In this document: positions 1 to 42,795 of the stretch, one piece after another
Layout of the letters: each line of letters starts with the position of its first letter
Position numbering within the stretch: the stretch's first letter is position 1
IMG/VR virus record: IMGVR_UViG_2526164634_000009
Strand: one strand, 5' to 3'
DNA length: 42,795 nucleotides
Source of the DNA: a virus
Lineage: Duplodnaviria > Heunggongvirae > Uroviricota > Caudoviricetes
Notes under the pieces: model-generated
What the model saw: only the letters and a program-made list of their open reading frames with translations
The model's database searches: none
Told to the model about the DNA's origin: nothing
Position numbers and translations under genes: made by a program

Positions 1-267
1 GCTGATGATTCAGGAAAGTGGATGTTTAAGGATGGAGCTGTAGTTAAACGGATTTATACAGCAGACGAACAGCAACAACAGGCCGAATCACAAAAGGCCG
101 TATTGCTTTCCGAAGCTGAATCAGTCATCCAGCCGCTGGAACGCGCTGTCAGGCTGAATATGGCAACAGACGAGGAACGCACACGACTGGAAGCATGGGA
201 ACGCTACAGTGTTCTGGTCAGCCGTGTGGATACGGCAAATCCTGAATGGCCACAAAAGCCTGAATAA
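1..267 (+). CDS. Tail fibre assembly protein, alternative copy (Mu U'-like), 5' end outside window
   Basis: Frame open from position 1; C-terminal sequence [13 protein letters not shown]...EWPQKPE parallels the minus-strand Tfa at 296-829 ([13 protein letters not shown]...FPEQPE); opposite orientation as in invertible tail-fibre segments. Confidence 0.7.
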
Positions 268-272
268 AAATT

Positions 273-292
273 AAGGCCCGCTATCGGGCCTT
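273..292. terminator. Hairpin between convergent Tfa genes (AAGGCCCG-CTAT-CGGGCCTT), likely bidirectional terminator
   Basis: Perfect 8-bp stem, 4-nt loop, T-rich tract on minus strand after stem. Confidence 0.5.
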
Positions 293-295
293 GTC

Positions 296-829
296 TCATT
301 CAGGTTGTTCGGGAAATGTTACTGGCAGGCTGGAGGTGTCTGTAGATTCGACTTTCTGCGCATAGAGCATCCACTCAGTTAATTTTTGTTTATTCTCGTC
401 GGAAATGATGCCCAGCCGTAGCTGTGAGTCCCATAGCTGGGTTTTATCCCTGACAAGTTGCAACAGGCTTTGCTTTTCATTCTCTGCCTGCTGCCTCTGT
501 TCCTCCTCGGTATAAGTTCGCTTTATCACTACGCCATCTTTGAACATCCATTTACCCGAAATATCAGCCCGGCGATTTGCTGTAATATCAGGAACCTCAA
601 CGACGCTTGCGCCTTCTGGATTAATTGCTGAAACATCCTTTTCAATACAAATAATACCGTTGTTGTGGTCATAGACCATTTTCAACGTATCAGGCTGAAA
701 GTTCTTTTGTTCCTCATACCAGTTTTTCCCATCCTCTGTATAAAGCCATTTGATGTTAAATTGTTTCGTTAGCTGGTATTGCTCTTTTGTTTTAGGGTTG
801 CCAGCAGTAATATTTTTTAAGTGCATCAT
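296..829 (-). CDS. U: Tail fibre assembly protein (Mu U / Tfa family)
   Basis: 177-aa ORF directly downstream of tail-fibre gene; conserved Tfa C-terminal region. Confidence 0.8.
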
Positions 830-831
830 AA

Positions 832-2292
832 TTAAATACTCCCCGCGTTATACCACGTTCCATTAATGCAATACTGAATTGGCCTTGCCTGAGTTGTATC
901 AATTAATTCATCACGGTTTCCGTTAACTGAACCCGTAACGACATAACCTGACCTGTCAGACCAGCCGGGACCATTCCATGTCTGAACAGATGACAGACCG
1001 CCAAGGCGAATACCTGTAATAAACCTTGAGTTACATTCTGCCTGCGTATATGCTCCAACATCTCCCGCAGAGGGTTTGCGGGTTGTGGTGTAAAACTCTG
1101 ACCAGTCAGCTTCAAAGCCATAACCATCTCGCGCTGAACGATAATAAATACCGCCGTTCTTATAATTCACACGGAACTGAACCGCCGGGCAACTCCCCGC
1201 ATTCATATTAAAGTGAAGAATCAATGTTGACGCTCCACTAATAGTCGCATTATAAACGCCGCTATTTGAGTTCCATCCAACAGCTTTGTCATTTCCAACA
1301 GTGCTTCCTGTCTGCCCTAAAGCAAATGCAGGCTGCTGGTTTTTCGTGTTGTAGTCTCTTCGCCAGCCAGGAGCATAAGCATCACCATGATTAATATAAG
1401 TGAATTGAGCGTTAGTAATTCCGCCACCGCTGGACATGCTCGGGGTGGTTACACGGATGGTCATGGCACCTTTATTACCCATAACCTCAATAACGCAACC
1501 TGCAAGATGAATAGTTCCACAGCCAGTATCGGTAATAATTTTATTATTGCCGTATGACCATGAACATTTGCACATCCAGTATGGGTGATTGAATGCCCCT
1601 TGAGAATCCAGCCATTCAATCAATTGTGCCGTCGTCCAGTTTCCTGCACCTGTGCTAATAGCACCATGAAAAGAGCGGCAAGCACCTATTGTTTGCGTAA
1701 ATTTATCTTTGTTTGGAATATCTGCGCCGTTCTGGTTTTTCTGTAATGCGCCAGAAGCCTGATTTACCGTTTCCTGTAAACCGACGTTTTGGATAAACAG
1801 CGGCTTATTGGGAATATCTGCTCCGTTCCGGTCTTTTGCCAGACGAGCATTGGCATTATCCATCGCAATTTTCACCGCTTTTGCGGTGGCTGCCAACGTT
1901 TCACTGGGGCTGTCAGTGGCACTGGTTAGCTGAACGAGTCCTTTTTTGTTCAGGCTGGCATCATAGATATCCAGATTTTCACGTGCTGTACGCTGTGCTG
2001 ATGCCCCGGCAGTTTTAATTTCGCTGAGGTTATTTTTTATCAGCAGCGCGTTATTGCTCATAATGGCTTTAATGGACAGTGCAAGCTGGTTTAATTTTGT
2101 TTTATCCGGTTGAATACCGGCTTCTTCCAGCGTGTTTAATAACTCCGCCTGAACAATATTAAACCAGTCCATGCCGGGCCATGTGATAACATTATTCCCG
2201 TCACCTTCTGAAAACCAGCGAACGATAGCACTACGCTGGGCGGATACGGGCGGCATGACGGTTACGCCGCTGTCGTTATCAATATAAAACAT
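832..2292 (-). CDS. S: Tail fibre protein (Mu S-like; constant N-terminal part 2292-~1797, variable C-terminal part inside invertible segment)
   Basis: 486-aa ORF, Gly/Asn/Thr-rich C-terminal region typical of fibre tips, position after baseplate genes, gix-like site within ORF. Confidence 0.8.
1771..1796. other. gix/hix-like crossover site for a Gin/Hin/Pin/Cin-family serine invertase
   Basis: TTCCTGTAAACCGACGTTTTGGATAA: imperfect 26-bp dyad with AAACC / GGTTT half-site cores, matching remembered gix consensus at all but about one position. Confidence 0.6.
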
Positions 2293-2834
2293 TAGTTATC
2301 TCCGTCATGGTAAACAAATTTATAAATCTGATGCGCGGGTTTATATTTCTCCAGTAAACATTCCAGCGCACCCGATTCATAAACACGTAACGGCGTCAGG
2401 ACATTATCCAGCACCGTTGCGTTGCGATAATTTTTAATACCGTAAATATTGACCTGCGTAACCCACTGGCTTTCTGTGGAATCCGTCAGCCTGACGGTAA
2501 AACCGTACTGCGCAGCCAGCCATTCATAAAAGCGCCGACTCAGATTGCCGGTCATACGCATTTTATTCGCGGCAGCCCGCTGGCGTTCGGACAGGGTGCC
2601 GTTTTCGCTTGTACAGTCCGGCAACCCCAGAAATGATTCCCACTCCCCCAGATACCAGCGGGATGTGGACGGGAAACGCTCCCGCAGCATTTGCCGCGCA
2701 TCATCCGCCGCACTGGCAATCACGTCACTGATGGCCTGCGCCAGCGCAGATAATTTGCTGTCGGGGCTTTTATTCCAGGCAAGCCCTGACGGCAGTAATT
2801 GCAGAAAGGCCGTCTGATAGGGTGTTACAGCCAT
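2292..2834 (-). CDS. Baseplate/tail protein (Mu gp48-like, DUF2313-type)
   Basis: 180-aa ORF between baseplate J-like gene and tail fibre; family assigned from memory of Mu gp48 / YmfQ-like proteins. Confidence 0.55.
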   Translation of the reverse strand: MAVTPYQTAFLQLLPSGLAWNKSPDSKLSALAQAISDVIASAADDARQMLRERFPSTSRWYLGEWESFLGLPDCTSENGTLSERQRAAANKMRMTGNLSRRFYEWLAAQYGFTVRLTDSTESQWVTQVNIYGIKNYRNATVLDNVLTPLRVYESGALECLLEKYKPAHQIYKFVYHDGDN

Positions 2835-3907
2835 TCAATTGTCCCCGGTGTTAACAGTTCCGTATTCTCCGAACGCTGGATCTCTGTCGGGAAACGCACT
2901 TCAAAATCATCCAGACCGGTAACACCTGCCACCGCACGGATAATACGGGAGGTGGCAAGTGCGCCGCCCGGCGTCACCTCATTAAAAAACATGGTATTAA
3001 TGGCGTGGGTAATAGCCTGTTTCAGTTCGGCTGTCTTCGGTGATATATAAATCCGTGGATTTACCGGCTTTGCCTTTGGCGCAAATACAGTGACATTTAC
3101 ACCGTCAGGCTGTCCGACAATCAGACCGGTGATCGGGTCAGTATGACCGGCGATATAATCCGCCACGCGTTCCACGTCTGCCGGTTGTGGAAAAATATTG
3201 CTCCGGTTATCCATAACAAACGTCACCCCGACTGTGCCACCGCCTTTCCATGTCGGAAAACACCAGGCACGGGTAACGCCGCTGACTTCACGTGCCCAGC
3301 GGACGTAATCAAACTGATTACCGCCGAACGGAGGATACTGGACACGATATTCCAGCCGTGACAGCAGCTCCGCTGCACTCTCAATATCAGCTCCACCGGA
3401 AAACCCTTTTACAGTGATGGCATCGGAAACAACACAGGCAACCGGGGTGATCAACGTTAAAAGGGTATTCTCACCGGTATTTCCTGCCTCACCGGCAGCC
3501 AGTGCGGTAACGGTAATTTCCGTCGTTCCTGCACGGTCAATCACAATGGCATCAGCCAGGCTGTAAACCACACCATCAGCACGCTGCCAGCGTGTACCGG
3601 CAGGAATGGTGGTCGCTGCCGATGTGGTGACAGTCAGCGGGCCGCTGGCGGCTGTCGCCTGTTTGCGGCGCACCCCCCAGAACCGGCAGTGCTCCAGCAA
3701 CTCATCTTCATCTGCTGTCGACGGGATAATCTGCCGTCCAACCCATGAAATATGCTCGTGACAACCGGCAGCAAGGCCCGCCTGAGCATAAGCAATGGCA
3801 CTCAGCGTTTTTTCACGGGCCTGAGGCCAGCTACCCGGCAGGCGCTGTTCAATATTCTGTTCTGTACGGGCAATCAGCGATGATAATGTCGGTGGTGAAT
3901 AAGCCAT
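2825..3907 (-). CDS. Baseplate J-like protein (Mu gp47-like)
   Basis: 360-aa ORF, position and size match baseplate J family. Confidence 0.7.
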   Translation of the reverse strand: MAYSPPTLSSLIARTEQNIEQRLPGSWPQAREKTLSAIAYAQAGLAAGCHEHISWVGRQIIPSTADEDELLEHCRFWGVRRKQATAASGPLTVTTSAATTIPAGTRWQRADGVVYSLADAIVIDRAGTTEITVTALAAGEAGNTGENTLLTLITPVACVVSDAITVKGFSGGADIESAAELLSRLEYRVQYPPFGGNQFDYVRWAREVSGVTRAWCFPTWKGGGTVGVTFVMDNRSNIFPQPADVERVADYIAGHTDPITGLIVGQPDGVNVTVFAPKAKPVNPRIYISPKTAELKQAITHAINTMFFNEVTPGGALATSRIIRAVAGVTGLDDFEVRFPTEIQRSENTELLTPGTIEWL

Positions 3908-4345
3908 TTAAACCCCGTTAAATGCTGCTTTAAACTCATAAGGAATAACGGAACCATCCGGTAATGTCAGTGCAATGTAGAGGTATAACCAGCCCTGATG
4001 TAACTGTTCCGCCCTGACGTTAATCGCACTTACCCGGCCCGCTGTTTTCAGCCATTCCAGCGCCTCTTCGGCATACCCTCTGGCGCGTTCCAGCGTATCC
4101 GGTGTGGCTTTTTCACGTGATAACAGCCACAACCGCGAACCGATGGGGCGGTCGCGGTAACTGTCACCCCACCATCCACGGCGATCATCTGAACCATCCG
4201 GCAGCGTGTCAGAATCCAGCGAGCGCCGGTCGGTAAACAGGGAGATTGTCACATCGGTTGTCAGGCTGTCGTCGGTCAGCATATCAATGCCATCCTGTGC
4301 AATATCGCCGCGTCCGTTCGTCCAGATAATGGCTAAATCGGTCAT
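3908..4345 (-). CDS. Baseplate protein (Mu gp46-like, gp25/GPW-type)
   Basis: 145-aa ORF in baseplate cluster. Confidence 0.6.
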   Translation of the reverse strand: MTDLAIIWTNGRGDIAQDGIDMLTDDSLTTDVTISLFTDRRSLDSDTLPDGSDDRRGWWGDSYRDRPIGSRLWLLSREKATPDTLERARGYAEEALEWLKTAGRVSAINVRAEQLHQGWLYLYIALTLPDGSVIPYEFKAAFNGV

Positions 4346-4935
4346 TGCATTGGCCCCGTGGTTCCGCCGCTATCGCCACGGTGGATATGCTTATCCGTCG
4401 ATTTGCCATTGATGATGGCATCCGGGGCAGTAATATTGCTGTCGAACTGGCTTTTACCTTTAACGCCCAGACCTTTCTGGATCTCAACGTCGCCGGTAAA
4501 CGTGGTTCTGGGTGTGTCAACGGTCATACTTTCATCAGCGTAAACCTCAACCGTTTTACAGGTAATGATGCAGCGTCCGTCCTTTGTCAGCCTGATACGA
4601 TGCCCCTCGTGGTGGTAAATGCCAGCATCACCCGGTTCAAGATTTGTCGGGCGGTAGCGGCGGTCTTCCACCACAACGGCAATCCCCTGATCACGTTGTG
4701 CACCCACACAGGCAATCAGCGCCTCTGCGCCCGGCAGAGGAACGCTGAAATGCCCGTAATTTTGCAGGCGCTCCACTTCATCAGATTCCTCATCATCCAG
4801 CAGACCAACCTGCAGGTTCTGAACCTTTCGTCCGTCGTTAATCACGTTAACAACGGCACGCGCAAGCATCAGGCGCACACGACGCATCAGCGGCATCAGC
4901 AGGCGGTTCATGGCGGAATCATTTACTCTTTCCAC
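4342..4935 (-). CDS. Baseplate assembly/spike protein (Mu gp45-like, gpV-type)
   Basis: 197-aa ORF in conserved position. Confidence 0.65.
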   Translation of the reverse strand: MERVNDSAMNRLLMPLMRRVRLMLARAVVNVINDGRKVQNLQVGLLDDEESDEVERLQNYGHFSVPLPGAEALIACVGAQRDQGIAVVVEDRRYRPTNLEPGDAGIYHHEGHRIRLTKDGRCIITCKTVEVYADESMTVDTPRTTFTGDVEIQKGLGVKGKSQFDSNITAPDAIINGKSTDKHIHRGDSGGTTGPMQ

Positions 4936-6062
4936 GGCGGCGTTTTCTCCGGGTGTCTGCGATAATAATCTTCAACCAGCGCATCAATACCGCCGTTACT
5001 GTCGCCGCCTTTCCTGTTTTTACGGTCGCTTTCAACCGGCACCAGAAAGCCTTCGCGTGGTGCAAGGCTGACGCGGGTTTTCAGCCCGTCCTGGTCATTC
5101 AGTATCAGGGTGACTTTGCTGACCAGTAATTCCGTGGTTTTGATGGCATATTTCGAGGCATCAATAGTGACCAGCAGGTTCGGCATCCAGAGTTGCCCGT
5201 CCTTGCGAGTCCATCCGTCAATTTCTGCCTCAAAGGTGATGGATTTTGCCAGTCTGCGGCGTTGCTCACGCAGGGCGCGGGCCTGTGCATCCTTCGCCGT
5301 AATCTTGCTGTCAGCAATGATGATCATCGGTCTGTAACGGGTCACATCACTGTCAGTGGCGGTCCCTTTCCGGGAGACGATACTTTTCGCATCAATATCA
5401 TCACCCTCAGCACCATTTGCGCGGGCATACCCCTTGACGGTGTATTCGCTGAACCGGTCGCGGAAGTCTTCCTCAAAATCCAGCGTCAGCAGATTTTCTC
5501 CGAGAACCAGCTCATCAGTGGCTGTGCTGGCAGCCCGGCTGAATACCAGCTCTCCGGCGGCATTGCTGGTCATCAGTACACCGCGTGCGCGGGAGGCACG
5601 CACCAGCGCCTCATAAACGGTTTCTGAATGGTCCAGCGTGAAGCCGGGAAAAGCTGCCGAACTTTCCTTATCGGAAAGCTCCCAGCGAACGGTAACGCCA
5701 TAAGGAGCGCACAGGTCACGCGCAATCTGCTCCAGTGTGCGTTTTTTCCACTGTCCGCCACTGTAAACGGCAGCACAGTCAATCAGGTCAGCCGTTTTGT
5801 CACGTCCGGCGACAGTGATTTTCATACTGTCAGCGGTCATCTGGCGTCGCCGTGAATCGATATAACCGGTGCAGACAATCTGCCCCTCGATTTCGAGCGT
5901 GAACTTCTTCCCCGGAGCCAGCCCGGATAAATCCGTGCCCGGTGGCACGTTCACCCCCAGCTCAAAATATCCGGCTACGGATTCAATCGAGCGGGTGACA
6001 GAGACTGACGTCCAGCCGGTAAAAAGCCTGCCATCCGTTCGCAGCGTGACGGTATTACTCAT
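4923..6062 (-). CDS. P: Tail/baseplate hub protein (Mu P / late-control-D-like)
   Basis: 379-aa ORF immediately downstream of N-like gene. Confidence 0.7.
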
Positions 6063-6843
6063 TAATCACCTCAATACTGACACCACCGGGAACAAACAAC
6101 GGGTTGCTGATACCGTTCCTGCGGGCCAGCCGTTGCCAGTTCCGGCTGTTTCCTGTGTAACGGTACAGGGCCACCATTGCAGGCATCGTCTCCGGCAGGC
6201 GGTGCGTTTCACTGCCCGCCAGTTGCAGCCCGCGTTTTTCCAGGTCGGCAACAACCAGCAGACGCAGTTGCGTAAGCTGAACGCTGTCTGTCGAAAAGCC
6301 CTGCTCAGATGCCGTCAGAATGACGGTATCCAGTGCAGCCCCCAGCATGGCGGCTGTTTTTCCGATATCGGACACACTTTCAAATACCGGGGGCGTGGCT
6401 GTACCACTGTCTGAAAAGGATACCTGTGAAAAACCGCCGTCCGGGGTTATGGCAGTTAACTGTAACTGTCCCTGTGTGACGGTAGCGGATGTGCTGCTGG
6501 CCCCGATGGCTGTGCCGGTTGTGGTGGACGGGGCATCCAGTACAGGTGCACGGGCGGCATTATCCATCCGGCGACTGAAATCCAGTGCCGCAGTCAGTGC
6601 CTGGCTGGCAGCTTCTGCCCGGTATGTCTGCGCCGCTGCCAGCATGACGTAGTTCAGTGTGGCAATATTTTTTTCTGCAACCGGACTGTTGTACGAGGTT
6701 GTGATTGTCCCCTGTCTGCCTGCGGTGGCAGCATGGCGACGTTCGAATCGCTGCGCCAGACGGTTCCATGTGGAAAATGCTGTCCGGGTATCGCATAACG
6801 ATGAAAGTAAGCGTGCAGCAAGAACCGTATTGACGGGGATGTG

Positions 6844-8382
6844 TTATTCAGTCGGCAGTGCTACGCGCCAGGGGAGCAGTTCGCCGACCCGGTTTATCGG
6901 CCAGTCGGCTATGACGTCAAGGACATAGCGGAGGTAGCTTTCTGGCTCCACTCCGTTCAGTTTGCACGTCCCGATCAGGCTGTACAGCAGCGCTCCCCGC
7001 TCTCCTCCATGATCCGAACCGAAGAACAGGTAGTTTTTGCGGCCCAGACTGACCATCCGCAACGCATTTTCAGCGATGTTATTGTCCGCCTCAGCCCAGC
7101 CATCATCTGCATAGTACGTCAGCGCCGGCCACTGGTTCAGGGCGTATGCGAACGCTTTCGCCAGTTCTGAGTGTCGCGACAGGGTTTTCATCTTTTCACG
7201 CAGCCAGCTTTCCAGGGATTTCAGCAGCGGTTTCGTTTTCAACTGACGTTCGGCAAGGCGCTGCTCCGCCGTCATTCCCCTTATCTCTGCCTCGATGGCG
7301 TACAGTTCGCCGATCCGTTTCAGCGCTTCCTCCGTCAGGGCTGACGGGGTGCGAACGTGCACATCGTGGATTTTACGGCGGGCGTGAGCCCAACAGGCGG
7401 CTTCCGTTATCCGGCCATCCCGGTACAGCTCGTTGAACCCGGCGTATGCATCCGCCTGCAGTACACCACTGAACCCCGCAAGATGGGTCTGCGGATGGAT
7501 GCCTTTTCTGTCCGGGCTGTAAGCGAACAACACCGCCGGCGCCAGCGTTGACCCGGCGTTACGGTCGTCACGAACGTAGGTCCATAACCGCCCGGTCTTC
7601 GTTTTCTTATTGCCTGGCAACAGCACCGGGACAGGCGTGTCATCAGCATGGAGCTTACCGTCAGTCAGCACATAGTCCTGAAGCGCTTCTTCCAGCGGTG
7701 ACAGTAGCCGGCAGCATGCATCCACCCAGCCCGACAGCAGTGAACGACTCAGCTCCACGCCCTGGCGGCCGTACATTTCAGACTGGCGGTACAGCGGGGT
7801 GTGCTCTGCATACTTTGAGATCAGCACGCGGGCCAGCAGCCCCGGTCCTGCGATACCCCGCTCGATGGGCCGTGAAGGCGCGGGGGCCTGCACGATGGCA
7901 TCGCACTGAGTACAGGCATGCTTTTCACGTACAGTCCGGATAACCCGGAAGGCGCTGCGCATCAACTCCAGCTGTTCGGCGGCATCCTCACCCAGATAGC
8001 TCAGTGAGCCTCCACATTCCGGGCAGCATGATGCTGCCGGCAGCAGCCGTTTTTCATCGCGGGGGAGTGATTCGGGGAACGGTTTGCGGGTGCGGGTTTG
8101 ACGCAGCGGGCGCTGCACGGCCGGGTCGTCAACCCGACCGGTAAGGGTATCACTTTCTTTCTGAAGTGCCTTCAGGTCAGCTTCCATCTGTGCGATACGA
8201 CGGGAGACTTTTTCGGAGCGGCTGCCGAAGTTCATCCGGCGCAGCTTATCCAGCTGTGCCTGCAGATGGTCTATTTCGCGTTCACGCTCGTTCAGCTTTT
8301 CCAGCAGGGCACGGTTCAGCGCCTCCTGTTCGGCAAGGAGACGTTTCAGTGCATTGATATCGTCAGGAAGTGAGCTGCTCAT
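6844..8382 (-). CDS. tnpC: IS66-family transposase TnpC
   Basis: 512 aa; N-terminal coiled-coil, CxxC...CxxC zinc-finger segment, DDE-type core. Confidence 0.9.
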
Positions 8383-8430
8383 ACCGGGTATATTACCAGG
8401 CTCATTCAGCGTCGACCAGGATAAAGAGGC

Positions 8431-8778
8431 TTACAACATAGTCAGGGACGTAAGCAGTCTTTTAGGCTGCCGCCAGTCGATACCTTCCAGCAGCATCGCC
8501 AGCTGTGCCGGTGTGAGGAACACTTTGCCATCCCGGGCTGACGGCCAGGCGAAGCGGCCGCGCTCCAGCCGTTTGGTCAGCAGACACAGTCCATCGCCGG
8601 TAGACCAGAGGAGCTTTACCTGACTGCCATTACGCCCACGGAAGATAAAAACGTGACCTGACATCGGATCGTCTTTCAGCGTCGTCTGCACCTTTGCCGC
8701 CAGGCCGTTGAAGCCGTTTCTCATATCGGTGATGCCAGCGACCAGCCAGATCTTTGTCCCTGATGGTAATGGGATCAA
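8431..8778 (-). CDS. tnpB: IS66-family accessory protein TnpB (Orf2)
   Basis: 115 aa, MIPLPSGTKIWLVAGITDMRNGFNGLAAKV motif typical of IS66 Orf2. Confidence 0.9.
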   Translation of the reverse strand: MIPLPSGTKIWLVAGITDMRNGFNGLAAKVQTTLKDDPMSGHVFIFRGRNGSQVKLLWSTGDGLCLLTKRLERGRFAWPSARDGKVFLTPAQLAMLLEGIDWRQPKRLLTSLTML

Positions 8779-9179
8779 CGTTTGAGCTCCCGTATCAGCA
8801 GGTTCAGGATATTTTCGCTGATGGCACCATTCAGACGGAGTGATCCGTGCCGGAACGTCACTTCACAGCTGATATTGAGTGATTCAGGTGTCGCAGCAGC
8901 TACAGGTTGTGACCGGGGGGAGGTTGTAGGGACAACATCTTCGGCATCAAGTGTTATCGGGAGCAGCTCAGGCACGTTGTTTTCTGTTGTTGAAGGAGGA
9001 CGTAGTTTTCCTTCGCGCCAGTACTGGCGCCACTTGAACAGCAAATTATCGTTGATCCCATGCTCACGAGCGAGTTGCGCTACGGAGATCTCTGGTCGAT
9101 GCGAGAGTTCAACCATTTTGATTTTGAACTCAACGGGATAATTAGGGCTTTTTTTACGCACTGCGGTTAATGATTTCAT
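8775..9179 (-). CDS. tnpA: IS66-family accessory protein TnpA (Orf1), HTH
   Basis: 134 aa, overlaps tnpB start by 4 nt as in IS66 elements. Confidence 0.85.
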   Translation of the reverse strand: MKSLTAVRKKSPNYPVEFKIKMVELSHRPEISVAQLAREHGINDNLLFKWRQYWREGKLRPPSTTENNVPELLPITLDAEDVVPTTSPRSQPVAAATPESLNISCEVTFRHGSLRLNGAISENILNLLIRELKR

Positions 9180-10008
9180 GGATAGCGTCCACCATATTTG
9201 GTGTCCACTATTCTCTCAGGAATTTCAGGATCTGCCAGACGGTGCTGAGACGACGCTTACCGATGAAACGCCGGACAGCGCCCCCATCAGCGAGGAGGCC
9301 AGCATGGCAGGCTGGTTAATCAGGCTGGTCACAGAGCCTTTCATCGCAGAAAGCGATCCCATCAGACCGCTGACAGTCTGCGTAACCCCCAGATTGTCCA
9401 CCGCATCACTGATATCATCGATGACACCGGTTACAGCTTCCATCACGGCGGTTGCCGCCGCAGTGCCATCTTTTACGGTCTGCCAGACAGAGGACAGCGT
9501 ATCTCCCAGAGAACCGGTTACAGCAACGGCCTGTGCCGGTACGGCTGCACTGGTGTCTGTCTCTGCGTCCGGGGCAGTATCCTGCAACGACGGATAAACG
9601 GTAACGGTGAACGCGTAATAATTCAGTTCATCCGCTTTAGTGCGGCATTCCCATGAATCCACCATGACGTCCACAGTGCCGAAATCAGGATGTACCAGCT
9701 CACCGCTACCCGGAGCATCAAGAGCATCCATCAGCGCACCCGCTTCATCTCTGGCTGTTTCTGCGTTGCTGTTCAGAATGCAGGCGCTGAATGTACGGGA
9801 GCGAAGCTTTTTCCCCAGGTCATTGACGCCGCCGGTATCACGTAACGGGTACTCGCGTTTAACCAGGCGACGTCCGCCAGCCTGTTTTTGCTCCTCGATG
9901 ACGAGAAACGGCACGTTACGGAACGTGCCTTTGCCGGTTGTTTTCCTGCCTCCACCGGTTTTATCCCGGACAGCATTAACGACATTTAAAGCATCTTCAA
10001 ACATGGTT

Positions 10009-12081
10009 TTACCAGCCCGTAATGTAGTTATCGCCCGCGTAAATATTCAGCCCCATACCGTCCTCGGTGACGCGGGAACTGGTCAGACGTAACCCCTCGC
10101 CAAGTTCGACGCGCAGCGAGGCTTCCGCATTGACTTTTTGTTCCTGCGGTTCCTTATCCGTGGCCGTCCATTTCTGATACAGGTCGGTTACAAAACCGCC
10201 CAGATACTCCCCGGCGACACTGCCCAGCGTGGCACCGGCAACCGTACCCAGCGGTCCGGCAAGGCTGCCAACGGCACCGCCGAGCCATGCACCGGCTGTA
10301 CTGCCAATTGCGCCTGCTTTTTCATGGGTTGACGCCTGCTCATCCATCAGGACGGGGGCAAGCTGGAGTGCCCCCATTACCGGGCCACCCAGACGTGACA
10401 ACGCACGACCGGCACCTTTCCCCATCCAGCCCAGCGCCCCGGCACCTTTTGTCACAACCCGACCGATCGCACTGCCTGCAAGTTTGTTTCCGATACCGGA
10501 AAACCACCCGCCAGCGGCACGCCCGGCATCAGCCAGCTTTCCGACCGTTCCCGTAACCAGTTGCCCGGCAGCACTGCCTGCAAGCCTGCTCAGAAGACCG
10601 GATTTACCGGGTAAAGGTAATGGTGCAGGCCGTGCCGTTACCGGTACGCCGGGTGGGGGTAATGCCAGTACAGGGCGTGGTGCAGGTAATGCCAGCGGCT
10701 GTGGCCCGGACAGCAATAACGGCTGGCGGGGTAACAGCGGGGCCATTCTTCCGCCGCTCCGTACGCGACGACCGCCGCCACTCCCGTAGCCACCAAATCC
10801 ACGGGGCCAGTTGATGACAAACACACGCTGAATGCCGATACCCTGCAACAGCGTCTCAGACGTCATGGCATCCGGGACCGGCAGCCCTGCCTGCCCACGT
10901 TTGCGGTTTCGCATCCAGCGCCACATACGACGCCCGGTTTTAAACGGATAACTGGCAACCTGCCATGAGGGTTTTGCCACGGCCCAGCCTGCTCTCAGGG
11001 CTTTATTGGCAAGCCAGACAGACACCAGAACAGCAGCCAGTTTTTTCAGGCTGACAATATTCTGGTCAACCCATGCCAGCGCATCTTTACCCGGTTTCAG
11101 CCAGCGCCATAACTCCTGCGCCGCGATTTTTACCGTTCTGAACGTGGTCAGAAATTTCTGACCAATGTTTTCTGCCAGTGCGTCAAGTTCCCCGGATTTA
11201 TCCGCCATGTCGTGCCAGTTAAGCACCCGGCGCATCTCGTTCTTGATTTCTTCAAAGGGGCCGCTGTTTGCCACCTTTATGCGAAATTCAAGCAGGTTGG
11301 CTTCCATCTGGGCGAACATCCCGTCCCAGGAGTTCATCGCACTGGCCTGTGCACCTTTTGACTGTTCTGACAGCGTTCTGAATACCGTCAGAATGGATTT
11401 CAGGCCCAGCTTGCCCTTTGTACCCAGATCACGGATTTTTTTAACGTCCGTTCCCGTTGCATCCGCCAGCGCCTGATAAACGTTGATACCGTAACCGGTC
11501 AGCAGGTTGGCATCCGCCGCTGTGATTTGCTGGCGGGCAAACATCTGTTTCAGTTGCAGTGAGGCACCCTGGGCAGTGGGTAAATCCCAGCCGTGCATGG
11601 CCCCCTGATCCTGCAACATGGTGATGAACTGTTTCGTCTGTTCATCCGTCATGCCGAAGCCTTTCGACGAACGGATCTCATCCAGAACACCACTCAGCCC
11701 CCACGTGGTGTCCTTCGCGTTCTGCTTTGCCCAGGCCATCATGGCCTGCGCTCTGACCTTATCGCCGTGATACAGCGAGTTCATGGCGATGATCTGCTGC
11801 TCACGCTGGGCGGCTGCACCAATAAACAGTTTATTGGCGGTGTAACCCACGCCAGCGATACCCAGCGCCCCGGCTGACAGCATTCGGAATGTACGGGTTG
11901 ACAGTGAACCCATTCTGTCAATGGCACCAGAAACGCGCACAACCTCCATACGCAGGGCACGAAGGGAACTTTGCCCGCTACGGGACAGGGCGTTTATCTG
12001 GTTCGAATACTGGCGGGAACGCCGGGAAAGATTGCCATTAAGATCAATAATGACAGACGCCTTTAAGCGTTTCCCGGTCAT
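10009..12081 (-). CDS. Tail tape measure protein
   Basis: 690 aa, alpha-helical with Gly/Ala/Pro-rich segment, between tube/chaperone and N. Confidence 0.8.
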
Positions 12082-12225
12082 AGAGATTTCCTGATTTAAC
12101 GGTGATATTGAGAGAGGGTTTTAGCCTGCTGGCAGTGCCGGAAAAAGCGGGACAGCGGGAGAGACAAGGCCCATTCCGGGCCACTTTTCAGAATAACGCC
12201 AATCGCTGTCGCCGCTTTCTCAATA

Positions 12226-12660
12226 TCATTCCGGCACCGCAGCCACTCGCCCCCGTTCTTGCGTCAGCGATGCCGCCACAGCCATGTCGTACATTTCTGT
12301 GGCCAGCGACAGACGCTGGAAGTCATCGACAGACAGCTTACGAATCAGCGCCATCGACAACGGGCCTTTGATGCAGCCCACGCTGGCAATCTGTCGGCGC
12401 AGCATTTCCAGTCCCATCCGGGACGGGGAACTGACCAGCACCGGACCTTCCTTGCTCATTACCAGCTTTTCAGCAGCCGCCTGTGCATCAATCATATCGC
12501 CTGCGGTCAGTTCACGCAGCGTCACGTCATACTGCATTTCAGTCTCGTCACCGGTGCCGAACGGCAGGCCGTCTTTCAGTTTCAGCACGCCGGACTGAAT
12601 TTCTGCCACAATGCTGTCATGCAGTTCCTGTGCTTCAGGACCTAAATTCATTTCGTCCAT
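12226..12660 (-). CDS. Tail assembly chaperone-like protein (Mu gp41-like)
   Basis: 144-aa acidic ORF between tube and tape measure genes. Confidence 0.5.
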   Translation of the reverse strand: MDEMNLGPEAQELHDSIVAEIQSGVLKLKDGLPFGTGDETEMQYDVTLRELTAGDMIDAQAAAEKLVMSKEGPVLVSSPSRMGLEMLRRQIASVGCIKGPLSMALIRKLSVDDFQRLSLATEMYDMAVAASLTQERGRVAAVPE

Positions 12661-12669
12661 TGTTTCCCC

Positions 12670-13026
12670 TTATGCAATGCGTTTGCTTTGTTTTGCCATC
12701 AGTACCAGCGAAATTTCGCCGCCGTCGTTTTTCGGTTCATCTGCCTGCCAGGCATTCGCCATCATCCAGGTTTCACCGGTGTCTGCCTGAAACTCTGCCG
12801 TGATGTTTTCCCAGCCGATGATTTCATCCAGACCGATATCACCACCGCCCGGAATTTTGCATTCCAGCTTTGCGGCACGTGGTTTACCTTTCCAGCCATA
12901 AACCCGCGAGCCGGTCACTTCTTCACGGGTGATGCCGGAAGGCGTGAAGGAGGCCCCTTCCATCGTTTCAAGCTCCATGCCATTGACACGGATGAACGCC
13001 ACCCCCTGACGCTGATTTCCAGCCAT
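12670..13026 (-). CDS. M: Tail tube protein (Mu M-like)
   Basis: 118 aa, directly downstream of sheath gene. Confidence 0.75.
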   Translation of the reverse strand: MAGNQRQGVAFIRVNGMELETMEGASFTPSGITREEVTGSRVYGWKGKPRAAKLECKIPGGGDIGLDEIIGWENITAEFQADTGETWMMANAWQADEPKNDGGEISLVLMAKQSKRIA

Positions 13027-13035
13027 AAATGCTCC

Positions 13036-14523
13036 TTACAGAATGAACTGAACTTGTGCCGCGAAAATGCGGAACTGGTTAATCAGATTCGGGCCGCACA
13101 GCACATCAAGGCGGTCTTTGTCGTCCTTGTTACGTGCCACATACAGCTCCTCTTTGAACGTGTCGAAATCCTCGACCAGTCCGGCGTTTTCCCATTCTTC
13201 AAACAGTGCCAGCAGCTCCGTTTTAATCACGGATGGCGTCACCACGGCCTGACCGGTGGCAAAGCGGGTGCCATCACTTGCCAGCTTGTAGTTCGGGAAT
13301 TTCTGCGTGATGCGGGTTCGCAGCGAATAACGCAGATAACTCAGCGTGGCGATGGTATTCACGTTCAGATAAGACGGATCGCTGTCACCGTACTTGTTTG
13401 TGCGGTACATCGTGATCATGCGTTCAATCTGCATTTCACCACCATCATTCACGTTAAACGTGGAGATGCCGTCAAACAGCAGCGCATTACGTTCTGACCA
13501 GGTGAAACGATCCCCCACCGCAGGCGGCATTCTTCCGGGCAACGTCAGCGTCTGGAGTGGACGCGCCGGGTCGATGGAAAGCGCCTGGCTGGCAACGGCA
13601 CACAGGGTGGCGGCGTACAGATATGACGGTTCCGGTGCACCGGCAATCCCCATACAGGAAATCAGATGGTCATTACGGCTGACACCAAACGTGGAAATAT
13701 CCCCATACGTGCCGGACAGCACTGTCACGGCAAAGCCATCAGCCTGATTGACTGGTCCCCAGCGTTCCTGCAATTCAGTGCGTAACAGATTCAGGTTCGG
13801 TTCATCGGTATAGGGCATCACAATATATTTGTATTGCAGATCGCCCATTCCCGCGATACTTGCGCTGATATCCGGGTTGCCATTTTTCCCGGAGGCGGCT
13901 TTGAATGCCGTGATAATCCCGTAAGGGGTCGTTTCACCCGCGTAATAGTTCCAGCGCACGTCCACGGCAGATAATGCACCCGTAAATTTTGCACTCAGAA
14001 CCACATCTGCATGGGTGTCATCATCCCCGCTGTCTGCGCGAACTTCTGCCGTCACCGGTAAATCAGGCTGGCCTTTGATTCGGGCAACCAGCAGGTCAGC
14101 CAGCGCCGCTCCCGTTGCACCTGCTGCGACAGATACCGCCAGTCGCTGACCGGCAATGTAAGTCACAAGCGAGCCGTTTTCGCCTGCCGTTCCTGACAGT
14201 GAAATTTCACCGACAGCAGCATTACCGGTGCCATTCCCCTGCGGGATACACCACAGCTCCGCCACGCGGTTAGCGTTCAGGAATGCATCTGCCATCAGTG
14301 CCAGCATGGAACCCTGACCAAACGCCGCACTGGCCTGTGAGCCGGAACGGATACGGACAGGCACGTTTGGTGCCGCACTGGCTTTACTTCCGCTTTGCCC
14401 GAACATCAGCACGCGCTGACGGGGTGCCGGTGTTCCGCTGACGGCATTACTGTTATCAAATTCGATATACGTCAGAGGAACGCGAACATCTGACGGGATC
14501 GCGTTAAATGAAATATCGCTCAT
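13036..14523 (-). CDS. L: Contractile tail sheath protein (Mu L-like)
   Basis: 495 aa, size and position as Mu L. Confidence 0.85.
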
Positions 14524-14726
14524 TTCGATTTACTCCGTTTTTTCGGCACAGCGACGGTATCATCCGCCGTGTTTTCGGTGCTCCCGACTTCAACCACATC
14601 ACCGGCTGCAAGGCGACGTATCCAGAAACTGTTACGGGGCTTTTCTTCTCCCTCAGACGCCAGTAATTTCATCGTGAGCGGGTCACGGATGGCTTTTCCC
14701 GCTGCGGGTTTAATTTTCAGCATCAT
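14520..14726 (-). CDS. Small conserved protein (Mu gp38-like)
   Basis: 68-aa ORF overlapping sheath start by 4 nt. Confidence 0.5.
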
Positions 14727-15258
14727 GATCCTTTTCCTGATTCACATTGATATGTGCGGCAAATTCCGGGGTTCCGTCCGGATATTCCCAGGTCTGCCAG
14801 TGACGCTCATAATCATCCAGCGAGTCCGTATCCACCACGGACGGTAACGGGGTAGTGCCACTGAACAGAACACCGTAAAGCACCACACCGGCATCGATAC
14901 GGTTGTCGTTACAAAGATTTCTGACCTGCGTCAGTCTCATCCCGGTGGTCGGGCCAAACGTCTGACCGTTAACACCGGCAATCAGTCGCTCCACAATCTG
15001 ATAAATACCGGGCCGGTTTACCTGTTCCCCGTTCAGCAACTCCGCCACGACAAAAAATGCCCAGCGACTTTCAACTTCCCGACGCGTACGCCCCTCACCA
15101 CAGCCCATCCATGCCAGAAATACCGATGGCGGGGCCAGAAAGAGACGGTGCACATCCTCGTTAGTCCATGTGCCGGTAAGGGGTTCCACCTGCCGCAGGG
15201 TTGCCCCAAACAACTCACGAACGCGCGCCAGCAGTGCGGCTTCGGTTTCTTCCAGCAT
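14710..15258 (-). CDS. Tail completion / neck protein (Mu gp37-like)
   Basis: 182-aa ORF in head-tail joining block. Confidence 0.5.
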   Translation of the reverse strand: MLEETEAALLARVRELFGATLRQVEPLTGTWTNEDVHRLFLAPPSVFLAWMGCGEGRTRREVESRWAFFVVAELLNGEQVNRPGIYQIVERLIAGVNGQTFGPTTGMRLTQVRNLCNDNRIDAGVVLYGVLFSGTTPLPSVVDTDSLDDYERHWQTWEYPDGTPEFAAHINVNQEKDHDAEN

Positions 15259-15683
15259 CAGATAAACCCCTTCTGTTTTCGTGAGAAGACCGGCGCGTCA
15301 GACTGCACCTGCACAAGGTTTTCACCATCCGGCGAGGCTGCCGTCCTGCTTTCCACGCCGGGATCTGTTTTGCCATCGCGCACCTGTTCCAGCCAGCGCA
15401 CCGTGTCCCTGTAAGTTGCGATGAGCTGCTCGGTGGGTTGTGATTCATTCAGATAAAACCAGGCCACCACGCAACACTGCCGTTTCAGCAGTGAGGGGAC
15501 GACGGTAAGCGGCAGAACAAAGCGCGCGGCGAGATAGCCATCAATAAAGGCCGAAGCATCTGCCAGTGCCTGTTCTGCCACGGCATCATCCGGCTGCCCG
15601 TCCGCTGTTTTAGGGCGGGTGAGAATATCCAGCCGCGTACGTGTATAGCGGGCGCACAGGTCATTTACCGTCGCGTAATTCAT
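15258..15683 (-). CDS. Head-tail connector protein (Mu gp36-like)
   Basis: 141-aa ORF, overlapping starts/stops with neighbours. Confidence 0.5.
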   Translation of the reverse strand: MNYATVNDLCARYTRTRLDILTRPKTADGQPDDAVAEQALADASAFIDGYLAARFVLPLTVVPSLLKRQCCVVAWFYLNESQPTEQLIATYRDTVRWLEQVRDGKTDPGVESRTAASPDGENLVQVQSDAPVFSRKQKGFI

Positions 15684-16090
15684 GCATCCACCTCAGCCAG
15701 CGCCGCTTTGATTTGCGCACCGCTCACCGGTTCCCCCAGCGCCGCACTGACGGCTTTCACTTTGGGTTCCCCCCCTGCGGTAAAGTGTTCCGGGTTTGCC
15801 TTATCCAGACCGGCAACGGTCGCACGGATACGGGTATTCAGATCGCCCACACCCAGAACGTCCAGCCCCCCAGCCTCAGCGAGCGTTTCTGCTGACGATG
15901 CAGATACCACAGACAGCACGCTGTCGGCACGAATGATCGCCAGTTGTTCTTCGGTGACTTCCACGGTGTTTTCGCCACGCGTAAAGGCGATTCCGGCGCG
16001 GCGGTAGACCGGACGAAGGCATTTAATAATCGCCGTGCAAGTGATGCGAGAAGTGTCCAGCCGTTGTGAATTAAGCGAAGTGCCTGACAT
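15680..16090 (-). CDS. Hypothetical head protein (Mu gp35 position)
   Basis: 136-aa ORF immediately after major capsid gene and hairpin. Confidence 0.45.
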   Translation of the reverse strand: MSGTSLNSQRLDTSRITCTAIIKCLRPVYRRAGIAFTRGENTVEVTEEQLAIIRADSVLSVVSASSAETLAEAGGLDVLGVGDLNTRIRATVAGLDKANPEHFTAGGEPKVKAVSAALGEPVSGAQIKAALAEVDA

Positions 16091-16124
16091 AACACATGCT
16101 CCTCCTTTTCCTTTAAATCAGGTT

Positions 16125-16148
16125 AAAAGGCGGTCTGAACCGCCTTTT
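16125..16148. terminator. Stem-loop after major capsid gene (AAAAGGCGG-TCTGAA-CCGCCTTTT), probable partial terminator
   Basis: Perfect 9-bp GC-rich stem with A-run before and T-run after, symmetric on both strands. Confidence 0.5.
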
Positions 16149-16156
16149 AATGACGG

Positions 16157-17074
16157 TTACAGGTAGTCAGCGACAACCAGTTGCAGCTTGCCCTTCATCT
16201 CGTTGGAGACGGTGGTATTGCCATCCGCGAACAGTTCACGGTTAAGCAGTTGCTCTGCGGCTTTTTCCAGCCCGACCGGTACAACGATATGCGTCGGCTT
16301 CAGGCCCAGCTTCTTACCGCCATCACCTTCAAAAGATCGCATCAGTTGCCAGCCCTTCCAGAGGTTATCCAGCGTCAGATCGCCTTTTACCGCGACAGCC
16401 ATCTGCCAGAAGCCGTAACCGGCAGCACGGCGGGCGCTGGCACCAAACAGGAACTCGTTATCCATAAAAACGTGGTCGTCATCGATACGGGTACGTGCGA
16501 CCAGCTCCGGTTTGCGGCGCTCCTGGAAAATCAGCGGTTTGACTGCGCGGGAGCAGTCCAGCAGATAGAACGGCAGACCGCTGAAGCTGTCCTGCTCAAC
16601 GATGTTGGAGGTATTAACCGCGCTGCCCGTGCCGTCCACATTCGGATATACCGGATGCTCCTTGTCGAAGAAGTTCTGACCGTCATAGCACGGCTGGGTA
16701 AAGCCATCTTTCAGAAGTTTAAAAATCAGCTCATCCGGCTGAACTGCCGCAGAACGCCCCATCTCCTGAAAAATCGGCGCATAAATACCCAGATTGTCAT
16801 CCTCGAAGTCATCACGGGAAATACCCACGGTGCCTTCAAACGTTTTATTGGCGATGGAGTAGCCATGCGCTTCCATTTGCTGAATGGTTCGCTTACCCAC
16901 CCATTCTTTCAGGGTCGGGAATTTACCCAGCCAGCCATAGGTATTACTGCGGGTGGAAGAGTTCACCACCATTGCAATTTTGCTGTACTGCGACGGGGCG
17001 TCTTCAAGACCGCCCTGAAAATCCTTACGCCAGGAGGTCATCAGGGCTTTAATGGATGCCGGGGTGACAATCAT
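16157..17074 (-). CDS. T: Major capsid protein (Mu T-like)
   Basis: 305 aa, follows protease/scaffold gene. Confidence 0.85.
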   Translation of the reverse strand: MIVTPASIKALMTSWRKDFQGGLEDAPSQYSKIAMVVNSSTRSNTYGWLGKFPTLKEWVGKRTIQQMEAHGYSIANKTFEGTVGISRDDFEDDNLGIYAPIFQEMGRSAAVQPDELIFKLLKDGFTQPCYDGQNFFDKEHPVYPNVDGTGSAVNTSNIVEQDSFSGLPFYLLDCSRAVKPLIFQERRKPELVARTRIDDDHVFMDNEFLFGASARRAAGYGFWQMAVAVKGDLTLDNLWKGWQLMRSFEGDGGKKLGLKPTHIVVPVGLEKAAEQLLNRELFADGNTTVSNEMKGKLQLVVADYL

Positions 17075-18156
17075 TTTTCTTGTTCCTGTTTCATTTTCAG
17101 ATACTCAGCCTCAGTAATGCCGAGCGCCTTCACTGCTGCCTGTTCATCAGCAGACAGCACCGCCACCGCCGGTTTTTCCTGCGACGGGATTTTCGCTGTG
17201 GTGGTCTGCATGGCAGATAACGCAGCGATGGGCTGTTTTTTCTCAAGCTGTGCCGACAGTGCCGCCACGCCAATCTGACCGCCAAGCTGTTCCAGGTAGG
17301 TACGTTCGCTTTTGAAAATGCGGCCTTCCTGTTCCGCCTTGTCCAGAACGGCGCTCAGGCTGGCTGTGGCGCTTTGTGCAGTCGCCTGTGCCAGTTCATC
17401 ACGCAGGGCGTTGTAGCTTTCCACAGGGACGTATTTCGTCAGGTCAACGGCGGCTTTCTGTGCCTTTTCCAGTTCGGCGGATAACGACGCCACTTTTCCG
17501 GCATCTGTTTCGAGCGCATCAAGCGCACTCAGGGCCGCGCTGGCCTGTTCATCGGTGATGTCTGCATTTTCGGGGACAGTCACCCCAAGACGCGCAAGCA
17601 GCTTGCGCAGCGTTTCATTCATGGGTTTGTTCTCCTGTTGAAGGATGTCGGGAAGGTCTGCCGCCAGTGCGGTCAGCTTTTTCATGCCGGTGGCACCGGG
17701 GTCATTGGTCAGCGCAGCAAGGCGGATTTGCAGCACCGCACCGGTGGCGGTGTCATACGGAAAAACCGCAGAGAGATAACCAAATTCGCCGTCATCGATG
17801 CGCTGCTGGGCCGCCGCCGTCCAGCGTGGGTGGATAAATAACCCTTCACCTTCACGCCACTGCATTTCATCGGCGTTAAACCAGCCAGCCGCGACGAGTT
17901 GTTCCGGGGGTAATCCTTTGTCCTTACGTAGCTGGTTATGCTCGTAATCAATCAGCACGTCCTGGTTGAGCGCGCGAACGCCTTCAACCAGACGCCCGGC
18001 AATCTCACCGTCGATGAACCACCCCTGACCACCTGTCACATCAAACGGGCGACCATCACGGGCACTGAAATGACCGGCAGGCAATAGCTGGCACCAGCCG
18101 TCATCGTCAATGGACAGCGCATTCAGTGCGGCAATGCCAATCGCGTGTTTTTTCAT
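17071..18156 (-). CDS. I: Head protease / scaffold protein (Mu I-like)
   Basis: 361 aa, Ala/Glu-rich coiled-coil C-terminal half typical of scaffold. Confidence 0.8.
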   Translation of the reverse strand: MKKHAIGIAALNALSIDDDGWCQLLPAGHFSARDGRPFDVTGGQGWFIDGEIAGRLVEGVRALNQDVLIDYEHNQLRKDKGLPPEQLVAAGWFNADEMQWREGEGLFIHPRWTAAAQQRIDDGEFGYLSAVFPYDTATGAVLQIRLAALTNDPGATGMKKLTALAADLPDILQQENKPMNETLRKLLARLGVTVPENADITDEQASAALSALDALETDAGKVASLSAELEKAQKAAVDLTKYVPVESYNALRDELAQATAQSATASLSAVLDKAEQEGRIFKSERTYLEQLGGQIGVAALSAQLEKKQPIAALSAMQTTTAKIPSQEKPAVAVLSADEQAAVKALGITEAEYLKMKQEQEK

Positions 18157-18198
18157 GTCCTGCTGCTCATCATGGTTTGTGAGCAGTCAGTTTGCGGG

Positions 18199-18208
18199 AG
18201 GTGCGGGA
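18199..18208 (-). promoter_or_regulatory. Candidate late-promoter element TCCCGCACCT (minus-strand reading) upstream of gene I
   Basis: Exact 10-mer shared with region upstream of lys, at similar distance (about 45-55 nt) from the start codon. Confidence 0.4.
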
Positions 18209-18352
18209 AAATCTGGGGTTATGCTATTTGAGTACTGGAGAAAGAAAGTGGAAGGAAGATAAAACGGGATTCATACACCGTTAAATACCGGTTTAAAAAT
18301 CCCGTGGCGCGTTTTAAAAAATCTGTGCGGCTGATTTCATGTCTGATTCCGT

Positions 18353-18823
18353 TTATTGCCTCAGAGCGGCGCTGACGCGTTTTCTGATGGCATCAAAAAT
18401 TTCCTGTTCCCCGGTCTTATCCAGCCCCATATAAGGACGCGCAGGAACGCCTGCCGGGCGGGGTGCCATATCGGGTGTACCGCCCCACTGATGGATGGCA
18501 GCATAAATTTTTGGCGAACCAATCAGGGCATAATCCTGTCCATAATCGGTGGTAATGCTGCGTGCCAGATCGCCATGCAGGGTAAGGATACTGCCCGGAA
18601 CAAAACCATGATCCTGACGCCATGCCTGCCACGAATCGCTCCACGCTTCCCAGCCTTTCCCTGTATCCGGGTCTGCCTGCCGTTCAAATGCCTGTTCCGT
18701 GGATGACAGCAGCGCCGCAGCCATCACACGGGGAATGGCGCGGTCACGTGTAACGGTTCCCAGTTCATCCAGTGCAAGCTGAATACGTCGCACATCCACG
18801 GCAACGTTCATATCAAGACTCAC
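18353..18823 (-). CDS. G: Virion morphogenesis protein (Mu G-like)
   Basis: 156 aa, between F and I. Confidence 0.7.
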   Translation of the reverse strand: MSLDMNVAVDVRRIQLALDELGTVTRDRAIPRVMAAALLSSTEQAFERQADPDTGKGWEAWSDSWQAWRQDHGFVPGSILTLHGDLARSITTDYGQDYALIGSPKIYAAIHQWGGTPDMAPRPAGVPARPYMGLDKTGEQEIFDAIRKRVSAALRQ

Positions 18824-20175
18824 TTATTCACCTCCACATGCCCCTCCAGTACGTCAATCATCCCGTCAGCAATCGCGGCTTCAAGCGACTGTGCAGATAC
18901 GCGGCTGATACTGACCAGCACATCCGCACGGTCATTCTGCCTGCCGACTGTCTGTGATGTTCTGACTACAATCCGGGCCATGCCGTCACGGGTTGCCACA
19001 ACATACAGCAACTGGTGGTTCTCCCTGTCCCACAATACTGCCTGTGGTTTTGCCATCAGCGACGGCAGACGCTGTAAATCTTCCGGTTTCAGGGCGGCAT
19101 CAGCAGTGGTCGCCAGACTTTTCCCGTTCATCACAAGCAGACGGGCTGGCATATTCCCGGTGCGCTGATGTACGGCTTCAGCTACCGATTCCGTCATAAA
19201 ACCCAGTGCCCGGATTTCATGAGCGGTCTGACGTGATCCTGCCAGGCGTTTAAGCCAGAGGGAAAAAGCAAGCTGACGCTCCCGGCTGTTATTCAGCGTC
19301 TGAACAACCTGCTCACGCAACTGCGCGTCGCGAATTTCCACCAGTTTTCGAATCAGTGCCTGATCCGTACCAAACGCCGCCGAACCCGGGTTATATGACC
19401 AGCCCACATCCGGCGTCATTTTTACCCGACCGTTGTCAAACGTGGTTGACGATGTGCGGAAAATCTCTCCGGTGCTTTCATCCATACCGGCGTCCACTTC
19501 GCGGGTATTCATGAATGACGCACCATAACTGACCTGTAGCCCCAGTTCTTTCATGCGGGCCGCAGACACCGCCCGGACGCGACAGCGGCAGTTCCAGCCA
19601 TTGGGCGGGTAATGCGTCTGCCAGAAAATGTCGTCATACCTGAAAACCATATTGTGCAGCCGCGCATGTTCCGGGCGTGTTCTGCCATCCATAACGGCAA
19701 CGTACTGCCAGTATGGATACAAATCTGCGGTATTCATCATCTGCGCATAACGTCCTGCCCCATACGCCGTACGGGTATTGACGTTATAAATGGTTGCCAG
19801 ACGACGCGGACTGCCCAGCTCGATTACCTTTGCGTTTCCCTCTGCATCCACGATGATTTGTTTTCCCCACCATCCGAGTTTTTGCAGCCGGGGGGCCAGT
19901 GTGCGGGTAAATTCCTCACGGGTGATGCCTTCACTGACAGCCCGCTCCACTTCCTCACGGATTGTGGTCAGGACATCCATCCGGGTGGCTTTGGCAACGG
20001 TAAAGGCGCGGGCGTGCGCGTCTGCCAGTTGTTCGTACCAGTTCCAGGTGATGTTGTAGCCTTTGGCGCGGAAATACGCGACAGCCTCCTTTGGCGGGAG
20101 GCGTGCGGCATACGCCAGATCAATGGTCTGCTGCGGCATCCAGACGCCCCCATATATCGGCAACAAAAATGGCAC
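18820..20175 (-). CDS. F: Head morphogenesis protein (Mu F-like); true start may be internal at 20139
   Basis: 451-aa ORF downstream of portal; first ATG overlaps portal 3' end by 56 nt. Confidence 0.75.
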   Translation of the reverse strand: MPFLLPIYGGVWMPQQTIDLAYAARLPPKEAVAYFRAKGYNITWNWYEQLADAHARAFTVAKATRMDVLTTIREEVERAVSEGITREEFTRTLAPRLQKLGWWGKQIIVDAEGNAKVIELGSPRRLATIYNVNTRTAYGAGRYAQMMNTADLYPYWQYVAVMDGRTRPEHARLHNMVFRYDDIFWQTHYPPNGWNCRCRVRAVSAARMKELGLQVSYGASFMNTREVDAGMDESTGEIFRTSSTTFDNGRVKMTPDVGWSYNPGSAAFGTDQALIRKLVEIRDAQLREQVVQTLNNSRERQLAFSLWLKRLAGSRQTAHEIRALGFMTESVAEAVHQRTGNMPARLLVMNGKSLATTADAALKPEDLQRLPSLMAKPQAVLWDRENHQLLYVVATRDGMARIVVRTSQTVGRQNDRADVLVSISRVSAQSLEAAIADGMIDVLEGHVEVNK

Positions 20176-21658
20176 GGGTCAGCATGTCGATAAGTTCTGC
20201 ATCATCCATCTGCGGATATAATGAAGCGGCTTTGTTCATGGCGGCTTCCGGGCCATCTTTCAGCACAGAAAAAATGACGGGTTTCAGCAGGGGATCAACC
20301 GAACGCTGCCAGTCTTCCGGTGAAACGCCCATCCGGTCGACATCATCCTCCTGCGGGATATCATCAGCGGATAATGCGGCTTCTTTCTGCGGACCGTTAT
20401 CCGGGACAACCGGTTGAGCAGTAAACACGGCTTCGTCACCGACCGGCTGTGGAATATGGAGTTTTTCCTGTATCCAGGAGACCGGAATACGCATTCCCGC
20501 CGCCAGTTTCGGAATGGCGTCAGACAGTGCCGTAATATCACCCGCTTCACTGGTATCAAACACAATGCCCGGCAGGCGGTTAATATCAATGGTGCTGTCA
20601 CTGTTCAGTGCCAGCAGGGGATAAATCAGATCACGGTTAATACTGCGGGCAAGCTGGCCCACATCCGCGTTACGGATTTCCCGGCGAACCTCATCATGCA
20701 CTTCACCCAGCGACCGTGCGCCTTTATCGCCAGCCTCTGTGGTCAGGGTGCCGCCCAGAATGGCTTTTGAAATCGCTTTTTCTGCCCAGCCAATCATCGC
20801 CATAAAGGGGTCTGACTGACCATCTGCGGCGCTCTGAAAATCCAGCGTCATCCCCATCGGAATAATGCCACCGGCACGTCGCCCGATATCCATCACGGCC
20901 TGCATCAGCGTGGCTTTCTCGCGGTTCGTGGAGCCGGTCGGATATTTACCGACGCGCATGGGGAGTCCGTAAATTTCCAGAAACTCTGCAAAATCACGCA
21001 CGGAATAGTTTTTAAAAATAAAAGGCCAGATAAGCGTGCGCACAAGGCCATTGGTGCCGACATACCCGGTGCGGGATTTGGCCCGGTGCATAAACCAGCC
21101 GAACGGTTGCAGCTCCAGCCCGTGATAAGACGCATCACGCAGGTGTAATTCGTTCAGATTGTCGGGGTTCGCGCAGAACAGCGCCGGATCGCGATGATGC
21201 AGCGCCACCGGCACGCGCATTTTCCCCAGCCAGCCCCATTCAATCTCCTGCATGGAATAGCCCTTGAGAATGGCATCACCGGCATCAAACAGGGCATCTT
21301 CAAACCACGCCGCATCATGCAGATATTCATTCAGCATGTCAGCGTCTTTTTTCTCCTGTGCGCTGGCATCACGTGCCGGAGCGATGCGCCATTCCAGCGC
21401 CTGAATGGCAAGGCGGCGTTTGCTCAGTTCGGAAAAAAGGTGGGTGTCCTTTTCTTCCATATCAAAGGCCAGGTCAGCCTGTGCTGTCAGATCACCGCGT
21501 TCGGCATCATGCAGCATCTGCGCGGCCCGGTTCGGCGTCACACCACTGGAAGGATGCTCCTGCGTACGCTTCATGACCATTGCCAGCTCATCGCTGCGGG
21601 TCTGCATTTCATCGTCAAAATCAAACGGCTGCCCGGAAATATCCAGAATACGGCCCAT
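20120..21658 (-). CDS. H: Portal protein (Mu gp29/H-like)
   Basis: 512 aa, directly after terminase large subunit. Confidence 0.8.
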   Translation of the reverse strand: MGRILDISGQPFDFDDEMQTRSDELAMVMKRTQEHPSSGVTPNRAAQMLHDAERGDLTAQADLAFDMEEKDTHLFSELSKRRLAIQALEWRIAPARDASAQEKKDADMLNEYLHDAAWFEDALFDAGDAILKGYSMQEIEWGWLGKMRVPVALHHRDPALFCANPDNLNELHLRDASYHGLELQPFGWFMHRAKSRTGYVGTNGLVRTLIWPFIFKNYSVRDFAEFLEIYGLPMRVGKYPTGSTNREKATLMQAVMDIGRRAGGIIPMGMTLDFQSAADGQSDPFMAMIGWAEKAISKAILGGTLTTEAGDKGARSLGEVHDEVRREIRNADVGQLARSINRDLIYPLLALNSDSTIDINRLPGIVFDTSEAGDITALSDAIPKLAAGMRIPVSWIQEKLHIPQPVGDEAVFTAQPVVPDNGPQKEAALSADDIPQEDDVDRMGVSPEDWQRSVDPLLKPVIFSVLKDGPEAAMNKAASLYPQMDDAELIDMLTRAIFVADIWGRLDAAADH

Positions 21659-23313
21659 TACCAGCCCCCTCGTTCAAACTGGTGATAATCATCAAAATCA
21701 TCGTTATCAACACCATCACCACGGTGGCGTGGTGGCAGCGCCTGTATGCTGTCCTCGTCGATAACAAAACCATTCATATAAGACGCCCTGACAGCCATAC
21801 AGAGCGCCACGGCAAAGTCGCCATGTCGTCGGCCTTTACCGCCTTCGTCTTTTGTGCGCCCCTTATCAATCTGCGGAATACCTTTGTCCACCTTGATGTG
21901 GAGCAGGTCATCAAGTGTGGTCTGGTGCCGGGCAATCGTGATGTTCTGCGCTTCAAACTCGCCTTTCAGTTTCGGCATCCACTCCTGATACCAGGATGCG
22001 GTCAGATTCACACAGTCGATCATCTCCGGGCCATAAATCAGACGGGCGGCTTCTGCCAGATAACCGCCGTTACCGGTGGCATCAAATGCAGCGCCGGTAA
22101 AACGGGGCAAACGGGACAGAATGAATAAAAGGATTTGTCGCTGCTGGTCATAGGTCACATTACGCAGCTCCACGCGGAAACATTCGCGTTTGCGTAAGTC
22201 AGGAGTGATGGCAAGCGGCACAAACACCGTCAGGTCGCCACGGCGTGCAAAGTCTTCGCCCAGTACGTGTTTATTGAGCGGCGACAGCGCATCGAGCAAC
22301 GGGAGCAGCTCCTGTTCACACCAGTCCTGAACGATGCCGTGGCGCATTTGTGGTGTCAGCGATTCAAAATCGTCCGGGGCTTCAAAACGCAGAATCGGGA
22401 TATCCCGCACTGGCGTCATGGCGGCTTCAATCAGCACGCGTGACAGATAAGCGCCCCCGGATTTTTTGGGAATGCAGCCGTATTCCTCGTCGGCACTCTC
22501 TTTATTCGGCGCATTCCGGTACAGGCCATCACGCCAGGCTTTTTCCGCTTCCGGCGACCACGGCTGATTCGTGACGTAACAGATACGTCGGTACAACCCG
22601 TCAGCGATGGCATCATCCAGCGTGATGCGGTGAACGCTGTAATCCTTGCGCCCCTCGCGCGCATCCTGAATGTACTGGTTAAACAGGTTATCGACGCCGT
22701 TATGTGTCGATATGATCCGCACGCGGGCACCCCACATGGTGAGAGCAAAAGCCGCTTTCAGGAGTTCGTCCAGGGCTTCATGAAATGCCGCCTCATCAAT
22801 CACCACGTCTCCCTGCAAACCACGCAGGTTAGACGGACGGCTTGACAGCGCCTGCACCTTAAATCCGCTGTTAGGGAAACGGATCATATAAGTGAGGATT
22901 TCTTCTTTTTTGTCGCTGTCCCAGAAGGTCTGCTCCCATACGTCAGCCTTTGCCAGTTGGTTAAAGGCGCGGGCAAACAGGGCACAGGCGGCAATGTATT
23001 CCAGCGCCATTTCCTGACGGGAACCCACATAAAAAACGTTGCGACCGCCACGGCGACGCGGCTTTGCTGCCGTCATGACATTGCGGCCCGCTTCGGCCCA
23101 TGTCAGACCGGTACGACGGGATTTTTCAGCAATACAAATCTGGCTTTCATCCTCAAACCAGCGGCGCTGATAACCCAGAAAAACCGGTTCATTGCGGGGC
23201 TGTGCTTCCCCGATATCGGTAACGATATTCACGCCCAGCAGTTCGGCTTCCTTACGCAGGTCGATTTTTCGGGGGGCATGAAGGGCTTTAAGATTGTTTT
23301 CTCTGGTGTTCAT
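21658..23313 (-). CDS. Terminase large subunit (Mu gp28-like)
   Basis: Start chosen at internal ATG 23313 (MNTRENNLK...), which follows the terS stop by 8 nt; the 615-aa first-ATG version would overlap terS by 185 nt. Confidence 0.8.
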   Translation of the reverse strand: MNTRENNLKALHAPRKIDLRKEAELLGVNIVTDIGEAQPRNEPVFLGYQRRWFEDESQICIAEKSRRTGLTWAEAGRNVMTAAKPRRRGGRNVFYVGSRQEMALEYIAACALFARAFNQLAKADVWEQTFWDSDKKEEILTYMIRFPNSGFKVQALSSRPSNLRGLQGDVVIDEAAFHEALDELLKAAFALTMWGARVRIISTHNGVDNLFNQYIQDAREGRKDYSVHRITLDDAIADGLYRRICYVTNQPWSPEAEKAWRDGLYRNAPNKESADEEYGCIPKKSGGAYLSRVLIEAAMTPVRDIPILRFEAPDDFESLTPQMRHGIVQDWCEQELLPLLDALSPLNKHVLGEDFARRGDLTVFVPLAITPDLRKRECFRVELRNVTYDQQRQILLFILSRLPRFTGAAFDATGNGGYLAEAARLIYGPEMIDCVNLTASWYQEWMPKLKGEFEAQNITIARHQTTLDDLLHIKVDKGIPQIDKGRTKDEGGKGRRHGDFAVALCMAVRASYMNGFVIDEDSIQALPPRHRGDGVDNDDFDDYHQFERGGW

Positions 23314-23320
23314 AACCCTC

Positions 23321-23911
23321 TCATGCCTTACCCAGCAGCACATCACGGATACGCTGCTCCAGCTCTTCGCTGATGCCATCCTGCCCGCGCAGTTCTTCAC
23401 TGACGGCGTTTGCCGCTTCTTCTGCGAATGCCTGGCGGATTTCTTTCTCGCGCCGGTGGCTGGACATTGCCGTGGATTCCAGACGCTGTGCCGCCAGCAT
23501 GGCATTTTTCAGCAGGTCAATATCCACGTCAGATTCCGGGTTTTCGATTTGCCGCATCATGGCCTTAAAAAGCTGGCTGCGGGCCATTTCCAGAATCAGC
23601 TTTGTGGTTTCTCCCATTGGCTTGTCGCCAAGTTCTGCGGTCAGTGCTGACGTCATTTCACGCATCTGTCGCAGGTTATGGCCTACCTGCTCGACGTTCG
23701 TCGCGTAACGGTTCAGACCGGAACGGGAGAGTTTCATCTCATCCGGCAGGCCAGCGTCTTCAATCAGTGCGTTAATTTCTTCCAGAATGCGGGCCTGTGG
23801 GATCGCTTTATCACGCAGCATTTCATGCAGCGTTTTACGTACGTTTTCCGGCAGTAAATCCACTTTTGAAGCCCGGCCCCGTGTTTTCCTGTCCATCACG
23901 CCTCCTGTCAT
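23321..23911 (-). CDS. Terminase small subunit-like protein (Mu gp27-like)
   Basis: 196-aa ORF immediately upstream of terminase large subunit. Confidence 0.6.
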   Translation of the reverse strand: MTGGVMDRKTRGRASKVDLLPENVRKTLHEMLRDKAIPQARILEEINALIEDAGLPDEMKLSRSGLNRYATNVEQVGHNLRQMREMTSALTAELGDKPMGETTKLILEMARSQLFKAMMRQIENPESDVDIDLLKNAMLAAQRLESTAMSSHRREKEIRQAFAEEAANAVSEELRGQDGISEELEQRIRDVLLGKA

Positions 23912-24198
23912 GCACGGGGACGAGGACGCTTGACACCGGCAACGCGGGCACGACCTTCCGCCACATCCTGACCTCGGGAGGTCAGCGTTACGACATAAAA
24001 GCCGCGCAGGTTTTCCACGGTGACCAGTTGCTGCTCTGCCAGCCAGTCAATCTGGCCGCGAACCACATCGCGGGAAACGTTGTGTCCGTATGCATCCAGA
24101 CAGTCCTGAAGGATGGATTCGTTTGCTTCGTTATTGCAGTCCATCAGGGAACGCAGGATGACCAGACGACGGTCTTCGGTCAGAATATCGTTAATCAT
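23908..24198 (-). CDS. Hypothetical protein (Mu gp26 position)
   Basis: 96-aa ORF, 4-nt overlaps with neighbours. Confidence 0.45.
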   Translation of the reverse strand: MINDILTEDRRLVILRSLMDCNNEANESILQDCLDAYGHNVSRDVVRGQIDWLAEQQLVTVENLRGFYVVTLTSRGQDVAEGRARVAGVKRPRPRA

Positions 24199-24512
24199 GA
24201 ATTACTCCGGTTTACTGCGTTTTCAAGCAGCAGCTCCAGTTGATGGGAAAATGACTGCACCCGCTGGGACAGCACCCGGATATCGCCGGACAGCTCTGCA
24301 ATTCGCAGGCGCATTTCGTGTACATCTTCTGTGCCAGGGATGCTGGCGTAGCGGGTTTCCATTTCGGTCATCCGGTTTTCAAGACGCTCCACACGCTCAG
24401 TGCTGGCAAAACTACGACGCATTGCCCAGACGGCCCCACCGGCCACAACAGGCAACAGGTAAGGCCATAACGCTAAAACTGAAATCAAATCCATTATTCT
24501 GCTCCACGGCAC
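24195..24512 (-). CDS. Membrane protein with N-terminal TM helix and coiled coil (Mu gp25-like, possible lysis regulator)
   Basis: 105 aa; hydrophobic segment ISVLALWPYLLPVVAGGAVWA then heptad-rich region. Confidence 0.5.
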   Translation of the reverse strand: MPWSRIMDLISVLALWPYLLPVVAGGAVWAMRRSFASTERVERLENRMTEMETRYASIPGTEDVHEMRLRIAELSGDIRVLSQRVQSFSHQLELLLENAVNRSNS

Positions 24513-24688
24513 CAGTGGCAGTAGTTCGCCATCGGCTGCTGTCTCAGCACATCAGGCCGCAGCTCACGACCGCAACCGGGACACAATACAGGCGGGTCAT
24601 ACGCCGCCGGGCGGGGAATATCACGGGTATCCCCCTGCCAGAGTTCAGCGAGCAGCAGCGCCACCGCCCGGTTCTGGTCTTCGTTCAT
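24494..24688 (-). CDS. Small zinc-ribbon protein (CPGCG...CHWC)
   Basis: 64-aa ORF with two Cys pairs. Confidence 0.4.
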   Translation of the reverse strand: MNEDQNRAVALLLAELWQGDTRDIPRPAAYDPPVLCPGCGRELRPDVLRQQPMANYCHWCRGAE

Positions 24689-24986
24689 AAATTTCTTTCC
24701 TTCGGGTCTCCTGTTCCCGGACTGATGCCTTGTCGCGGTTGCACTGCCCGAGCGCCATCAACAGGTCAGCATTCCAGAGAAGGGATGCTCCCCACGTCAG
24801 GGGCTGTGGCATGGGCGGAACGGGCGTTGCTTCCGTCAGTTCTGCATCAGTTTCGGGCAGGATCACCACCGATGGCACGGGTGCGTTTTTCGAGTTCCCG
24901 CAACCTGTCAGCAGCAACGGCAGGCACAGGACGAGTGCTGCAATTGTCACCGGTAATGGCGGTTGTAATTTTTTGTTTTGCATCAT
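24645..24986 (-). CDS. Outer-membrane spanin (o-spanin) lipoprotein, start inside i-spanin gene in another frame
   Basis: Internal start MMQNKK..., signal peptide with lipobox LLTGC, Pro-rich mature region. Confidence 0.6.
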   Translation of the reverse strand: MMQNKKLQPPLPVTIAALVLCLPLLLTGCGNSKNAPVPSVVILPETDAELTEATPVPPMPQPLTWGASLLWNADLLMALGQCNRDKASVREQETRRKEIYERRPEPGGGAAAR

Positions 24987-25233
24987 GATGTTCTGTCTCG
25001 TCTGCCAGCCGCGCGGCACGATTTGCGGCACGGATAGCGGAAAATACCTGCATCGTCTGTTCCTGACCGTGTAACAACCATTCAGCCGTGTTGCGGGCCT
25101 GTTGCTCCGTCTGTAATTCACGGCGCAGCGTCTGGTTATCGTGGCGGGTGCTGTCCAGCCTGTGCCACAACACCCCGGACAAAACGGCGGCAAACACGGC
25201 TGCCAGCAGTAAACTTTTACTGGCGAAGGTCAT
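24847..25233 (-). CDS. Inner-membrane spanin (i-spanin, Rz-like)
   Basis: 128 aa, N-terminal TM helix then charged coiled-coil periplasmic domain; immediately after endolysin. Confidence 0.6.
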   Translation of the reverse strand: MTFASKSLLLAAVFAAVLSGVLWHRLDSTRHDNQTLRRELQTEQQARNTAEWLLHGQEQTMQVFSAIRAANRAARLADETEHHDAKQKITTAITGDNCSTRPVPAVAADRLRELEKRTRAIGGDPARN

Positions 25234-25735
25234 CCGCCCCCCTGATATTCCAGATAGCCATTTCCACTTCGCGACGGTTCATCAGTCCTTTCCATTTATG
25301 GCCTGCGGCAAACACCCAGCGGGCCATCTGGTCACGCGCTCCGGCGTAATCACCGGCATTGAGTTTTTTCAGCAGCGTTGATTTACTGAATGCGGTAACA
25401 CCGGTGTTGAAAATAAACGTTGCCAGCGCCGTTTTCTGATATGGCGTCAGCGGCACCCTGACAAGACGATCGATTGCCGCATAAACCGGTTTTAAATCAC
25501 TGTCGAGGAGAGCCATACACTCCGCATGGCTGTAACGGCGCATTTCGATATCCGGCCCGGTATGCCCCACACAGACCGAAAGCACACCGCCAATATCGCG
25601 GTAAGGCATATAAGCGATATTTTCCAGGTGGATCAGAGACTGACGGGTCATTTCCTGATAACCACCCACACCGCCACCGGCAATCGTTACAGCCAGCAGT
25701 GTGGCTTTCAGTTTTTTTGGTATCCCCGCCATCAT
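25217..25735 (-). CDS. lys: SAR endolysin (phage lysozyme family; Mu lys-like)
   Basis: 172 aa, N-terminal weakly hydrophobic Gly/Ala-rich signal-anchor-release segment, downstream of C. Confidence 0.8.
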   Translation of the reverse strand: MMAGIPKKLKATLLAVTIAGGGVGGYQEMTRQSLIHLENIAYMPYRDIGGVLSVCVGHTGPDIEMRRYSHAECMALLDSDLKPVYAAIDRLVRVPLTPYQKTALATFIFNTGVTAFSKSTLLKKLNAGDYAGARDQMARWVFAAGHKWKGLMNRREVEMAIWNIRGADDLRQ

Positions 25736-25782
25736 GCTTCCCTGAAAAAATGCTCTGATGGCAGTCTAAAAAATCAGGTGGC

Positions 25783-25792
25783 AGGTGCGGGA
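25783..25792 (-). promoter_or_regulatory. Candidate late-promoter element TCCCGCACCT upstream of lys (Plys region)
   Basis: Same 10-mer as upstream of gene I. Confidence 0.4.
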
Positions 25793-25807
25793 TTATGGTG
25801 ACAGGAA

Positions 25808-25830
25808 ATAACCGGCAGGATGCCGGTTAT
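25808..25830. terminator. Perfect 10-bp palindrome ATAACCGGCA-GGA-TGCCGGTTAT overlapping the end of gene C
   Basis: Stem-loop with T-run on plus strand; role (middle-transcript terminator vs regulatory dyad) not resolvable. Confidence 0.35.
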
Positions 25831-26249
25831 TTTGGGCTTTCAGGTGAGAACAGATCAGGCTGATGACGTCGTGTATGCAGCTTTCTCTGGCGGGCAATAA
25901 TCTGGTAGATCTGCGGCTGGGACAGGCGGTACTGGCGACGCAGTTCTTCCATGTTACGACCATTAAACTGGCAGTAAAGCAAATCGTCGCGTAACGCGGT
26001 CAGGATCGTATCGCCGCAGGGGATGTAAAACTGCCGTCCACCCAGAAAACAGGACAGGGCAACGGCCTGTTTACGGGCAAGTTCACGGGGATTGCTGACG
26101 TTCTGGCGTTTCAGTTCGTTTTCCAGAACATCAATCAGATCAACCACCGAACGGGGCCAGCGTGATTCCAGTTCCGGGGCCGGGATGTTATCAATATGTC
26201 CGATTAACTGGCGAATTGCCGGATCGTGTTCAAATAAATCATGCTGCAT
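25827..26249 (-). CDS. C: Late transcription activator C (Mor/C family)
   Basis: 140 aa; close paralogue of the Mor-like ORF at 27228-27617 with shared C-terminal HTH region. Confidence 0.85.
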   Translation of the reverse strand: MQHDLFEHDPAIRQLIGHIDNIPAPELESRWPRSVVDLIDVLENELKRQNVSNPRELARKQAVALSCFLGGRQFYIPCGDTILTALRDDLLYCQFNGRNMEELRRQYRLSQPQIYQIIARQRKLHTRRHQPDLFSPESPK

Positions 26250-26261
26250 ATTTTCCCCCGG

Positions 26262-26381
26262 TTAACAGACAAAAAGATACACCACGGCACTGATGGTTAT
26301 CAGAACCACAAGGGCAATCACTTTTATCGCATTAATCAGCGTGGACGGCCCGAAACATTCATCACTGAATTTTCTGTACAC
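26262..26381 (-). CDS. Candidate small hydrophobic peptide (GTG start, about 39 aa)
   Basis: Open frame with AAGGA upstream, ending in hydrophobic stretch LINAIKVIALVVLITISAVVYLFVC; below ORF-track size cut-off. Confidence 0.25.
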   Translation of the reverse strand: MYRKFSDECFGPSTLINAIKVIALVVLITISAVVYLFVC

Positions 26382-26592
26382 AATATTTTTCCTTATAACG
26401 TTGACAGTGGTGAAGAATTTCCGGCATATCAACTGACTGCCAGCCTTTCATGTAATAACTGCCGTGGGTGCCATCGTGCCCTGTGTAATCCATTGGCTTT
26501 GGTGGTGGGCCTCCGGCCTCCCGATGTAATACCTCCTGTCGTAAACGTTCACGCCTGCCGAACTGAAAGGACGCATCCCACCCTTTACCCAT
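26362..26592 (-). CDS. Hypothetical 76-aa protein translationally coupled to GH108 gene
   Basis: ATG at 26592 overlaps GH108 stop (ATGGGTAA arrangement). Confidence 0.3.
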   Translation of the reverse strand: MGKGWDASFQFGRRERLRQEVLHREAGGPPPKPMDYTGHDGTHGSYYMKGWQSVDMPEILHHCQRYKEKYCVQKIQ

Positions 26593-27145
26593 GCAGAACC
26601 TCCCGACAGGCGCTGGCGAGCAGATCCAGACGGTTAAACCAGCCATTCAGATATTTCCCCTGCGAGGCACTGGATTTGATAATCCCTGCGTAATAGCGGG
26701 AACGACGCAGGAAGCACTGCAACAGCAGCCAGTCAGTATCGGCACGCAGAACGGCTGCGCGTGTGTTTTTACCGACGATGCCATCATCATCAACACCTGC
26801 TGCCGCCTGGAGGATCTGAATCGCGCGTTTAACACCGTGCTGAACGGCAGCATCAAAAACGAATAAGGAAACGCCATCAGGCCATTCGTTACACTTTGCC
26901 GCCAGCCAGTAATCACGCCAGTAGATCTGCGCCGCCTGCTCGCGGGTTAAATCCTTAATGCGGGTATCAGGTTTTCCGTCACCGTTAACATCGGTTTTGC
27001 CATCAATAACGCCGTCGCGACGGTCAGAAATACCGTATTTCGTTTCGCCGCCACGGTCGGCAGGATCATTAACATAGCCACCTTCAACATCAGGGCGTAT
27101 AACGAAATTCAGCGAATGAAGGAATGCAGGGGAAAACTCAGGCAT
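26585..27145 (-). CDS. Glycoside hydrolase family 108-like muramidase with C-terminal peptidoglycan-binding domain
   Basis: N-terminal EGGYVNDPADRGGETKYGI motif characteristic of GH108; strong RBS AGGAGGG; first gene after terminator that follows mor. Confidence 0.65.
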   Translation of the reverse strand: MPEFSPAFLHSLNFVIRPDVEGGYVNDPADRGGETKYGISDRRDGVIDGKTDVNGDGKPDTRIKDLTREQAAQIYWRDYWLAAKCNEWPDGVSLFVFDAAVQHGVKRAIQILQAAAGVDDDGIVGKNTRAAVLRADTDWLLLQCFLRRSRYYAGIIKSSASQGKYLNGWFNRLDLLASACREVLHG

Positions 27146-27204
27146 GTTGCCCTCCTGTCATGAACGTTTTATCGTCACAACAGAATATTGAGGGCGTAAA
27201 AAAA

Positions 27205-27221
27205 GCCGGATTAACCGGCTT
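27205..27221 (-). terminator. Rho-independent terminator after mor (AGCCGG-ATTAA-CCGGCT followed by T7 on the minus strand)
   Basis: 6-bp GC stem plus seven T immediately after the stem on the transcribed strand. Confidence 0.6.
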
Positions 27222-27227
27222 TACTGT

Positions 27228-27617
27228 TTAAAACAAAGGGGGGGAACACTGACGATACTTTATACGCCGCATTCGTCGGATGGCTTTATAGACTGTGTTA
27301 AATGTCACACCATGACGGATTGCCAGTTCGTGAACATTGCGACCGTTGAAATCATTCCAGATACGCAAATCCCGAATAAGCGAATCCAGAACCTGACCGC
27401 GTGGAATGTAGACCTGACCGCCGCCCAGATGCTTACAGATAGCCACAACAATCTCCAGTGAATGGGCCGGGTCAACACCTAACCGGGACAATTCCCCGCG
27501 CAGTAAATCGTTCAGCTCCGCCAGCAGTGCCGGAAAGCGTGACGTATCCTCTGCGGGATTGTCAAGATGTGCCAGGATGGTGTCATCCTGCAAATCACCA
27601 AATAAATCTTCCGTCAT
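27228..27617 (-). CDS. mor: Middle operon regulator Mor
   Basis: 129 aa, same family as C, position after GemA. Confidence 0.85.
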   Translation of the reverse strand: MTEDLFGDLQDDTILAHLDNPAEDTSRFPALLAELNDLLRGELSRLGVDPAHSLEIVVAICKHLGGGQVYIPRGQVLDSLIRDLRIWNDFNGRNVHELAIRHGVTFNTVYKAIRRMRRIKYRQCSPPLF

Positions 27618-28165
27618 TGTGCCATCCTCCGTGTCTTTCTGGCACGGGCATAAGCCGCCGTCATGGCATCATAGCCGCGCAGTTCACGCCCGGACGGACT
27701 GACTGGCAACGGAAGCCCGTGACGGGAAAAGGCTTCACGAATACAGCGGATATGCCACTGCTTGAGAGTTTCGAGAACAATCAACAGGGTGTCGCCATGA
27801 CACCACGCCAGCGTGGAAACACCCTGTCCGCCATTACGTTTCGCCGTCAGGCGCTGAACATATTTATCCAGCGCCACATCACCGCCATCGGTAATAAAAC
27901 CGTCTTCTGCCATCTGCTGCCAGACTTTGTATACCTTCTCGCGGGGCGTGACATGCCCCTTAAAGCGGCGACGTGGATGTTTATTCAGCTTCTTAAAGCC
28001 GCGTTCTTTCATGGCATCGAGCACCTGTTCCAGTTGCGTAACCGTCAGCTCGCGGCAACTGATTTTGCCCGTTTTCTGCATCAGAAAAGCGCGGTAAGTG
28101 TCGTCGTCGAGTTGTAGCTCCCGACGGGCGACATGGATTAATTTAATCAGGGATGTGCGATTCAT
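27614..28165 (-). CDS. gemA: GemA-like regulatory protein
   Basis: 183 aa, GGAGG RBS, precedes mor with 4-nt overlap. Confidence 0.75.
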   Translation of the reverse strand: MNRTSLIKLIHVARRELQLDDDTYRAFLMQKTGKISCRELTVTQLEQVLDAMKERGFKKLNKHPRRRFKGHVTPREKVYKVWQQMAEDGFITDGGDVALDKYVQRLTAKRNGGQGVSTLAWCHGDTLLIVLETLKQWHIRCIREAFSRHGLPLPVSPSGRELRGYDAMTAAYARARKTRRMAQ

Positions 28166-28183
28166 GATCGTACCTCCGGAAAG

Positions 28184-28205
28184 AGGCGGTGCTGCAACAC
28201 CGCCT
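28184..28205. other. Perfect hairpin AGGCGGTG-CTGCAA-CACCGCCT just upstream of gemA RBS
   Basis: 8-bp stem, 6-nt loop. Confidence 0.4.
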
Positions 28206-28234
28206 GAATTTACACATCAATCAGAGAGGATTTT

Positions 28235-28501
28235 ATGGAAAATAATGTACAACCTTATGATGTTGCAGGTTATGCGATTGCATCAGCACTGGTGCGCCTT
28301 CTGGTGAAGAAGGCGATCATCACCGCAGAAGAGGGCCAGGCCATTTTCAGCTCTTCAGCAGAGATTTTAAAAGATGCGCCTGCAATAAGAACAAGCCGCC
28401 GCGAAAACATGCAACTGTCAAAGATCATGGAAGACATTATCAGTTCGTTAGACCCAGATGCTGACGGATCTCAAAAGCCTCAAACACATGAGCGTCAGTA
28501 A
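28235..28501 (+). CDS. Hypothetical 88-aa protein encoded antisense to the early operon
   Basis: ATG preceded by AGAGGA; lies in a 274-bp stretch with no minus-strand ORF of 60 aa or more. Confidence 0.4.
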   Translation: MENNVQPYDVAGYAIASALVRLLVKKAIITAEEGQAIFSSSAEILKDAPAIRTSRRENMQLSKIMEDIISSLDPDADGSQKPQTHERQ

Positions 28502-28742
28502 CAATATCCTGGTCTGATAACCCCAGCCTGCGGCGGATGTACTCCTCGCGGGCTGTTTCATTTTGCAGTGCCACTACTGTTTCCAGACGATTCATTTCGC
28601 GGTTGATAATGTCACGGACTTCTCTGGCGGTGAGATTATGCTTAATACCATATTCAACGATAGCGCGAACACGTTCCAGCATCCCTTTTTCAGCCATGAC
28701 GTTATCAATATTAAGGGGAGTAAATTTATCTTCATTGTTCAT
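28440..28742 (-). CDS. Hypothetical early protein
   Basis: 100-aa ORF in operon context. Confidence 0.5.
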   Translation of the reverse strand: MNNEDKFTPLNIDNVMAEKGMLERVRAIVEYGIKHNLTAREVRDIINREMNRLETVVALQNETAREEYIRRRLGLSDQDIVTDAHVFEAFEIRQHLGLTN

Positions 28743-29062
28743 TTTGCGGCCCTCAGAATAAATTCAGGATAAAATTTCAGACTCATTTGCCGTAACACAT
28801 CCAGTGCAGCAACGGCTGCTGATTTATCGTTGCCATCAGCAATAGCGCGGAGATTTTCAATAATCCAGTGAGGACTCAGTGACTCAGCAATAATGCCAAA
28901 CCGGTACGCCATGACCTCATCAATAGCTTTTTCATGAGACGGCTCATATACAAAATTCACAAAGTCATGCACTTCTTTTTTCGGCAAACCACCGGCAATC
29001 AGCAGGGCGGCAAGCTCTTCTGATTTTGAAAATACACCATTATTCATGTCACTCACCTTCAC
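28739..29062 (-). CDS. Hypothetical early protein
   Basis: 107-aa ORF, 4-nt overlap with neighbour. Confidence 0.5.
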   Translation of the reverse strand: MKVSDMNNGVFSKSEELAALLIAGGLPKKEVHDFVNFVYEPSHEKAIDEVMAYRFGIIAESLSPHWIIENLRAIADGNDKSAAVAALDVLRQMSLKFYPEFILRAAK

Positions 29063-29231
29063 AATTCATGCACGCCGTGTCATCGCCCATATCGCAGTGG
29101 TTACATTTCTGCCCGCCACAATGAGGGCACTCTTTCAGATATTCAGGGGATTCATTACCGCAGGTCGGGCATTCCTGTTTCACCGTGGTAAATTTCCCCA
29201 GCCACGAATACGATGTTTCATTGTTTTCCAT
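29049..29231 (-). CDS. Small zinc-ribbon protein (CPTCG...CPHCG...CNHC...CMNC)
   Basis: 60-aa ORF with four Cys pairs. Confidence 0.45.
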   Translation of the reverse strand: MENNETSYSWLGKFTTVKQECPTCGNESPEYLKECPHCGGQKCNHCDMGDDTACMNCEGE

Positions 29232-29748
29232 TGTTTACCTCCGCCTGTTTTTGCGCCCGGATAAATTCGTCAGAAAGGATTTCAGTCATGCGGCCCTGTG
29301 CGGGAGTCATCCCTGTCATGACGTAAATCACATCACCAACACGGAACCACCGGAGCGGGCCGAATATTGTTGCGCTGAAATCCAGTCCCAGTGCGGGTAA
29401 GAGAGCGTCAGTACGGGCATAAGTGACCGGAATATTCTCCTGCCATATTTTCGCCAGCTCTTTTGACTGCTCCCGCAGATGTGCAGGAATGCGCGATGTT
29501 CTTGGCCTGCAACTGTTACCTGATGCGGAGCGTTGTACAGTCCACAACTCCGGCGAGAAAGGTCGCTCATTCCCCGGAAAATTCACGCCATGAAAATGAC
29601 GCCCACCAATACCTGTGCTGAATACTGACCGGCAACCACAACCCAGAACCTTATCAAGATGGCGGGCTTCTTCGCGTAGTTTCAGGCAGTCCGCCATAAA
29701 CTGGTCCCATGCCAGCAGTGCTGCGGGATTTGACGTTTTAAAAAACAT
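29218..29748 (-). CDS. Hypothetical early protein; start taken at internal ATG 29748 overlapping upstream stop
   Basis: 176 aa from MFFKTSNPAALL... Confidence 0.5.
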   Translation of the reverse strand: MFFKTSNPAALLAWDQFMADCLKLREEARHLDKVLGCGCRSVFSTGIGGRHFHGVNFPGNERPFSPELWTVQRSASGNSCRPRTSRIPAHLREQSKELAKIWQENIPVTYARTDALLPALGLDFSATIFGPLRWFRVGDVIYVMTGMTPAQGRMTEILSDEFIRAQKQAEVNNGKQ

Positions 29749-30278
29749 CACGCCACCTCCTGCACCGCTGCGGGAGCCGGAGAACAATCAAGAATGAGAT
29801 AACGCAGTACATGGTCGGTGATATTCCAGGCGCTGGAACTGCAAATAAAACGCCCCAGCCGGATATCGATATAAGCCATCACAAAACGGGGCATTCCCTG
29901 TTCGCACATTCTGTTATCCACCTCAGCAACAATGTGAACTGACTCACAGGTCAGCACGCCCGTCGCAAACTCTTTTGCCAGCGCGGGGATGGTATTACCT
30001 TCCACCCAGGGTAATGAGCGACGCCAGTTGCACCACACCGCATCATCAACAGCAGGCTGCTCAGTTGCGTTTCGTCTTACAGGCGGCGTCGGACGCGGGC
30101 GCGGAACGTCATAAAATCCGTTGCATTCGGTGAGCACTCCGGCATCAACCGCATCACGCAGGAAATACACCATTGACGAGGGCAGCATATTCATTTTTTC
30201 AGCCAGAACTCCGCAGGTCAGGCGTCCGTAAGCCCGTAATAATGTGCTGACACCATTCAGAATTTTTGCATCAACCAT
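29748..30278 (-). CDS. Hypothetical early protein with possible N-terminal winged-helix
   Basis: 176-aa ORF. Confidence 0.5.
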   Translation of the reverse strand: MVDAKILNGVSTLLRAYGRLTCGVLAEKMNMLPSSMVYFLRDAVDAGVLTECNGFYDVPRPRPTPPVRRNATEQPAVDDAVWCNWRRSLPWVEGNTIPALAKEFATGVLTCESVHIVAEVDNRMCEQGMPRFVMAYIDIRLGRFICSSSAWNITDHVLRYLILDCSPAPAAVQEVA

Positions 30279-30376
30279 GTTTTATTCCTCAGTAATCTGT
30301 TTCAGGCGCGAGCAATCCCCTGACGTATCGCGCCATAATTAAAAGAATGTGAATTAATTAAATATTAATGGTGGTA

Positions 30377-30901
30377 TTAAATACCGGCTTCCTGTTCAAA
30401 TGGAATAATAGAAAAATCCTCAATGCCTGATTTAACTGTAATTCCGGCAACGCCTGCGACCGCTTTCGGTTCCAGTAAAATCGCTTCCTTGTTGATTTCC
30501 TGCTTCGTGCGAATAAAGCGTTGCAGGCCAAGACGCTCCAGCGTTTCCATCACTGCATCCATACCACGAATACTTACTGATGGCGGACGGACCCGCCACG
30601 ATACATCACCGGTGACAAGATTCGCCGTCTTCACTTTGCCGCCGTTCGTCAGTTCGTCGCGGTTCGCTTCACACCATCCCTGAACGCCTTTTGAAAGGGT
30701 TTCAATATCGGTTTTAATCGGTGCAATCCGGGCTGCAAATTTCTCCGTAATTTCCGCGATGGCATCATTCATTTCCGTTTCCAGACGTGATGCTTCGCGC
30801 TGTAAATCCCCGATGCGTTTAATATCGGTAATCACCGCATCGCGGTTTTGTGGCACATAAGCCGCTGCGGCACTTTTGATACGTTTTGCTGGTTTAGCCA
30901 T
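30377..30901 (-). CDS. gam: Host-nuclease inhibitor Gam (Ku-like DNA end-binding protein)
   Basis: 174 aa; matches Mu Gam as I recall it, essentially along its length. Confidence 0.9.
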   Translation of the reverse strand: MAKPAKRIKSAAAAYVPQNRDAVITDIKRIGDLQREASRLETEMNDAIAEITEKFAARIAPIKTDIETLSKGVQGWCEANRDELTNGGKVKTANLVTGDVSWRVRPPSVSIRGMDAVMETLERLGLQRFIRTKQEINKEAILLEPKAVAGVAGITVKSGIEDFSIIPFEQEAGI

Positions 30902-30920
30902 AAATTAAAGCTCCTGTTAA

Positions 30921-31220
30921 TTAATATCCGCTGTATACAATGCTGGATACAGCTCGATTGCTTAATTCCATCTTTCGGGCAATGACATGAATATCCAGTC
31001 CTTCTTTATAAAGTTCACGACATAAATATTTGTCGTGTTCACTGATTCGGTATACACACAATGATATTCCGTGCCTTCTGGCATGTGCCCGGAGGGCGGT
31101 TGTGGCGACTTTCAGTTTTTCCGCCATTTCTTCAATGGTCATTTTCCCGACGTTGGCTTCGATAAATTCCCGGTCTTCGCGTGACCAGCGCTTACGATTA
31201 CACTTCATGTCAGTCACCAT
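30921..31220 (-). CDS. Small putative DNA-binding protein (two HTH-like segments)
   Basis: 99-aa ORF. Confidence 0.45.
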   Translation of the reverse strand: MVTDMKCNRKRWSREDREFIEANVGKMTIEEMAEKLKVATTALRAHARRHGISLCVYRISEHDKYLCRELYKEGLDIHVIARKMELSNRAVSSIVYSGY

Positions 31221-31640
31221 TCAGTACAGCAGAGGCTCGCGCAGTGATGCCGGAATATGCCGCAGCGATAACTGAACCGCTTTCAGGGCAAGCGAGGAAT
31301 AACAGCAGCGCGCCCAGCCTTTTGCCATTAACCGGTAATCGCGCCAGATACGCTGCCACATTTCACGGGCTTCAGGGTCTGATGCGCAGATGTATTCCCG
31401 GTCCATGACGTACTCCCATAAATCCACGTTGAACGCACCGCCAAATGCAATGGCGCGGGATATGCTTTCGCCGCAATAACGTGCACAGATGCTGTAATGG
31501 TCGAAAGCAATCAGGTAAGTCTTTTCACCACAATCATCAACTTTCCGGGCGCAAATAAACTCGCGTAATTCACCACCGTTGTTATTGCGTTCCTGAATTC
31601 GGATTAATGCCTGAATTTCATTTCGGATTTTGACGTTCAT
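31221..31640 (-). CDS. Hypothetical early protein (Cys-rich)
   Basis: 139-aa ORF. Confidence 0.5.
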   Translation of the reverse strand: MNVKIRNEIQALIRIQERNNNGGELREFICARKVDDCGEKTYLIAFDHYSICARYCGESISRAIAFGGAFNVDLWEYVMDREYICASDPEAREMWQRIWRDYRLMAKGWARCCYSSLALKAVQLSLRHIPASLREPLLY

Positions 31641-31660
31641 TGTCAGCGTTCCTTTGCGAA

Positions 31661-31930
31661 TTAATGTTTAACCGCATTCACCGGATGTGGTACTAAATCA
31701 CATTCAGCTTCCATACCCACTTTCTTCATAGTGGTCAGCATCTCATCTTTGGCCTTTTTAATAATTTCAGGAGCCATAGTCAGGACGATATTTGCCAGTA
31801 AATCATGAGGCCCGATATTTTCCGTTGGCGAGATATCTGCAAGACATGCTTTTGCATCCAGAACTTCTCTGCGCCCATTGCAACCGTCACTACTTTCCAG
31901 CCATGTAAACTCAAAGATAACTTTTGCCAT
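31661..31930 (-). CDS. Hypothetical early protein
   Basis: 89-aa ORF. Confidence 0.5.
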   Translation of the reverse strand: MAKVIFEFTWLESSDGCNGRREVLDAKACLADISPTENIGPHDLLANIVLTMAPEIIKKAKDEMLTTMKKVGMEAECDLVPHPVNAVKH

Positions 31931-32168
31931 TTTGCGTCTCCTTATTGATTCTGAATAACTGCGCTGGCTTTTACCTTCGCGCCTTTTACCTGCTTAAAGA
32001 AAACCGCGCTGCACCACGGACAACATGCAAAGGAGTCCCATACTTCATTTTCTGGTGAGCATTGCGTCATAATTTGCTCTTTGCATTTGGGGCAATTAAA
32101 TGCAGTCAGAGCCACATTGTTATTCTGTACCCGTTTAACCCATTCAATATATTTTTCAGCTTTAGTAC

Positions 32169-33225
32169 GGCTTTGTTGAATAAATCAGATTTCGGGTAAG
32201 TCTCCCCCGTAGCGGGTTGTGTTTTCAGGCAATACGCACGCTTTCAGGCATACCTGCTTTCGTCATTTTGTTCAGCGCTCGTACCAGGGCCATAGCCTCT
32301 GCAACCTGACCATCGTAGTCACGCAGTGTCAGTGAACCTCCGAACAGCTGTTTTACCCGGTACATCGCCGTTTCCGCTATCGAGCGACGGTTGTAATCTG
32401 TTGTCCATTTCCACCGCGCATTACTCCCGGTCATTCGCTGATTAGCCACTGCACGGTTACGGTCTGCATATTCACCGGGCCAGTAACCCGCACCTTTTCG
32501 GGGAGGGATAAGGGCGCTGATTTTCTTACGCCGCAGTTCATCGTGACAGAGCCGGGTGTCGTAAGCGCCGTCTGCCGATGCTGCCCTGATTTTTCTGTGA
32601 GTCTGCCGGATAAGACCCGGGAAGGCTTCTGAGTCCGTTACGTTGTTCAGCGACAGGTCTGCACAGATGATTTCATGTGTGTTGCTGTCAACGGCCAGAT
32701 GCAACTTCCGCCAGATACGACGGCGTTCTTTGCCGTGTTTTTTGACTTTCCATTCGCCTTCACCAAAGACCTTCAGCCCGGTGGAATCAATCACCAGATG
32801 CGCGATTTCACCTCGGGTGAACGTTTTGAAACTGACATTAACCGACTTTGCGCGCTTGCTGACACTGGTGTAATCCGGGCAGCGCAACGGAACATTTATC
32901 AGTGTAAAAATGGAATCAATAAAACCCTGTGCAGCCCGCAGGGTCAGCCTGAACACGCGTTTAATGACCAGAACGGTGGTGATGGCGAGATCAGAATAGC
33001 GCTGAGGTCTTCCCCGTGATGAAGGCGTTGCCGACTCATACCAGGCCTGAATAGCTTCATCATCCAGCCAGAAAGTTATGGAGCCACGGTTGATGAGGGC
33101 TTTATTGTAGGTGGGCCAGTTGGTGATTTTGAACTTTTGCTTTGCCACGGAACGGTCTGCGTTGTCGGGAAGATACGTGATCTGATCCTTCAACTCAGCA
33201 AAAGTTCGATTTATTCAACAAAGCC
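32169..33225 (-). mobile_element. IS903-like element (IS5 family), 1057 bp, 9-bp target duplication CTTTAGTAC at 32160-32168 and 33226-33234
   Basis: Perfect 18-bp terminal inverted repeats GGCTTTGTTGAATAAATC, single transposase ORF, identical 9-bp flanking repeats. Confidence 0.9.
32225..33193 (-). CDS. tnp: IS903-type transposase (DDE); true start may be internal
   Basis: ORF contains FKITNWPTYNKALINRGSITFWLDDEAIQAWY region that I recognise as IS903 transposase. Confidence 0.9.
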   Translation of the reverse strand: MKDQITYLPDNADRSVAKQKFKITNWPTYNKALINRGSITFWLDDEAIQAWYESATPSSRGRPQRYSDLAITTVLVIKRVFRLTLRAAQGFIDSIFTLINVPLRCPDYTSVSKRAKSVNVSFKTFTRGEIAHLVIDSTGLKVFGEGEWKVKKHGKERRRIWRKLHLAVDSNTHEIICADLSLNNVTDSEAFPGLIRQTHRKIRAASADGAYDTRLCHDELRRKKISALIPPRKGAGYWPGEYADRNRAVANQRMTGSNARWKWTTDYNRRSIAETAMYRVKQLFGGSLTLRDYDGQVAEAMALVRALNKMTKAGMPESVRIA

Positions 33226-33240
33226 CTTTAGTACACATCG

Positions 33241-33468
33241 TTATCTCCAGATAATCTGGCAACCATTAAGACGGGCCGTCCATACAGAACGGGCCACCCC
33301 GGACTTATGCTCCATAATTCTGACCGCGTTTTTTACCAGTTCCACCGGTGGGTAAGTGATTTCAAGAATCGGACGCGCCACGCCGAGATATGATTCATTT
33401 ACATGACTCCCGCGCGCCTGTAACCAGTTCTGCGCATCCGTTGCCATTTTTATATTTCGGGCCATCAT
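33241..33468 (-). CDS. Small early protein immediately downstream of B (position of Mu kil)
   Basis: 75-aa ORF; position-based only. Confidence 0.4.
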
Positions 33469-33483
33469 AATTTCTTCTCCTTC

Positions 33484-34422
33484 TTAATTACGCAGCAGCG
33501 TTGAAATATCAACGTCCAGGTCTAATTCACGGAAAGCCTGACGCAGATAATCTTCGTTAACACGCTCACCTTTACCGTGAGCCGTCATGGCGGCAAGGCG
33601 AAGTGAATGATTCAGAATGCGAAGCGCACCTGGTTTCTGCGCAATCTGCTGTAATAACTCCAGTTCTTTTTCACCGTTAATCTGCCAGGCATCCGCAATA
33701 GCTTTTACATCGGCTTTTTTGGTTTTATTAATTGCAGTGCGCTTTGCAATACGGGAAAACAGACGGGCAAATTCAACCGTTCTGTTACCCCCCGTCATAT
33801 TTGAATAAACCCGGTGATTTCCCATCAGCACAAGGCCAATACGGGTTGATTCCTGTAACAGGCGGAGTTCTTCCAGAACCTCGGCACCAAGATGATCAGC
33901 TTCGTCGATGATAACCAGCCCCTGTGTACCTTCAAGGCGACGTCGCAGGGCGCGGGAGAGCGGCCCTTTACGGCGTGGTGCGTCATTCATTCCCAGCTCA
34001 AACGCCAGTTCAGTAAGACATTCCAGAACGCTGGCACAGGATGGCGTAATGGTGATCATCCAGACATTGTTATTGGTGCGGCGATATTCACGGGCCGCTT
34101 CGGTTTTACCCACACCAGGATTGCCACATACAACAGCAATACTTTCAGTCAGGCTGGCAAAACGCATACTTGTCCAGATTTGTTTTACCGTCTGCGTTTC
34201 CACAAAGCGGGGCGGCTCAGGTAGTTCTGCAACTGCATGATATTTTTCCAGCCAGCGTTGCAGAATTTGTGAAACACGCTCGTTATCCCCGTTGTACTTA
34301 TCATTGATAAAACTACTGATAGTTCCGGTAGAAAGCCCGCTCTCAAGAGCAATTTGTTTAAAGGTGGTTTCTTCATTTTCTACAAGCGTGCGCAGTTCTG
34401 CGCGAATATCGGAAATATTCAT
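33484..34422 (-). CDS. B: Transposition ATPase B (MuB-like AAA+)
   Basis: 312 aa, Walker A GNPGVGKT, follows A. Confidence 0.85.
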   Translation of the reverse strand: MNISDIRAELRTLVENEETTFKQIALESGLSTGTISSFINDKYNGDNERVSQILQRWLEKYHAVAELPEPPRFVETQTVKQIWTSMRFASLTESIAVVCGNPGVGKTEAAREYRRTNNNVWMITITPSCASVLECLTELAFELGMNDAPRRKGPLSRALRRRLEGTQGLVIIDEADHLGAEVLEELRLLQESTRIGLVLMGNHRVYSNMTGGNRTVEFARLFSRIAKRTAINKTKKADVKAIADAWQINGEKELELLQQIAQKPGALRILNHSLRLAAMTAHGKGERVNEDYLRQAFRELDLDVDISTLLRN

Positions 34423-34460
34423 CTGAATAACCTCGTAATTAAATTTTGTTTAAACGTTAA

Positions 34461-36554
34461 TTAAATGGCTTTTTTACGTCTGTTCTGTTCCAGAATATCC
34501 AGCGAATGATTCAGATATTCATCACGCTCAGTTTCGTATTCATCATCATGCTCTTCCTCACACCTCAACGGCTGAACGGTCACCACATTACCAACAGGGC
34601 GATAAACATTATCCAGCCAGGGTTCTATCGTTTTTTGTTCAATAACCTGAATACCTTCATCCTCAGCATCACGTATTTTTTCCTCAGCACGCTTGCGCAT
34701 TCCTTTAATACGTTGCTGTTGTTTGTGATATTCAGCCGTAACAGGAAAGGCTGCGCGTTTATTGCCGTTCCATATCGCCTCACAGATAAAGCTACCGTCC
34801 TTACGGCGTACCGTAATTCGCTCGGCATCGTGAATGTCATAGCTGATAAGTACCTTGCGACCATGTTCATCACGTAGCTCTGGCGCGTAGTAAATATTGT
34901 TCAGCCACTGGATTTCGCAGCGTCTTACCGGACGCTCCACCATCGGGCGGAACATGTCACGCAGCTCAATATCACTCAGCCACTCAATTTCAGTGTCTTC
35001 TTCCGCTAAGCGTTTTTTTCTGAACTCTGCCGGGCTGTAATGTTTTCCGTTTGGTTTCATCGGCAATTCAGAATGTGGGCGGTTGTTGTACCACTCCACC
35101 CCCTCACGGATAGCCTCAATCAGTTCTGACCAAGACGGCAGCTCGCGCATTGCGGCTTTCTGACGGGCGCTCAGTGGCTTGTCCTGTTGCAGGGCATTAA
35201 ACGCTGAACGCAGATCACGATTAAGTACTCGCAACGATTCCCGGTCAGCCCCCTTGCCGAAATAGGTGCGATACCTCCTTGCTATACGCATCGGTAACGT
35301 CCGGTTCAGGCGCTCAATAATGCCGCGTCCCTGCGGATTTCCCGCAATACCAGTGGGGTGGTTAATCCCCAGGCGGGGCAGAATCCCGACGATCTCTTTA
35401 TCCAGCATATCTGCCGTTTCACCGGAACCATTATCCGAGTAATACAGGAATGGTTTTCCGTGATTGCGAATGCCGTGTTGTATCGCCCCGGCAACAGCGA
35501 ACACGTTCTCCGCAAGATCAAGACTCCAGCCAACCACAAACCGGGTTCCACCGTCGATCACAAACGTAACTTCCGGTGAAAATGGACGCCCGTGAACCGG
35601 ATGCGCACATTTCAGCTTCATACCGTGACCGTCACCAATCCAGACATAATTCACCGGCATAGCTGTCCAGTCGCGGCGGGTGAATCCTTCAAGCTGACGG
35701 TATTCACTGCCGGTAACGCGCCCTTTTTGTTTCACCACTTCCGGCAGTTTTTTCATGGCATACCGGACAACATCATAGGAAGGCATCACCTCCAGCATGT
35801 ATGGTTCGTCCGCATGGCGACGCTGCCAATCAGCGACAAAATCCTCGTATGCTTCTGACATAGGCCTGCCGTTAGCCTGACGATACTGCGCCAGAAATTC
35901 AGGCAGCCAGCTAATTTCTTCCGGTTTTATTTCGTCGCGCTTTCCTGGTGCCAGTAACAGCAATCGTTCTGCGGCATTCTGTGCTTTGTTAAACGCAGCT
36001 ATCCAACGTTTGAGCGTAATTGCGCTCAGAGTTCGCTCTTTCCCTTTACGGGCATTAGCAGTAATGACCAAAGATTCCAGGCGTTCTTCCAGGTTACCCT
36101 GCGCTAACCGCGACACAATAAAACGTATAGCGCTGGCACAACTGAATCCCGGCTCCTGGCTAATTCGTAGAACTTCACAGACAAGAGCAATACGCGCTTC
36201 TGCAACTTTACGTTGATTTTCCGTAAGCGCATTCAGACGCTCTTCTACCAATTGTGGCGAACCGCGATATGCCTCAACAGGCTGTACAACATTTTGTTTG
36301 CGTTCACGCTTTACAGGAGGCTGGGTAGTTATCTCCTGCGGGGCGGTTGCCATCAGTTGAGCTACATGGCGCTCACGTAACGCCCGTTGTGTAACCGGAG
36401 GGAGGCAGTCGATGCTGTATTCAATGGTTTTTGAACCCGCACGTTTGCGCCTGAAATGCTCAGATGAGGCCAGTTTCCTTATGGAATACCGCACCCCTTG
36501 CGCAGTTCCCGGCATACCCGGTAGCCCTACAAGCTCATTAACTGACACAAACAT
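34461..36554 (-). CDS. A: DDE transposase A (MuA-like)
   Basis: 697 aa; C-terminal tail DDEYETERDEYLNHSLDILEQNRRKKAI matches Mu A as remembered, N-terminal DNA-binding region diverged. Confidence 0.9.
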   Translation of the reverse strand: MFVSVNELVGLPGMPGTAQGVRYSIRKLASSEHFRRKRAGSKTIEYSIDCLPPVTQRALRERHVAQLMATAPQEITTQPPVKRERKQNVVQPVEAYRGSPQLVEERLNALTENQRKVAEARIALVCEVLRISQEPGFSCASAIRFIVSRLAQGNLEERLESLVITANARKGKERTLSAITLKRWIAAFNKAQNAAERLLLLAPGKRDEIKPEEISWLPEFLAQYRQANGRPMSEAYEDFVADWQRRHADEPYMLEVMPSYDVVRYAMKKLPEVVKQKGRVTGSEYRQLEGFTRRDWTAMPVNYVWIGDGHGMKLKCAHPVHGRPFSPEVTFVIDGGTRFVVGWSLDLAENVFAVAGAIQHGIRNHGKPFLYYSDNGSGETADMLDKEIVGILPRLGINHPTGIAGNPQGRGIIERLNRTLPMRIARRYRTYFGKGADRESLRVLNRDLRSAFNALQQDKPLSARQKAAMRELPSWSELIEAIREGVEWYNNRPHSELPMKPNGKHYSPAEFRKKRLAEEDTEIEWLSDIELRDMFRPMVERPVRRCEIQWLNNIYYAPELRDEHGRKVLISYDIHDAERITVRRKDGSFICEAIWNGNKRAAFPVTAEYHKQQQRIKGMRKRAEEKIRDAEDEGIQVIEQKTIEPWLDNVYRPVGNVVTVQPLRCEEEHDDEYETERDEYLNHSLDILEQNRRKKAI

Positions 36555-36556
36555 TT

Positions 36557-36793
36557 TTATGCCACCTTACGAGCGTAACGGCTGGGCCAGATCTCCTCCG
36601 GCGCAACACCAATAGCATCAGCAATAATGCGCTCATATTTTGGGCATTTGCGGTACAGGGCATTCTTTAAAGAATCCTGGTTTAAACCGGCTTCAATGGA
36701 CAGAGAGCGTAAAGTAAAACCTTTTACATGCACCGCCGCGACAACATGCGCGGGGTGCCAGTCCTGTTTAACAACTTCATTTATAGACATCAT
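36557..36793 (-). CDS. ner: Ner-like DNA-binding regulator (start taken at internal ATG 36793)
   Basis: C-terminal IIADAIGVAPEEIWPSRY resembles Ner family; AAGGA RBS before internal ATG. Confidence 0.7.
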   Translation of the reverse strand: MMSINEVVKQDWHPAHVVAAVHVKGFTLRSLSIEAGLNQDSLKNALYRKCPKYERIIADAIGVAPEEIWPSRYARKVA

Positions 36794-36973
36794 TCGTTTA
36801 TCCTTAAAAGTTATCTGTGCGGATAACACCGCCGGATAATCTCTGCGGATAAAGTATTGATCCACATGTGGCGCATGTAAAGCAAAAATTTGATTTTCTT
36901 TTGCCTGATGTGGATCATCTGTGTTTTCTATTGAAATTATCCTTTTGTATCAATTAGATAAGAGGAAAGAAAA
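36794..36973. promoter_or_regulatory. Divergent early/repressor promoter-operator region
   Basis: Three CGGATAA repeats 13 bp apart (36818-36852) and inverted repeat TGATCCACAT / ATGTGGATCA (36858-36867, 36909-36918) between divergent ner and c. Confidence 0.5.
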
Positions 36974-37519
36974 ATGGATAAGCTGAAAGGAAAGTCACTT
37001 TCTTTGCCGGAAGTGACAAAAGAAAGTATCCCGGAGCGTTTGAGAGAATTAATTGGAAAAAGAAGTGTAAGGGCTGCTGCGAAAGATTGGGGGTTGTCTT
37101 TTTCTACTTTAAACAATTACCTGACGCGAGGTACTGAACCTTCACTCAGTGTGGCTCGGCAGATAGCTGCAATTGAAGGGGTTACTATCGAATGGATATG
37201 TGGATCACATGATGATTCATATGAGAATCACCCAATTTCAACTAACACGCATAATGAGAATACAAAACTCATTATGAACATCATTAACGCCTTGGATGCA
37301 AAGGATATTGAGCGACTATCTAAGACTCTTGCCCTCAATGGTGCTAAGTATCTGACTCAAATGTTGGAACCCGAAAATCAAGGCTTACTGCGTCTTGAAG
37401 GACGAAAACGTGTCGCCGCGCTGCTATTAGATGATTTACCTGATGAGCGTATCAGAGAGATTTTGGAAGAAATTGAGAGCAGCAAACTCTCAAGTAGTGT
37501 AAAATCGAGAGCGGGCTAG
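36974..37519 (+). CDS. c: Prophage repressor (c-like, HTH)
   Basis: 181 aa, divergent from ner, HTH-like segment near N-terminus. Confidence 0.7.
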   Translation: MDKLKGKSLSLPEVTKESIPERLRELIGKRSVRAAAKDWGLSFSTLNNYLTRGTEPSLSVARQIAAIEGVTIEWICGSHDDSYENHPISTNTHNENTKLIMNIINALDAKDIERLSKTLALNGAKYLTQMLEPENQGLLRLEGRKRVAALLLDDLPDERIREILEEIESSKLSSSVKSRAG

Positions 37520-37583
37520 TTCAATTAGCCCGCAGTGAACAGATTTTGAAGGCATTTAAAATGCTAAAATTGCAGTAACGCGT

Positions 37584-37745
37584 AGTATCAAATATTTTTT
37601 CGTTTTTAGCTTTCTTTGCGATGGTAGTATCAAATCGCATGTTGTGCGCATAACACTGTTTTATGTCATAACTGTTTGTTTTATCCCATCAAATCCCGTT
37701 TAATCCACTTTCCTCCCGGATTTTTCACCAGTATCAAATAATTTA
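37584..37745. repeat. Mu-like left-end attachment region with three AGTATCAAAT repeats (37584, 37626, 37730), candidate transposase-binding sites
   Basis: Spacing 42 and 104 bp mirrors Mu L3-L2-L1; adjacent tract (revcomp AAAAATCCGGGAGGAAAGTGGATTAAACGGGATTTGATGGGAT) resembles remembered Mu left end. Confidence 0.5.
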
Positions 37746-38077
37746 CCTCTCTATACGACTATGAGGAGAAATTGCTTATTGCCAGATGGGAACTGACAGC
37801 AGAACAGGCTGTTACACAGCAGTTAAAAAATGAGGTGTCAAAAGGAAAACTGATTGACACCGGGTTCTGTATTTTTGCCCTCAGTAAGCTGGCAATGGCG
37901 TTATCCAGTACGCTTGATTCCATCCCTTTATCCATGCAGCGACAGTTTCCTGATTTAACACCGCGCCATCTTGACCATCTGAAAACCATTATTGCGAAGG
38001 GGGCAAATCAGTGTGCGCGGGCAGGGGATAAATTACCGGATTTACTCGATGAATATATCAGAGCAACAACTGAATAA
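37742..38077 (+). pseudogene. nu1: Lambda-like terminase small subunit nu1, 3' fragment only (truncated by Mu-like prophage insertion)
   Basis: Frame opens only at 37742 after in-frame TAA; translated C-terminal part resembles lambda Nu1 C-terminus and overlaps A start as in lambda. Confidence 0.7.
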
Positions 38078-39977
38078 TATGATGGCTGCCGTTTCGGTTG
38101 CGCTGCAGCCTCTGGTCAGGGTTGTACCAATGACGGCAGTTGAATGGGCTGATCAAAATTATTATCTGCCTAAAGAATCTTCATATGGTGAGGGAGAATG
38201 GAAAACGCTGCCATTCCAGATCGCCATTATGAACTGTATGGGTAACGACCAGGTTCGCACGGTTAACCTGATTAAATCTGCCCGTGTTGGCTATACAAAG
38301 ATGTTGCTGGGGGTGGTCGGGTATTTTATTGAGCATAAATCCCGAAACAGTCTGCTTTTTCAGCCCACGGATTCTGCCGCTGAAGATTTTATGAAGTCTC
38401 ACGTGGAGGCGACGATTCGGAACGTGCCATGCCTGAAAGACCTTTCCCCATGGCTGGGTCGTAAACATCGTGACAATACTCTCACGCTGAAACGCTTTTC
38501 ATCGGGCGTCGGTTTCTGGTGCCTGGGCGGCGCTGCCGCCAAAAACTACCGTGAAAAATCCGTGGACGTGGTCTGCTATGACGAACTTTCCTCGTTCGAG
38601 CCGGATGTCGAAAAAGAGGGCTCGCCAACCCTGCTGGGGGATAAGCGTATTGAGGGGTCGGTGTGGCCAAAATCCATTCGCGGCTCGACGCCTAAAATCA
38701 AAGGCACCTGCCAGATCGAAAAAGCCGCTAACGAGTCGGCGCATTTTATGCGTTTTTATGTGCCCTGCCCGCACTGTGGGGAGGAGCAGTATCTGAAATT
38801 TGGCGATGAGTCCACGCCTTTTGGGCTTAAATGGGAGAAGGACAGCCCTGAAAGTGTTTTCTACCTCTGTGAACATCATGGCTGCGTGATCCATCAGTCT
38901 GAGCTTGACCAGAGCAACGGGCGGTGGATCTGTGAAAACACGGGCATGTGGACCCGTGACGGTCTGACGTTTTTCAGCGCCCGGGGTGATGAAATTCCGC
39001 CGCCGCGCTCCATCATGTTCCATATCTGGACGGCGTACAGTCCGTTCACCACCTGGGTACAGATTGTCTATGACTGGCTGGATGCACTGAAAGATCCCAA
39101 CGGCCTGAAAACCTTTGTGAACACCACGCTGGGCGAGACCTGGGAAGAGGCCGTGGGCGAAAAACTCGATCACCAGGTACTGATGGATAAGGTGGTGCGT
39201 TACACGGCGGCGGTGCCTGCCCGGGTGGTTTATCTGACGGCGGGCATTGACTCGCAGCGAAACCGTTTTGAGATGTATGTCTGGGGATGGGCTCCGGGAG
39301 AGGAAGCCTTTCTGGTGGATAAAATCATCATTATGGGGCGTCCTGATGAGGAAGAGACGCTGTTACGTGTGGATGCGGCGATCAACAAAAAATACCGCCA
39401 TGCGGATGGCACCGAAATGACTATTTCCCGTGTCTGCTGGGACACCGGGGGGATCGATGGTGAAATTGTTTATCAGAGATCAAAAAAACACGGTGTTTTC
39501 CGGGTGCTGCCGGTAAAAGGCGCATCTGTCTATGGCAAGCCGGTGATCACCATGCCAAAAACCCGCAATCAGCGGGGCGTGTATCTGTGTGAAGTGGGAA
39601 CGGATACCGCAAAAGAAATTCTCTATGCCCGTATGAAAGCCGATCCCACGCCTGCGGATGAAGCCACGTCGTATGCCATCCGTTTTCCTGATGATCCGGA
39701 GATTTTTTCGCAGACAGAGGCGCAGCAACTGGTGGCGGAAGAGCTGGTGGAGAAGTGGGAAAAAGGAAAGATGCGTCTGCTGTGGGATAACAAAAAGCGG
39801 CGTAACGAAGCGCTGGACTGCCTGGTGTATGCCTACGCGGCATTACGTGTGTCCGTGCAACGCTGGCAGCTTGATCTGGCTGTACTGGCAAAATCCCGGG
39901 AAGAAGAGACGACCCGGCCAACCCTGAAAGAACTGGCAGCGAAGCTGTCCGGAGGAGTGAATGGTTACAGTCGCTGA
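38049..39977 (+). CDS. A: Lambda-like terminase large subunit gpA
   Basis: Start at MNISEQQ (38049); conserved terminase blocks including VGYTKMLLGV, GDKRIEGSVWPKSIRGSTPK, WTAYSPFTTWVQIV. Confidence 0.9.
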   Translation: MNISEQQLNNMMAAVSVALQPLVRVVPMTAVEWADQNYYLPKESSYGEGEWKTLPFQIAIMNCMGNDQVRTVNLIKSARVGYTKMLLGVVGYFIEHKSRNSLLFQPTDSAAEDFMKSHVEATIRNVPCLKDLSPWLGRKHRDNTLTLKRFSSGVGFWCLGGAAAKNYREKSVDVVCYDELSSFEPDVEKEGSPTLLGDKRIEGSVWPKSIRGSTPKIKGTCQIEKAANESAHFMRFYVPCPHCGEEQYLKFGDESTPFGLKWEKDSPESVFYLCEHHGCVIHQSELDQSNGRWICENTGMWTRDGLTFFSARGDEIPPPRSIMFHIWTAYSPFTTWVQIVYDWLDALKDPNGLKTFVNTTLGETWEEAVGEKLDHQVLMDKVVRYTAAVPARVVYLTAGIDSQRNRFEMYVWGWAPGEEAFLVDKIIIMGRPDEEETLLRVDAAINKKYRHADGTEMTISRVCWDTGGIDGEIVYQRSKKHGVFRVLPVKGASVYGKPVITMPKTRNQRGVYLCEVGTDTAKEILYARMKADPTPADEATSYAIRFPDDPEIFSQTEAQQLVAEELVEKWEKGKMRLLWDNKKRRNEALDCLVYAYAALRVSVQRWQLDLAVLAKSREEETTRPTLKELAAKLSGGVNGYSR

Positions 39978-40167
39978 ACTGCAGGCGCTGCGTCAGGCGC
40001 GCCTTGATTTATTAACCGGTAAACGGGTGGTGTCTGTCCAGAAAGATGGTCGCAGAATTGAATATACGGCGGCTTCTCTGGATGAGCTTAACCGGGCGAT
40101 CAATGATGCGGAGTCGGTACTGGGGACAACCCGACGTCGCCGTCGTCCGCTGGGAGTGAGGTTATGA
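39961..40167 (+). CDS. W: Head-tail joining protein gpW
   Basis: 68 aa, between A and B. Confidence 0.8.
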   Translation: MVTVAELQALRQARLDLLTGKRVVSVQKDGRRIEYTAASLDELNRAINDAESVLGTTRRRRRPLGVRL

Positions 40168-41756
40168 AACGAACGCCTGTCCTGATTGATGTGAACGGCG
40201 TTCCGCTTCGTGAGAGTCTCAGCTACAACGGGGGCGGCGCAGGATTTGGCGGGCAAATGGCGGAGTGGTTGCCACCGGCGCAGAGTGTCGATGCGGCCCT
40301 GCTGCCCGCGTTGCGTCTGGGGAATGCCCGGGCAGATGATCTGGTGCGCAATAACGGGATAGCGGCCAATGCGGTGGCCCTGCATAAGGATCATATTGTC
40401 GGGCATATGTTTCTGATCAGCTACCGTCCGAACTGGCGCTGGCTGGAGATGCGGGAGACTGCGGCAAAAAGTTTTGTCGATGAGGTGGAGGCGGCCTGGT
40501 CGGAATACGCCGAAGGGATGTCTGGCGAGATCGACGTGGAAGAGAAACGCACGTTTACGGAATTTATTCGTGAAGGTGTGGGCGTTCATGCGTTTAACGG
40601 CGAAATCTTTGTGCAGCCGGTCTGGGATACGGAGAGCACGCAACTGTTTCGTACGCGTTTTAAAGCCGTGAGTCCGAAACGGGTGGACACGCCAGGACAC
40701 GGTATGGGGAACCGTTTTCTGCGGGCCGGTGTGGAGGTCGATCGATATGGCCGTGCCGTTGCGTACCATATCTGTGAGGATGATTTTCCTCGCTCCGGGA
40801 GTGGACGATGGGAACGGATCCCGCGTGAACTTCCCACCGGGCGTCCGGCCATGCTGCATATTTTCGAGCCGGTGGAGGACGGGCAGACCCGTGGGGCTAA
40901 TCAGTTTTACAGCGTCATGGAACGGCTGAAGATGCTGGATTCCCTGCAGGCAACACAGCTTCAGTCGGCCATTGTGAAAGCCATGTATGCAGCGACGATT
41001 GAAAGTGAACTTGATACCGAAAAGGCCTTTGAATATATCGCCGGCGCGCCACAGGAGCAGAAGGATAATCCGCTTATTAATATTCTGGAGAAGTTCTCCA
41101 GCTGGTATGACACGAATAACGTGACACTGGGCGGTGTCAAAATTCCGCACCTTTTCCCTGGTGATGATCTGAAACTACAGACTGCGCAGGATTCAGACAA
41201 TGGATTTTCTGCGCTTGAACAGGCGCTGCTGCGGTATATCGCCGCCGGTCTTGGCGTTTCCTACGAACAGTTGTCCCGTGATTACTCGAAGGTCAGTTAT
41301 TCAAGTGCCAGGGCCTCTGCCAATGAGTCGTGGCGCTATTTTATGGGGCGGCGAAAATTTATTGCGGCCCGGCTGGCCACGCAGATGTTTTCCTGCTGGC
41401 TGGAAGAGGCACTTCTTCGGGGGATTATCCGTCCGCCACGGGCGCGTTTTGATTTTTATCAGGCGCGATCAGCCTGGTCACGGGCAGAGTGGATTGGTGC
41501 CGGAAGAATGGCCATTGACGGGCTCAAGGAGGTTCAGGAATCGGTGATGCGCATTGAGGCCGGACTGAGCACGTATGAGAAAGAGCTGGCGCTGATGGGC
41601 GAGGATTATCAGGACATTTTCCGCCAGCAGGTCAGGGAATCTGCAGAGCGGCAAAAAGCCGGACTCTCACGTCCGGTGTGGATAGCGCAGGCGTATCAGC
41701 AGCAGATAGCGGAGAGTCGCAGGCCGGAAGAGGAGACAACACCACGTGAGACGTAA
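40164..41756 (+). CDS. B: Lambda-like portal protein gpB
   Basis: 530 aa. Confidence 0.9.
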   Translation: MKRTPVLIDVNGVPLRESLSYNGGGAGFGGQMAEWLPPAQSVDAALLPALRLGNARADDLVRNNGIAANAVALHKDHIVGHMFLISYRPNWRWLEMRETAAKSFVDEVEAAWSEYAEGMSGEIDVEEKRTFTEFIREGVGVHAFNGEIFVQPVWDTESTQLFRTRFKAVSPKRVDTPGHGMGNRFLRAGVEVDRYGRAVAYHICEDDFPRSGSGRWERIPRELPTGRPAMLHIFEPVEDGQTRGANQFYSVMERLKMLDSLQATQLQSAIVKAMYAATIESELDTEKAFEYIAGAPQEQKDNPLINILEKFSSWYDTNNVTLGGVKIPHLFPGDDLKLQTAQDSDNGFSALEQALLRYIAAGLGVSYEQLSRDYSKVSYSSARASANESWRYFMGRRKFIAARLATQMFSCWLEEALLRGIIRPPRARFDFYQARSAWSRAEWIGAGRMAIDGLKEVQESVMRIEAGLSTYEKELALMGEDYQDIFRQQVRESAERQKAGLSRPVWIAQAYQQQIAESRRPEEETTPRET

Positions 41757-42795
41757 TCTTTCACACATTATTGCCGCAGCATTCAATGAACCGCTGCTTC
41801 TGGAGCCCGCCTATGCGCGGGTTTTCTTTTGCGCGCTCGGGCGCGAGATGGGGGCAGCAAGTCTTTCGGTACCACAACAGCAGGTACAGTTTGATGCTCC
41901 CCGGAATGCTGGCTGAAACGGACGAGTACATGGCCGGAGGTAAACGACCGGCCCGTGTTTACAGGGTGGTGAACGGTATTGCTGTACTGCCGGTGACCGG
42001 CACGCTGGTGCACCGGCTGGGGGGTATGCGGCCATTTTCCGGAATGACAGGCTATGACGGTATTGTCGCCTGTCTTCAGCAGGCAATGGCGGATAGCCAG
42101 GTGCGGGGCGTACTGCTGGACATTGACAGTCCGGGCGGGCAGGCCGCCGGCGCGTTTGACTGCGCTGACATGATTTACCGCCTCCGTCAGCAGAAGCCGG
42201 TCTGGGCACTGTGCAATGACACGGCCTGTTCTGCAGCCATGCTGCTGGCGTCGGCCTGCTCCCGACGGCTGGTTACCCAGACATCCCGTATCGGCTCCAT
42301 TGGCGTGATGATGAGCCATGTCAGCTATGCCGGTCATCTGGCGCAGGCCGGTGTGGATATCACGCTGATTTACTCAGGGGCGCACAAGGTGGATGGCAAT
42401 CAGTTTGAAGCCTTACCGGCAGAGGTTCGCCAGGACATGCAGCAGCGCATTGATGCGGCGCGCCGGATGTTTGCCGAAAAAGTGGCCATGTTTACCGGTC
42501 TGTCTGTTGATGCCGTCACGGGAACAGAGGCCGCCGTTTTTGAAGGTCAGTCCGGCATTGATGCCGGGCTGGCGGATGAATTAGTCAATGCGTCGGATGC
42601 CATCAGTGTGATGGCCACGGCGCTGAACAGTAATGTCAGAGGAGGCACTATGCCGCAATTAACTGCAACGGAAGCCGCCGCGCAGGAGAACCAGCGAGTG
42701 ATGGGGATCCTGACATGCCAGGAAGCGAAAGGACGTGAACAGCTTGCCACGATGCTGGCAGGACAACAGGGCATGAGCGTTGAACAGGCCCGGGC
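41746..42795 (+). CDS. C: Lambda-like head protease/scaffold gpC, 3' end outside window; apparent +1 frame change near 41880-41915
   Basis: N-terminal 56 codons (VRRNLSHIIAAAFNEPLLLEPAYARVFFCAL...) stop at TGA 41914-41916; remainder (RVVNGIAVLPVTGTLV... to window end) is in the +1 frame. Confidence 0.6.

Follow-up and report, generated by a model that had tools for sequence, protein, structure and literature searches.

A probable Gin-type tail-fibre switch, cut by a contig end inside U', in an SfMu-type Mu-like prophage of Escherichia coli

The first 2292 nucleotides of the stretch of DNA analysed here (42,795 nt in all, hereafter the window) very probably constitute the Sc-proximal half of a G segment, the Gin-type switch of an SfMu-type Mu-like prophage. 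In switches of this kind, inversion of a segment of approximately 3 kb exchanges the tail-fibre tip, changing which bacteria the phage infects. The system is already known, comprising the Mu G segment with Gin and gix, a known phage group, and the usual mosaicism of tail fibres. The Mu G segment and Gin are among the founding examples of programmed DNA inversion and host-range switching, and the present case matters little beyond correct annotation. One modest addition is comparative evidence that the variant pair of crossover sites of SfMu-type prophages, termed C15/A21 below after the bases that distinguish them, inverts in nature. The features on which this reading relies are the following:

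1..267, plus strand: 3' part of U', the silent tail-fibre assembly (Tfa) gene belonging to the alternative set, truncated to 88 codons by the contig end
273..292, minus strand: terminator-like GC hairpin followed by a T-run, from a consensus scan; a pattern match only
296..829, minus strand: U-type tail-fibre assembly chaperone gene in the expressed position; 177-aa ORF matching Caudo_TAP (E = 1.8e-37)
832..2292, minus strand: tail-fibre gene S; 486-aa ORF with the Pfam domains Phage_fiber_2 and gp37_C
832..1782, minus strand: Sv, the variable, invertible C-terminal part of S (aa 171-486), now fused to Sc in the continuous ORF 832..2292
1739..1796, no strand assigned: extended inverted-repeat arm of the G segment, with homologous arms in FDAARGOS_1059 and SfMu
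1771..1796, read on the plus strand: gix crossover site on the Sc side, TTCCTGTAAACCGACGTTTTGGATAA, with its central GA at 1783-1784
1785..2292, minus strand: Sc, the constant N-terminal part of S, comprising aa 1-169 and the initial base of codon 170

The sequence at 1771-1796 has the make-up of a Din-type 26-bp crossover site, in which a 2-bp core is flanked by 12-bp half-sites of imperfect symmetry. TTCCTGTAAACCGACGTTTTGGATAA matches the window only once when up to three mismatches are allowed on both strands, and none of 100 dinucleotide-preserving shuffles gave a match to the 26-mer. It differs from Mu gix at a single one of its 26 positions, position 15, where G is replaced by C (window 1785) immediately beside the central GA. 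The Mu record contains the perfect site TTCCTGTAAACCGAGGTTTTGGATAA as two inverted copies, at whose centres the two features annotated as "G-segment boundary" are placed. The native gix core reported in the literature, CTGTAAACCGAGGTTTTGGA, also agrees with the site in the window (PMC5175349). On the coding strand, the ORF runs uninterrupted through the site as F-I-Q-N-V-G-L-Q-E (aa 166-174), with the central dinucleotide supplying the second and third bases of codon 170; the base change turns this codon from CTC (Leu) in Mu into GTC (Val) in the window. Because the core occupies codon 170, Sc is assigned aa 1-169 and Sv aa 171-486.

The site also marks the true boundary between constant and variable sequence, since homology to Mu changes orientation there. 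Positions 1758-4000 of the window are 98.8% identical to phage Mu, while similarity to Mu further left is lost in the present orientation; positions 1-1796 correspond instead to the reverse complement of the gin-proximal S'/U' half of the Mu G segment (positions 3482-1681 of the Mu region compared), with approximately 90.5% identity. In FDAARGOS_1059 and SfMu, the 58 nt homologous to the arm at 1739-1796 are 79% complementary to an arm 3.0 kb away that adjoins gin, and the window is identical to the arms of both relatives over the 66 nt compared. Judged by its sequence, 1771-1796 is the Sc-proximal gix site of a Mu G segment. The preliminary description had located this 26-mer inside the tail-fibre ORF, proposed a boundary between constant and variable parts at that point, and likened it to the sites used by Gin, Hin, Pin and Cin; all of this has stood, the match being exact, unique and in frame within 832-2292 (minus strand), one nucleotide away from Mu gix at an annotated G-segment boundary, with 98.8% identity to Mu on its right and a reverse-complement S'/U' match on its left.

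The surrounding genes follow the Mu-type layout, in which the site lies in frame inside the fibre gene and U is opposed by the 3' part of U'. In the fibre protein, a Phage_fiber_2 repeat at aa 113-153 belongs to Sc and a gp37_C domain at aa 326-419 belongs to Sv. The U-type gene at 296..829 is a homologue of Mu U' and P1 U'. The U' remnant matches Caudo_TAP over profile positions 37-131 of 131 (E = 5e-29), and its counterpart in FDAARGOS_1059 is a full-length tfa gene of 528 bp (4740-5267 of the region compared). Two further proposals made from the sequence are likewise upheld: that two Tfa genes converge at 267/296 as in the Mu G segment, and that the captured orientation fuses the constant part to a variable part. 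Both Tfa genes match Caudo_TAP (E = 5e-29 and 2e-37), Sc, Sv, U and a convergent U' are arranged as in Mu, and ORF 832..2292 crosses the site without a break. U and U' are separated by 28 bp, and within this gap lies the hairpin at 273..292 (minus strand, AAGGCCCGATAGCGGGCCTT then AATTTTTATT), a putative terminator placed where, in the present orientation, the late S-U transcript would end. With the exception of this hairpin, the consensus scan for promoters and terminators gave counts no higher than in shuffled sequence, and promoter-like hits were given no weight. As a separate observation, the peptide NGADIPNK occurs on both sides of gix, with one copy in Sc (about aa 155-162) and a second in Sv some 32 aa further on; a short direct repeat in the DNA (window 1716-1741 and 1811-1837) encodes the two copies.

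The whole window is the complete draft contig AIHD01000025.1 of NCBI assembly GCA_000250275.2, and position 1 is consequently not an arbitrary cut: it is the contig end, which falls inside the U' tfa gene of the G segment. Its relationships identify the element as a Mu/SfMu-like E. coli prophage (Muvirus, SfMu-type) read on the minus strand. Five relatives were compared: the prophages of E. coli FDAARGOS_1059, E. coli O111:H2 12A and E. coli WS1933D, phage Mu (AF083977 / NC_000929), and Shigella phage SfMu (KP010268). Window positions 1-4000 align over their full length with the FDAARGOS_1059 prophage at 97.0% identity and with SfMu at 94.5%. Beyond the G segment, the window is collinear with Mu, D108, SfMu and Mu-like prophages of E. 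coli at 96-100% DNA identity, including gp42-gp48, the tape measure, portal and terminase genes, gam, B and transposase A, so that it holds the collinear Mu gene set, from transposase to baseplate, that places it within Muvirus. Upstream of the fibre gene on the minus strand, Pfam matches to Phage_Mu_Gp48 and Baseplate_J are followed by GP46, Phage_Mu_Gp45 and the rest of the Mu baseplate.

The partner site and gin cannot be read in this strain because the contig ends inside U'. Allowing up to three mismatches, a search of both strands found no second gix site in the window, and the contig stops approximately 1.3 kb short of the place where one is expected; a tblastn search for a Gin homologue in the window (E <= 10) returned chance hits only (E = 0.6-0.8). 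The same 26-mer search and Gin tblastn rule out that these elements sit in another part of the window, such as its far end. In all five relatives an inverted partner site is present, with gin, com and mom behind it, and the GA core of the partner is identical in each. The preliminary description had expected an inverted copy and an invertase gene just upstream of the window; these relatives bear it out. In SfMu-type prophages this partner reads TTATCTAAAACCTCGGTTTACAGGAA. An inverted-repeat scan of FDAARGOS_1059, Mu and SfMu gave a site-to-site distance of 2985-3002 nt, and in the register of FDAARGOS_1059, the closest collinear relative, the partner would lie 1289-1314 bp and gin 1369-1962 bp upstream of window position 1. 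In FDAARGOS_1059, Gin still has the catalytic Ser9, and 7 of the 582 nt of the gene depart from Mu gin. From these relatives we infer that this strain, too, has gin and the partner site. The second Sv, which is present in the relatives, also falls beyond the contig end; it and the prophage end that carries gin, com and mom are to be sought on another contig.

The proposed mechanism is that of Mu. A Gin-type serine invertase, encoded just beyond the far end of the segment, would bind the 26-bp gix in S together with its inverted partner approximately 3 kb away. Cutting at the central GA of both sites, rotation by 180 degrees and rejoining would then flip the segment. For Gin itself, dimers bind the two gix sites and the synapse is a tetramer activated by Fis; double-strand breaks at the cores leave the DNA in phosphoserine linkage, one pair of subunits is rotated by 180 degrees, and the ends are religated (PMC3575834). 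Sc, made up of the first 169 codons of S, would stay fixed along with the late promoter, each orientation fusing Sc in frame to one of two receptor-binding C-terminal parts, Sv or Sv', and bringing in the chaperone gene (U or U') that matches it downstream. The orientation of the contig is that of Mu G(-), with the S'/U'-type set expressed, and the annotated tail-fibre protein of the contig would be only one of two alternative products.

Evidence that such segments flip comes from the prophage family to which the window belongs. The FDAARGOS_1059 and O111:H2 12A prophages lie at different chromosomal positions in different strains, and their flanks are identical over 1500 of 1500 nt on the gin side and 2200 of 2200 nt on the Sc side. 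Their G segments share 58.6% identity as they lie and 99.9% once one of them is flipped, so both orientations occur in this family. Among 5,426 complete E. coli genomes, 12 carry the Sc junction of the window type and 13 carry the alternative one; exact matches over the 61-nt junction, including C15, numbered two for the window type and four for the alternative. Taken together, these junction counts and the flipped prophages are the pattern expected of a reversible switch. The bases at the sites are equally informative. In SfMu-type copies, C15 keeps to the Sc flank and A21 to the gin flank in either orientation, while the inner sequences swap. Compared with the flipped, gin-proximal copy of WS1933D, window 1-1796 differs beyond position 1500 only at 1785 and 1791, the two outer half-site bases. 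These outer variants stay in place and the inner arms last differ at 1761-1762; therefore, exchange is confined to 1763-1784, ending at the core dinucleotide.

Whether the copy in the window is itself active is a separate matter. We infer that this copy still flips; the principal alternative, which we consider unlikely, is that the G segment is genuine and the copy has ceased to invert. Such a loss could possibly have come about because gin or the partner was lost or disrupted, the break in U' then marking an IS or a deletion, or because the C15 change is crippling. The contig does end inside U', and the prophage already carries two IS insertions. Moreover, the authors who described SfMu noted the same 1-bp change beside the crossover bases and raised the possibility that it might slow or abolish inversion (PMC4406740). 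A look-up of the exact S and U proteins returned the contig itself and one 6.1-kb contig of another assembly, ending in U; this exact Sc-Sv fusion is thus recorded in one orientation only, in two independent assemblies, which would also suit a lineage in which the segment is fixed. Against this, the same variant site pair is found both ways round between identical flanks, and the C15 variant is therefore compatible with inversion. These comparisons indicate that the C15/A21 gix pair can invert in nature. The existence of exact-match junctions of both types likewise argues against a block, and the repetition of Tfa genes among prophages offers a mundane reason for an assembly break at U'.

That break bears on a second alternative, namely that the G region here is not a plain two-site switch. 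The contig could end in U' because tfa sequences are repeated, because the culture that was sequenced contained both orientations, or because the DNA is truly rearranged there. In the last case the break could mark, for example, an extra crossover site (as in Min), an IS insertion, or a cassette from a P1-like plasmid, a reading that we regard as very improbable; if it were so, the fibre repertoire would exceed two or the switch would be locked. Finally, the notion that the 26-mer is ordinary coding sequence with a fortuitous likeness to an invertase site draws on its single copy in the window, but it is scarcely tenable beside a 25/26 match to Mu gix at a place homologous to an annotated G-segment boundary, a switch in the orientation of Mu homology at that very site, and shuffles that never yielded a match. 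The two-site Gin-type switch of an SfMu-type prophage is therefore retained as the framework for the comparisons that follow.

With respect to Mu, the window shares the gene order gp47, gp48, S (Sc/gix/Sv), U, U', S', gix, gin, com and mom, the last part of which lies beyond the contig. It also shares the central GA and a constant flank about 98.9% identical over 2.2 kb to the right of the core. The two differ in that the Sc-side site of the window has C instead of G at position 15, with Val instead of Leu at codon 170; in that the variable part of the window is only about 90.6% identical to Mu S'/U' and lies in the G(-)-type arrangement relative to the Mu reference; and in the early/immunity region, which left of Mu coordinate 3227 is not Mu-like at the DNA level. 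SfMu-type prophages are closer. They have the same C15 on the Sc side as the window, with A21 on the gin side in these relatives, and a constant flank of 98.6-99.95% identity (99.95% over 2.2 kb in FDAARGOS_1059 and O111:H2 12A); SfMu and FDAARGOS_1059 also share the orientation of the window. Unlike them, the window has a mosaic Sv, whose closest variable part is that of the flipped WS1933D copy (97.3%), and the prophage carries two IS insertions.

This mosaicism is sharply localized. Relative to FDAARGOS_1059, the G part of the window is 93% identical, compared with 99.95% in the flank. Nearly all the differences, 115 mismatches, fall at 1101-1800, with none at 1-500 and none at 1801-2700. 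The differing stretch, 1101-1714, covers the N-terminal two-thirds of Sv. Its best matches are the flipped E. coli prophage (97.3%) and the P1-like plasmids of E. fergusonii (97.9%), and it has the look of a cassette mosaic formed between Mu-like and P1-like phages; this divergence is ordinary tail-fibre mosaicism. Divergence beginning exactly at gix, as would follow from an exchange of cassettes at the site, was considered and rejected, the mismatches lying at about 1101-1714 and 1715-1800 being identical. The P1/P7 C segment, with its Cin invertase and cix sites, follows the same switch logic, and window 1-1754 is 93.4% identical to the Sv'/U'/U region of P1; P1-like plasmids of E. fergusonii reach 97.9% identity over the same stretch. 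The similarity to P1 nevertheless does not reach the crossover site (query end 1754 or 1775), and the constant part and phage backbone of P1 are unrelated to those of the window.

Beyond Mu and P1, the Din family includes Pin of prophage e14, Hin with its hix sites in Salmonella, and Min of p15B, in all of which a serine invertase acts on 26-bp sites that have a 2-bp core, together with a Fis-dependent enhancer. In Din switches, this Fis-bound recombinational enhancer acts in cis and lies inside the 5' part of the invertase gene; for the prophage in the window it would fall outside the contig. Pin and Min switch tail-fibre ends too, Min being a multi-site system, whereas Hin flips a promoter and not a coding end. 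Pin, Hin and Min sit in host elements different from a Mu-like prophage.

Two insertions bear on what the switch could accomplish in this host. An IS66-family element of approximately 2.4 kb (window ~6807-9253), with ORFs of 134, 115 (97 in another call) and 512 aa matching HTH_Tnp_1, TnpB_IS66 and DDE_Tnp_IS66, splits gene N/gp43 (DNA circularization/baseplate hub), leaving ORFs of 259 aa for the N-terminal and 196 aa for the C-terminal part, with the intact gene of FDAARGOS_1059 aligning on either side. A prophage so interrupted is probably unable to build tails. Relative to Mu, a second insertion of 1057 bp lies at window ~32169-33225, where it separates kil from the early gene that follows (Mu coordinates 4546/4554), and is annotated in matching E. 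coli records as an IS5-like transposase of the IS903B family. The prophage is probably defective. With IS66 in gene N/gp43 and IS903 in the early region, the switch may therefore lack consequence in its host, and even if the segment flips, it may be a switch without phenotype here.

At the other end of the element, the Mu-like left end (window ~37750-37758) abuts a lambdoid prophage, which forms the flank at 37755-42795. This flank is 99.5% identical to the block of terminase, portal and S49 peptidase genes of an uninterrupted relative, and the match starts 187 nt into the small-terminase gene (relative position 1501, CDS 1314-1823). Since it starts inside that gene, the Mu-like element transposed into the terminase gene of another prophage. 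The terminal bases at the left end are unlike the canonical left end of Mu, and the end is placed approximately. Between this end and the second insertion, window ~33227-37750, comprising the N-terminal part of transposase A, ner and the repressor, has no DNA similarity to Mu. The same stretch is 100% identical to the O111:H2 12A and FDAARGOS_1059 prophages, and the early region thus composed points to an immunity type different from that of Mu.

Follow-up and report, generated by a model that had tools for sequence, protein, structure and literature searches.

An apparently recent ISEc22 insertion splits tail gene N of a Mu-like prophage nested in a lambdoid prophage of Escherichia coli

In the cryo-EM structure of phage Mu, the product of gene N (gp43) is the hexameric initiator of the tail tube (PMC11915804). 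It combines an N-terminal tube-like domain with a C-terminal helix-rich domain that carries a LysM module and binds the baseplate wedges; both domains belong to one chain, are joined by a loop and contact the wedges, and the protein enters the cell together with the Mu DNA and circularizes it (PMC11915804). Amber mutations in N are annotated in X06796. Among the insertion sequences of E. coli, ISEc22 is listed as an IS66-family member of 2454 bp (PMC5001619), and an 8-bp direct repeat has been reported for it (PMC4048246). Mu-like phages of Shiga toxin-producing E. coli (STEC) have been described as inserted in other prophages, with 6 of 10 lying in mobile elements (PMC10132054). Here we describe a locus in which these three themes meet: an ISEc22 copy within gene N of a Mu-like prophage, which itself lies within a lambdoid prophage.

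The DNA analysed, referred to below as the window, is a stretch of 42,795 nucleotides. Its most conspicuous feature is an element of 2454 bp that begins with GTAAGCGT and ends with ACGCTTAC (Table 1). The two ends form a terminal inverted repeat that is perfect for 8 bp, with imperfect similarity extending to approximately base 22 (..AG.ACCGT). On direct reading, the element is flanked by identical copies of CGATGAAA; the identity of the flanks covers 8 bases exactly, the ninth base outward being A in one case and C in the other. The forward 8-mer occurs at only these two places in the 42.8-kb window, and two given 8-mers would match by chance with a probability of approximately 1.5e-5. The initial annotation had claimed an intact 8-bp duplication around a 2454-bp element of the IS66 family with a tnpA-tnpB-tnpC triplet. 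The length, the end sequences and all coordinates and numbers given there are correct, the repeats are indeed identical up to a differing ninth base, and the family and the triplet are confirmed by the Pfam domains of three minus-strand ORFs and by identity to copies labelled as ISEc22 family.

The tnpB gene starts at a TTG that overlaps the stop codon of tnpA as TTGA, and the IS66 domains of TnpB and TnpC far exceed the Pfam cut-offs. For TnpC, the DDE_Tnp_IS66 match scores 357 bits and covers positions 1-283 of the 284 in the profile, accompanied by zf-IS66, LZ_Tnp_IS66 and DDE_Tnp_IS66_C. By megablast, many E. coli copies, on chromosomes and on plasmids, match the element at 100% identity over its 2454 bp, although assembly of a draft contig may merge several copies of a multicopy IS into a consensus interior, a matter of which the junctions are independent. 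RefSeq labels the identical copies "IS66-like element ISEc22 family transposase / TnpA / TnpB", which supplies the named isoform; the name thus comes from these labelled copies together with the published length and direct repeat, rather than from the ISfinder entry. The element is common: megablast matches are present in 4004 of 5426 complete E. coli genomes, with a best match of at least 99% identity in 1070 E. coli records and as many as 29 places in a single genome; relatives of the element are also found in Klebsiella, Salmonella, Enterobacter and Citrobacter. In its length, its three co-oriented ORFs in the order tnpA-tnpB-tnpC, its GTAAGCG-type inverted-repeat ends and its 8-bp duplication, the element shows no detectable difference from ISEc22, and only the insertion site is peculiar to this strain lineage.

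The interrupted gene was restored in silico by deleting 6807-9268, i.e., the element and one repeat, so that 10004-9269 is joined to 6806-6055. This yields an ORF of 1488 nt (495 codons plus stop) made of two halves of 744 nt each, exactly as had been predicted from the two fragments, and places the duplicated bases at nucleotides 737-744 of the gene. The restored protein contains the DNA_circ_N domain (PF07157) with 91 bits, against a cut-off of 21, and tblastn aligns it with Mu N over residues 1-495 (NC_000929, 26208-27692) at 98.2% identity, with 9 substitutions and no indels; its D108, SfMu and Yersinia Mu-type phage orthologues are 98.6-99.2% identical (tblastn). The gene had been called N-like. 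Membership of the N family holds, yet the 98.2% identity, the DNA_circ_N domain and the flanking tape-measure and P genes show that this is Mu N itself rather than merely a relative. The length of 495 aa, the tape-measure gene upstream, P/gp44 downstream and an internal late promoter Pp are all as in Mu; the difference is that the gene here is split by the IS after codon 248. In the interrupted state, the frame of the 5' half stays open into the IS as far as 9225, adding 11 IS-encoded residues before a stop, so that the predicted truncated product has 259 aa (248 from N and 11 from the IS). The two half-genes labelled "hypothetical" are therefore a single N pseudogene. Uninterrupted alleles, the search for which had been proposed, do exist: two complete E. 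coli genomes, FDAARGOS_1059 and O111:H2 12A, have intact "DNA circularization protein" genes with 100% identity to the restored 1488 nt, and every one of 18 further listed genomes reaches at least 98.5%.

Table 1. Coordinates of the features discussed, counted from the first base of the window.
Feature	Position	Strand	Details
P/gp44 baseplate hub gene	4923..6062	-	GpP/Gp44 domains; downstream of N and overlapping its end
3' half of Mu N/gp43	6055..6798	-	codons 249-495 plus stop; own start lost
Late promoter Pp	6397..6463	-	inside 3' part of N; 66/67 identical to AF083977 promoter feature 27287-27353
Target-site duplication CGATGAAA, left copy	6799..6806	.	sequence reading
ISEc22 (IS66 family)	6807..9260	-	2454 bp; genes co-directional with N
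tnpC-proximal terminal inverted repeat	6807..6828	.	GTAAGCGT perfect, then imperfect to ~22 bp
tnpC, IS66-type DDE transposase	6844..8382	-	512 aa; PF03050, E 9e-107
tnpB, IS66 Orf2-like	8431..8778	-	115 aa from TTG; PF05717 TnpB_IS66, 131 bits, E 1.6e-38
tnpA	8775..9179	-	134 aa; HTH_Tnp_1, 45 bits, E 9e-12
tnpA-proximal terminal inverted repeat	9239..9260	.	...ACGCTTAC
Target-site duplication CGATGAAA, right copy	9261..9268	.	sequence reading
5' half of Mu N/gp43	9261..10004	-	codons 1-248; PF07157 at residues 24-113
Tape-measure gene (gp42)	10009..12081	-	TMP_3; upstream neighbour of N
B	33484-34422		312 aa; intact ORF, identical to sister prophages
A	34461-36554		697 aa; intact ORF, identical to sister prophages

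The prophage around N shares its gene order with Mu. Its middle and late regions (Mu coordinates 9832-31991) are approximately 98% identical to Mu at the nucleotide level and colinear after IS removal, and the G segment is present; the window begins inside this segment, in the G(-) orientation relative to the Mu reference, and gin, com, mom and the right end of the prophage, which transposition requires, lie beyond it. By contrast, nucleotide matches to Mu and D108 are lacking left of Mu position 3227; the leftmost 3.2 kb, with c, ner, A and the end sequence, resemble Yersinia phages vB_YpM_5/6 at 96%. The MuA-type transposase and the Mu/D108-type c, ner and att ends are thus lacking here, and the TG...CA termini and 5-bp duplication of Mu are probably absent as well, as judged from the left end in the window and from both ends in sister prophages. 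Like the Yersinia phages, these sisters, in FDAARGOS_1059 (NZ_CP066032), O111:H2 12A (NZ_CP077479) and JCKP02, share with the window both the Mu-type late region and the non-Mu c-ner-A-end module. The sisters carry no IS in N or gp6 and occupy other chromosomal sites (the ycj region, ppsR and mscM), whereas the present copy sits inside a lambdoid prophage.

A second IS of 1057 bp is present at 32169-33225; its 18-bp ends read GGCTTTGTTGAATAAATC, and it is flanked by a 9-bp duplication, CTTTAGTAC. It encodes an IS5-family DDE transposase and matches other copies in E. coli at 99.5% identity, and we take it to be of the IS903 type. Its place in the early operon is between A-B-kil on one side and gam/mor on the other; directly downstream of kil, it interrupts the Mu gp6 homologue after codon 4. 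Given this position, any statement that early functions are intact has to be limited to the c, ner, A, B and kil ORFs, and polarity of the second IS on the downstream early genes is possible. The earlier claim that transposition genes A and B are intact stands in that both ORFs are full-length and do not differ from their counterparts in the intact sisters; A, however, is a MuA homologue of only 25% identity, in which the last approximately 30 residues alone are identical.

Could the junction within N be an artefact, with a multicopy IS misplaced into the gene during draft assembly? The window is the complete draft contig AIHD01000025.1 (GCA_000250275.2), ISEc22 is multicopy in related strains, and the N::IS junction is absent from all 5,426 complete RefSeq E. 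coli genomes. However, a misjoin would not yield a perfect 8-bp duplication at both ends, removal of the IS gives back a perfect allele, and an exact-protein look-up finds the junction not only in AIHD01000025.1 but also in one other, independent draft assembly, GCA_002542395.1, whose right junction is the same, with 100% identity over 6821 bp that reaches 77 bp into the IS. The second-assembly junction and the target duplication together rule out misassembly, which we regard as hardly credible; the absence from complete genomes instead points to an allele restricted to a narrow lineage. A different concern is that the prophage might be an old, decaying or domesticated remnant, in which the IS would merely add to many lesions instead of marking a recent inactivating event. 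Two IS insertions in a single prophage, and the nesting of that prophage in another, disrupted one, would fit such a history, but the duplications of both ISs are perfect, and the restored N gene matches intact alleles at 100% identity. When the two elements are excised in silico, the prophage and its intact counterpart in FDAARGOS_1059 form a single colinear alignment of 34.2 kb (99.64%), and over 22.9 kb the cured window is 99.98% identical to this counterpart, with five mismatches; these are substitutions only, without frameshifts or truncated ORFs. The ORFs that differ have end-to-end counterparts of the same length in the cured window, with two exceptions: a variable tail fibre (486 versus 488 aa) and an overlapping mechanical ORF (74 versus 75 aa). 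Since the cured prophage is without other lesions, we reject old decay, which is very unlikely. The insertion is best read as recent, as had been suggested originally, because the element matches other copies exactly, the flanking repeats are perfect and the gene halves are unchanged relative to intact alleles. The Mu/lambdoid junction of the window is present in none of the complete genomes, and an isogenic empty site with N intact was thus not found, so the intact alleles come from sister prophages at other loci. O111:H2 12A was considered as a direct ancestor and rejected, its prophage in ppsR being a different insertion.

Granting that the insertion is genuine, it might still be functionally silent if the N fragments assemble or if a second Mu copy in the genome supplies N. 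The complete tube-like DNA_circ_N domain is still present in the N-terminal fragment, translation from an internal ATG at 6645 could produce a C-terminal piece of 196 aa, and the related strain 12A has two N-matching places; a second Mu copy outside the window could supply N in trans. Against this, the C-terminal piece would depend on read-out from the IS, lacking a promoter and a ribosome-binding context of its own, and the cryo-EM structure has both gp43 domains in one loop-joined chain contacting the wedges (PMC11915804). Complementation in trans would, moreover, leave this copy genetically N-defective, and we give silence only a slim chance. With the C-terminal half of N lost, functional tails and infectivity should be abolished, and this prophage almost certainly forms no infectious particles, judging from the published roles of N. 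Polarity of the IS on the genes P to U was weighed as an alternative main consequence. This was rejected, since Pp lies approximately 340 bp downstream of the insertion point; with the insertion upstream of Pp, the P-to-U operon remains under its own promoter and the loss is restricted to N.

Taken together, the sequence indicates that the insertion is real, recent and gene-inactivating, and we are highly confident in the overall reading of a recent ISEc22 hit in Mu N, with tails that are probably defective, Pp kept and the early ORFs intact. We propose that an active ISEc22 copy transposed into codons 246-248 of N (gp43) in the Mu prophage of this E. coli strain, and that fill-in of the staggered 8-bp target cut would have generated the CGATGAAA duplication. 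The event would be recent, with the IS, the duplication and both gene halves unchanged since. The truncated N protein would retain its N-terminal tube-like domain and lose most of the helix-rich/LysM half that makes the baseplate-wedge contact, and on the published roles of N the prophage would no longer build functional tails or infectious virions. Direct damage would be confined to N, with the P-to-U baseplate and fibre operon retaining its promoter. The repressor, ner, A, B and kil ORFs are intact, and there is a second and independent insertion, of the putative IS903 type, in early gene gp6.

The left end of the Mu-like prophage is at 37755, and beyond it lie lambdoid head genes for the terminase large subunit, portal and an S49 protease. 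By comparison with an uninterrupted lambdoid prophage, the Mu insertion is at approximately nt 187 of the 510-nt small-terminase gene. The arrangement is therefore an IS within a Mu prophage within a lambdoid prophage. The STEC phages (PMC10132054) likewise include transposable phages nested in lambdoid prophages; however, they are Sp18-like, and their N homologue is approximately 42% identical to the restored N described here.

The ends of this prophage type deserve separate comment. In the window, the left end reads TATAGAGAGG inward, and the sisters, in which both ends are seen, have TATAGAGAGG... on the left and ...GCGCGCTTTA on the right, i.e., TA...TA termini. The sisters in ppsR of 12A and mscM of JCKP02 are both simple insertions with 4-bp duplications (CGCG and TAAG, respectively), and the empty sites, when reconstructed on the assumption of a 4-bp duplication, agree with native ppsR and mscM at 396/396 positions. 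Classical Mu makes 5-bp target duplications. The 4-bp duplication and the TA termini accompany the divergent A protein and have no bearing on the IS finding.

For this prophage, the practical consequence is that it should be scored as tail-defective, and the value of the finding lies mainly in annotation. ISEc22, Mu N and the knockout of a prophage structural gene by an IS are already known biology, and IS traffic that inactivates prophages in pathogenic E. coli is well documented. Wider interest attaches only to the alternative transposition module of this Mu lineage, with its 4-bp duplications. A tentative and rather doubtful extension is that the N::ISEc22 prophage represents an undescribed hybrid Mu lineage with a heterologous repressor-ner-transposase-end module, of which this copy could persist as an intracellular transposon. 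If this were true, the hybrid would combine the virion and late module of Mu with an A protein 25% identical to MuA, TA...TA termini and 4-bp duplications, and, having lost its tails but with c, ner, A, B and kil intact, this copy would be a purely intracellular transposon that may still reshape other prophages.

The Mu-type prophage is nested in a lambdoid prophage. Its left end adjoins a small-terminase gene that is broken at approximately nt 187 of 510, and beyond this cut gene lie those for the terminase large subunit, the portal and an S49 protease, all intact. The A protein (697 aa) has 25% identity to MuA, except for the C-terminal approximately 30 residues, which are identical. The prophage termini, taken from the ends of sister prophages at loci L007 and L009, are TA...TA. 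A 5-bp target duplication is typical of Mu, whereas 2 sister prophages have target duplications of 4 bp (CGCG in ppsR and TAAG in mscM), as checked against the native ppsR and mscM genes. The intact sister prophage of E. coli FDAARGOS_1059 lies between two truncated genes, one for an SDR oxidoreductase and the other for a ycjP-like permease, and therefore does not represent a simple insertion; these flanks suggest that the ycj region of this strain underwent a Mu-associated deletion or rearrangement.

Coordinates of prophage features and flanks
Feature	Location	Remark
Contig start within G segment	window 1-2292	
Second insertion sequence	32169-33225	1057 bp; site with flanks, window 32160-33234
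c-ner-A-end module	window 34461-37755	unlike Mu/D108
Lambdoid prophage	window 37755-42795	host of the Mu prophage
FDAARGOS_1059 prophage flanks	L002 13734-14302; L003 3420-3602	

The window is an entire draft contig and starts within the invertible G segment, which is in the G(-) orientation with the Mu reference as standard; the variable part of the tail fibre is only approximately 91% to 92% identical to its counterparts in Mu and in the sister prophage. The contig lacks gin, com and mom as well as the prophage right end, probably owing to an assembly break at the invertible repeat.

The second insertion sequence, of the IS903 type, has 18-bp inverted repeats (GGCTTTGTTGAATAAATC) at its ends and is flanked by a perfect 9-bp duplication (CTTTAGTAC). 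It interrupts, after codon 4, the homologue of the Mu early gene gp6 (E5), located directly downstream of kil in the early operon, and might exert a polar effect on the expression of gam and mor.

What the first reader, a model, noticed from the sequence alone, without database searches (positions are those of the whole stretch)
18157..25826. Identical 10-mer TCCCGCACCT upstream of lys and of gene I: candidate C-dependent late-promoter element
The same decamer (plus-strand AGGTGCGGGA at 18199-18208 and 25783-25792) sits about 45-55 nt upstream of the start codons of the endolysin gene and the protease/scaffold gene. These are the positions where Mu has the C-activated promoters Plys and PI. 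A shared element at a fixed distance in two otherwise unrelated intergenic regions is unlikely by chance.
Basis: partly seen in the sequence, partly recalled or inferred. Interest (0 to 1): 0.5.

Follow-up and report, generated by a model that had tools for sequence, protein, structure and literature searches.

The report
Known 10-bp match in Mu late promoters
The repeated 10-mer is real and lies inside the two well-studied C-activated late promoters Plys and PI of a phage Mu prophage, but the match is already published, sits in different parts of the two promoters, and is not the sequence the activator C recognises.

Summary
The window holds a Mu prophage on the minus strand, 98-99% identical to Mu, D108 and SfMu. 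TCCCGCACCT occurs exactly twice, at the stated coordinates. Both copies lie inside the late promoters Plys and PI as annotated in the Mu reference record. A 10-bp lys/I match is already drawn in Fig. 1B of Swapna et al. 2015 (PMC4461284).

The 10-mer is not the C-responsive element.
- All four Mu late promoters share one register: right half-site ATAA at -40..-37, then 24 bp, then the -10 hexamer. This matches the published C dyad centred at -43.5.
- In that register the 10-mer is at -36..-27 in Plys (weak -35 region) and at -26..-17 in PI (spacer). That is a 10-bp offset.
- It is absent from PP and Pmom.
- In ten related lineages of Mu-like prophages (C protein 57-81% identical, DNA-binding region well conserved), only ATAA/GGAA plus YCCC and the -10 hexamer are conserved. 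The rest of the 10-mer is not.
- Two natural variants in the Mu clade carry substitutions in the PI copy.

The shared element is ATAAYCCC-N20-NANNNT, which hits exactly Plys, PI and PP in the window. Verdict: already known, low interest. The 10-mer is most likely an incidental, clade-specific identity between C-rich promoter segments.

The parts
25783..25792 (-). 10-mer TCCCGCACCT, copy in Plys. Occupies -36..-27, i.e. the four bases next to the C half-site plus the weak '-35' position.
   Evidence: The register comes from the Mu annotation.
18199..18208 (-). 10-mer TCCCGCACCT, copy in PI. Occupies -26..-17, the spacer between the -35 position and the -10 hexamer.
   Evidence: offset 10 relative to Plys.
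25743..25809 (-). Late promoter Plys, equivalent to the Mu record feature 10403-10469. Half-site ATAA 25793-25796, -10 hexamer TAGACT 25763-25768, inferred +1 near 25756. The region equivalent to -52..-34 is 25790-25808.
   Evidence: PMC2582627 gives the -52..-34 requirement and the footprint.
18169..18235 (-). Late promoter PI, equivalent to the Mu record feature 17977-18043. Half-site ATAA 18219-18222 followed by CCCC, -10 hexamer CAAACT 18189-18194, inferred +1 near 18182.
6397..6463 (-). Late promoter PP, inside gene N. ATAA 6447-6450 followed by CCCC, -10 hexamer TATCCT 6417-6422. Carries no copy of the 10-mer.
25827..26249 (-). Gene C, the late transcription activator (Mor/C family, PF08765), directly upstream of Plys.
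   Evidence: 99% identical to 'positive regulator of late transcription'.
25217..25735 (-). lys (SAR endolysin), first gene transcribed from Plys.
17071..18156 (-). Gene I (capsid maturation protease/scaffold), first gene transcribed from PI.

Best explanation
The two decamers lie in the known C-dependent late promoters Plys and PI of a Mu prophage.

How these promoters work, from the cited papers:
- Host sigma-70 RNA polymerase reads a recognisable -10 hexamer, but there is no usable -35 hexamer.
- The phage activator C binds an imperfect dyad centred at -43.5, just upstream of the -35 position. Its right half-site is ATAA at -40..-37, and the adjacent YCCC also matters.
- At Plys, PI and PP, C drives the closed-to-open complex step.

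The decamer is not a functional unit of this mechanism.
- In Plys its first 3-4 bases (TCC(C)) belong to the conserved extension of the C box. The remainder covers the non-consensus -35 position.
- In PI the whole decamer lies one helical turn further downstream, in the spacer.

Inference: the exact 10-nt identity is an incidental, Mu-clade-specific coincidence between two C-rich promoter segments, arising by chance or perhaps by short-patch conversion.

Shown here: the positions, the common register, the lack of conservation and the natural variants. Taken from the literature: C binding, the footprint and the mutational requirement. Inferred: that the 10-mer as such has no function.
For: - The window is 98-99% identical to Mu, D108 and SfMu. 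The Mu record annotates late promoters over both copies.
- The four annotated 67-bp Mu late promoters stack in one register: ATAA at index 13-16 and the -10 hexamer at index 41-46. This gives a dyad centre of -43.5, as published (PMC2582627).
- In that register the decamer is at -36..-27 in Plys and -26..-17 in PI.
- PP and Pmom lack it.
- ATAAYCCC-N20-NANNNT hits exactly Plys, PI and PP in the window (0.13 expected; 0 of 100 shuffles gave three or more).
- In ten other lineages of Mu-like prophages the 'half-site + 24 bp + -10' architecture is kept. Column information is about 1.5 bits at -40..-33 but only 0.4-0.7 bits at -32..-17.
- In 9 of those 10 lineages the longest word shared by a phage's own Plys and PI is in register over the C box (6-19 nt). 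In the tenth (L009) the longest word is out of register, because PI carries a second upstream CCATAATCC copy. Within this set only the Mu clade shares an out-of-register word lying outside the C box.
- Natural Mu-clade variants alter the PI copy: CCCCGCCCCT in L034 and TCCCGCACCA in E. coli RMDEC465.
- Mutagenesis of Plys found only -52..-34 and the -10 region to be required (PMC2582627).
- The match is already shown in PMC4461284, Fig. 1B.
Against: - An exact shared 10-mer is still fairly unlikely by chance (27 of 5000 shuffles for the two 67-bp promoters).
- The Plys copy is invariant in all Mu-clade contigs examined (about 22), although the neighbouring spacer is polymorphic.
- The offset is exactly 10 bp, so both copies face the same side of the helix relative to the C box. 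A functional reading could exploit this.
- No published C footprint or point mutagenesis exists for PI.
- I could not read Margolin et al. 1989 or Chiang and Howe 1993 directly. The PI start site therefore rests on the database annotation and on the common register.
Confidence: 0.85

Rival explanations
1. The decamer is, or is the core of, the C-recognition element shared by the late promoters.
For: It lies in two C-dependent promoters. In Plys, 7 of its 10 bases lie within the published C footprint of about -55 to -30, and 3 lie within the mutationally required region (PMC2582627).
Against: - It is absent from PP and Pmom, which C also activates.
- It is 10 bp out of register between Plys and PI.
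- The published C site is TTAT-N5-6-ATAA centred at -43.5, upstream of the decamer.
- It is not conserved in orthologous promoters of phages whose C proteins have a well-conserved DNA-binding region.
- The PI copy varies naturally.
Confidence: 0.03
2. The decamer is a separate accessory element specific to the Mu clade. Possible forms are a site for a host or phage factor, or a DNA-shape or RNA polymerase contact that tunes C-independent closed-complex formation or isomerisation at Plys and PI. It would sit on the same helical face in both promoters, one turn apart.
For: - The offset is exactly 10 bp.
- The match is moderately improbable by chance.
- Plys, PI and PP bind RNA polymerase without C, and their activation step differs from that of Pmom (PMC4461284).
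- The Plys copy is invariant in the Mu clade.
Against: - PP behaves like Plys and PI biochemically but lacks the decamer.
- There is no conservation outside the Mu clade.
- The PI copy is changed in L034 and RMDEC465.
- Plys mutagenesis did not flag -33..-27.
- There is no other copy in the prophage.
Confidence: 0.07
3. The identity is a remnant of short-patch recombination or duplication between the two promoters, and has no function of its own.
For: - The flanks show extra similarity (ATAATCCCGCACCTGCCA versus ATTTTCCCGCACCTCCCG, 14 of 18).
- PI contains a local direct repeat, TCCCGCA-CC-TCCCGCA.
- The match is confined to the Mu clade.
Against: The PI spacer aligns base for base, without gaps, with those of the nearest lineages (L013, L011). 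This fits point substitution rather than a transferred patch. The data cannot separate this from pure chance.
Confidence: 0.05

Closest known systems
Bacteriophage Mu late promoters Plys and PI (C-dependent; Margolin, Rao and Howe 1989, PMID 2522923; annotated in AF083977)
   Same: Same loci and essentially the same sequence. The window's Plys differs from Mu by one base downstream of the start site, and PI is identical over the 67-bp feature. Both have the same ATAA half-site, the same 24-bp distance to the -10 hexamer, and the C gene directly upstream of Plys.
   Different: Nothing of substance. This prophage carries an IS66-family insertion in gene N and an extra GH108 gene in the middle operon. 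Neither affects these promoters.
[quoted passage not shown] 1B of Swapna, Kumari and Nagaraja 2015 (PMC4461284)
   Same: By its description this is the same observation. TCCCGCACCT is the longest word shared by the two promoter sequences (legend).
   Different: The paper gives the match no function. The figure itself is not held, so I could not check the underlined bases letter by letter.
C-binding site of the Mu late promoters (imperfect dyad TTAT-N5-6-ATAA centred at -43.5; footprint about -55 to -30)
   Same: In Plys the decamer abuts the right half-site. Its first bases (TCC) belong to the required -52..-34 region and to the conserved YCCC.
   Different: The decamer has no dyad symmetry. 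It lies downstream of the dyad, it is entirely outside the box in PI, and it is missing from PP and Pmom.
C boxes of related Mu-like prophages (Kluyvera, Erwinia, Citrobacter/Salmonella types; loci L004, L005, L015)
   Same: The architecture is the same: half-site + YC(C/A)C + 24 bp in total to the -10 hexamer.
   Different: In those phages Plys and PI share a 19-nt word, TCAGATACCGGAATC(C/A)CC(G/T), in register at -49..-31. This is what a true shared activator site looks like, and the Mu decamer does not behave this way.

Membership tests
Mu-type C-dependent late promoter (applies to the two regions that hold the decamer) | An imperfect dyad / right half-site ATAA at -40..-37 (dyad centre -43.5), with the adjacent downstream bases. 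| tested here: met
   ATAA+YCCC sits 24 bp upstream of the -10 hexamer at 25763-25796, 18189-18222 and 6417-6450. The register is identical to the Mu annotation and to the published centre of -43.5.
Mu-type C-dependent late promoter (applies to the two regions that hold the decamer) | A recognisable -10 hexamer but no -35 hexamer. | tested here: met
   The -10 hexamers are TAGACT, CAAACT and TATCCT. The generic sigma-70 scan finds no full promoter in either region.
Mu-type C-dependent late promoter (applies to the two regions that hold the decamer) | A Mor/C-family activator gene in the same phage, with Plys directly downstream of it. | tested here: met
   The C gene is at 25827-26249. It is 99% identical to the known C protein and carries PF08765.
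Mu-type C-dependent late promoter (applies to the two regions that hold the decamer) | Transcription starts there only in the presence of C. | not testable with these tools
   Shown for Mu itself in the literature (PMC4461284). Here it is inferred from 98-100% sequence identity.
C-protein recognition element (the claim made for the decamer itself) | Present in all C-activated promoters. | tested here: not met
   There are only two exact copies. PP and Pmom have nothing similar at the corresponding or any nearby position.
C-protein recognition element (the claim made for the decamer itself) | Same position relative to the -10 hexamer and the start site in each promoter. | tested here: not met
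   -36..-27 in Plys against -26..-17 in PI, an offset of 10 bp.
C-protein recognition element (the claim made for the decamer itself) | Lies within the C footprint (about -55 to -30) and the mutationally required region (-52..-34). | tested here: not met
   In Plys, 7 of 10 bases lie in the footprint and 3 of 10 in the required region. In PI, 0 of 10, assuming the common register (for the published limits; for the coordinates). No PI footprint is published.
C-protein recognition element (the claim made for the decamer itself) | Conserved in orthologous promoters of phages whose C proteins have a similar DNA-binding region. | tested here: not met
   The C-terminal region of C (about residues 95-134) is well conserved across the 57-81% identical homologues. 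Only TCCC/YCCC is kept; positions 5-10 of the Plys copy and the whole PI copy are not. The PI copy is altered in L034 and RMDEC465.

The most novel reading that the evidence does not exclude
The decamer is a second, Mu-clade-specific promoter element. It would be read on the same DNA face one helical turn apart in Plys and PI. Candidates are a contact for RNA polymerase in the C-independent closed complex, or a site for a host factor. It would tune the isomerisation-type activation that separates Plys and PI from Pmom.
Probability: 0.06. Interest if true: 0.35.

Novelty: already known. Interest (0 to 1): 0.08.

Why it matters
It matters little. The promoters, their activator and the 10-bp match itself are in the literature, and Mu late transcription is a textbook activator-dependent system.

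The useful outcome is negative. The decamer should not be used as a search motif for C-dependent promoters. The informative signature is ATAA/GGAA + YCCC placed 24 bp upstream of a -10 hexamer. That signature finds all three late promoters present in this window and holds across diverged Mu-like prophages.

If the decamer did turn out to have a function, it would add a small lineage-specific detail about how C acts differently at Plys and PI than at Pmom.

Tried and rejected
- Degenerate copies. A search with up to 2 mismatches gave 62 hits against about 41 expected, scattered through coding sequence on both strands. None lies at PP or at any other intergenic site, so there is no wider motif family.
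- An alternative PI promoter 10 bp downstream, which would put the decamers in register. Rejected: the hexamer there would be GCTCAC, without the invariant A and T. All ten other lineages place a NANNNT hexamer exactly 24 bp after the half-site in the canonical register.
- DNA-level searches of the phage collection in 'distant' mode returned only relatives that are 97-100% identical, which was uninformative. I therefore moved to protein-anchored retrieval with C homologues.
- Margolin et al. 1989 and Chiang and Howe 1993 could not be read because they are not held. Their results are cited only through PMC2582627, PMC4461284 and the GenBank annotation.
- The cross-lineage out-of-register word distribution was meant as an empirical null. 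It is contaminated by a second CCATAATCC copy upstream of PI in L009, so I did not use it.
- The generic promoter/terminator scans found nothing in either region. This is as expected for activator-dependent promoters, and they add nothing further.
Full report
**Observation**

AGGTGCGGGA (minus strand TCCCGCACCT) occurs exactly twice in the window, at 18199-18208 and 25783-25792. There is no further exact copy on either strand (0.14 expected; 1 of 100 shuffles gave two or more). Read on the minus strand, the Plys-side copy ends 47 nt before the first ATG of lys (25735). The other copy ends 42 nt before the ATG of gene I (18156).

Its statistical weight is moderate. With dinucleotide-preserving shuffles, a shared word of 10 nt or more arises in 27 of 5000 trials for the two 67-bp promoter segments. 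It arises in 153 of 5000 trials for the two complete intergenic regions.

**Context**

An 8.2-kb stretch around the finding is 98-99% identical over its full length to phage Mu, D108, SfMu and several Yersinia Mu-type phages. The window is a Mu prophage lying on the minus strand.

The curated Mu record AF083977 annotates four 67-bp 'late promoter' features, citing PMID 2522923. One lies between C and lys, one between G and I, one inside N upstream of P, and one upstream of com/mom. Both decamers lie inside the first two of these features. The window starts inside the tail-fibre/G-segment region, so Pmom is not in the window. Plys, PI and PP are.

**Prior knowledge**

- The legend of Fig. [quoted passage not shown] [is] underlined'.
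- Jiang and Howe 2008 (PMC2582627) summarise the promoter anatomy. The late promoters have -10 hexamers but no typical -35. C binds a 16-bp imperfect dyad centred at -43.5. DNase I footprints on Plys and Pmom cover about -30 to -55. Saturating point mutagenesis of Plys found that, apart from the -10 region, only -52..-34 is required. The bases immediately downstream of the dyad also matter.
- PMC12867686 gives the C consensus as TTAT-N5-6-ATAA.
- A 2025 cryo-EM preprint places C, as a tetramer, over nearly three helical turns upstream of the weak -35 element, in contact with sigma-70 region 4.
- Swapna et al. also show that RNA polymerase binds Plys, PI and PP without C, and that C acts there at open-complex formation.

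**Register**

When stacked, the four annotated Mu features are all in one register. The half-site ATAA is at index 13-16. The -10 hexamers (TAGACT, CAAACT, TATCCT, TAAGAT) are at index 41-46. This puts +1 at index 53 and the centre of TTAT-N6-ATAA in Pmom at exactly -43.5, as published.

Transferred to the window:

| Promoter | Feature (minus strand) | ATAA | -10 hexamer | +1 (inferred) | Decamer position |
|---|---|---|---|---|---|
| Plys | 25809→25743 | 25796-25793 | 25768-25763 | near 25756 | -36..-27 |
| PI | 18235→18169 | 18222-18219 | 18194-18189 | near 18182 | -26..-17 |

The two copies are thus offset by exactly 10 bp relative to every functional landmark.

- In Plys the decamer starts directly after the half-site. 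Its first three bases lie in the required -52..-34 region, and the rest covers the non-consensus -35 position.
- In PI the bases after the half-site are CCCC, and the decamer lies wholly in the spacer.
- PP (ATAA-CCCCGGACGG...) and Pmom (ATAA-CCACACTCAA...) have no copy.

**What is really shared**

The pattern ATAAYCCC-N20-NANNNT occurs three times in the window, all on the minus strand, exactly at Plys, PI and PP (0.13 expected; 0 of 100 shuffles gave three or more). The decamer is not there, but the C box is.

**Comparative test**

C homologues at 57-81% identity keep the C-terminal DNA-binding region well conserved. I retrieved their loci with 10-kb flanks from genomes, assemblies and IMG/VR. 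I then located the lys and I homologues.

- Ten lineages other than the Mu clade have both promoters, and every one shows the same architecture upstream of both genes. A right half-site (ATAA, GGAA or AGAA) is followed by YC(C/A)C, and exactly 24 bp separate the half-site from a NANNNT hexamer.
- Column information is about 1.5 bits over -40..-33 and 1.3-1.4 bits over the -10 hexamer. It is only 0.4 bits over -32..-27 and 0.6-0.7 bits over -26..-17.
- At the Plys position the decamer reads TCCCGCCTGT, TCCCGTACGT, CCCCGCCTGC, TCCCAAAGCC, TCCCTTTCTA, TCCCCGACAC, TCACCTCTCT and so on.
- At the PI position it reads CACCTTATTC, TCTCCCGTTC, TTTCGTGTTC, GGTTTCCCTC and so on.
- In 9 of the 10 lineages the longest word shared by a phage's own Plys and PI is in register and covers the C box. 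It reaches 19 nt (TCAGATACCGGAATCCCCG at -49..-31) in the Erwinia, Citrobacter and Kluyvera types. In the tenth lineage (L009) the longest shared word is out of register, because PI carries a second, upstream CCATAATCC copy. Only the Mu clade has an out-of-register word lying outside the C box.

**Variation within the Mu clade**

All Mu-clade IMG/VR contigs that include the region (about 22) keep the Plys copy, while the spacer next to it shows three haplotypes. The PI copy is changed in two cases:

- It reads CCCCGCCCCT in L034, whose C protein is 99% identical.
- It reads TCCCGCACCA in E. coli RMDEC465.

In the five-sequence alignment of the 151-bp PI region, one of the only three variable positions falls in the decamer. 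There is thus no sign of special constraint on the PI copy.

**Mechanism and verdict**

The best-supported account is the established one. C bound at the dyad and its YCCC extension, just upstream of the -35 position, lets sigma-70 RNA polymerase form a productive open complex at a promoter that has only a -10 hexamer.

The decamer is not a unit of this mechanism. It is an incidental, clade-specific identity between two C-rich segments that play different roles in the two promoters. The PI spacer aligns without gaps to those of the nearest lineages, which fits origin by point substitution. Short-patch conversion cannot be excluded.

Three points count against complete dismissal: the match is moderately improbable, the Plys copy is invariant, and the offset is exactly one helical turn. 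I therefore leave about 6-7% for a Mu-specific accessory role.

For PI this is met under the common register, although no PI footprint has been published. For Plys it is partly met, since the footprint covers 7 of the 10 bases.

**Limits**

The primary papers for the PI start site and for the Plys mutagenesis were not readable here. I rely on later open-access summaries and on the GenBank features. The Fig. 1B image is not held, so the identity of 'the 10bp match' with TCCCGCACCT is inferred from its being the longest shared word.

Noticed in passing
window 6807-9253 (minus-strand ORFs 8775-9179, 8431-8778, 6844-8382): An IS66-family element (HTH_Tnp_1 ORF, TnpB_IS66, DDE_Tnp_IS66 transposase) interrupts gene N, the DNA circularisation / baseplate hub gene. 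Mu N nt 1-751 map to 10004-9254 and nt 737-1488 map to 6806-6055. The prophage is therefore probably defective. PP, about 340 bp downstream of the insertion, is intact.
   Followed up: partly
window 37992-41756: Beyond the prophage end that carries the early (repressor and transposase) genes lie a lambda-type terminase large subunit (GpA ATPase and nuclease domains) and a lambda-family portal gene. The Mu prophage therefore sits inside or next to another prophage.
   Followed up: partly
window 26585-27145 (-): A GH108 + PG_binding_3 (endolysin-like) gene lies between mor and C in the middle operon. It is absent from the Mu reference record but present at the same place in the relatives L009-L013. 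This is a second muralytic gene, expressed before the late lys gene.
   Followed up: partly
L034 (PI promoter, upstream of the I homologue); L058 (E. coli RMDEC465) columns 73-82 of alignment A2: Natural variants of the PI decamer occur in phages that are otherwise Mu-identical: CCCCGCCCCT (two substitutions) and TCCCGCACCA (one substitution).
   Followed up: yes
L004, L005, L015 and their relatives, upstream of the lys and I homologues: In the Erwinia, Kluyvera and Citrobacter-type Mu-like prophages, Plys and PI share an exact 19-nt word, TCAGATACCGGAATC(C/A)CC(G/T), in register at -49..-31. The half-site there is GGAA instead of ATAA, which suggests a shifted C specificity in that branch.
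   Followed up: partly
L009/L010, about 18053 minus 100 (upstream of the I homologue): PI of this Salmonella diarizonae-type phage has a second CCATAATCC copy 14 bp upstream of the canonical CCATAACCCC half-site (CCATAATCCATATTCCATAACCCC). It may be a tandem C half-site.
   Followed up: no
L004 about 10500-10620 (also L047): In the Erwinia tracheiphila prophage a tandem run of CCCCAAAAG units lies between the Plys -10 region and the conserved part of lys. It extends the N-terminus or leader of the endolysin gene.
   Followed up: no
window about 18332-18333: By homology with the Mu annotation ('gyrase cut site', record 17879-17880), the strong gyrase site lies in the same G-I intergenic region, about 125 bp upstream of the PI decamer.
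   Followed up: no
window 25812-25826 (-): The hairpin CCGGCA-TCC-TGCCGG followed by TTATTT (annotated in Mu as the terminator after C) ends only a few bases before the C box of Plys. The end of the middle transcript and the late promoter are therefore packed into about 90 bp. The simple terminator scan did not call it.
   Followed up: no

What the first reader, a model, noticed from the sequence alone, without database searches (positions are those of the whole stretch)
26262..27221. GH108-type muramidase as first gene of the Mor-dependent middle operon, ahead of C
A strong terminator follows mor (27205-27221). The next gene, with an AGGAGGG RBS, encodes a protein carrying the GH108 EGGYxNDPxDxGGxTKYGI signature plus a peptidoglycan-binding-like C-terminus. 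It is followed by a translationally coupled 76-aa ORF and a possible 39-aa hydrophobic peptide before C. The phage also has a separate SAR endolysin, so a second wall hydrolase expressed before late genes is unexplained; it could act in superinfection, cell-wall remodelling or ejection. I cannot confirm from memory whether Mu itself carries this gene.
Basis: partly seen in the sequence, partly recalled or inferred. Interest (0 to 1): 0.5.

Follow-up and report, generated by a model that had tools for sequence, protein, structure and literature searches.

The report
Retained GH108 endolysin in Mu-like prophage
A Mu-like prophage carries an intact cell-wall-cutting enzyme (GH108 muramidase) as the first gene behind the Mor-dependent promoter; phage Mu lacks this gene, but in a sister lineage of Mu-like phages it is the only recognisable lysis enzyme, so it is a known kind of gene kept in an unusual place.

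Summary
Window 26585-27145 (- strand) encodes a 186-aa protein with both GH108 (PF05838, E 9e-25) and PG_binding_3 (PF09374, E 7e-14). It keeps the catalytic Glu (E21), has a GH108-type predicted fold and has no signal or membrane segment. It lies directly downstream of a middle promoter (Pm) conserved with Mu and ahead of homologs of Mu gp18, gp20 and C.

Mu and SfMu do not carry this gene. In about 45 sampled Mu-like prophages or phages of Enterobacterales, and in Vibrio Mu-like phages, the order is Mor, GH108, gp18-like, then a 202-aa holin-like protein. These lack C and lack a GH24 lysozyme. There GH108 is the only lysin I could find.

I conclude the gene is the endolysin of an ancestral (or anciently exchanged) Mor-driven lysis cassette. 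This phage keeps it beside Mu's C-dependent SAR-endolysin/spanin cassette, but without the holin-like partner. Strong purifying selection (dN/dS about 0.03) argues that it still works. How a cytoplasmic muramidase reaches the wall in a holin-less phage is unresolved.

RefSeq already annotates identical copies as GH108. This is a new member of a known kind, of moderate interest.

The parts
27228..27617 (-). mor (129 aa), Mor-family activator of the middle promoter
   Evidence: PF08765 E 1.4e-29. About 90% nt identity to the Mu mor region.
27202..27222 (-). Hairpin plus U-run: the early-transcript terminator. It overlaps the Mor-binding region of Pm.
   Evidence: RNA fold -12.2 kcal/mol, z -2.9. 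The same sequence is annotated as a terminator inside the Pm feature in AF083977. It is conserved about 75-80 nt upstream of GH108 in all sampled lineages.
27210..27225 (-). Inferred Mor-binding dyad AGTAA-AGCCGG-TTAAT (positions -51 to -36 of Pm)
   Evidence: This is my own mapping of the published description: two 5-bp inverted repeats, a G/C-rich 6-bp spacer, centre at -43.5, spanning -51 to -36 (PMC4390567, PMC4287176). I placed it on sequence that is identical in Mu and the window. The papers' figures were not readable.
27182..27187 (-). Inferred Pm -10 hexamer TATTCT (Mu has TATCCT). The predicted +1 is near 27174.
   Evidence: The spacing from the dyad is the same as in Mu. This is an inference and was not mapped experimentally.
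27150..27156 (-). Ribosome-binding site AGGAGGG of the GH108 gene
   Evidence: Read directly from the sequence.
26585..27145 (-). GH108/PG_binding_3 muramidase gene, 186 aa. The protein is soluble, with no signal or SAR segment.
   Evidence: Pfam, PHROG endolysin, PDB relatives, AF2 model with Foldseek, hydropathy maximum 0.93, dN/dS 0.02-0.05.
27083..27085 (-). Codon of the catalytic Glu (E21) in the EGGY motif
   Evidence: E21 is invariant in 28 homologs. It corresponds to TtsA Glu14, and T35 to TtsA Thr28 (PMC6996933; alignment).
26834..27088 (-). GH108 catalytic domain (aa 20-104). It includes a clade-specific acidic insert, D41-D60.
26627..26827 (-). PG_binding_3 domain (aa 107-173)
26362..26592 (-). 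gp18 homolog (76 aa), translationally coupled to GH108 through the overlap ATGGGTAA. Function unknown.
   Evidence: 83% identical to Mu gp18 and 73% to the type-A gp18. It always lies directly after GH108 where GH108 is present. phrog_2121.
26262..26381 (-). gp20 homolog (39 aa, one C-terminal transmembrane segment, GTG start)
   Evidence: One residue differs from Mu gp20. Hydropathy 2.96. phrog_19823.
25827..26249 (-). C, the late-gene activator (140 aa)
   Evidence: PF08765 E 9e-34. 99% identical to Mu C.
25217..25735 (-). GH24 SAR endolysin (Mu gp22 homolog): the phage's second muramidase, in the C-dependent late operon
   Evidence: PF00959 E 4e-36. 98% identical to Mu Lys.

Best explanation
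The ORF encodes a soluble, cytoplasmic GH108 N-acetylmuramidase with a C-terminal PG_binding_3 domain.

It is the conserved first gene of the Mor-activated operon in a broad group of Mu-like phages. In the sister lineage ('type A': E. coli PSS-15-like, Klebsiella, Serratia, Pluralibacter and Vibrio phages) it is followed by gp18, a multi-TM protein and a 202-aa protein that resembles a GTA-type 3-TM holin. Those phages have no C and no GH24 lysozyme. There the module is the lysis cassette and GH108 is the endolysin.

Mu-type phages carry a second Mor-family activator (C) and a C-dependent SAR-GH24/spanin/releasin cassette. The 5' part of the old cassette therefore remains as 'middle' genes. 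Mu kept only gp18-gp19-gp20 and SfMu only gp18-gp20. This window's phage kept GH108-gp18-gp20.

Shown by sequence:
- the family, the catalytic residues and the predicted fold;
- the conserved promoter;
- the synteny across lineages;
- purifying selection on the gene.

Inferred:
- The gene is transcribed from Pm once Mor is made.
- The enzyme accumulates in the cytoplasm.
- Because this phage has no holin-like gene, the enzyme reaches the murein only when the inner membrane is breached at lysis. It would then act as an accessory second muramidase alongside the SAR endolysin.
For: - Family: Pfam, PHROG, PDB and Foldseek assignments agree.
- Catalytic residues: E21 and T35 are invariant.
- Localisation: there is no hydrophobic segment.
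- Junctions: the Pm dyad, spacer and -10 are identical or nearly so to Mu up to about position -5. Homology resumes exactly at the gp18 ATG, so 586 bp here stand where Mu and SfMu have 28 bp.
- Promoter element: the hairpin/dyad stays 75-80 nt upstream of GH108 even where 440-640 nt separate it from mor.
- Synteny over 69 fetched loci plus the window: about 45 type-A loci have Mor-GH108-gp18-...-p202-TraR-DUF2730 with no C or GH24. Of 24 Mu-type loci, 11 have GH108, always directly before gp18.
- The whole PSS-15 prophage has GH108 as its only annotated muralytic gene.
- Isolated Vibrio Mu-like phages show the same order at 43% (GH108), 36% (gp18) and 41% (p202) identity.
- p202 hits PF11351 GTA_holin_3TM in 4 of 8 members, best E 8e-5.
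- Selection: within Mu-type phages dN/dS is 0.02-0.05. Examples are 23 synonymous against 2 nonsynonymous changes, and 13 against 0. All 12 copies are intact at 186 aa.
- Composition: GC is 0.529 against 0.528 for the prophage, so there is no sign of recent import.
- Phylogeny: Mu-type GH108 is one clade, sister to the E. coli type-A clade.
- Viability: vB_YpM_5 and vB_YpM_6 carry an identical protein and form plaques.
Against: - No holin-like gene exists in this phage. Only the gp20, gp23 and gp25 homologs have TM segments. Mu gp19, gp20 and gp25 fail the holin test, and Mu is considered holin-less (PMC9239132).
- A cytoplasmic enzyme therefore has no demonstrated route to the wall before the cell bursts, and a benefit that arrives only after bursting is hard to picture.
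- vB_YpM_3 and vB_YpM_23 lack the gene and also plaque, so it is dispensable.
- The holin assignment of p202 is below Pfam's gathering score.
- Loss in Mu versus old gain in the window lineage cannot be separated with these data.
- This particular prophage carries an IS5/IS903-type element in the early operon upstream of mor, and an IS66-family element in a tail gene. Here the gene may never be expressed.
- No expression or activity data exist.
Confidence: 0.6

Rival explanations
1. The enzyme is exported without a canonical holin and acts before or independently of the SAR endolysin. It would cross the inner membrane by an unrecognised route (gp18/gp20 or a host factor). It would then nick or remodel murein from the middle phase onward, or serve as the real endolysin. 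This would resemble TtsA, a signal-less GH108-type muramidase whose holin is still unidentified.
For: - TtsA lacks a signal sequence and its holin is unidentified (PMC13284979).
- The fold resembles TtsA, Sen1395 and SagA.
- SE11-type Mu-like prophages keep GH108 while their GH24 has Ala at the catalytic Glu, a diverged C-terminus and no Rz/Rz1 hit. GH108 may be the working lysin there, without p202.
- Purifying selection is strong in the holin-less background.
- gp18 is always coupled to GH108.
Against: - Mu gp19 and gp20 show no holin behaviour.
- Unregulated early export of an active muramidase would risk premature lysis.
- Identity to TtsA is only about 20-24%.
- The NCBIfam 'holin-associated N-acetylmuramidase' model scores 71 bits against a cutoff of 240.
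- SE11-type prophages may simply be defective.
Confidence: 0.17
2. The gene is a functionless leftover or hitchhiker of modular recombination in the variable mor-C interval, tolerated because it stays harmlessly in the cytoplasm.
For: - It is dispensable. Mu, SfMu and vB_YpM_3/_23 lack it and are viable.
- Its holin-like partner is missing.
- The interval is mosaic, with four gene combinations seen.
Against: - dN/dS is 0.02-0.05 over dS up to 0.2.
- All 12 Mu-type copies are full length with catalytic residues kept.
- A strong RBS and translational coupling to gp18 are retained.
Confidence: 0.12
3. One reading: a wall hydrolase used for superinfection, for ejection (virion-associated lysin) or for cell-wall remodelling unrelated to lysis.
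For: Only the fact that it is a second muramidase under an earlier promoter.
Against: - It is not in or next to the structural module, and it is not fused to any tail or head domain.
- It has no export signal.
- Its orthologs sit at the head of lysis-type cassettes with a holin-like gene.
- Most phage homologs are annotated as endolysins.
- Pm is silent in a repressed lysogen (established Mu biology), so the gene cannot serve the lysogen.
Confidence: 0.04
4. A recent moron insertion from an unrelated phage, rather than a retained or exchanged Mu-family gene.
For: Against Mu and SfMu, the gene looks like a clean 586-bp insertion between Pm and gp18.
Against: - GC and GC3 equal the prophage average.
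- The nearest relatives are all Mu-like prophage genes in the same position.
- Mu-type copies form their own clade with dS about 1.3-1.5 to the nearest type-A clade.
Confidence: 0.05

Closest known systems
Lysis module of 'type-A' Mu-like prophages and phages (E. coli PSS-15 prophage NZ_AP027709 497-530 kb; Klebsiella phage Kp4866-3 OK490420; Vibrio phages such as MG592669)
   Same: The GH108 is orthologous (74% identity in E. coli, 43% in Vibrio). It is the first gene after the same hairpin/Mor-type element and is followed at once by a gp18 homolog.
   Different: Type A continues with a multi-TM protein and the 202-aa holin-like protein, then TraR and DUF2730. It has one Mor-family activator, no C and no GH24. 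Except in the Vibrio homolog, which ends at about the same point as the window protein, type-A GH108 also has about 10 extra C-terminal residues that the window type lacks.
Phage Mu middle operon (Pm - gp18 - gp19 - gp20 - C)
   Same: It shares the promoter architecture, gp18 (83%), gp20 (one residue differs) and C (99%).
   Different: Mu has no GH108 and has the 4-TM gp19, which is absent here. In Mu only C is essential, and genes 19 and 20 can be inactivated without affecting lysis (Mathee & Howe 1993 as cited in PMC9239132).
GH108/PG_binding_3 phage endolysins (family founded on coliphage N4 gp61, from my own knowledge; e.g. Acinetobacter ElyA1/ElyA2, PMC7188820; Bordetella BPP-1)
   Same: The two-domain architecture and the EGGY catalytic motif are the same, and phage homologs are annotated as endolysins.
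   Different: Those enzymes sit in late lysis cassettes next to holins. This one is behind a middle promoter, has no holin, and is accompanied by a second endolysin of another family.
TtsA / Sen1395 (Salmonella type 10 secretion muramidases; PDB 6v40, 6v3z)
   Same: The fold is the same (Foldseek probability about 1.0, TM 0.53-0.58). The Glu...Thr catalytic positions match, there is no signal sequence and no adjacent holin.
   Different: Identity is only 20-24%. TtsA is chromosomal, PhoP-regulated and non-lytic, and it is specific for LD-crosslinked polar murein. Here the context is a phage lytic operon.
Brucella SagA (7dnp) and Neisseria NMB1012 (2ikb/2is5)
   Same: These are the best solved-structure relatives (phmmer E 1e-20 to 2e-17; TM 0.63-0.72).
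   Different: They are cellular or prophage-derived proteins with other or unknown roles, and they lack the D41-D60 acidic insert.
Mu gp22 SAR endolysin with gp25 releasin
   Same: It has the same target and sits in the same phage.
   Different: It belongs to a different family (GH24). It is exported by Sec as a membrane-tethered SAR enzyme, is C-dependent and late, and is released by gp25 (PMC9239132).

Membership tests
GH108 (Pfam PF05838 Glyco_hydro_108) | Profile match above the curated threshold | tested here: met
   87.4 bits against a cutoff of 21.2, E 9.3e-25, profile positions 7-85 of 85.
GH108 (Pfam PF05838 Glyco_hydro_108) | Catalytic Glu in the EGGY motif, with the downstream Thr of the lysozyme-like triad (TtsA Glu14/Asp19/Thr28) | tested here: met
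   E21 and T35 are invariant in 28 homologs. The position equivalent to TtsA Asp19 is N26, as in Sen1395 and NMB1012. The Sen1395 catalytic domain is functional in a chimera (PMC6996933).
GH108 (Pfam PF05838 Glyco_hydro_108) | Fold like solved family members | tested here: met
   The AF2 model has pLDDT 82.5. Top Foldseek PDB hits are SagA, NMB1012, PG_0293, Sen1395 and TtsA, with probability about 1.0 and TMq 0.53-0.72. The catalytic flap (residues 25-47) is modelled with low confidence.
GH108 (Pfam PF05838 Glyco_hydro_108) | N-acetylmuramidase activity on murein | not testable with these tools
   This needs purified protein and muropeptide analysis.
PG_binding_3 (PF09374) | Profile match above the curated threshold, C-terminal to GH108 | tested here: met
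   52.3 bits against a cutoff of 24.6, residues 107-173.
Canonical holin-dependent endolysin | Soluble enzyme without a signal or SAR segment | tested here: met
   The maximum 19-residue hydropathy is 0.93, below the 1.6 threshold, so there is no TM segment.
Canonical holin-dependent endolysin | A cognate holin encoded in the same phage | tested here: not met
   There is no p202, p136 or gp19 homolog in the window. Only the gp20, gp23 and gp25 homologs have TM segments, and their Mu counterparts are not holins. In type-A relatives a holin-like gene is present, with only a weak PF11351 match.
Canonical holin-dependent endolysin | Expression from the late lysis operon | tested here: not met
   The gene lies behind Pm and upstream of C, and the late lysis operon starts after C. 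Timing is inferred from Mu and was not measured.
Mu middle operon (Mor-dependent Pm transcript) | Mor dyad centred about 43.5 bp upstream of +1, plus a -10 hexamer, directly upstream of the gene | tested here: met
   The dyad and spacer are identical to Mu and the -10 is TATTCT against TATCCT. The element is conserved upstream of GH108 in all lineages. The mapping of the published coordinates onto the sequence is my own.
Mu middle operon (Mor-dependent Pm transcript) | Mor-dependent transcription shown experimentally | not testable with these tools
   This needs 5'-RACE or RNA-seq with and without Mor.
TtsA-type (type 10 secretion) muramidase | Membership of the 'holin-associated N-acetylmuramidase' equivalog, or close similarity to TtsA | tested here: not met
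   NF040573 scores 71 bits against a cutoff of 240. Identity to TtsA and Sen1395 is 20-24%.
TtsA-type (type 10 secretion) muramidase | Genetic linkage to a secreted cargo, with non-lytic use | tested here: not met
   The neighbours are phage regulatory and lysis genes.
Virion-associated (ejection) lysin | Encoded in the structural module or fused to a tail or head protein | tested here: not met
   It is a stand-alone two-domain protein between mor and C. Virion proteomics was not available.

The most novel reading that the evidence does not exclude
GH108 with its obligate partner gp18 (and perhaps the 39-aa membrane peptide gp20) could be a holin-independent murein-opening module. The signal-less muramidase would reach the periplasm by an unrecognised route during the middle phase. 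It would pre-weaken the sacculus, or be the true lysin where GH24 is dead, as in SE11-type prophages. That would give a phage model for the unsolved question of how TtsA-type GH108 muramidases cross the inner membrane. It would also assign a function to Mu's orphan gene 18.
Probability: 0.12. Interest if true: 0.7.

Novelty: new member of a known kind. Interest (0 to 1): 0.33.

Why it matters
The enzyme itself is ordinary. GH108/PG_binding_3 proteins are established phage endolysins, and RefSeq already labels identical copies as 'glycoside hydrolase family 108 protein'.

What the comparison adds is an evolutionary reading of a paradigm phage:
- Mu's unexplained, non-essential middle genes 18-20 look like what is left of a Mor-driven GH108/holin-type lysis cassette. 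That cassette is still intact in a sister lineage about as common in E. coli genomes as Mu itself.
- Mu's holin-less SAR-endolysin/releasin system, together with the second activator C, appears to have been added downstream of it.

Nature provides four genotypes (with or without GH108, with or without gp19) in otherwise near-identical, cultivable phages. Examples are vB_YpM_5/_6 against vB_YpM_3/_23. One can therefore test directly whether a cytoplasmic endolysin contributes to lysis in a phage without a holin, and what gp18 does.

Tried and rejected
- **gp18 function.** Pfam and NCBIfam gave no hit. An exhaustive HMMER search of 1.84 billion representatives found only 25 small clusters, nearly all stand-alone proteins of 71-109 aa. 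An AF2 three-helix model (pLDDT 82) had no significant PDB fold match. The His/Cys pattern suggesting a Zn site is not kept in the Vibrio homolog.
- **A possible gp18-holin fusion.** phrog_2121 places gp18 at profile positions 3-75 and p202 at 91-273. I found no such fusion. The one long hit, P0147 (205 aa), is a gp18 N-terminus running into the overlapping frame of the multi-TM gene, most likely a frameshift.
- **Genome-contig scan with gp18.** It returned only 3 loci. The IMG/VR scan supplied the sample instead.
- **Consensus scanner.** It flagged neither the mor terminator nor Pm. This is expected for an activator-dependent promoter that lacks a -35.
- **Published Pm sequence.** I could not read it from figures. 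The dyad, -10 and +1 coordinates are my own mapping.
- **Literature.** Searches for GH108 in Mu-like phages found nothing. The vB_YpM paper does not mention the gene.
- **RcGTA parallel.** I could not confirm from the papers read that the RcGTA lysozyme rcc00555 is GH108, so I do not use that parallel.
- **Recent foreign import.** Rejected on composition and phylogeny.
- **Not run.** I did not run hhalign to test whether type-A p136 is homologous to Mu gp19. blastp found no link.
Full report
**1. The observation**

All genes of this Mu-like prophage run on the - strand of the window.
- gemA is 27614-28165 and mor is 27228-27617 (PF06252 and PF08765).
- Mor is followed by an 8-bp G+C-rich hairpin and a U-run at 27202-27222. 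Its RNA fold is -12.2 kcal/mol, z -2.9. The identical sequence in the Mu record AF083977 is annotated both as a TransTermHP terminator (9179-9200) and as part of the Mor-activated middle promoter Pm (9163-9233).
- An AGGAGGG ribosome-binding site (27150-27156) precedes a 186-aa ORF, 26585-27145, carrying EGGYVNDPADRGGETKYGI.
- That ORF's stop overlaps the ATG of a 76-aa ORF (26362-26592). A 39-aa hydrophobic ORF (26262-26381) follows, then C (25827-26249) and a GH24 lysozyme (25217-25735).

**2. What the protein is**

- Pfam gives Glyco_hydro_108 (E 9.3e-25, residues 20-104) and PG_binding_3 (E 6.8e-14, residues 107-173). Both are far above the curated cutoffs.
- PHROGs gives phrog_315 'endolysin' at E 1e-51.
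- The nearest solved relatives by sequence are Neisseria NMB1012 (E 1e-20), Brucella SagA (2e-17), P. gingivalis PG_0293 and, more weakly, Salmonella Sen1395 and TtsA.
- An AlphaFold model built on 28 homologs (pLDDT 82.5) retrieves exactly these structures with Foldseek, at TM 0.53-0.72 and probability about 1.0. The next hits are noise.
- TtsA's catalytic triad is Glu14/Asp19/Thr28 (PMC6996933). The equivalent E21 and T35 are invariant here. The middle position is N26, as in Sen1395 and NMB1012.
- There is no hydrophobic stretch (maximum hydropathy 0.93). The protein therefore has no signal peptide and no SAR anchor and should be cytoplasmic.
- NCBIfam's 'holin-associated N-acetylmuramidase' equivalog scores only 71 bits against a cutoff of 240. 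The protein is a relative of that subfamily, not a member.

**3. Is it standard Mu content?**

No.
- Megablast finds the whole mor-C interval only in Yersinia phages vB_YpM_5 and vB_YpM_6 (99% identity), where every gene is annotated 'hypothetical protein'.
- Mu, D108 and SfMu match on both sides but lack the GH108 gene.
- The junctions are sharp. Homology to Mu and SfMu runs through mor, the hairpin, the spacer and the -10 region, then stops. It resumes one base before the gp18 ATG. So 586 bp in the window stand where Mu and SfMu have 28 bp.
- The 76-aa ORF is the gp18 homolog: 83% to Mu gp18, with the SfMu-type C-terminus.
- The 39-aa ORF is gp20, one residue different from Mu gp20. Mu's 4-TM gp19 is absent, as in SfMu.

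**4. The promoter**

Published work places the Mor dyad at -51 to -36, centred at -43.5. It consists of two 5-bp inverted repeats separated by a G/C-rich hexamer, with a recognisable -10 and no -35 (PMC4390567, PMC4287176).
- The only sequence that fits is AGTAA-AGCCGG-TTAAT, with TATCCT as the -10. This mapping is mine, because the figures could not be read.
- In the window the dyad and spacer are identical and the -10 is TATTCT. That puts +1 near 27174 and gives a leader of about 29 nt containing the ribosome-binding site.
- The hairpin/dyad element is conserved 75-80 nt upstream of GH108 in every lineage examined. This holds even where an extra 440-640 nt lie between mor and the element. 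It therefore travels with GH108, as a promoter element would.

GH108 as 'first gene of the Mor-dependent operon' is thus well supported by sequence, though not by any transcript data.

**5. Comparative synteny: the key result**

I used gp18 as bait and fetched 3 loci from reference genomes and 64 from IMG/VR. I added two E. coli prophages and annotated all of them by tblastn with a reference panel. Two architectures appear.

*Type A* (about 45 loci, including E. coli, Pluralibacter, Kluyvera and Serratia):
- The order is GemA - Mor - GH108 - gp18 - multi-TM protein - 202-aa protein (p202) - TraR/DksA - DUF2730 - ... - terminase.
- There is no C and no GH24.
- The complete PSS-15 prophage is about 34 kb and runs from a MerR-family regulator gene next to the transposase genes at one end to com/mom. 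It has GH108 as its only annotated muralytic gene and a single Mor-family activator.
- p202 matches PF11351 'Holin of 3TMs, for gene-transfer release' below threshold, in 4 of 8 divergent members, best E 8e-5.
- Isolated Vibrio Mu-like phages have the same order: Mor, GH108 (43% identity), a gp18-like protein (36%), a p202-like protein (41%), TraR, DUF2730. Klebsiella phage Kp4866-3 carries a 72% homolog.

*Type B* (Mu-type, with C plus SAR-GH24) occurs in four versions:

| Version | Gene order after Mor | Loci |
|---|---|---|
| Mu | gp18-gp19-gp20 | 8 |
| SfMu | gp18-gp20 | 5 |
| Window type | GH108-gp18-gp20 | 7 plus the window |
| SE11 type | GH108-gp18-gp19-gp20 | 4 |

Wherever GH108 is present it lies directly before gp18.

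Counts in 5,426 complete E. coli genomes:
- The window-type gene occurs in 8, annotated by PGAP as 'glycoside hydrolase family 108 protein'.
- The Mu-type gp18-gp20-C block occurs in 44.
- The type-A GH108-gp18 block occurs in 48-58.

The protein database shows the clade across Enterobacterales, and some sources already name it 'Mu phage endolysin Lys'.

**6. Is the gene alive in the Mu-type background?**

- All 12 type-B copies are intact at 186 aa.
- Pairwise Nei-Gojobori counts within type B give, for example, 23 synonymous against 2 nonsynonymous changes (window against SE11 type) and 13 against 0 (window against L022). dN/dS is 0.02-0.05 at dS up to 0.2.
- Against type A, dN/dS is about 0.1-0.15 at saturated dS.
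- GC (0.529) equals the prophage mean (0.528).
- In a neighbour-joining tree rooted on the Vibrio homolog, type-B GH108 is a single clade. It is sister to the E. coli type-A clade and shares with it a two-residue insertion before EGGY.

This is a long-resident Mu-family gene under purifying selection. It is neither a recent import nor a decaying remnant.

**7. Best explanation**

In type-A phages the Mor-dependent operon begins with a lysis cassette (GH108 endolysin, gp18, membrane proteins including a holin-like protein) and continues into DUF2730 and the packaging genes. Mu-type genomes are colinear at both ends of that stretch. Between gp18-20 and DUF2730 (Mu gp25) they carry C, Plys, the SAR-GH24, the spanins and gp24. 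The 'middle operon' genes are then the 5' stump of the older cassette, and the window's phage still has its endolysin.

Whether Mu and SfMu lost GH108, or the window lineage regained it long ago by recombination through the conserved hairpin and gp18, cannot be decided from these data. The Mu leader does resemble a fusion of the two window junction flanks, but that is only suggestive.

The mechanism in this phage is inferred. Transcription would start from Pm once Mor is made, and active enzyme would accumulate in the cytoplasm. The enzyme would reach murein only when the inner membrane fails at lysis, acting as a second muramidase beside the SAR endolysin.

**8. The unresolved point**

- The window phage has no holin-like gene. 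Among its early, middle and lysis proteins only the homologs of gp20, gp23 and gp25 have TM segments.
- In Mu, gp19, gp20 and gp25 fail the DNP-triggering test for holins. Mu is considered holin-less, with gp25 acting as a releasin for the SAR endolysin (PMC9239132).
- A cytoplasmic endolysin under strong selection in such a phage is not fully explained by an 'accessory' role.

Two observations keep a more interesting reading open:
- TtsA, of the same fold, also lacks a signal, and its holin is still unidentified (PMC13284979).
- In SE11-type prophages the GH24 homolog has Ala at the catalytic Glu, a diverged and truncated C-terminus and no detectable spanins. GH108 is the only intact muramidase there, although those prophages may simply be defective.

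On the other side, vB_YpM_3 and vB_YpM_23 (no GH108) and vB_YpM_5 and vB_YpM_6 (with GH108) all plaque on Y. pestis (PMC10434027). The gene is therefore dispensable.

**9. Caveat for this particular prophage**

Compared with vB_YpM_5, the window has two insertion sequences:
- an IS66-family element at 6807-9260, with an 8-bp target duplication, inside the gene that follows the tape-measure gene;
- an IS5/IS903-type element at about 32168-33226, inside the early operon upstream of gam, gemA and mor.

The prophage is probably crippled, and mor (and hence GH108) may be poorly expressed here. The GH108 protein is identical to that of the viable phages.

**10. Verdict**

- The identification as a GH108 muramidase at the head of the Pm operon is supported.
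- The speculative roles (ejection, superinfection) are not supported.
- The gene is a known kind of enzyme, already correctly labelled in RefSeq, in a position explained by the modular history of Mu-like lysis regions.
- I found no paper describing this arrangement.
- Interest is moderate. It gives a concrete origin for Mu's orphan genes 18-20 and a ready natural system for asking whether, and how, a signal-less GH108 muramidase acts without a holin.

Noticed in passing
window 6807-9260 (target duplications 6799-6806 and 9261-9268): An IS66-family element with three ORFs: HTH_Tnp_1 at 8775-9179, TnpB_IS66 at 8431-8778 and DDE_Tnp_IS66 at 6844-8382, all on the - strand. It has terminal inverted repeats GTAAGCG.../...CGCTTAC and an 8-bp duplication CGATGAAA. 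It interrupts the homolog of vB_YpM_5 CDS 31414-32901, the gene after the tape-measure gene. The prophage's tail module is probably broken.
   Followed up: partly
window 32168-33226 (ORF 32225-33193, - strand): A 1.06-kb segment absent from vB_YpM_5 encodes an IS5/IS903-type DDE transposase (PF13737 plus PF01609). It sits inside the early operon upstream of gam, gemA and mor, so it may be polar on mor and therefore on the GH108 operon in this prophage.
   Followed up: partly
window about 37750-42795: Homology to Mu-like phages ends near 37750, just past the repressor-side end (HTH protein 36974-37519). Immediately beyond lie a lambda-family terminase large subunit (37992-39977, +) and portal (40164-41756, +). 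The Mu-like element appears to have transposed into or next to another prophage. The window starts inside the Mu-like tail-fibre region, so the other Mu end is not in the window.
   Followed up: partly
L004 5791-6219 (E. coli SE11 prophage); also L019, L020: In SE11-type Mu-like prophages the GH24 'lys' homolog is only 142 aa. It has Ala where Mu gp22 has the catalytic Glu, diverges after about residue 114, has a lipobox-like LAAC near its N-terminus, and is followed directly by DUF2730 with no Rz/Rz1 hit. GH108 is the only intact muramidase there.
   Followed up: partly
window 26362-26592 (gp18 homolog) and alignment A4: gp18 proteins of Enterobacterales conserve H23, H/C39, H43 and C63. The H/C swap at one position suggests a metal site. 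The Vibrio homolog does not keep this pattern. The AF2 model is a three-helix bundle with no PDB match. The precomputed label PF26867 is attached to all homologs in the big database, but the local Pfam copy gave no hit.
   Followed up: partly
window 26966-27025 (GH108 residues D41-D60): An acidic insert, DRRDGVIDGKTDVNGDGKPD, with an invariant D/G pattern is present in all Enterobacterales members. It is absent from the Vibrio, Neisseria and Brucella relatives. A similar DKDGDGDID insert exists in P. gingivalis PG_0293. It looks like a calcium-binding loop and is modelled with low confidence.
   Followed up: no
L073 (E. coli PSS-15, NZ_AP027709 497-530 kb) and about 45 IMG/VR loci: Complete Mu-like prophages exist with a single Mor-family activator and no C, yet with com/mom at the far end. 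In these phages one activator may drive everything that Mu splits into middle and late phases. Many have an extra 440-640 nt (one gene) between mor and the conserved hairpin.
   Followed up: partly
window 26585-26592 versus type-A loci (e.g. L005 6535-6566): The window-type GH108 lacks the last 10 or so residues of type-A enzymes. It ends in His-Gly-stop, read from the gp18 start region (ATGGGTAA). In L005, the one type-A locus checked at the junction, the stop lies just before the gp18 ATG. A small deletion fused the two genes into an overlapping, translationally coupled pair.
   Followed up: partly

What the first reader, a model, noticed from the sequence alone, without database searches (positions are those of the whole stretch)
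28166..28501. Plus-strand 88-aa ORF with strong RBS embedded antisense in the early operon
Between gemA and the next upstream early gene there is a 274-bp stretch with no minus-strand ORF of 60 aa or more. It holds a perfect hairpin (28184-28205) and a plus-strand ORF (28235-28501) preceded by AGAGGA. A gene in opposite orientation inside a Mu early operon would be atypical and is the kind of place morons or antisense regulators sit. I could not assign it to a family.
Basis: inference. Interest (0 to 1): 0.5.

Follow-up and report, generated by a model that had tools for sequence, protein, structure and literature searches.

The report
Phage Mu gene 15, leftward-facing
The 88-codon ORF is a real protein-coding gene, already annotated as gene 15 (gp15) of phage Mu; it faces against the early operon, carries its own ribosome-binding site and terminator, and still has no known function.

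Summary
The window holds a Mu-like prophage that is 100% identical to Shigella phage SfMu in this region. The 274-bp gap, the hairpin at 28184-28205, the AGAGGA site and the plus-strand ORF at 28235-28501 are all present.

The ORF is not new. It is SfMu_16 and Mu Mup15/gp15 (NP_050619), PHROG 8747. In RefSeq Mu it and the repressor gene c are the only leftward CDS in the first 12 kb.

Several lines show it is coding:
- It is the only frame without stops in three clades at about 59% nucleotide identity.
- Substitutions concentrate at third codon positions.
- Its codon usage matches that of the phage's known genes.
- A Shine-Dalgarno site precedes it in all seven alleles.

The rival minus-strand 55-aa ORF (Mu_54 in the revised GenBank Mu record) contains stops in the Salmonella and L049 alleles.

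New here:
- Every divergent allele of the upstream gene gp14 (E15) carries a convergent gp15 homologue.
- Each homologue is followed by a hairpin and T-run terminator on its own strand, inside the gp14 coding sequence.
- gp15 has been deleted in viable phages, so it is dispensable.

The protein is small and acidic. Its N-terminus is predicted with confidence as a two-helix hairpin, with only a sub-threshold SHOCT-like resemblance. The promoter, the timing of expression and the function remain unknown. It is most likely a moron-like accessory gene expressed in lysogens.

The parts
28235..28501 (+). gp15 CDS (88 aa). It equals SfMu_16 and Mu Mup15/gp15, PHROG 8747.
   Evidence: The region is 100% identical to SfMu and 98% to Mu, and the protein matches PHROG 8747 at E = 1e-60. 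It is the only stop-free frame in three clades, with a third-position excess of substitutions. Codon-usage log-likelihood ratio is 0.342 per codon against 0.352 for true genes.
28225..28230 (+). Shine-Dalgarno site AGAGGA, four bases upstream of the ATG.
   Evidence: Seen in the sequence. An SD-like purine run at 4-9 nt spacing precedes the start codon in all seven alleles examined.
28524..28564 (+). Intrinsic terminator of the gp15 transcript. The stem is 28524-28555 and the T-run TTTCATTTT is 28556-28564. It lies inside the gp14 coding sequence.
   Evidence: RNA folding. A hairpin plus T-run lies 12-53 nt after the stop codon, on the gp15 strand, in all seven alleles. 94% of cells are paired and two pairs change on both sides. 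It is kept in L062, where the gp14 peptide motif differs.
28440..28742 (-). gp14 (formerly E15), the convergent partner gene. Its last 62 nt (28440-28501) overlap the 3' end of gp15.
   Evidence: 29 of 32 gp14-homologue loci in IMG/VR carry a gp15 homologue on the opposite strand.
28184..28205 (.). Conserved palindrome or hairpin GGCGGTG-N6-CACCGCC between gemA and gp15. On the minus strand it is followed by TCTTTCC (28183-28177) and then the gemA SD.
   Evidence: The stem is identical in 9 of 11 prophages, and a 6-bp version is kept in a tenth (S6, D108-like), including prophages that lack gp15. The minus-strand T-run reaches 8 T in Salmonella L032.
28181..28247 (-). Stretch equivalent to the 'semi-early promoter' for gemA-mor annotated in the Mu record. 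It overlaps the SD and start codon of gp15.
   Evidence: AF083977 feature 8151..8217. Only weak sigma-70 matches were found here.
28270..28437 (-). Shadow ORF (55 aa), equivalent to Mu_54 of the revised AF083977 record. Judged non-coding.
   Evidence: Its third codon positions coincide with those of gp15. It has 1-3 stops in the other clades, lower BLOSUM similarity and an antisense-like codon score of -0.185. No PHROG or Pfam match.
27614..28165 (-). gemA, the divergent neighbour. Its start codon is 69 bp from the gp15 start codon.
   Evidence: Pfam GemA at E = 2.4e-30; annotation.

Best explanation
The ORF is phage Mu gene 15 (gp15), a genuine protein-coding gene that reads leftward. That is the orientation of the repressor gene c, and it is antisense to the Pe early operon.

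Shown:
- The ORF is translatable and under coding constraint.
- It has its own Shine-Dalgarno site.
- A Rho-independent-type terminator lies on its own strand, buried in the coding sequence of the convergent gene gp14.
- Together these form a compact single-gene unit wedged between gp14 and gemA.
- It is dispensable for phage growth.

Inferred:
- It is transcribed from an unidentified promoter on the gemA side.
- That transcription would be effective mainly when Pe is silent, in the lysogen. After induction, Pe transcription runs head-on through it.
- The terminator keeps gp15 transcription from running antisense into the rest of the early region.

The product is a small, acidic, soluble protein. 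Its N-terminus is predicted with confidence as a two-helix hairpin (residues about 7-46) that loosely resembles SHOCT. It also has a variable third helix and a disordered acidic tail. It most likely works by self-association or by binding another protein, as a moron-like accessory factor of the prophage.

My rough probabilities:
- real coding gene: 0.9
- own terminated transcription unit: 0.7
- expression biased to lysogeny: 0.45
- protein-binding accessory role: 0.3
For: Identity:
- 100% to SfMu and 98% to Mu.
- Annotated as SfMu_16, as Mup15/gp15 in NC_000929 and by NCBI's PGAP annotation pipeline (PGAP) in E. coli genomes.
- PHROG 8747 at E = 1e-60.

Coding:
- An 86-88-aa ORF sits at the same position in E. 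coli clade A, E. coli clade B (50% aa identity) and a Salmonella clade (about 43%).
- It is the only frame with no stops. Third-position differences are 35-42, against 17-27 at positions 1 and 2. pN/pS is 0.28 between the two Salmonella alleles.
- BLOSUM similarity is 153-169, against 105-125 for the shadow frame.
- Codon-usage log-likelihood ratio is 0.342 per codon, equal to true phage genes (0.352 +/- 0.153). The shadow frame scores -0.185.
- An SD precedes the start in all seven alleles.
- The longest open run in the gap lies on the gp15 strand in every allele.

Transcription unit:
- A hairpin plus T-run follows the stop codon on the gp15 strand in all seven alleles.

Linkage with gp14:
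- 29 of 32 gp14-homologue loci have the convergent gp15 homologue. The three exceptions are a deletion, a contig end and a doubtful homologue.

Dispensability:
- Microhomology deletions of gp15 occur in the plaque-forming phages vB_YpM_3 and vB_YpM_23 and in E. coli prophages. A second, independent deletion is seen in FDAARGOS_1058.

Protein:
- AlphaFold2 gives pLDDT 84-92 for residues 11-40, with helices 7-25 and 31-46.
- pI is 4.3-6.0 in all alleles and there is no transmembrane segment.
Against: - No sigma-70-like promoter for the plus strand was found, and none is conserved between alleles.
- No transcript, ribosome-profiling or proteomic data were available, so expression and its timing are inferred only.
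- dN/dS alone does not separate gp15 from its shadow frame, because the wobble positions coincide (pN/pS 0.43-0.57 in both frames).
- Close pairs show weak constraint: Mu against the window has 4 nonsynonymous and 1 synonymous change, and clade B has pN/pS 0.73. Frameshifted and IS-disrupted copies also exist.
- Covariation in the terminator is modest (54 of 500 shuffles reach it). The stem also encodes the conserved gp14 motif IRRRLG, which could by itself explain much of its conservation.
- There is no significant fold or family match that would indicate a function.
Confidence: 0.6

Rival explanations
1. The true gene in the gap is the minus-strand 55-aa ORF (Mu_54 of the revised AF083977 record). 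It would be translationally coupled to gp14, and the plus-strand ORF would be only its shadow.
For: - Mu_54 is annotated in AF083977.1.
- Its ATG lies 2 nt after the gp14 stop codon (TGATAATG). In clade B an ATG overlaps that stop.
- The frame is also open in clade B (61 aa).
- Its pN/pS is as low as that of gp15, because the wobble positions coincide.
Against: - In the Salmonella allele the frame is broken into pieces of 31 codons or fewer, and in the L049 allele the longest early-strand open run is 54 codons against 78 on the gp15 strand.
- It has 1-3 stops in every inter-clade comparison.
- BLOSUM similarity is lower (105-125 against 153-169).
- Its codon-usage score of -0.185 is typical of antisense frames.
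- No SD is present.
- Its start and stop positions are not conserved.
- It does not explain the conserved QPYDVAGY-coding stretch outside it.
- It has no family match.
Confidence: 0.04
2. gp15 matters mainly as a cis-antisense transcription unit. Leftward transcription across the semi-early promoter, the gemA translation start and the gp14 3' end would tune gem/mor and gp14 expression by transcriptional interference or RNA pairing. The peptide would be secondary.
For: - The gp15 start codon lies inside the region annotated as the gemA-mor promoter, and the two genes diverge across only 69 bp.
- gp15 overlaps the 3' end of gp14 by 56-62 nt in clades A and B and in the Salmonella clade, and still overlaps it in the more distant alleles.
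- A dedicated terminator limits how far antisense transcription reaches.
Against: - The coding frame, the N-terminal helical hairpin motif and the SD are conserved across alleles at 18-50% aa identity. This would be unnecessary for a purely RNA-level role.
- Deletion variants keep gemA-mor and are viable.
- No plus-strand promoter was located.
Confidence: 0.15
3. gp14 and gp15 form a functional two-protein module, for example an effector with its lysogeny-expressed inhibitor, or a regulator with its partner. Their convergent overlap would then reflect co-adaptation.
For: - They co-occur in 29 of 32 loci and co-diverge through at least six alleles, with gp14 at 37-100% identity.
- The cassette is hypervariable inside otherwise nearly identical Mu-like genomes. 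The GemA of L059 and L062 is close to Mu's.
Against: - The physical overlap alone forces co-inheritance.
- gp15 can be deleted while gp14 stays intact, both in prophages and in plaque-forming phages. gp14 is therefore not a toxin that needs gp15.
- There are no matches to defence or toxin-antitoxin families.
Confidence: 0.15
4. The ORF is a chance open frame with no function.
For: - The family is narrow, found only in enterobacterial Mu-like prophages, with about 25 clusters at 90% identity.
- There is no known domain.
- Some copies are frameshifted or interrupted.
Against: All the coding evidence above, the conserved SD, the conserved terminator and the confident helical-hairpin prediction.
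Confidence: 0.02

Closest known systems
Phage Mu gp15 (Mup15, NP_050619); SfMu_16; PHROG 8747; 'F-134' of the 1991 left-end record M64097
   Same: It is the same gene. The region is 100% identical to SfMu and the protein is about 95% identical to Mu gp15 (84 of 88 residues). It has the same position and leftward orientation between gp14 and gemA.
   Different: Nothing differs. The function is unknown in every record. The revised GenBank Mu record AF083977.1 has dropped it in favour of the forward-strand Mu_54, a change the comparative data here do not support.
Morons of temperate phages: single genes with their own promoter and terminator inserted between phage genes (for example lambda bor and lom, or the HK97 moron). 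This comparison is from my own knowledge.
   Same: It is a single small gene with its own SD and terminator. It is absent from close relatives, dispensable, and oriented so that it can be expressed while the lytic operon is off.
   Different: No promoter was found and prophage expression has not been shown. Base composition is not anomalous. It overlaps its neighbour convergently instead of sitting in an intergenic slot. It appears to be an old resident of the gp14 cassette, not a recent insertion.
Overlapping exclusion genes olg1 and gene 10 of the Mu-like Pseudomonas phage Fc02 (PMC9936078)
   Same: Both are small genes on the repressor strand of a transposable phage that overlap an early-operon gene on the other strand. 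In Fc02 the repressor-strand gene is transcribed in the lysogen.
   Different: The location differs: in Fc02 the genes lie next to the repressor and ner, not next to gemA. There is no sequence similarity. Exclusion activity is shown for Fc02 and untested for gp15.
SHOCT and SHOCT-like short helical domains (Pfam PF09851 clan; PF22746, PF20612)
   Same: The motif L-x2-L(L/V)-x-KG-(I/L)-IT-x-EE-x3-I lies on a helix-turn-helix hairpin. Sub-threshold hits were found: PF22746 at E = 0.0014 and 0.009, and PF20612 at E = 0.16.
   Different: Scores of 12.6-18.6 bits are below the gathering cut-offs of 24-27. The window protein itself gives no hit. The module is N-terminal here, whereas SHOCT is typically C-terminal. 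Membership is not established.

Membership tests
Mu gp15 / PHROG 8747 | Significant full-length sequence similarity to Mu gp15 and SfMu_16 | tested here: met
   PHROG 8747 at E = 1.3e-60 over residues 1-88. The region is 100% identical to SfMu and 98% to Mu, where the ORF is annotated as SfMu_16 and Mup15.
Mu gp15 / PHROG 8747 | Synteny: leftward gene between gp14 (E15) and gemA, overlapping the gp14 3' end | tested here: met
Moron (autonomous accessory transcription unit in a prophage) | Own transcription terminator immediately downstream | tested here: met
   A hairpin plus T-run lies on the gp15 strand 12-53 nt after the stop codon in all seven alleles. Activity was not measured.
Moron (autonomous accessory transcription unit in a prophage) | Own promoter | tested here: inconclusive
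   The consensus scan found no promoter-like site on either strand in 27900-28900. A position-weight-matrix scan of three alleles and inspection of seven upstream regions found no conserved candidate.
Moron (autonomous accessory transcription unit in a prophage) | Present or absent between otherwise similar phages; dispensable | tested here: met
   Deleted in vB_YpM_3, vB_YpM_23, JCKP02, L037 and FDAARGOS_1058. Other cassettes occupy the site in D108-like prophages.
Moron (autonomous accessory transcription unit in a prophage) | Expressed from the repressed prophage | not testable with these tools
   No transcriptome or proteome data could be reached. Literature searches found none for this gene.
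SHOCT / SHOCT-like domain (Pfam) | Score at or above the Pfam gathering threshold | tested here: not met
   The best hit is 18.6 bits against a cut-off of 27 (PF22746, protein P0006). The window protein has no hit.
Known anti-phage defence proteins (PADLOC) | Match to a PADLOC model | tested here: not met
   No match for gp15, its Salmonella homologue, gp14 or the next gene.
Known RNA families (Rfam) | Covariance-model match in 27900-28900 | tested here: not met
   Only two chance-level hits, far below gathering scores.
Mu_54 (forward-strand 55-aa CDS of AF083977.1) | Open, conserved reading frame on the early strand in related phages | tested here: not met
   Broken into short pieces in the Salmonella allele (31 codons or fewer) and shorter than the gp15-strand frame in the L049 allele (54 against 78 codons). 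Lower similarity and antisense-like codon usage.

The most novel reading that the evidence does not exclude
The gp14/gp15 pair is a conserved, hypervariable, convergently overlapping two-gene switch.
- In the lysogen, gp15 would be transcribed leftward from inside the gemA 5' region.
- Its 5' leader would be antisense to the gemA translation start and to the gemA-mor promoter.
- Its terminator inside gp14 would confine that transcription.
- The acidic gp15 protein would bind a partner, either gp14 or a host or incoming-phage protein.

Together these would set gem/mor leakiness, or confer exclusion or defence in lysogens. Pe transcription would erase this state on induction. If so, this would be a previously unrecognised lysogeny-specific function in the classic Mu early region.
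Probability: 0.12. Interest if true: 0.55.

Novelty: already known. Interest (0 to 1): 0.3.

Why it matters
Mu is a reference phage, yet its two main database records now disagree about which strand is coding between gp14 and gemA. The comparative evidence here favours the original leftward gp15 call. That matters for annotation pipelines that copy the curated record.

The analysis also shows three further things:
- gp15 is one half of a conserved convergent cassette with gp14.
- It has a terminator embedded in the coding sequence of the opposing gene.
- It is dispensable.

These properties point to a prophage-expressed accessory gene and give a concrete, cheap set of experiments. The impact is limited, because the gene was already annotated, the family is confined to enterobacterial Mu-like phages, and no function could be assigned.

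Tried and rejected
Searches that gave no functional lead:
- Pfam, NCBIfam and PADLOC gave no significant family for gp15.
- Foldseek against the PDB and BFVD found no analogue. The only hit was Mu's own old 'F-134' entry. The afdb50 library was unavailable.
- A profile search of PDB sequences gave only chance-level hits.
- Rfam found nothing.
- The genome-contig scan returned one locus only. It was a Verrucomicrobiota porin-like protein sharing the short LLVKKGIITAEE motif, and I rejected it as a homologue.
- The exhaustive profile search of 1.84 billion representative proteins found, besides the family itself, only repeat-protein noise (P0009-P0011).

Analyses that did not resolve the question:
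- Promoter scans, by consensus and by a position-weight matrix, found no convincing or conserved plus-strand promoter.
- dN/dS could not by itself discriminate gp15 from its shadow frame, because the wobble positions coincide. I relied instead on stop codons, similarity scores, codon usage, the SD and the terminator.

Literature:
- Nothing was found on the function of gp15.
- The paper cited for the semi-early promoter (PMID 9454718) is not held.

Ideas considered and dropped:
- A transmembrane or holin-like role. The maximum Kyte-Doolittle hydrophobicity over a 19-residue window is 1.5 or less.
- A DNA-binding regulator role. All alleles are acidic.
- The hairpin at 28184-28205 as part of the gp15 unit. 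It is conserved where gp15 is absent.

Full report
**Context.** In 28100-28800 the window is 100% identical to Shigella phage SfMu and to Yersinia phages vB_YpM_5 and vB_YpM_6. It is 98% identical to phage Mu over 92% of that stretch. The prophage early operon lies on the minus strand. It includes Gam (30377-30901), gp14/E15 (28440-28742), GemA (27614-28165; Pfam GemA, E = 2.4e-30) and Mor (27228-27617).

**Observation.**
- There is a 274-bp gap (28166-28439) with no minus-strand ORF of 60 aa or more. The longest is 55 aa, at 28270-28437.
- The hairpin is at 28184-28205, with an 8-bp stem and a free energy of -15.2 kcal/mol (z = -3.1).
- AGAGGA is at 28225-28230.
- The ATG-initiated 88-codon ORF is at 28235-28501. 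Its last 62 nt overlap the 3' end of gp14 on the other strand.

**The ORF is already annotated, and the records disagree.**
- SfMu calls it SfMu_16.
- RefSeq Mu calls it Mup15/gp15 (NP_050619, complement 7896..8162).
- PGAP calls it in E. coli prophages.
- It defines PHROG 8747 (E = 1e-60).
- The 1991 left-end record listed a frameshifted version as 'F-134'.
- In RefSeq Mu, gp15 and the repressor gene c are the only leftward CDS in the first 12 kb.
- The revised GenBank record AF083977.1 instead annotates a forward-strand 55-aa ORF, Mu_54. It also annotates a 'semi-early promoter' at 8151..8217, equivalent to window positions of about 28181-28247.

The real question is therefore which strand codes.

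**Which strand codes.** The Mu_54 frame is the antisense frame whose third codon positions coincide with those of gp15. It therefore inherits a low dN/dS and tends to stay open. I collected divergent copies to separate the two:
- E. coli clade B (STEC388 and the RIVM strains): about 74% nucleotide and 50% amino-acid identity.
- A Salmonella enterica clade, found only by the exhaustive profile search: about 59% nucleotide and about 43% amino-acid identity.

The results favour gp15:
- The gp15 frame is the only one of six without stops in all clades. The shadow frame has 1-3 stops, and in the Salmonella allele it is fragmented into pieces of 31 codons or fewer.
- Differences concentrate at gp15 third positions: 35-42, against 17-27 at positions 1 and 2.
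- pN/pS is 0.28 between two Salmonella alleles at 84% identity.
- Amino-acid similarity is higher in the gp15 frame (BLOSUM 153-169) than in the shadow frame (105-125).
- A codon-usage log-likelihood ratio trained on 19 long genes of this prophage gives 0.342 per codon for gp15. True frames average 0.352 +/- 0.153, and the shadow frame scores -0.185.
- An SD at proper spacing precedes the start in all seven alleles. Mu_54 has none.

I conclude that gp15 is the coding gene and Mu_54 is its shadow. One caveat applies: pN/pS alone does not discriminate between them (0.43-0.57 in both frames for the inter-clade pairs).

**A conserved convergent cassette.** A profile of gp14 homologues retrieved 31 IMG/VR loci, 32 when L044 from the earlier single-sequence scan is added. 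In 29 of these 32 loci, a small ORF on the opposite strand overlaps the gp14 3' end and matches the gp15 profile. The three exceptions are a deletion variant (L037), a contig end (L043) and a doubtful 28%-identity gp14 match (L044).
- Alleles with gp14 at 49-50%, 43% and 37% identity carry gp15 versions of 79-119 aa.
- These versions share only the N-terminal motif, for example DVAAFTMAGNLMVTLFDKGVISREEATHII and FGITGFMLVGNLMIKLIENGVINMHDAYDII.
- In each case gemA follows divergently.
- Some of these alleles sit in phages whose GemA and Mor are nearly identical to Mu's. The cassette is therefore a hypervariable island.
- The family is confined to Escherichia and Salmonella Mu-like prophages, with about 25 clusters at 90% identity, all named 'hypothetical'.

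**An embedded terminator.** The gp15 strand carries a strong hairpin 22 nt after the stop codon: CAGCCUGCGG...UCGCGGGCUG at 28524-28555. UUUCAUUUU follows it at 28556-28564.
- The same arrangement, a hairpin and then a T-run 12-53 nt after the stop, is present in all seven alleles. The Salmonella, L059 and L062 versions are textbook cases, with 11-13-bp stems followed by UUUUU(U)G.
- On an alignment, 94% of cells pair, against 40-49% when the partner columns are slid. Two pairs change on both sides. With seven sequences this is only modest covariation (54 of 500 shuffles reach it).
- The stem also encodes the gp14 motif IRRRLG, which weakens the argument. In L062, however, the peptide differs (VCRELG) and the hairpin is still kept.
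- The T-run is on the gp15 strand in every allele. On the early strand it reads as an A-run upstream of the hairpin.
- AF083977 lists the same hairpin as a TransTermHP terminator on the forward strand. The position of the T-run argues that it serves the leftward transcript.

gp15 therefore has an SD, a CDS and a terminator of its own.

**The hairpin at 28184-28205 belongs to gemA, not to gp15.**
- The stem GGCGGTG/CACCGCC is identical in 9 of 11 aligned prophages, and a 6-bp version is kept in a tenth (S6, D108-like). Three of the ten lack gp15 altogether. The loop varies.
- On the early strand a T-run follows it directly, and then the gemA SD. The T-run reads TCTTTCC here, CCCTTTTCT in clade B, TCTTTTTC and TTTTTTTT in Salmonella, and TTTTT in the D108-like prophage.
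- It looks like an attenuator or terminator for early-direction transcripts just upstream of gemA, or possibly a protein-binding palindrome.
- The stem never varies, so covariation cannot be tested.

**Promoters.**
- The consensus scan found no sigma-70-like site on either strand in 27900-28900.
- A position-weight-matrix scan gives weak minus-strand candidates. In the window these are TAAAAT, a 17-nt spacer and TAAATT, ending at 28207. In Salmonella they are TTGAAA, 17 nt and TAAATA. Both fit the annotated semi-early promoter and place its -35 element over the gp15 SD and ATG.
- No conserved plus-strand promoter was found.
- gp15 and gemA start codons are only 69 bp apart. A gp15 promoter would therefore have to lie within the gemA 5' coding region, and the two units would be face to face.
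- This is the weakest link in the argument.
- The literature reports that the gem operon is expressed constitutively in lysogens (Paolozzi and Ghelardini 1992, as cited in PMC3820752).

**Dispensability.**
- A 223-bp deletion between short TGAT repeats removes the SD and codons 1-68. It leaves gp14 and the hairpin intact. It occurs in the plaque-forming phages vB_YpM_3 and vB_YpM_23, in E. coli JCKP02 and in L037.
- FDAARGOS_1058 keeps only the SD and the first five codons.
- One Salmonella copy is interrupted by an IS element of the Transposase_mut type.
- The L049-type allele has frameshifted variants.

**The protein.**
- AlphaFold2, run with 6 and then 19 sequences, gives mean pLDDT 66-68. 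It predicts a confident helical hairpin (helices 7-25 and 31-46, pLDDT 84-92), a weaker helix at 61-72 and disordered ends.
- All alleles are acidic (pI 4.3-6.0) and none has a transmembrane segment.
- Only sub-threshold SHOCT-like Pfam hits occur, and only on some members.
- No PDB, BFVD, PADLOC or NCBIfam relationship was found.

**Interpretation.** gp15 is a real, long-resident but dispensable, leftward single-gene unit.
- Its orientation matches that of the repressor gene, and it has a private terminator. Pe transcription must collide with it.
- Expression in the lysogen and shut-off on induction is therefore the most economical model, but it remains an inference.
- The small acidic helical protein most likely acts by oligomerisation or protein binding.
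- Alternatives are that the act of antisense transcription is what matters, or that gp15 works together with gp14.

**Verdict.** The gene is already known as Mu gp15, with unknown function. The useful new points are the resolution of the strand conflict, the conserved gp14/gp15 cassette and the embedded terminator.

Noticed in passing
window 28270-28437 (-); AF083977.1 7960..8127 versus NC_000929.1 7896..8162: The two reference Mu records disagree. RefSeq keeps the leftward gp15. The revised GenBank record replaced it with the forward-strand Mu_54 (AAF01092.2). Comparative data favour gp15.
   Followed up: yes
window 28177-28205: The hairpin upstream of gemA is conserved in prophages with and without gp15. 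Its T-run lies on the early strand, reaching 8 T in a Salmonella prophage, directly before the gemA SD. It looks like an attenuator or terminator inside the early operon. The stem never varies, so the structure cannot be tested by covariation.
   Followed up: partly
window 28524-28564; AF083977.1 7839..7873: The TransTermHP terminator listed on the forward strand of the Mu record has its T-run on the opposite (leftward) strand in all alleles. As annotated, it would terminate the early operon inside gp14.
   Followed up: yes
L032 4236-5444 (Salmonella enterica serovar Aberdeen assembly): An IS element (Transposase_mut/MULE family, 402-aa transposase) is inserted in the 3' end of the gp15 homologue. 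It separates that gene from gp14 and replaces its C-terminus.
   Followed up: no
L027 and L028 3052-3387 (+): Some Salmonella Mu-like prophages carry a second opposite-strand ORF (111 aa) between mor and gemA. It has only a weak DUF3256 hit (E = 0.0055). It may be another leftward insertion in the early/middle region.
   Followed up: partly
L049-L058 and L064; proteins P0053-P0057: The L049-type gp15 allele occurs in frameshifted forms whose C-terminal half switches to another frame. L053 and L054 have an altered N-terminus. This suggests relaxed constraint or decay in that lineage.
   Followed up: no
window 28739-29062 (-): This prophage, like SfMu, has an extra 107-aa early gene (SfMu_14, PHROG 1988) between gp14 and the Cys-rich 60-aa gp13 homologue (29049-29231). 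Mu lacks it, and the similarity to Mu ends at about 28745.
   Followed up: no
L012 2501-2707 (Verrucomicrobiota MAG): The motif LLVKKGIITAEE also occurs near the N-terminus of a 510-aa porin-like protein, and P0012 gives a weak Pfam Porin_5 hit. This is probably the same short SHOCT-like helical motif and not homology.
   Followed up: partly
window 28125-28374: GC skew turns positive (+0.12) only over the 5' half of gp15, within a region that is otherwise negative. This is consistent with a local switch of coding strand.
   Followed up: no

Follow-up and report, generated by a model that had tools for sequence, protein, structure and literature searches.

The window, a 42,795-nucleotide stretch of a Caudoviricetes genome (IMG/VR record IMGVR_UViG_2526164634_000009), carries an early operon on its minus strand. 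The genes A (34461-36554), B (33484-34422) and kil (33241-33468) stand at one end and gemA (27614-28165) and mor (27228-27617) at the other. Between B/kil and gemA-mor, at 28440-31930 and on the same strand, we found all eight ORFs and the gam gene listed in the initial annotation. They are closely packed and translationally coupled, with Shine-Dalgarno (SD) sequences and with stop and start codons that overlap or abut. Comparison with Mu-family orthologues gave a dN/dS of 0.05-0.5 for each ORF of the block, the same range as for gam, gemA and mor. All are under purifying selection and are genuine protein genes, beyond chance. A search of the encoded proteins for membrane-spanning segments returned no hydrophobic stretch that was long enough.

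The DNA of the 4-kb block is 100% identical to that of Yersinia phages vB_YpM_5/6; with Mu it shares 96.6% identity across 85% of its length. ORF by ORF, gp8, gp9, gp11, gp12, gp13 and gp14 share 95.7-99.4% of their amino acids with their Mu counterparts. Gene order, strand, position and operon layout are alike in Mu (genes 7-14, E6-E15; AF083977, M64097), D108, SfMu and vB_YpM_5/6. The block differs from the Mu region in three respects: a D108/Mu_3F6-type allele in the gp7 slot, an SfMu-type orf14 between gp13 and gp14, and a gene 6 split by IS903. Orthology and operon position bear out the previous assignment to the semi-essential early (SE/SEE) region, and we consider it highly probable that this is the SE region of a Mu-family transposable prophage, whose small genes would reshape the host. 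It would form the promoter-distal portion of the early operon that also holds A, B and kil, stopping before gemA and mor. By analogy with Mu, its ORFs are presumably not required for transposition itself. The genes had been put forward as undescribed, which does not hold: they are Mu, D108 and SfMu genes named since the 1990s, with identical DNA in GenBank, and there is no new gene in the window. Because they are near-identical to sequenced Mu genes, the observation is correct but ordinary. The ORFs map with confidence to Mu early proteins, but to uncharacterised ones rather than to proteins with established housekeeping roles.

The insertion sequence reported upstream of the block is real. 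IS903 (1057 bp, 32169-33225, minus strand) has terminal inverted repeats (GGCTTTGTTGAATAAATC...), is flanked by a 9-bp target duplication, CTTTAGTAC, at 32160-32168 and 33226-33234, and matches at its end the feature annotated IS903 in phage P7. It severs gene 6 (E5; remainder at 31942-32168, minus strand) from its first four codons, so that ATG TGT ACT AAA G sits beyond the element. The 57-aa ORF left in gene 6 matches the SfMu gp6 C-terminus at 100% identity and, at 80.7%, residues 20-76 of Mu gp6. As vB_YpM_5/6 and E. coli FDAARGOS_1059 carry the block without the element, the insertion is recent. Lying upstream in the operon, IS903 may be polar on transcription of the block. The position of this recent insertion, inside the early operon and breaking gene 6 after codon 4, would fit a block that is silent cargo here, its SE genes (perhaps also mor) poorly expressed and the prophage possibly defective. 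We consider this unlikely, as the transposase gene reads in the same direction as the operon, and no minus-strand terminator-like site was found within IS903; from IS903 to position 28415 the search for such sites gave a single weak one, in gene 6. Moreover, none of the downstream ORFs is disrupted, a plaque-forming phage has identical copies of them, and the Mu annotation places a semi-early promoter upstream of gemA.

The first complete gene after gene 6 occupies the gp7 slot (31661-31930, minus strand; SD AAGGAG). This 89-aa D108-type allele belongs to phrog_2230 (4e-35) and is 98.9% identical to its Mu_3F6 counterpart, 42% to that of an E. coli RIVM prophage and 39% to D108 gp7, with a dN/dS of 0.37-0.49. 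The slot is hypervariable, with at least three diverged alleles. In Mu it holds gp7 (E6, Mup07), also known as gnarl2, an accessory protein that alters the O-antigen (Silas et al., PMC12373910). Expression of this Mu allele, the only one to which the published phenotype belongs, shifted O-antigen bands downward and sensitised ECOR strains to T5 by 10^5-6 (PMC12373910). BLAST of the window protein against Mu gp7 (NP_050611.1) gave no match, and neither did a comparison with phrog_10252, the PHROG of Mu gp7; the two alleles stand in separate PHROG families. However, an HMM of the window protein's family aligned Mu gp7 end to end and co-linearly, at a weak 7.9 bits that 1 of 300 shuffles reached, and the result was unchanged when the first 8 residues were removed. 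Mu gp7 in turn matches phrog_2230 at an E-value of 0.009. Both proteins fill the slot between gene 6 and gp8, both begin with MAKVI(F/I)E and end in His, and they are of similar length (87 aa for Mu gp7, 89 aa here), within the small size of the Gnarl2 family (40-90 aa). These sequence features suggest that the window gene is probably a distant homologue of Mu gp7/Gnarl2. By analogy, its product probably disturbs O-antigen/LPS synthesis as Mu gp7 does. The previous statement that no specific function could be seen therefore stands for most ORFs, but not for this slot, which has a published function in Mu.

Next in order is gp8 (E7; 31221-31640, minus strand; 139 aa), which is 95.7% identical to Mu gp8 and 100% to that of D108 (phrog_3690; dN/dS 0.05-0.21). 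It had no match in PDB or Pfam and is rare, with only 24 clusters among 5.8 billion proteins, which marks it by sequence as an ORFan of enterobacterial Mu-type phages. The gp9 gene (E8; 30921-31220, minus strand) encodes 99 aa, or 95 aa from the ATG at 31208, and its product is 98.9% identical to Mu gp9. The double-HTH-like character ascribed to this protein was recovered as two separate weak matches (residues 22-49 and 69-93), with all Pfam and NCBIfam HTH scores below their cut-offs and no detectable internal repeat. It also matches phrog_323 at 6e-29, whose name, 'transcriptional regulator, D5-like', is an annotation rather than a tested function. The protein is basic (pI 9.3), has a dN/dS of 0.07-0.27 and most likely binds nucleic acid, as a regulator or nucleoid modifier. 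The adjoining gam (30377-30901, minus strand) encodes a DNA-end-binding inhibitor of host nuclease that is 100% identical to Mu Gam (PF07352, 4e-42) and caps DNA ends. It is indeed the only gene of the block to which a domain-level function could be assigned: family libraries, a search of solved structures and a PADLOC scan placed no other ORF, the scan returning only two chance-level matches, both for gp9.

Beyond gam lie three genes that are considered together below. The first, gp11 (29748-30278, minus strand; 176 aa), consists of a winged helix (residues 1-60), a disordered Pro-rich linker (61-95) and the Gp11_C domain. The initial annotation suspected a winged-helix protein in the block; the N-terminus of gp11 shows the fold H1-S1-H2-H3-S2-wing-S3. 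Sequence identity to MarR/ArsR regulators and Zalpha winged helices is just 7-22%, and gp11 differs from them in its linker and Mu-specific C-terminal domain. On a reading of the sequence, the residues with which Zalpha recognises Z-DNA (Asn/Tyr on helix 3, Trp in the wing) are out of register. Like gp9, gp11 most likely binds nucleic acid as a regulator or nucleoid modifier. The second gene, gp12 (E13; 29218-29748, minus strand), starts at the ATG at 29748, which corrects the program-listed 189-aa TTG ORF (29218-29787) to 176 aa. Its product is a basic alpha/beta protein (pI 9.3) with a confident structure model (pLDDT 89), for which a search of solved structures (PDB) found no relative. YpM_3, Tongde and RIVM lack the gene, and in SfMu it is broken. 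Salmonella and E. coli Mu-types keep gp11, and several keep gp12, at 54-65% identity; there the two adjoin gam or a DUF3164 substitute for it.

The third, gp13 (E14; 29049-29231, minus strand; 60 aa), is an acidic (pI 4.5), double zinc-ribbon-like protein that is 96.7% identical to Mu gp13 and 95-100% to its orthologues in D108, SfMu and YpM_3. The four cysteine pairs noted before (CPTC, CPHC, CNHC, CMNC) are present in the window, in Mu and in fused 231-aa homologues, and as paired CxxC motifs would suffice for two zinc ions. Zinc-ribbon matches in Pfam stayed below the gathering score (DnaJ_CXXCXGXG, 19.2 against 32.7 bits; DZR, 16.2 against 27.3), as did the match to Zn_Ribbon. The earlier mention of several Cys-rich ORFs needs qualifying for gp8, most of whose cysteines vary, only C52 and C56 being conserved. 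In other Mu-type prophages (P0062, L013) gp13 is fused to an unrelated 175-aa N-terminal domain; in L013 this other domain takes the place of gp12. We suggest that gp13 may be a zinc-ribbon adaptor, the partner of whichever protein fills the gp12 slot. Since neither gp12 nor the C-terminal domain of gp11 gave an informative structural match, the labels 'regulator' and 'adaptor' are guesses drawn from the type of fold and the order of the genes.

The promoter-distal end of the block holds an orf14 found only in some phages and lacking in Mu and D108. SfMu ORF14 was likewise reported to be without a Mu or D108 homologue (PMC4406740). The gene (28739-29047, minus strand; phrog_1988) most likely starts at the ATG at 29047, giving 102 aa, rather than at the GTG of a 107-aa ORF. 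Over the 102-aa ORF its product is 99% identical to that of SfMu and 80% to that of YpM_3, with 9 representatives only among 1.84 billion proteins and a dN/dS of 0.29-0.47. Its stop codon overlaps the start of gp14 (ATGA). The acidic 100-aa gp14 (E15; 28440-28742, minus strand) is 99% identical to Mu gp14 and just about 36% to the D108/Mu_3F6 allele; PHROG (phrog_6075) gave its only family assignment. Together with the gp7 slot, orf14 and gp14 evolve fastest in the block (dN/dS 0.3-0.5), and these slots may carry host-specific effectors.

The block lies between gemA and IS903, as described, but does not abut gemA. An 88-aa ORF on the plus strand (28235-28501; SD GAGAGGA) intervenes and overlaps the 3' end of gp14. 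It matches phrog_8747 at 1e-60, and four diverged prophages carry related ORFs with SD sequences at the same place (BLAST 1e-8 to 1e-26); that of the RIVM prophage is 52% identical in amino acids, with a dN/dS of 0.36. Annotations of SfMu, Tongde and Mu_3F6 and those by PGAP all call a gene on this strand. The annotated Mu_54 (28270-28437, minus strand) has no PHROG match, and the plus-strand ORF is more likely the real gene here.

In the main reading, translation of the block during lytic development would be coupled and would yield small proteins of the cytosol that attach to DNA or to proteins of the host and remake the cell for the phage. The comparisons show the identity of the genes, their coding status, the fold of gp11 and the slot architecture; for every block protein but Gam, we infer the biochemical activity. 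In a more tentative reading, possible rather than probable, the SE region is a row of interchangeable cassettes, of which two or more have unrecognised activities. In it, the gp7-slot protein would act as an effector of the Gnarl2 type, with a divergence that tracks differing O-antigen/LPS enzymes of the hosts. That other prophages fuse the ribbon to a different gp12-slot domain suggests that gp11, the gp12-slot protein and gp13 would form a single functional module. The conserved opposite-strand gene by gemA could be a 'moron' expressed in the lysogen.

Classical genetics maps arm, cim and lig to the SE region. The AF083977 annotation equates cim with kil. The phenotypes of amplified replication (arm), immunity control (cim) and ligase-like suppression belong to a different reading, which we hold doubtful, in which the ORFs are helpers of Mu DNA transactions and not host-directed effectors, with Mu DNA or the transpososome/replisome hand-over as the target of gp9, gp11, gp12 and gp13. 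The block directly follows A and B in one operon and adjoins gam, and the gp11 winged helix, the HTH-like segments of gp9, the basic charge of gp12 and the retention of gp11 (and, in several, gp12) in diverged Salmonella and E. coli Mu-types are consistent with it. However, viable relatives (YpM_3, Tongde) and the RIVM prophage do without gp8, gp12, orf14 and gene 6, which therefore are not core replication factors. In addition, the block families occur only among enterobacterial Mu-types, unlike A, B and GemA, which are common to nearly all transposable phages, and the sole experimentally tested slot, gp7, acts on the host surface.

No result points specifically to the anti-defence activity suggested initially over host takeover, regulation or transposition support. 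That at least one ORF specifically inhibits a bacterial anti-phage defence system appears improbable to us. Hypervariable presence/absence slots between conserved genes are a signature of counter-defence genes, by which Mup07 was itself chosen, and the rapid evolution of the gp7 slot, orf14 and gp14, the small and acidic gp13 and the nuclease-blocking gam next door would all suit such a role. On the other hand, family libraries, solved structures and PADLOC linked none of them to a characterised protein, only the 60-aa gp13 carries an extreme negative charge like that of DNA mimics, and the one tested member affects the O-antigen barrier and not intracellular defence.

Pseudomonas Mu-like phages have, between their transposition genes and late regulators, small early-region genes for host-takeover proteins of obscure ancestry that bind host proteins. 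Examples are Tip of D3112 and Aqs1 of DMS3, whose hosts and targets are unlike those of the Mu block; to our knowledge, no sequence relationship with the Mu proteins is to be expected. SE gene functions have been described as 'largely unknown' (PMC3820752; PMC8705779). With the region deleted from Mu, infected cells were 100% viable instead of about 20%, and lysogens were recovered at 100% (PMC3325207). Loss of kil alone could explain why the lethality disappears. This restored viability and the identity of Mu gp7 with gnarl2 lend backing to the host-interaction reading proposed at the outset.

Mu is a paradigm phage in which some 10 early genes have stood without a function over 35 years. Its SE region is toxic to the host overall, and one slot was lately found to remodel the O-antigen, altering sensitivity to other phages. 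Our comparison separates constant genes (gp9, gam, gp11 and gp13) from swappable ones (gene 6, the gp7 slot, gp8, gp12, orf14 and gp14), and sharpens the questions of whether the divergent gp7-slot allele may be another Gnarl and whether gp11, gp12 and gp13 may act jointly.

The Mu-family prophage is encoded on the minus strand of the window, with, all on that strand, transposase A (34461-36554), B (33484-34422), kil (33241-33468), IS903 (32169-33225), a 57-aa remnant of gene 6 (31942-32115), the block of interest (28440-31930), gemA (27614-28165) and mor (27228-27617). The initial annotation had counted eight unassigned ORFs around gam in this block, and its count and descriptions were borne out. 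The eight, again on the minus strand, are an 89-aa ORF in the gp7 slot (31661-31930), gp8 (139 aa, 31221-31640), gp9 (99 aa, 30921-31220), gp11 (176 aa, 29748-30278), gp12 (176 aa, 29218-29748), gp13 (60 aa, 29049-29231), orf14 (102 aa, 28739-29047) and gp14 (100 aa, 28440-28742). They are packed as a single operon. The gp12 start is overlapped by the gp11 stop (TGATG), gp12 shares 14 nt with gp13, and orf14 shares ATGA with gp14. A recognisable Shine-Dalgarno (SD) sequence precedes most of the ORFs; for gp9 it is absent before the ATG at 31220 and weak before the ATG at 31208. A mechanical call of a 189-aa ORF from TTG was trimmed to gp12 from the ATG at 29748, and a mechanical 107-aa GTG ORF most likely starts at the ATG at 29047. 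No membrane-spanning segments were found in any of the eight ORFs, Rfam searches over 27000-34500 returned matches at chance level only, and a hairpin in the 98-nt spacer between gam and gp11 was not significant (z -1.7).

Judged by sequence identity, the block is the well-known semi-essential (SE) region of Mu, in a copy that deposited phage genomes match exactly, and as such is already known. Between gemA and the insertion sequence, the 4 kb of DNA show 100% identity to vB_YpM_5 and vB_YpM_6, both Yersinia phages, and match Mu at 96.6% identity across 85% of their length and SfMu at 95.6% across 92%. Compared with annotated Mu records, protein identities were 95.7% for gp8/E7, 98.9% for gp9/E8, 100% for Gam, 99.4% for gp11, 96% for gp12/E13, 96.7% for gp13/E14 and 99% for gp14/E15. 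The product of orf14 has no counterpart in Mu or D108 and shows 99% identity to SfMu orf14 and 80% to its YpM_3 counterpart; that SfMu ORF14 lacks a Mu or D108 homologue was already stated in the SfMu paper (PMC4406740). Among complete E. coli genomes, only 25 of 5,426 contain 80% or more of the region. We computed pairwise Nei-Gojobori dN/dS against Mu, D108, SfMu, YpM_3, Mu_3F6, Tongde, an E. coli prophage and Salmonella Mu-types. Values were 0.05-0.5 across every ORF of the block, all of which are therefore maintained as proteins; the comparison genes Gam, gemA and mor gave 0.03-0.2. The fastest were the gp7 slot (0.37-0.49), orf14 (0.29-0.47), gp14 (about 0.3) and gene 6 (0.23-0.36).

Between gp14 and gemA, a conserved 88-aa gene lies on the plus strand (28235-28501; phrog_8747, SD GAGAGGA). 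Related ORFs with SD sequences occupy the same place in the RIVM prophage of E. coli, in a further Mu-type prophage locus (L013) and in Mu_3F6/D108-type prophages (BLAST 1e-8 to 1e-26), and the RIVM counterpart shows 52% identity with dN/dS 0.36. It is overlapped by Mu_54, an ORF annotated in AF083977 on the early strand (28270-28437, minus strand), which has neither an SD nor a PHROG and for which no RIVM orthologue could be detected. Mu_54 is probably not the real gene here.

IS903 (1057 bp; 32160-33234 with the duplication) is flanked by a 9-bp target duplication, CTTTAGTAC, and splits gene 6/E5 after its fourth codon. Its transposase shares the orientation of the early operon, and its interior showed no terminator-like site on the minus strand; the insertion may exert polarity on every early gene downstream of it, mor included. 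An identical block free of the insertion is found in vB_YpM_5, vB_YpM_6 and E. coli FDAARGOS_1059. The immunity end to the left of A, with repressor/ner (36555-37755), had no megablast match among 50,697 phage records and is possibly of a different immunity type; elsewhere the prophage shows 92-100% identity to known phages of the Mu type. Next to the left end of the Mu-type prophage lie lambdoid genes for terminase (Nu1/A), portal, S49 peptidase and head-tail joining (~37755-42795), with 94-99.5% identity to E. coli prophages, and the Mu-type phage is apparently inserted within another prophage. Approximate Mu end sequences had no match in the window, and BLAST served to place the left boundary instead. 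Positions 1-2500 correspond to the tail-fibre/invertible G-segment region (92-93% to SfMu and the P1 C segment); the window starts within this region, and the right end of the prophage therefore lies outside it.

We compared the slot architecture of the block among Mu, D108, SfMu, YpM_3, Tongde, Mu_3F6, the RIVM prophage, two Salmonella prophages and two metagenomic loci. Constant among enterobacterial Muvirus genomes were kil, gp9, gam, gp11, gp13, gemA and mor, with gp9 and gp13 detected in only some of the most diverged loci and a DUF3164 protein in the gam position of one Salmonella Mu-type prophage (L006 4162-4800). Other positions varied: the gp7 slot and gp14 are deeply diverged alleles, orf14 is present in some genomes and missing from others, and the RIVM prophage lacks gene 6 and gp8. 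As for gp12, YpM_3, Tongde and the RIVM prophage lack it and SfMu has it in frameshifted form (L003 2553-3120), and in L013 (6001-6696) its place is taken by an unrelated domain of 175 aa, joined in frame with the gp13 zinc ribbon. The same ribbon forms the C-terminal domain of 231-234-aa proteins (P0062, P0069 and P0075) in some Mu-type prophages. This fusion suggests that gp13 works together with any occupant of the gp12 slot. Reading the 231-aa proteins that cluster with gp13 as gp12-gp13 fusions proved wrong, their N-terminal 175 aa being unrelated to gp12 and sitting in its slot. SfMu, YpM_3 and Salmonella prophage Sal1 carry an additional DUF5420 gene between gam and gp11; at this position Tongde and the second Salmonella prophage have an unannotated ORF that is similar in size and can be aligned with DUF5420. 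Kinship between gp12 and DUF5420 was unsupported: a co-linear hhalign match (E 0.033) was equalled by 6 of 200 column shuffles and exceeded by the reversed profile. Mutual exclusion of the two was refuted by their co-occurrence in Salmonella Mu-types.

Above threshold, Pfam returned only Phage_Mu_Gam and Gp11_C; precomputed matches added Phage_Mu_Gp12 and Kil_protein, families named for the Mu proteins themselves. Every ORF fell in a PHROG, all of 'unknown function' save gam and gp9, the latter labelled 'transcriptional regulator, D5-like' (6e-29). NCBIfam and PADLOC gave nothing useful for the block ORFs, PDB sequence and profile searches with gp8, gp9, gp11, gp12, orf14 and P0062 gave no match below E 0.04, and literature searches by Mup number, NP accession and Pfam id yielded nothing further. 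The families are small and limited to Enterobacteriaceae, with cluster counts of 24 for gp8, 69 for gp12 and 224 for gp11, and 9 orf14 representatives in 1.84 billion proteins. In gp11, residues 1-60 form a well-modelled N-terminal domain and residues 61-95 a disordered linker rich in proline; the third part is a beta-rich C-terminal domain (pLDDT 74-91). All four CxxC pairs are present in gp13, which scores below every Pfam zinc-ribbon cut-off; gp9 has two separate sub-threshold HTH matches and no internal repeat detectable by BLAST; and the conserved cysteines of gp8 are C52 and C56 only.

The 89-aa ORF occupies the place of Mu gp7/E6, yet has no BLAST similarity to Mu gp7; its product is 98.9% identical to a Mu_3F6 protein and 39-42% to D108 and RIVM-prophage proteins. 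With Mu gp7 it has in common the slot, a similar size (89 against 87 aa), MAKVI(F/I)E at the N-terminus and a His at the C-terminus. An HMM built from six members of the gp7-slot family, which also takes in 97-aa proteins adjoining gam in distant Mu-types, gave an end-to-end alignment of Mu gp7 with 7.9 bits, a score equalled by 1 of 300 shuffled sequences; the outcome was the same without the first eight residues. Mu gp7 also matches phrog_2230 (E 0.009). Homology between the two proteins, and hence to Gnarl2, seems fairly probable from these comparisons. That the 89-aa and 139-aa proteins share a 90% cluster is explained by P0160, a 231-aa protein from a short metagenomic contig in which Mu gp7 reads through into gp8; this database artefact merges the two unrelated proteins.

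Mu E6/Mup07 (NP_050611.1, NC_000929 4784..5047) is 'gnarl2' (PMC12373910 and preprint), whose expression in wild E. coli shifted O-antigen bands downward and sensitised cells to T5 by 10^5-6 (PMC12373910). The claim that only Gam has a function is for this reason no longer quite true for Mu. With the SE region deleted from a MuBam phage, survival among infected cells rose from about 20% to 100% and the recovery of lysogens from about 5% to 100%, gains that the authors credited to kil or other SE ORFs (PMC3325207). The initial annotation had also proposed, cautiously, that the block encodes candidates for host interaction or anti-defence. Nothing here is specific to anti-defence; the SE-deletion phenotype and Gnarl2 lend general support and, with one slot already characterised in Mu, this cautious reading stands in part.

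What the first reader, a model, noticed from the sequence alone, without database searches (positions are those of the whole stretch)
32160..33238. IS903-like element inserted four codons into a small zinc-ribbon early gene next to B
Perfect 18-bp terminal inverted repeats GGCTTTGTTGAATAAATC, 1057-bp length and a 9-bp CTTTAGTAC duplication define the element. A GGAG-ATG start at 33238 is separated by the IS from the rest of its frame (32168-31942), which encodes a roughly 76-aa protein with CxxC and CCPWC motifs. This is a second independent IS hit in the same prophage, in the region where Mu carries kil and other host-interaction genes.
Basis: seen in the sequence. Interest (0 to 1): 0.55.

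Follow-up and report, generated by a model that had tools for sequence, protein, structure and literature searches.

The report
IS903-type insertion in Mu gene 6
A common 1057-bp jumping gene of the IS903 group has recently landed in a small, function-unknown early gene (the counterpart of phage Mu gene 6) of a Mu-like prophage in E. coli; this is real, but it is an ordinary gene knockout.

Summary
Window 32169-33225 is an intact 1057-bp IS903-group (IS5-family) insertion sequence. It has perfect 18-bp terminal inverted repeats, an intact 307-aa DDE transposase on the minus strand and a perfect 9-bp target duplication, CTTTAGTAC. It is 99.8% identical to copies on Klebsiella plasmids, 95.6% to the original IS903B (Rts1) and 94.9% to IS102 (pSC101).

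Removing 32169-33234 restores a 76-aa ORF. That ORF is 100% identical to an annotated gene of the viable Mu-like Yersinia phage vB_YpM_5 and 78% identical to Mu gp6 (Mup06, formerly E5). The empty site occurs at 100% identity over 735 bp in two E. coli genomes and two phages.

gp6 is a conserved CPxC...CPxC zinc-ribbon protein of unknown function. The insertion leaves a 7-codon stump and a promoterless remnant. A polar effect on the downstream early genes, including mor, is plausible but untested.

A second IS, of the IS66 family, does interrupt tail gene N. All other mapped prophage genes are intact.

Verdict: a known element and a known kind of event; low interest.

The parts
32160..32168 (.). 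Target-site duplication, left copy (CTTTAGTAC)
   Evidence: Exact 9-bp direct repeat directly abutting the IS ends.
32169..33225 (-). IS903-group (IS5-family) insertion sequence, 1057 bp. The transposase is oriented like the Mu early operon.
   Evidence: Full-length, gap-free matches: 99.8% to Klebsiella plasmid copies, 99.5% in E. coli, 95.55% to IS903B of Rts1 and 94.9% to IS102 of pSC101.
32169..32186 (+). Terminal inverted repeat at the transposase-distal end
   Evidence: Perfect 18-bp IR. The terminal 30 nt are identical to IS903B and IS102.
33208..33225 (-). Terminal inverted repeat at the transposase-proximal end
   Evidence: Perfect 18-bp IR.
32225..33148 (-). Transposase CDS, 307 aa, GTG start (VAKQKF...)
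   Evidence: Pfam DDE_Tnp_1_5 (4e-38) and DDE_Tnp_1 (3.8e-33). The exact 307-aa sequence is on record on 67 contigs as 'IS5 family transposase'. It shares 299/307 aa with the IS903B transposase. D121, D193 and E259 are present.
33226..33234 (.). Target-site duplication, right copy (CTTTAGTAC)
33215..33238 (-). 5' stump of the Mu gene 6 orthologue. The ATG is at 33238; four native codons are followed by read-through into the IR, giving MCTKGLC*.
   Evidence: Translation. A GGAG lies 6 nt upstream of the ATG.
31942..32168 (-). 3' remnant of the Mu gene 6 orthologue (rest of codon 5 to the stop), now without a start codon or RBS
   Evidence: In-silico excision restores the 76-aa ORF. It is 100% identical to QKE55391.1 of phage vB_YpM_5 and 59/76 identical to Mu Mup06. 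phrog_3786 match at 1.9e-39.
33241..33468 (-). kil (intact), between B and the disrupted gene
   Evidence: phrog_2743 'Kil protein', 2.8e-43. Identical to Mu Kil apart from one extra N-terminal Met.
33484..34422 (-). Mu B (intact, 312 aa)
   Evidence: ORF. Annotated as the B / AAA ATPase gene in matching records.
31661..31930 (-). Next early gene downstream (gene 7 position; phrog_2230), intact, with its own GGAG
   Evidence: It is 89/89 identical to the vB_YpM_5 protein.

Best explanation
An intact and probably still active IS903-group insertion sequence (IS5 family, IS903B-like) transposed by the usual DDE-transposase mechanism into the orthologue of Mu gene 6 (Mup06/E5) in a vB_YpM_5-like Muvirus prophage in E. 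coli. That mechanism makes a staggered 9-bp cut in the target and fills the gaps, which creates the CTTTAGTAC duplication. The insertion lies after nucleotide 13 of the coding sequence. It separates the RBS, the ATG and four codons from the remaining 72 codons. Translation from the native start ends after 7 codons inside the IR, and the remnant has no start signal, so this is a null allele of gp6. gp6 is a small early 'semi-essential region' protein built from an N-terminal helix and a four-cysteine zinc ribbon; its function is unknown. The IS lies within the long early (Pe) transcript, in the same orientation. By inference only, it may therefore also reduce expression of the downstream early genes (gene 7 ... 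gam ... gemA, mor). The event is recent: the TSD and IRs are perfect, the flanks are 100% identical to empty sites, and every other mapped prophage gene is intact.
For: Anatomy of the element.

IS identity:
- 99.8% full-length matches on plasmids.
- 95.55% to IS903B of Rts1, which PGAP names 'IS5-like element IS903B family transposase', and 94.9% to IS102. Neither alignment has gaps, and the ends are identical.
- DDE Pfam domains.
- The literature gives 1057 bp and 9-bp TSDs for IS903B and IS903 (PMC10513040, PMC13618097, PMC12670165).

Target gene:
- The restored ORF is open.
- It is identical to the annotated vB_YpM_5 gene and 78% identical to Mu Mup06, in the same position after kil.
- The phrog_3786 match covers the full length.
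- The empty site is 100% identical over 735 bp in 2 E. coli chromosomes and 2 phages.
- The intact protein is seen on at least 1000 contigs.

Zinc ribbon: C27, C30, C51 and C54 are conserved in 52-54 of 54 relatives. The AF2 model has pLDDT 86, with helix 4-17 and five strands.

Recency and integrity: the window is collinear with the viable phage at 99.1% over 22.9 kb without gaps. None of 40 mapped CDSs has an internal stop.
Against: Nothing contradicts the insertion itself.

Three points remain unshown:
- Whether this copy is transpositionally active.
- Whether there is any polar effect. The consensus scan found no intrinsic-terminator-like site on the transcribed strand inside the IS, and Rho-dependent polarity cannot be predicted here.
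- What losing gp6 means biologically, since its function is unknown.

The exact isoform name is uncertain. At 95.6% nt and 97.4% aa identity, the element is nearly as far from the original IS903B as from IS102. IS903 of Tn903 and ISfinder could not be consulted.
Confidence: 0.95

Rival explanations
1. The real gene is only the 57-aa ORF from the GTG at 32115. On this reading the IS sits in an intergenic or leader region and does not destroy a coding sequence.
For: the ORF listing reports a 57-aa GTG ORF at 31942-32115.
Against: All homologues are about 76 aa and start M-C/S-x-K-A-E-K-Y-I-E-W, with Y8, I9 and W11 invariant. The PHROG profile aligns from residue 1. Mu, PhiR68_1 and vB_YpM_5 annotate 231-bp genes. 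The AF2 model places a confident helix at residues 4-17. No Shine-Dalgarno sequence precedes the GTG.
Confidence: 0.02
2. The insertion was selected, not neutral. It domesticates the prophage either by polar silencing of the distal early operon (no Mor, so no middle or late expression and no lysis) or by removing a gp6 activity that harms the lysogen.
For: The IS lies inside the single long early transcript that runs from ner onward (PMC3820752). It introduces about 1.3 kb of foreign and then untranslated RNA before gene 7. A second IS independently kills tail gene N. Low-level Pe transcription occurs in lysogens (PMC3820752).
Against: A, B and kil lie upstream of the IS and stay intact, so induction would still be lethal to the host. 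No intrinsic terminator was detected on the sense strand within the IS. No other sequenced complete E. coli genome carries this insertion and no species-representative genome carries the left junction, so there is no sign of a selective sweep. IS903-group elements are simply abundant: 1994 of 5426 E. coli genomes have one.
Confidence: 0.1
3. The IS is an assembly artefact: a repeat-induced misjoin placed an IS copy here.
For: IS903-group copies are multi-copy repeats in many Enterobacterales genomes, and such repeats are a common cause of misassembly.
Against: Both junctions are precise at the IR termini. They are flanked by a perfect 9-bp duplication of a sequence that is present once in empty sites. 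That is the signature of real transposition, not of a misjoin.
Confidence: 0.02

Closest known systems
IS903B (original copy in plasmid Rts1, within PTn2680) and the copies called IS903B in Klebsiella
   Same: 1057 bp; the terminal 30 nt are identical, including the 18-bp IR; 9-bp TSD; single 307-aa DDE transposase; no indels in the alignment. IS903B is well known for knocking out genes such as mgrB, cirA and wbaZ with 9-bp TSDs (PMC10513040, PMC13618097, PMC9769513).
   Different: 47 nucleotide differences (95.55% identity) and 8 amino-acid differences from the Rts1 copy. It is much closer (99.8%) to a plasmid-borne Klebsiella lineage.
IS102 (pSC101)
   Same: Same length, same ends, same organisation. 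It is a member of the IS903 group, whose members are more than 94% identical to each other (PMC12670165).
   Different: 54 nucleotide differences (94.9% identity); 297/307 aa identity.
Phage Mu gene 6 (Mup06, gp6, formerly E5), semi-essential early region
   Same: Same position (B - kil - gene 6 - gene 7), same 76-aa length, 59/76 identical, identical C-terminal 26 residues, same CPxC...CPWC cysteines.
   Different: The central part has diverged (residues 14-26, among others). Here the gene is split by the IS. Neither version has a known function; no paper on Mup06 was found.
IS insertions in the Mu early region (classical Mu 'X' mutants, IS1 in B); recalled from memory, not checked here
   Same: An insertion sequence lands in the Pe early operon of a Mu prophage, with possible polar effects on distal early genes.
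   Different: As I recall them, the X mutations lie in B, upstream of kil, and abolish killing. Here the IS lies downstream of A, B and kil, which remain intact, so the killing functions should persist.

Membership tests
IS903 group, IS5 family | Element length about 1057 bp | tested here: met
   32169-33225 is 1057 bp. The literature gives 1057 bp for IS903 and IS903B (PMC10513040, PMC12670165).
IS903 group, IS5 family | Perfect 18-bp terminal inverted repeats with the group's sequence | tested here: met
   GGCTTTGTTGAATAAATC at both ends. The terminal 30 nt are identical to IS903B (Rts1) and IS102 (pSC101).
IS903 group, IS5 family | 9-bp target-site duplication | tested here: met
   CTTTAGTAC is present twice, directly flanking the IS, and once in empty sites.
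IS903 group, IS5 family | Single transposase ORF (307 aa) with a DDE domain of the IS4/IS5 type | tested here: met
   PF13737 (4e-38) and PF01609 (3.8e-33). D121, D193 and E259 are present. That these residues form the IS903 triad is from memory.
IS903 group, IS5 family | More than 94% nucleotide identity to named group members | tested here: met
   95.55% to IS903B and 94.9% to IS102, full length and ungapped. The criterion is quoted from PMC12670165.
IS903 group, IS5 family | Transposition activity of this copy | not testable with these tools
   The ORF and ends are intact and the TSD is perfect, which is consistent with a recent event, but no experiment was possible.
IS903B isoform specifically | ISfinder isoform rule (above 95% nt and/or above 98% aa identity to the reference; the rule is recalled from memory) | tested here: inconclusive
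   95.55% nt identity passes marginally; 97.4% aa identity (299/307) does not. IS903 of Tn903, IS602 and the ISfinder references were not available.
Mu gp6 / Mup06 family (phrog_3786; precomputed Pfam PF26833) | Full-length sequence similarity to Mu gp6 | tested here: met
   59/76 identical to NP_050610.1. phrog_3786 at 1.9e-39 over residues 1-76. All close homologues carry PF26833.1.
Mu gp6 / Mup06 family (phrog_3786; precomputed Pfam PF26833) | Synteny: the gene immediately downstream of kil in the early operon of a Muvirus | tested here: met
   The order A, B, kil, gene 6, gene 7 is the same as in Mu, PhiR68_1 and vB_YpM_5.
Zinc ribbon (four-cysteine) | Two CxxC knuckles conserved across the family | tested here: met
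   C27 in 52/54, C30 in 53/54, C51 in 54/54 and C54 in 54/54 relatives. C2, C38 and C50 are not conserved.
Zinc ribbon (four-cysteine) | Match to a curated zinc-ribbon family above threshold | tested here: not met
   zf-LITAF-like scores 16.4 bits (cut-off 23.8) and Zn_ribbon_Elf1 scores 14.4 bits (cut-off 29.8). There was no significant PDB fold match.
Zinc ribbon (four-cysteine) | Metal binding | not testable with these tools
   This needs purified protein and metal analysis.

The most novel reading that the evidence does not exclude
The IS903-type insertion is not neutral. Together with the IS66-family hit in N, it could mark step-wise domestication of a Mu-like prophage nested inside a lambdoid prophage. 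It would do so either by polar loss of Mor-dependent late expression or by removing gp6. On this reading gp6 would be a zinc-ribbon host-takeover or anti-defence factor that is costly to the lysogen during leaky Pe transcription.
Probability: 0.07. Interest if true: 0.4.

Novelty: already known. Interest (0 to 1): 0.1.

Why it matters
It matters little beyond annotation. It identifies one of two lesions that make this Mu-like prophage defective or altered, and it provides a natural null allele of Mu gene 6, whose function is still unknown. It also illustrates that IS903-group elements, which are best known for knocking out mgrB, cirA and capsule genes in Klebsiella, also erode prophages in E. 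coli. If gene 6 or the polarity of this insertion were studied, the strain could serve as a ready-made mutant. No new kind of element or mechanism is involved.

Tried and rejected
- **Junction searches.** An exact search for the left junction in 185,579 species-representative genomes found nothing. No complete E. coli genome in RefSeq carries the insertion. The source genome and any clonal spread therefore stay unknown.
- **Function of gp6 from families.** Pfam gave only sub-threshold zinc-ribbon hits. PHROGs lists the family as 'unknown function'.
- **Function of gp6 from structure.** Foldseek against the PDB gave nothing significant (best E 0.72). BFVD returned only uncharacterised phage proteins.
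- **Function of gp6 from fusions.** Ten longer distant relatives were scanned for fused domains. Only one carried any, a dATP/dGTP pyrophosphohydrolase, which is not a consistent signal.
- **Function of gp6 from the literature.** Searches for 'Mup06' and for gp6/kil/semi-essential found nothing about its function.
- **Polarity.** The consensus scan found no terminator-like site on the transcribed strand inside the IS and no outward promoter, so nothing can be concluded.
- **Tool restrictions.** The restored protein itself could not be handed to the structure or representative searches. A 95%-identical homologue alignment was used instead.
- **Reference records.** AP004237 was not in the collection; the RefSeq copy NC_003905.1 was used.
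- **Rejected readings.** The standalone 57-aa ORF and the assembly artefact are both rejected (see the rival explanations). A composite transposon is also rejected, because the IR occurs only twice in the window.

Full report

Yes. Reading window 31700-33500 and the repeat finder show the sequence GGCTTTGTTGAATAAATC at 32169-32186 and its exact reverse complement at 33208-33225. These bound a 1057-bp segment. Directly outside each end lies CTTTAGTAC (32160-32168 and 33226-33234). A script confirmed each coordinate. The 18-mer occurs nowhere else in the 42.8-kb window even with three mismatches allowed (expected 0.02 matches). The 9-mer occurs only at these two places (expected 0.09). Between the repeats, on the minus strand, there is one long ORF (32225-33193 from the first possible start).

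**2. What is the element?**

- The ORF carries the two Pfam DDE transposase domains typical of IS4/IS5-type elements: PF13737 at 4e-38 and PF01609 at 3.8e-33.
- Read from the GTG at 33148, the protein is 307 aa. This exact sequence is already on record on 67 contigs as 'IS5 family transposase' of Klebsiella and other Enterobacterales.
- The whole 1057 bp match more than 5000 plasmid records at full length, at up to 99.8% identity (mostly Klebsiella).
- They also match 1994 of 5426 complete E. coli genomes, at up to 99.5% identity.
- Two named reference copies gave ungapped full-length alignments: 95.55% identity (47 differences) to the original IS903B in plasmid Rts1, and 94.9% (54 differences) to IS102 in pSC101. 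NCBI names the Rts1 transposase 'IS5-like element IS903B family transposase'.
- The terminal 30 nt at both ends are identical in all three elements.
- Transposase identity is 299/307 to IS903B and 297/307 to IS102. Aspartates 121 and 193 and glutamate 259 are present. I recall these as the IS903 DDE triad, but that is from memory.
- The literature gives 1057 bp and 9-bp target duplications for IS903 and IS903B, and describes IS903, IS102 and IS602 as members of the IS903 group of the IS5 family that are more than 94% identical to each other (PMC10513040, PMC13618097, PMC12670165).

The element is therefore an intact member of the IS903 group. 'IS903B-like' is a fair label, but the exact isoform could not be fixed without ISfinder.

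**3. What did it hit?**

On the minus strand the sequence reads ...ATTATCTGGAGATAACG ATG TGT ACT AAA G|IS. Removing 32169-33234 (the IS plus one copy of the duplication) gives an open 76-codon frame.

The 735-bp 'empty site' rebuilt in this way is found as follows:

- At 100% identity in two E. coli chromosomes (FDAARGOS_1059 and O111:H2 strain 12A).
- At 100% identity in the Mu-like Yersinia phages vB_YpM_5 and vB_YpM_6.
- At 91-99% identity in other Muvirus genomes, including Mu itself over part of the query.

In vB_YpM_5 the corresponding 231-bp gene is annotated (QKE55391.1), and its product is identical to the restored protein. In Mu the gene at this position is Mup06 (gp6, formerly E5), which is 76 aa and 59/76 identical. 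The PHROG family phrog_3786 (unknown function) aligns over residues 1-76 at 1.9e-39.

The ORF between B (33484-34422) and the disrupted gene is kil (33241-33468). It matches phrog_2743 at 2.8e-43 and is identical to Mu Kil apart from one extra N-terminal Met.

- The joined frame has no stop codon.
- Homologues are full-length 76-aa genes that begin at the upstream ATG, with Y8, I9 and W11 invariant.

**4. The target protein.**

The word-indexed search found only eight 90%-identity clusters, all about 76 aa. A profile search over 1.84 billion representatives found 217 relatives at E ≤ 0.001, mostly standalone proteins of 70-100 aa.

In an alignment of 54 of them, C27, C30, C51 and C54 are present in 52-54 sequences, as CPxC...CPxC. 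C2, C38 and C50 are not conserved.

An AlphaFold2 model of a 95%-identical homologue is confident (mean pLDDT 86). It shows an N-terminal helix (residues 4-17) followed by five strands. That fits a helix-plus-zinc-ribbon protein.

Curated zinc-ribbon Pfam families match only below threshold. No solved structure matches significantly. The only fold relatives are uncharacterised phage proteins. Domain fusions in longer relatives give no consistent clue. I found no paper on the function of Mup06. The semi-essential region is described as 'largely uncharacterised' (PMC3820752).

**5. Consequences.**

Shown by the sequence:

- Translation from the native ATG now reads MCTKGLC and stops inside the IR.
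- The 72-codon remnant has no start codon or Shine-Dalgarno sequence.
- This is therefore a null allele of gene 6.

Inferred only:

- The IS sits inside the long early transcript driven from Pe and has the same orientation.
- Early transcription must therefore cross about 1.06 kb of IS, whose transposase is probably poorly translated, and then 227 nt of untranslated remnant before it reaches gene 7.
- Rho-dependent polarity on gene 7 through gam, gemA and mor is plausible. It would curtail middle and late expression.
- The consensus scan found no intrinsic terminator on that strand within the IS, so this point remains untested.
- A, B and kil lie upstream and are intact, so the lethal early functions should not be affected.

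**6. Context.**

- The window is a vB_YpM_5-like Muvirus prophage in minus orientation. It is collinear with that viable phage at 99.1% over 22.9 kb without a single gap (9254-32168) and at 98.6% over 33226-36862.
- All 40 phage CDSs that could be mapped are open in the window.
- The only other interruption is a 2454-bp IS66-family element at 6807-9260. It has the three typical ORFs, GTAAGCGT... termini and an 8-bp duplication, CGATGAAA. It lies in tail / DNA-circularisation gene N (Mup43).
- Because N is a tail gene (annotated as tail/DNA circulation protein), the prophage is probably already unable to make infectious particles.
- The prophage's left end (about 37750-37755) lies inside the small terminase subunit gene of a lambdoid prophage that is 99.5% identical to ones in STEC-type E. 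coli.

**7. Comparison with what is known, and verdict.**

Every defining feature of the IS903 group that could be tested is met. The target is a bona fide orthologue of Mu gene 6. IS903B-type knockouts with 9-bp duplications are reported routinely (mgrB, cirA, wbaZ), and IS erosion of prophages is commonplace.

This particular insertion was not found in any complete E. coli genome or in any species-representative genome, so it is probably a private, recent event.

The finding is real but ordinary: a known element, a known mechanism and low interest. The residual interest lies only in having a natural null allele of a function-unknown Mu early gene, and in the untested possibility of polarity on mor.

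Noticed in passing
window 6807-9260 (TSD at 6799-6806 and 9261-9268): A second insertion sequence: a 2454-bp IS66-family element. Its three minus-strand ORFs (134, 115 and 512 aa) match HTH_Tnp_1, TnpB_IS66 and DDE_Tnp_IS66. It has GTAAGCGT... termini and an 8-bp duplication, CGATGAAA. It interrupts the Mu N (Mup43) tail / DNA-circularisation gene.
   Followed up: partly
window ~37750-42795: The left end of the Mu-like prophage abuts DNA that is 99.5% identical to the head region of lambdoid prophages of STEC-type E. coli. The junction falls inside the terminase small-subunit gene, so this is a prophage nested within a prophage. The exact terminal nucleotide of Mu was not pinned down.
   Followed up: partly
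window 1-1796: The window starts inside the invertible G segment. Compared with the Mu and PhiR68_1 references, this segment is inverted relative to the rest of the prophage, and it is only about 85-93% identical to relatives. The right end of the prophage (gin, com, mom, attR) lies outside the window.
   Followed up: no
window 36863-37393 (ORF 36974-37519, + strand, 181 aa): The repressor (c) region has no nucleotide match to vB_YpM_5, Mu or PhiR68_1, although the neighbouring A gene matches at 98.6%. This suggests a different immunity allele, that is, a mosaic left end.
   Followed up: no
L003 1743-1973 (E. coli FDAARGOS_1059, NZ_CP066032.1): The intact gene 6 orthologue, identical to the restored protein, is left unannotated by PGAP in this RefSeq genome. 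The same gene is called in phage records.
   Followed up: no
protein P0017 (representative of the closest 90% cluster): This Salmonella variant of gp6 has C30Y, which replaces one of the four conserved zinc-ribbon cysteines. It may be a naturally inactivated allele.
   Followed up: no
proteins: All close gp6 homologues carry a precomputed Pfam assignment, PF26833.1. The local Pfam-A copy did not return this family for the restored protein at E up to 0.1, so I could not read its name or description.
   Followed up: no
protein P0116 (237 aa, distant gp6 relative): The gp6-like zinc-ribbon domain (residues 163-218) follows a dATP/dGTP pyrophosphohydrolase domain (PF04447, 9.7e-23). This is a single case and may be a gene-call fusion.
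   Followed up: no
window 26594-27179 and 28176-29263: These stretches of the semi-essential / middle region match vB_YpM_5 but not Mu or PhiR68_1, which illustrates the mosaicism of this region among Muviruses.
   Followed up: no
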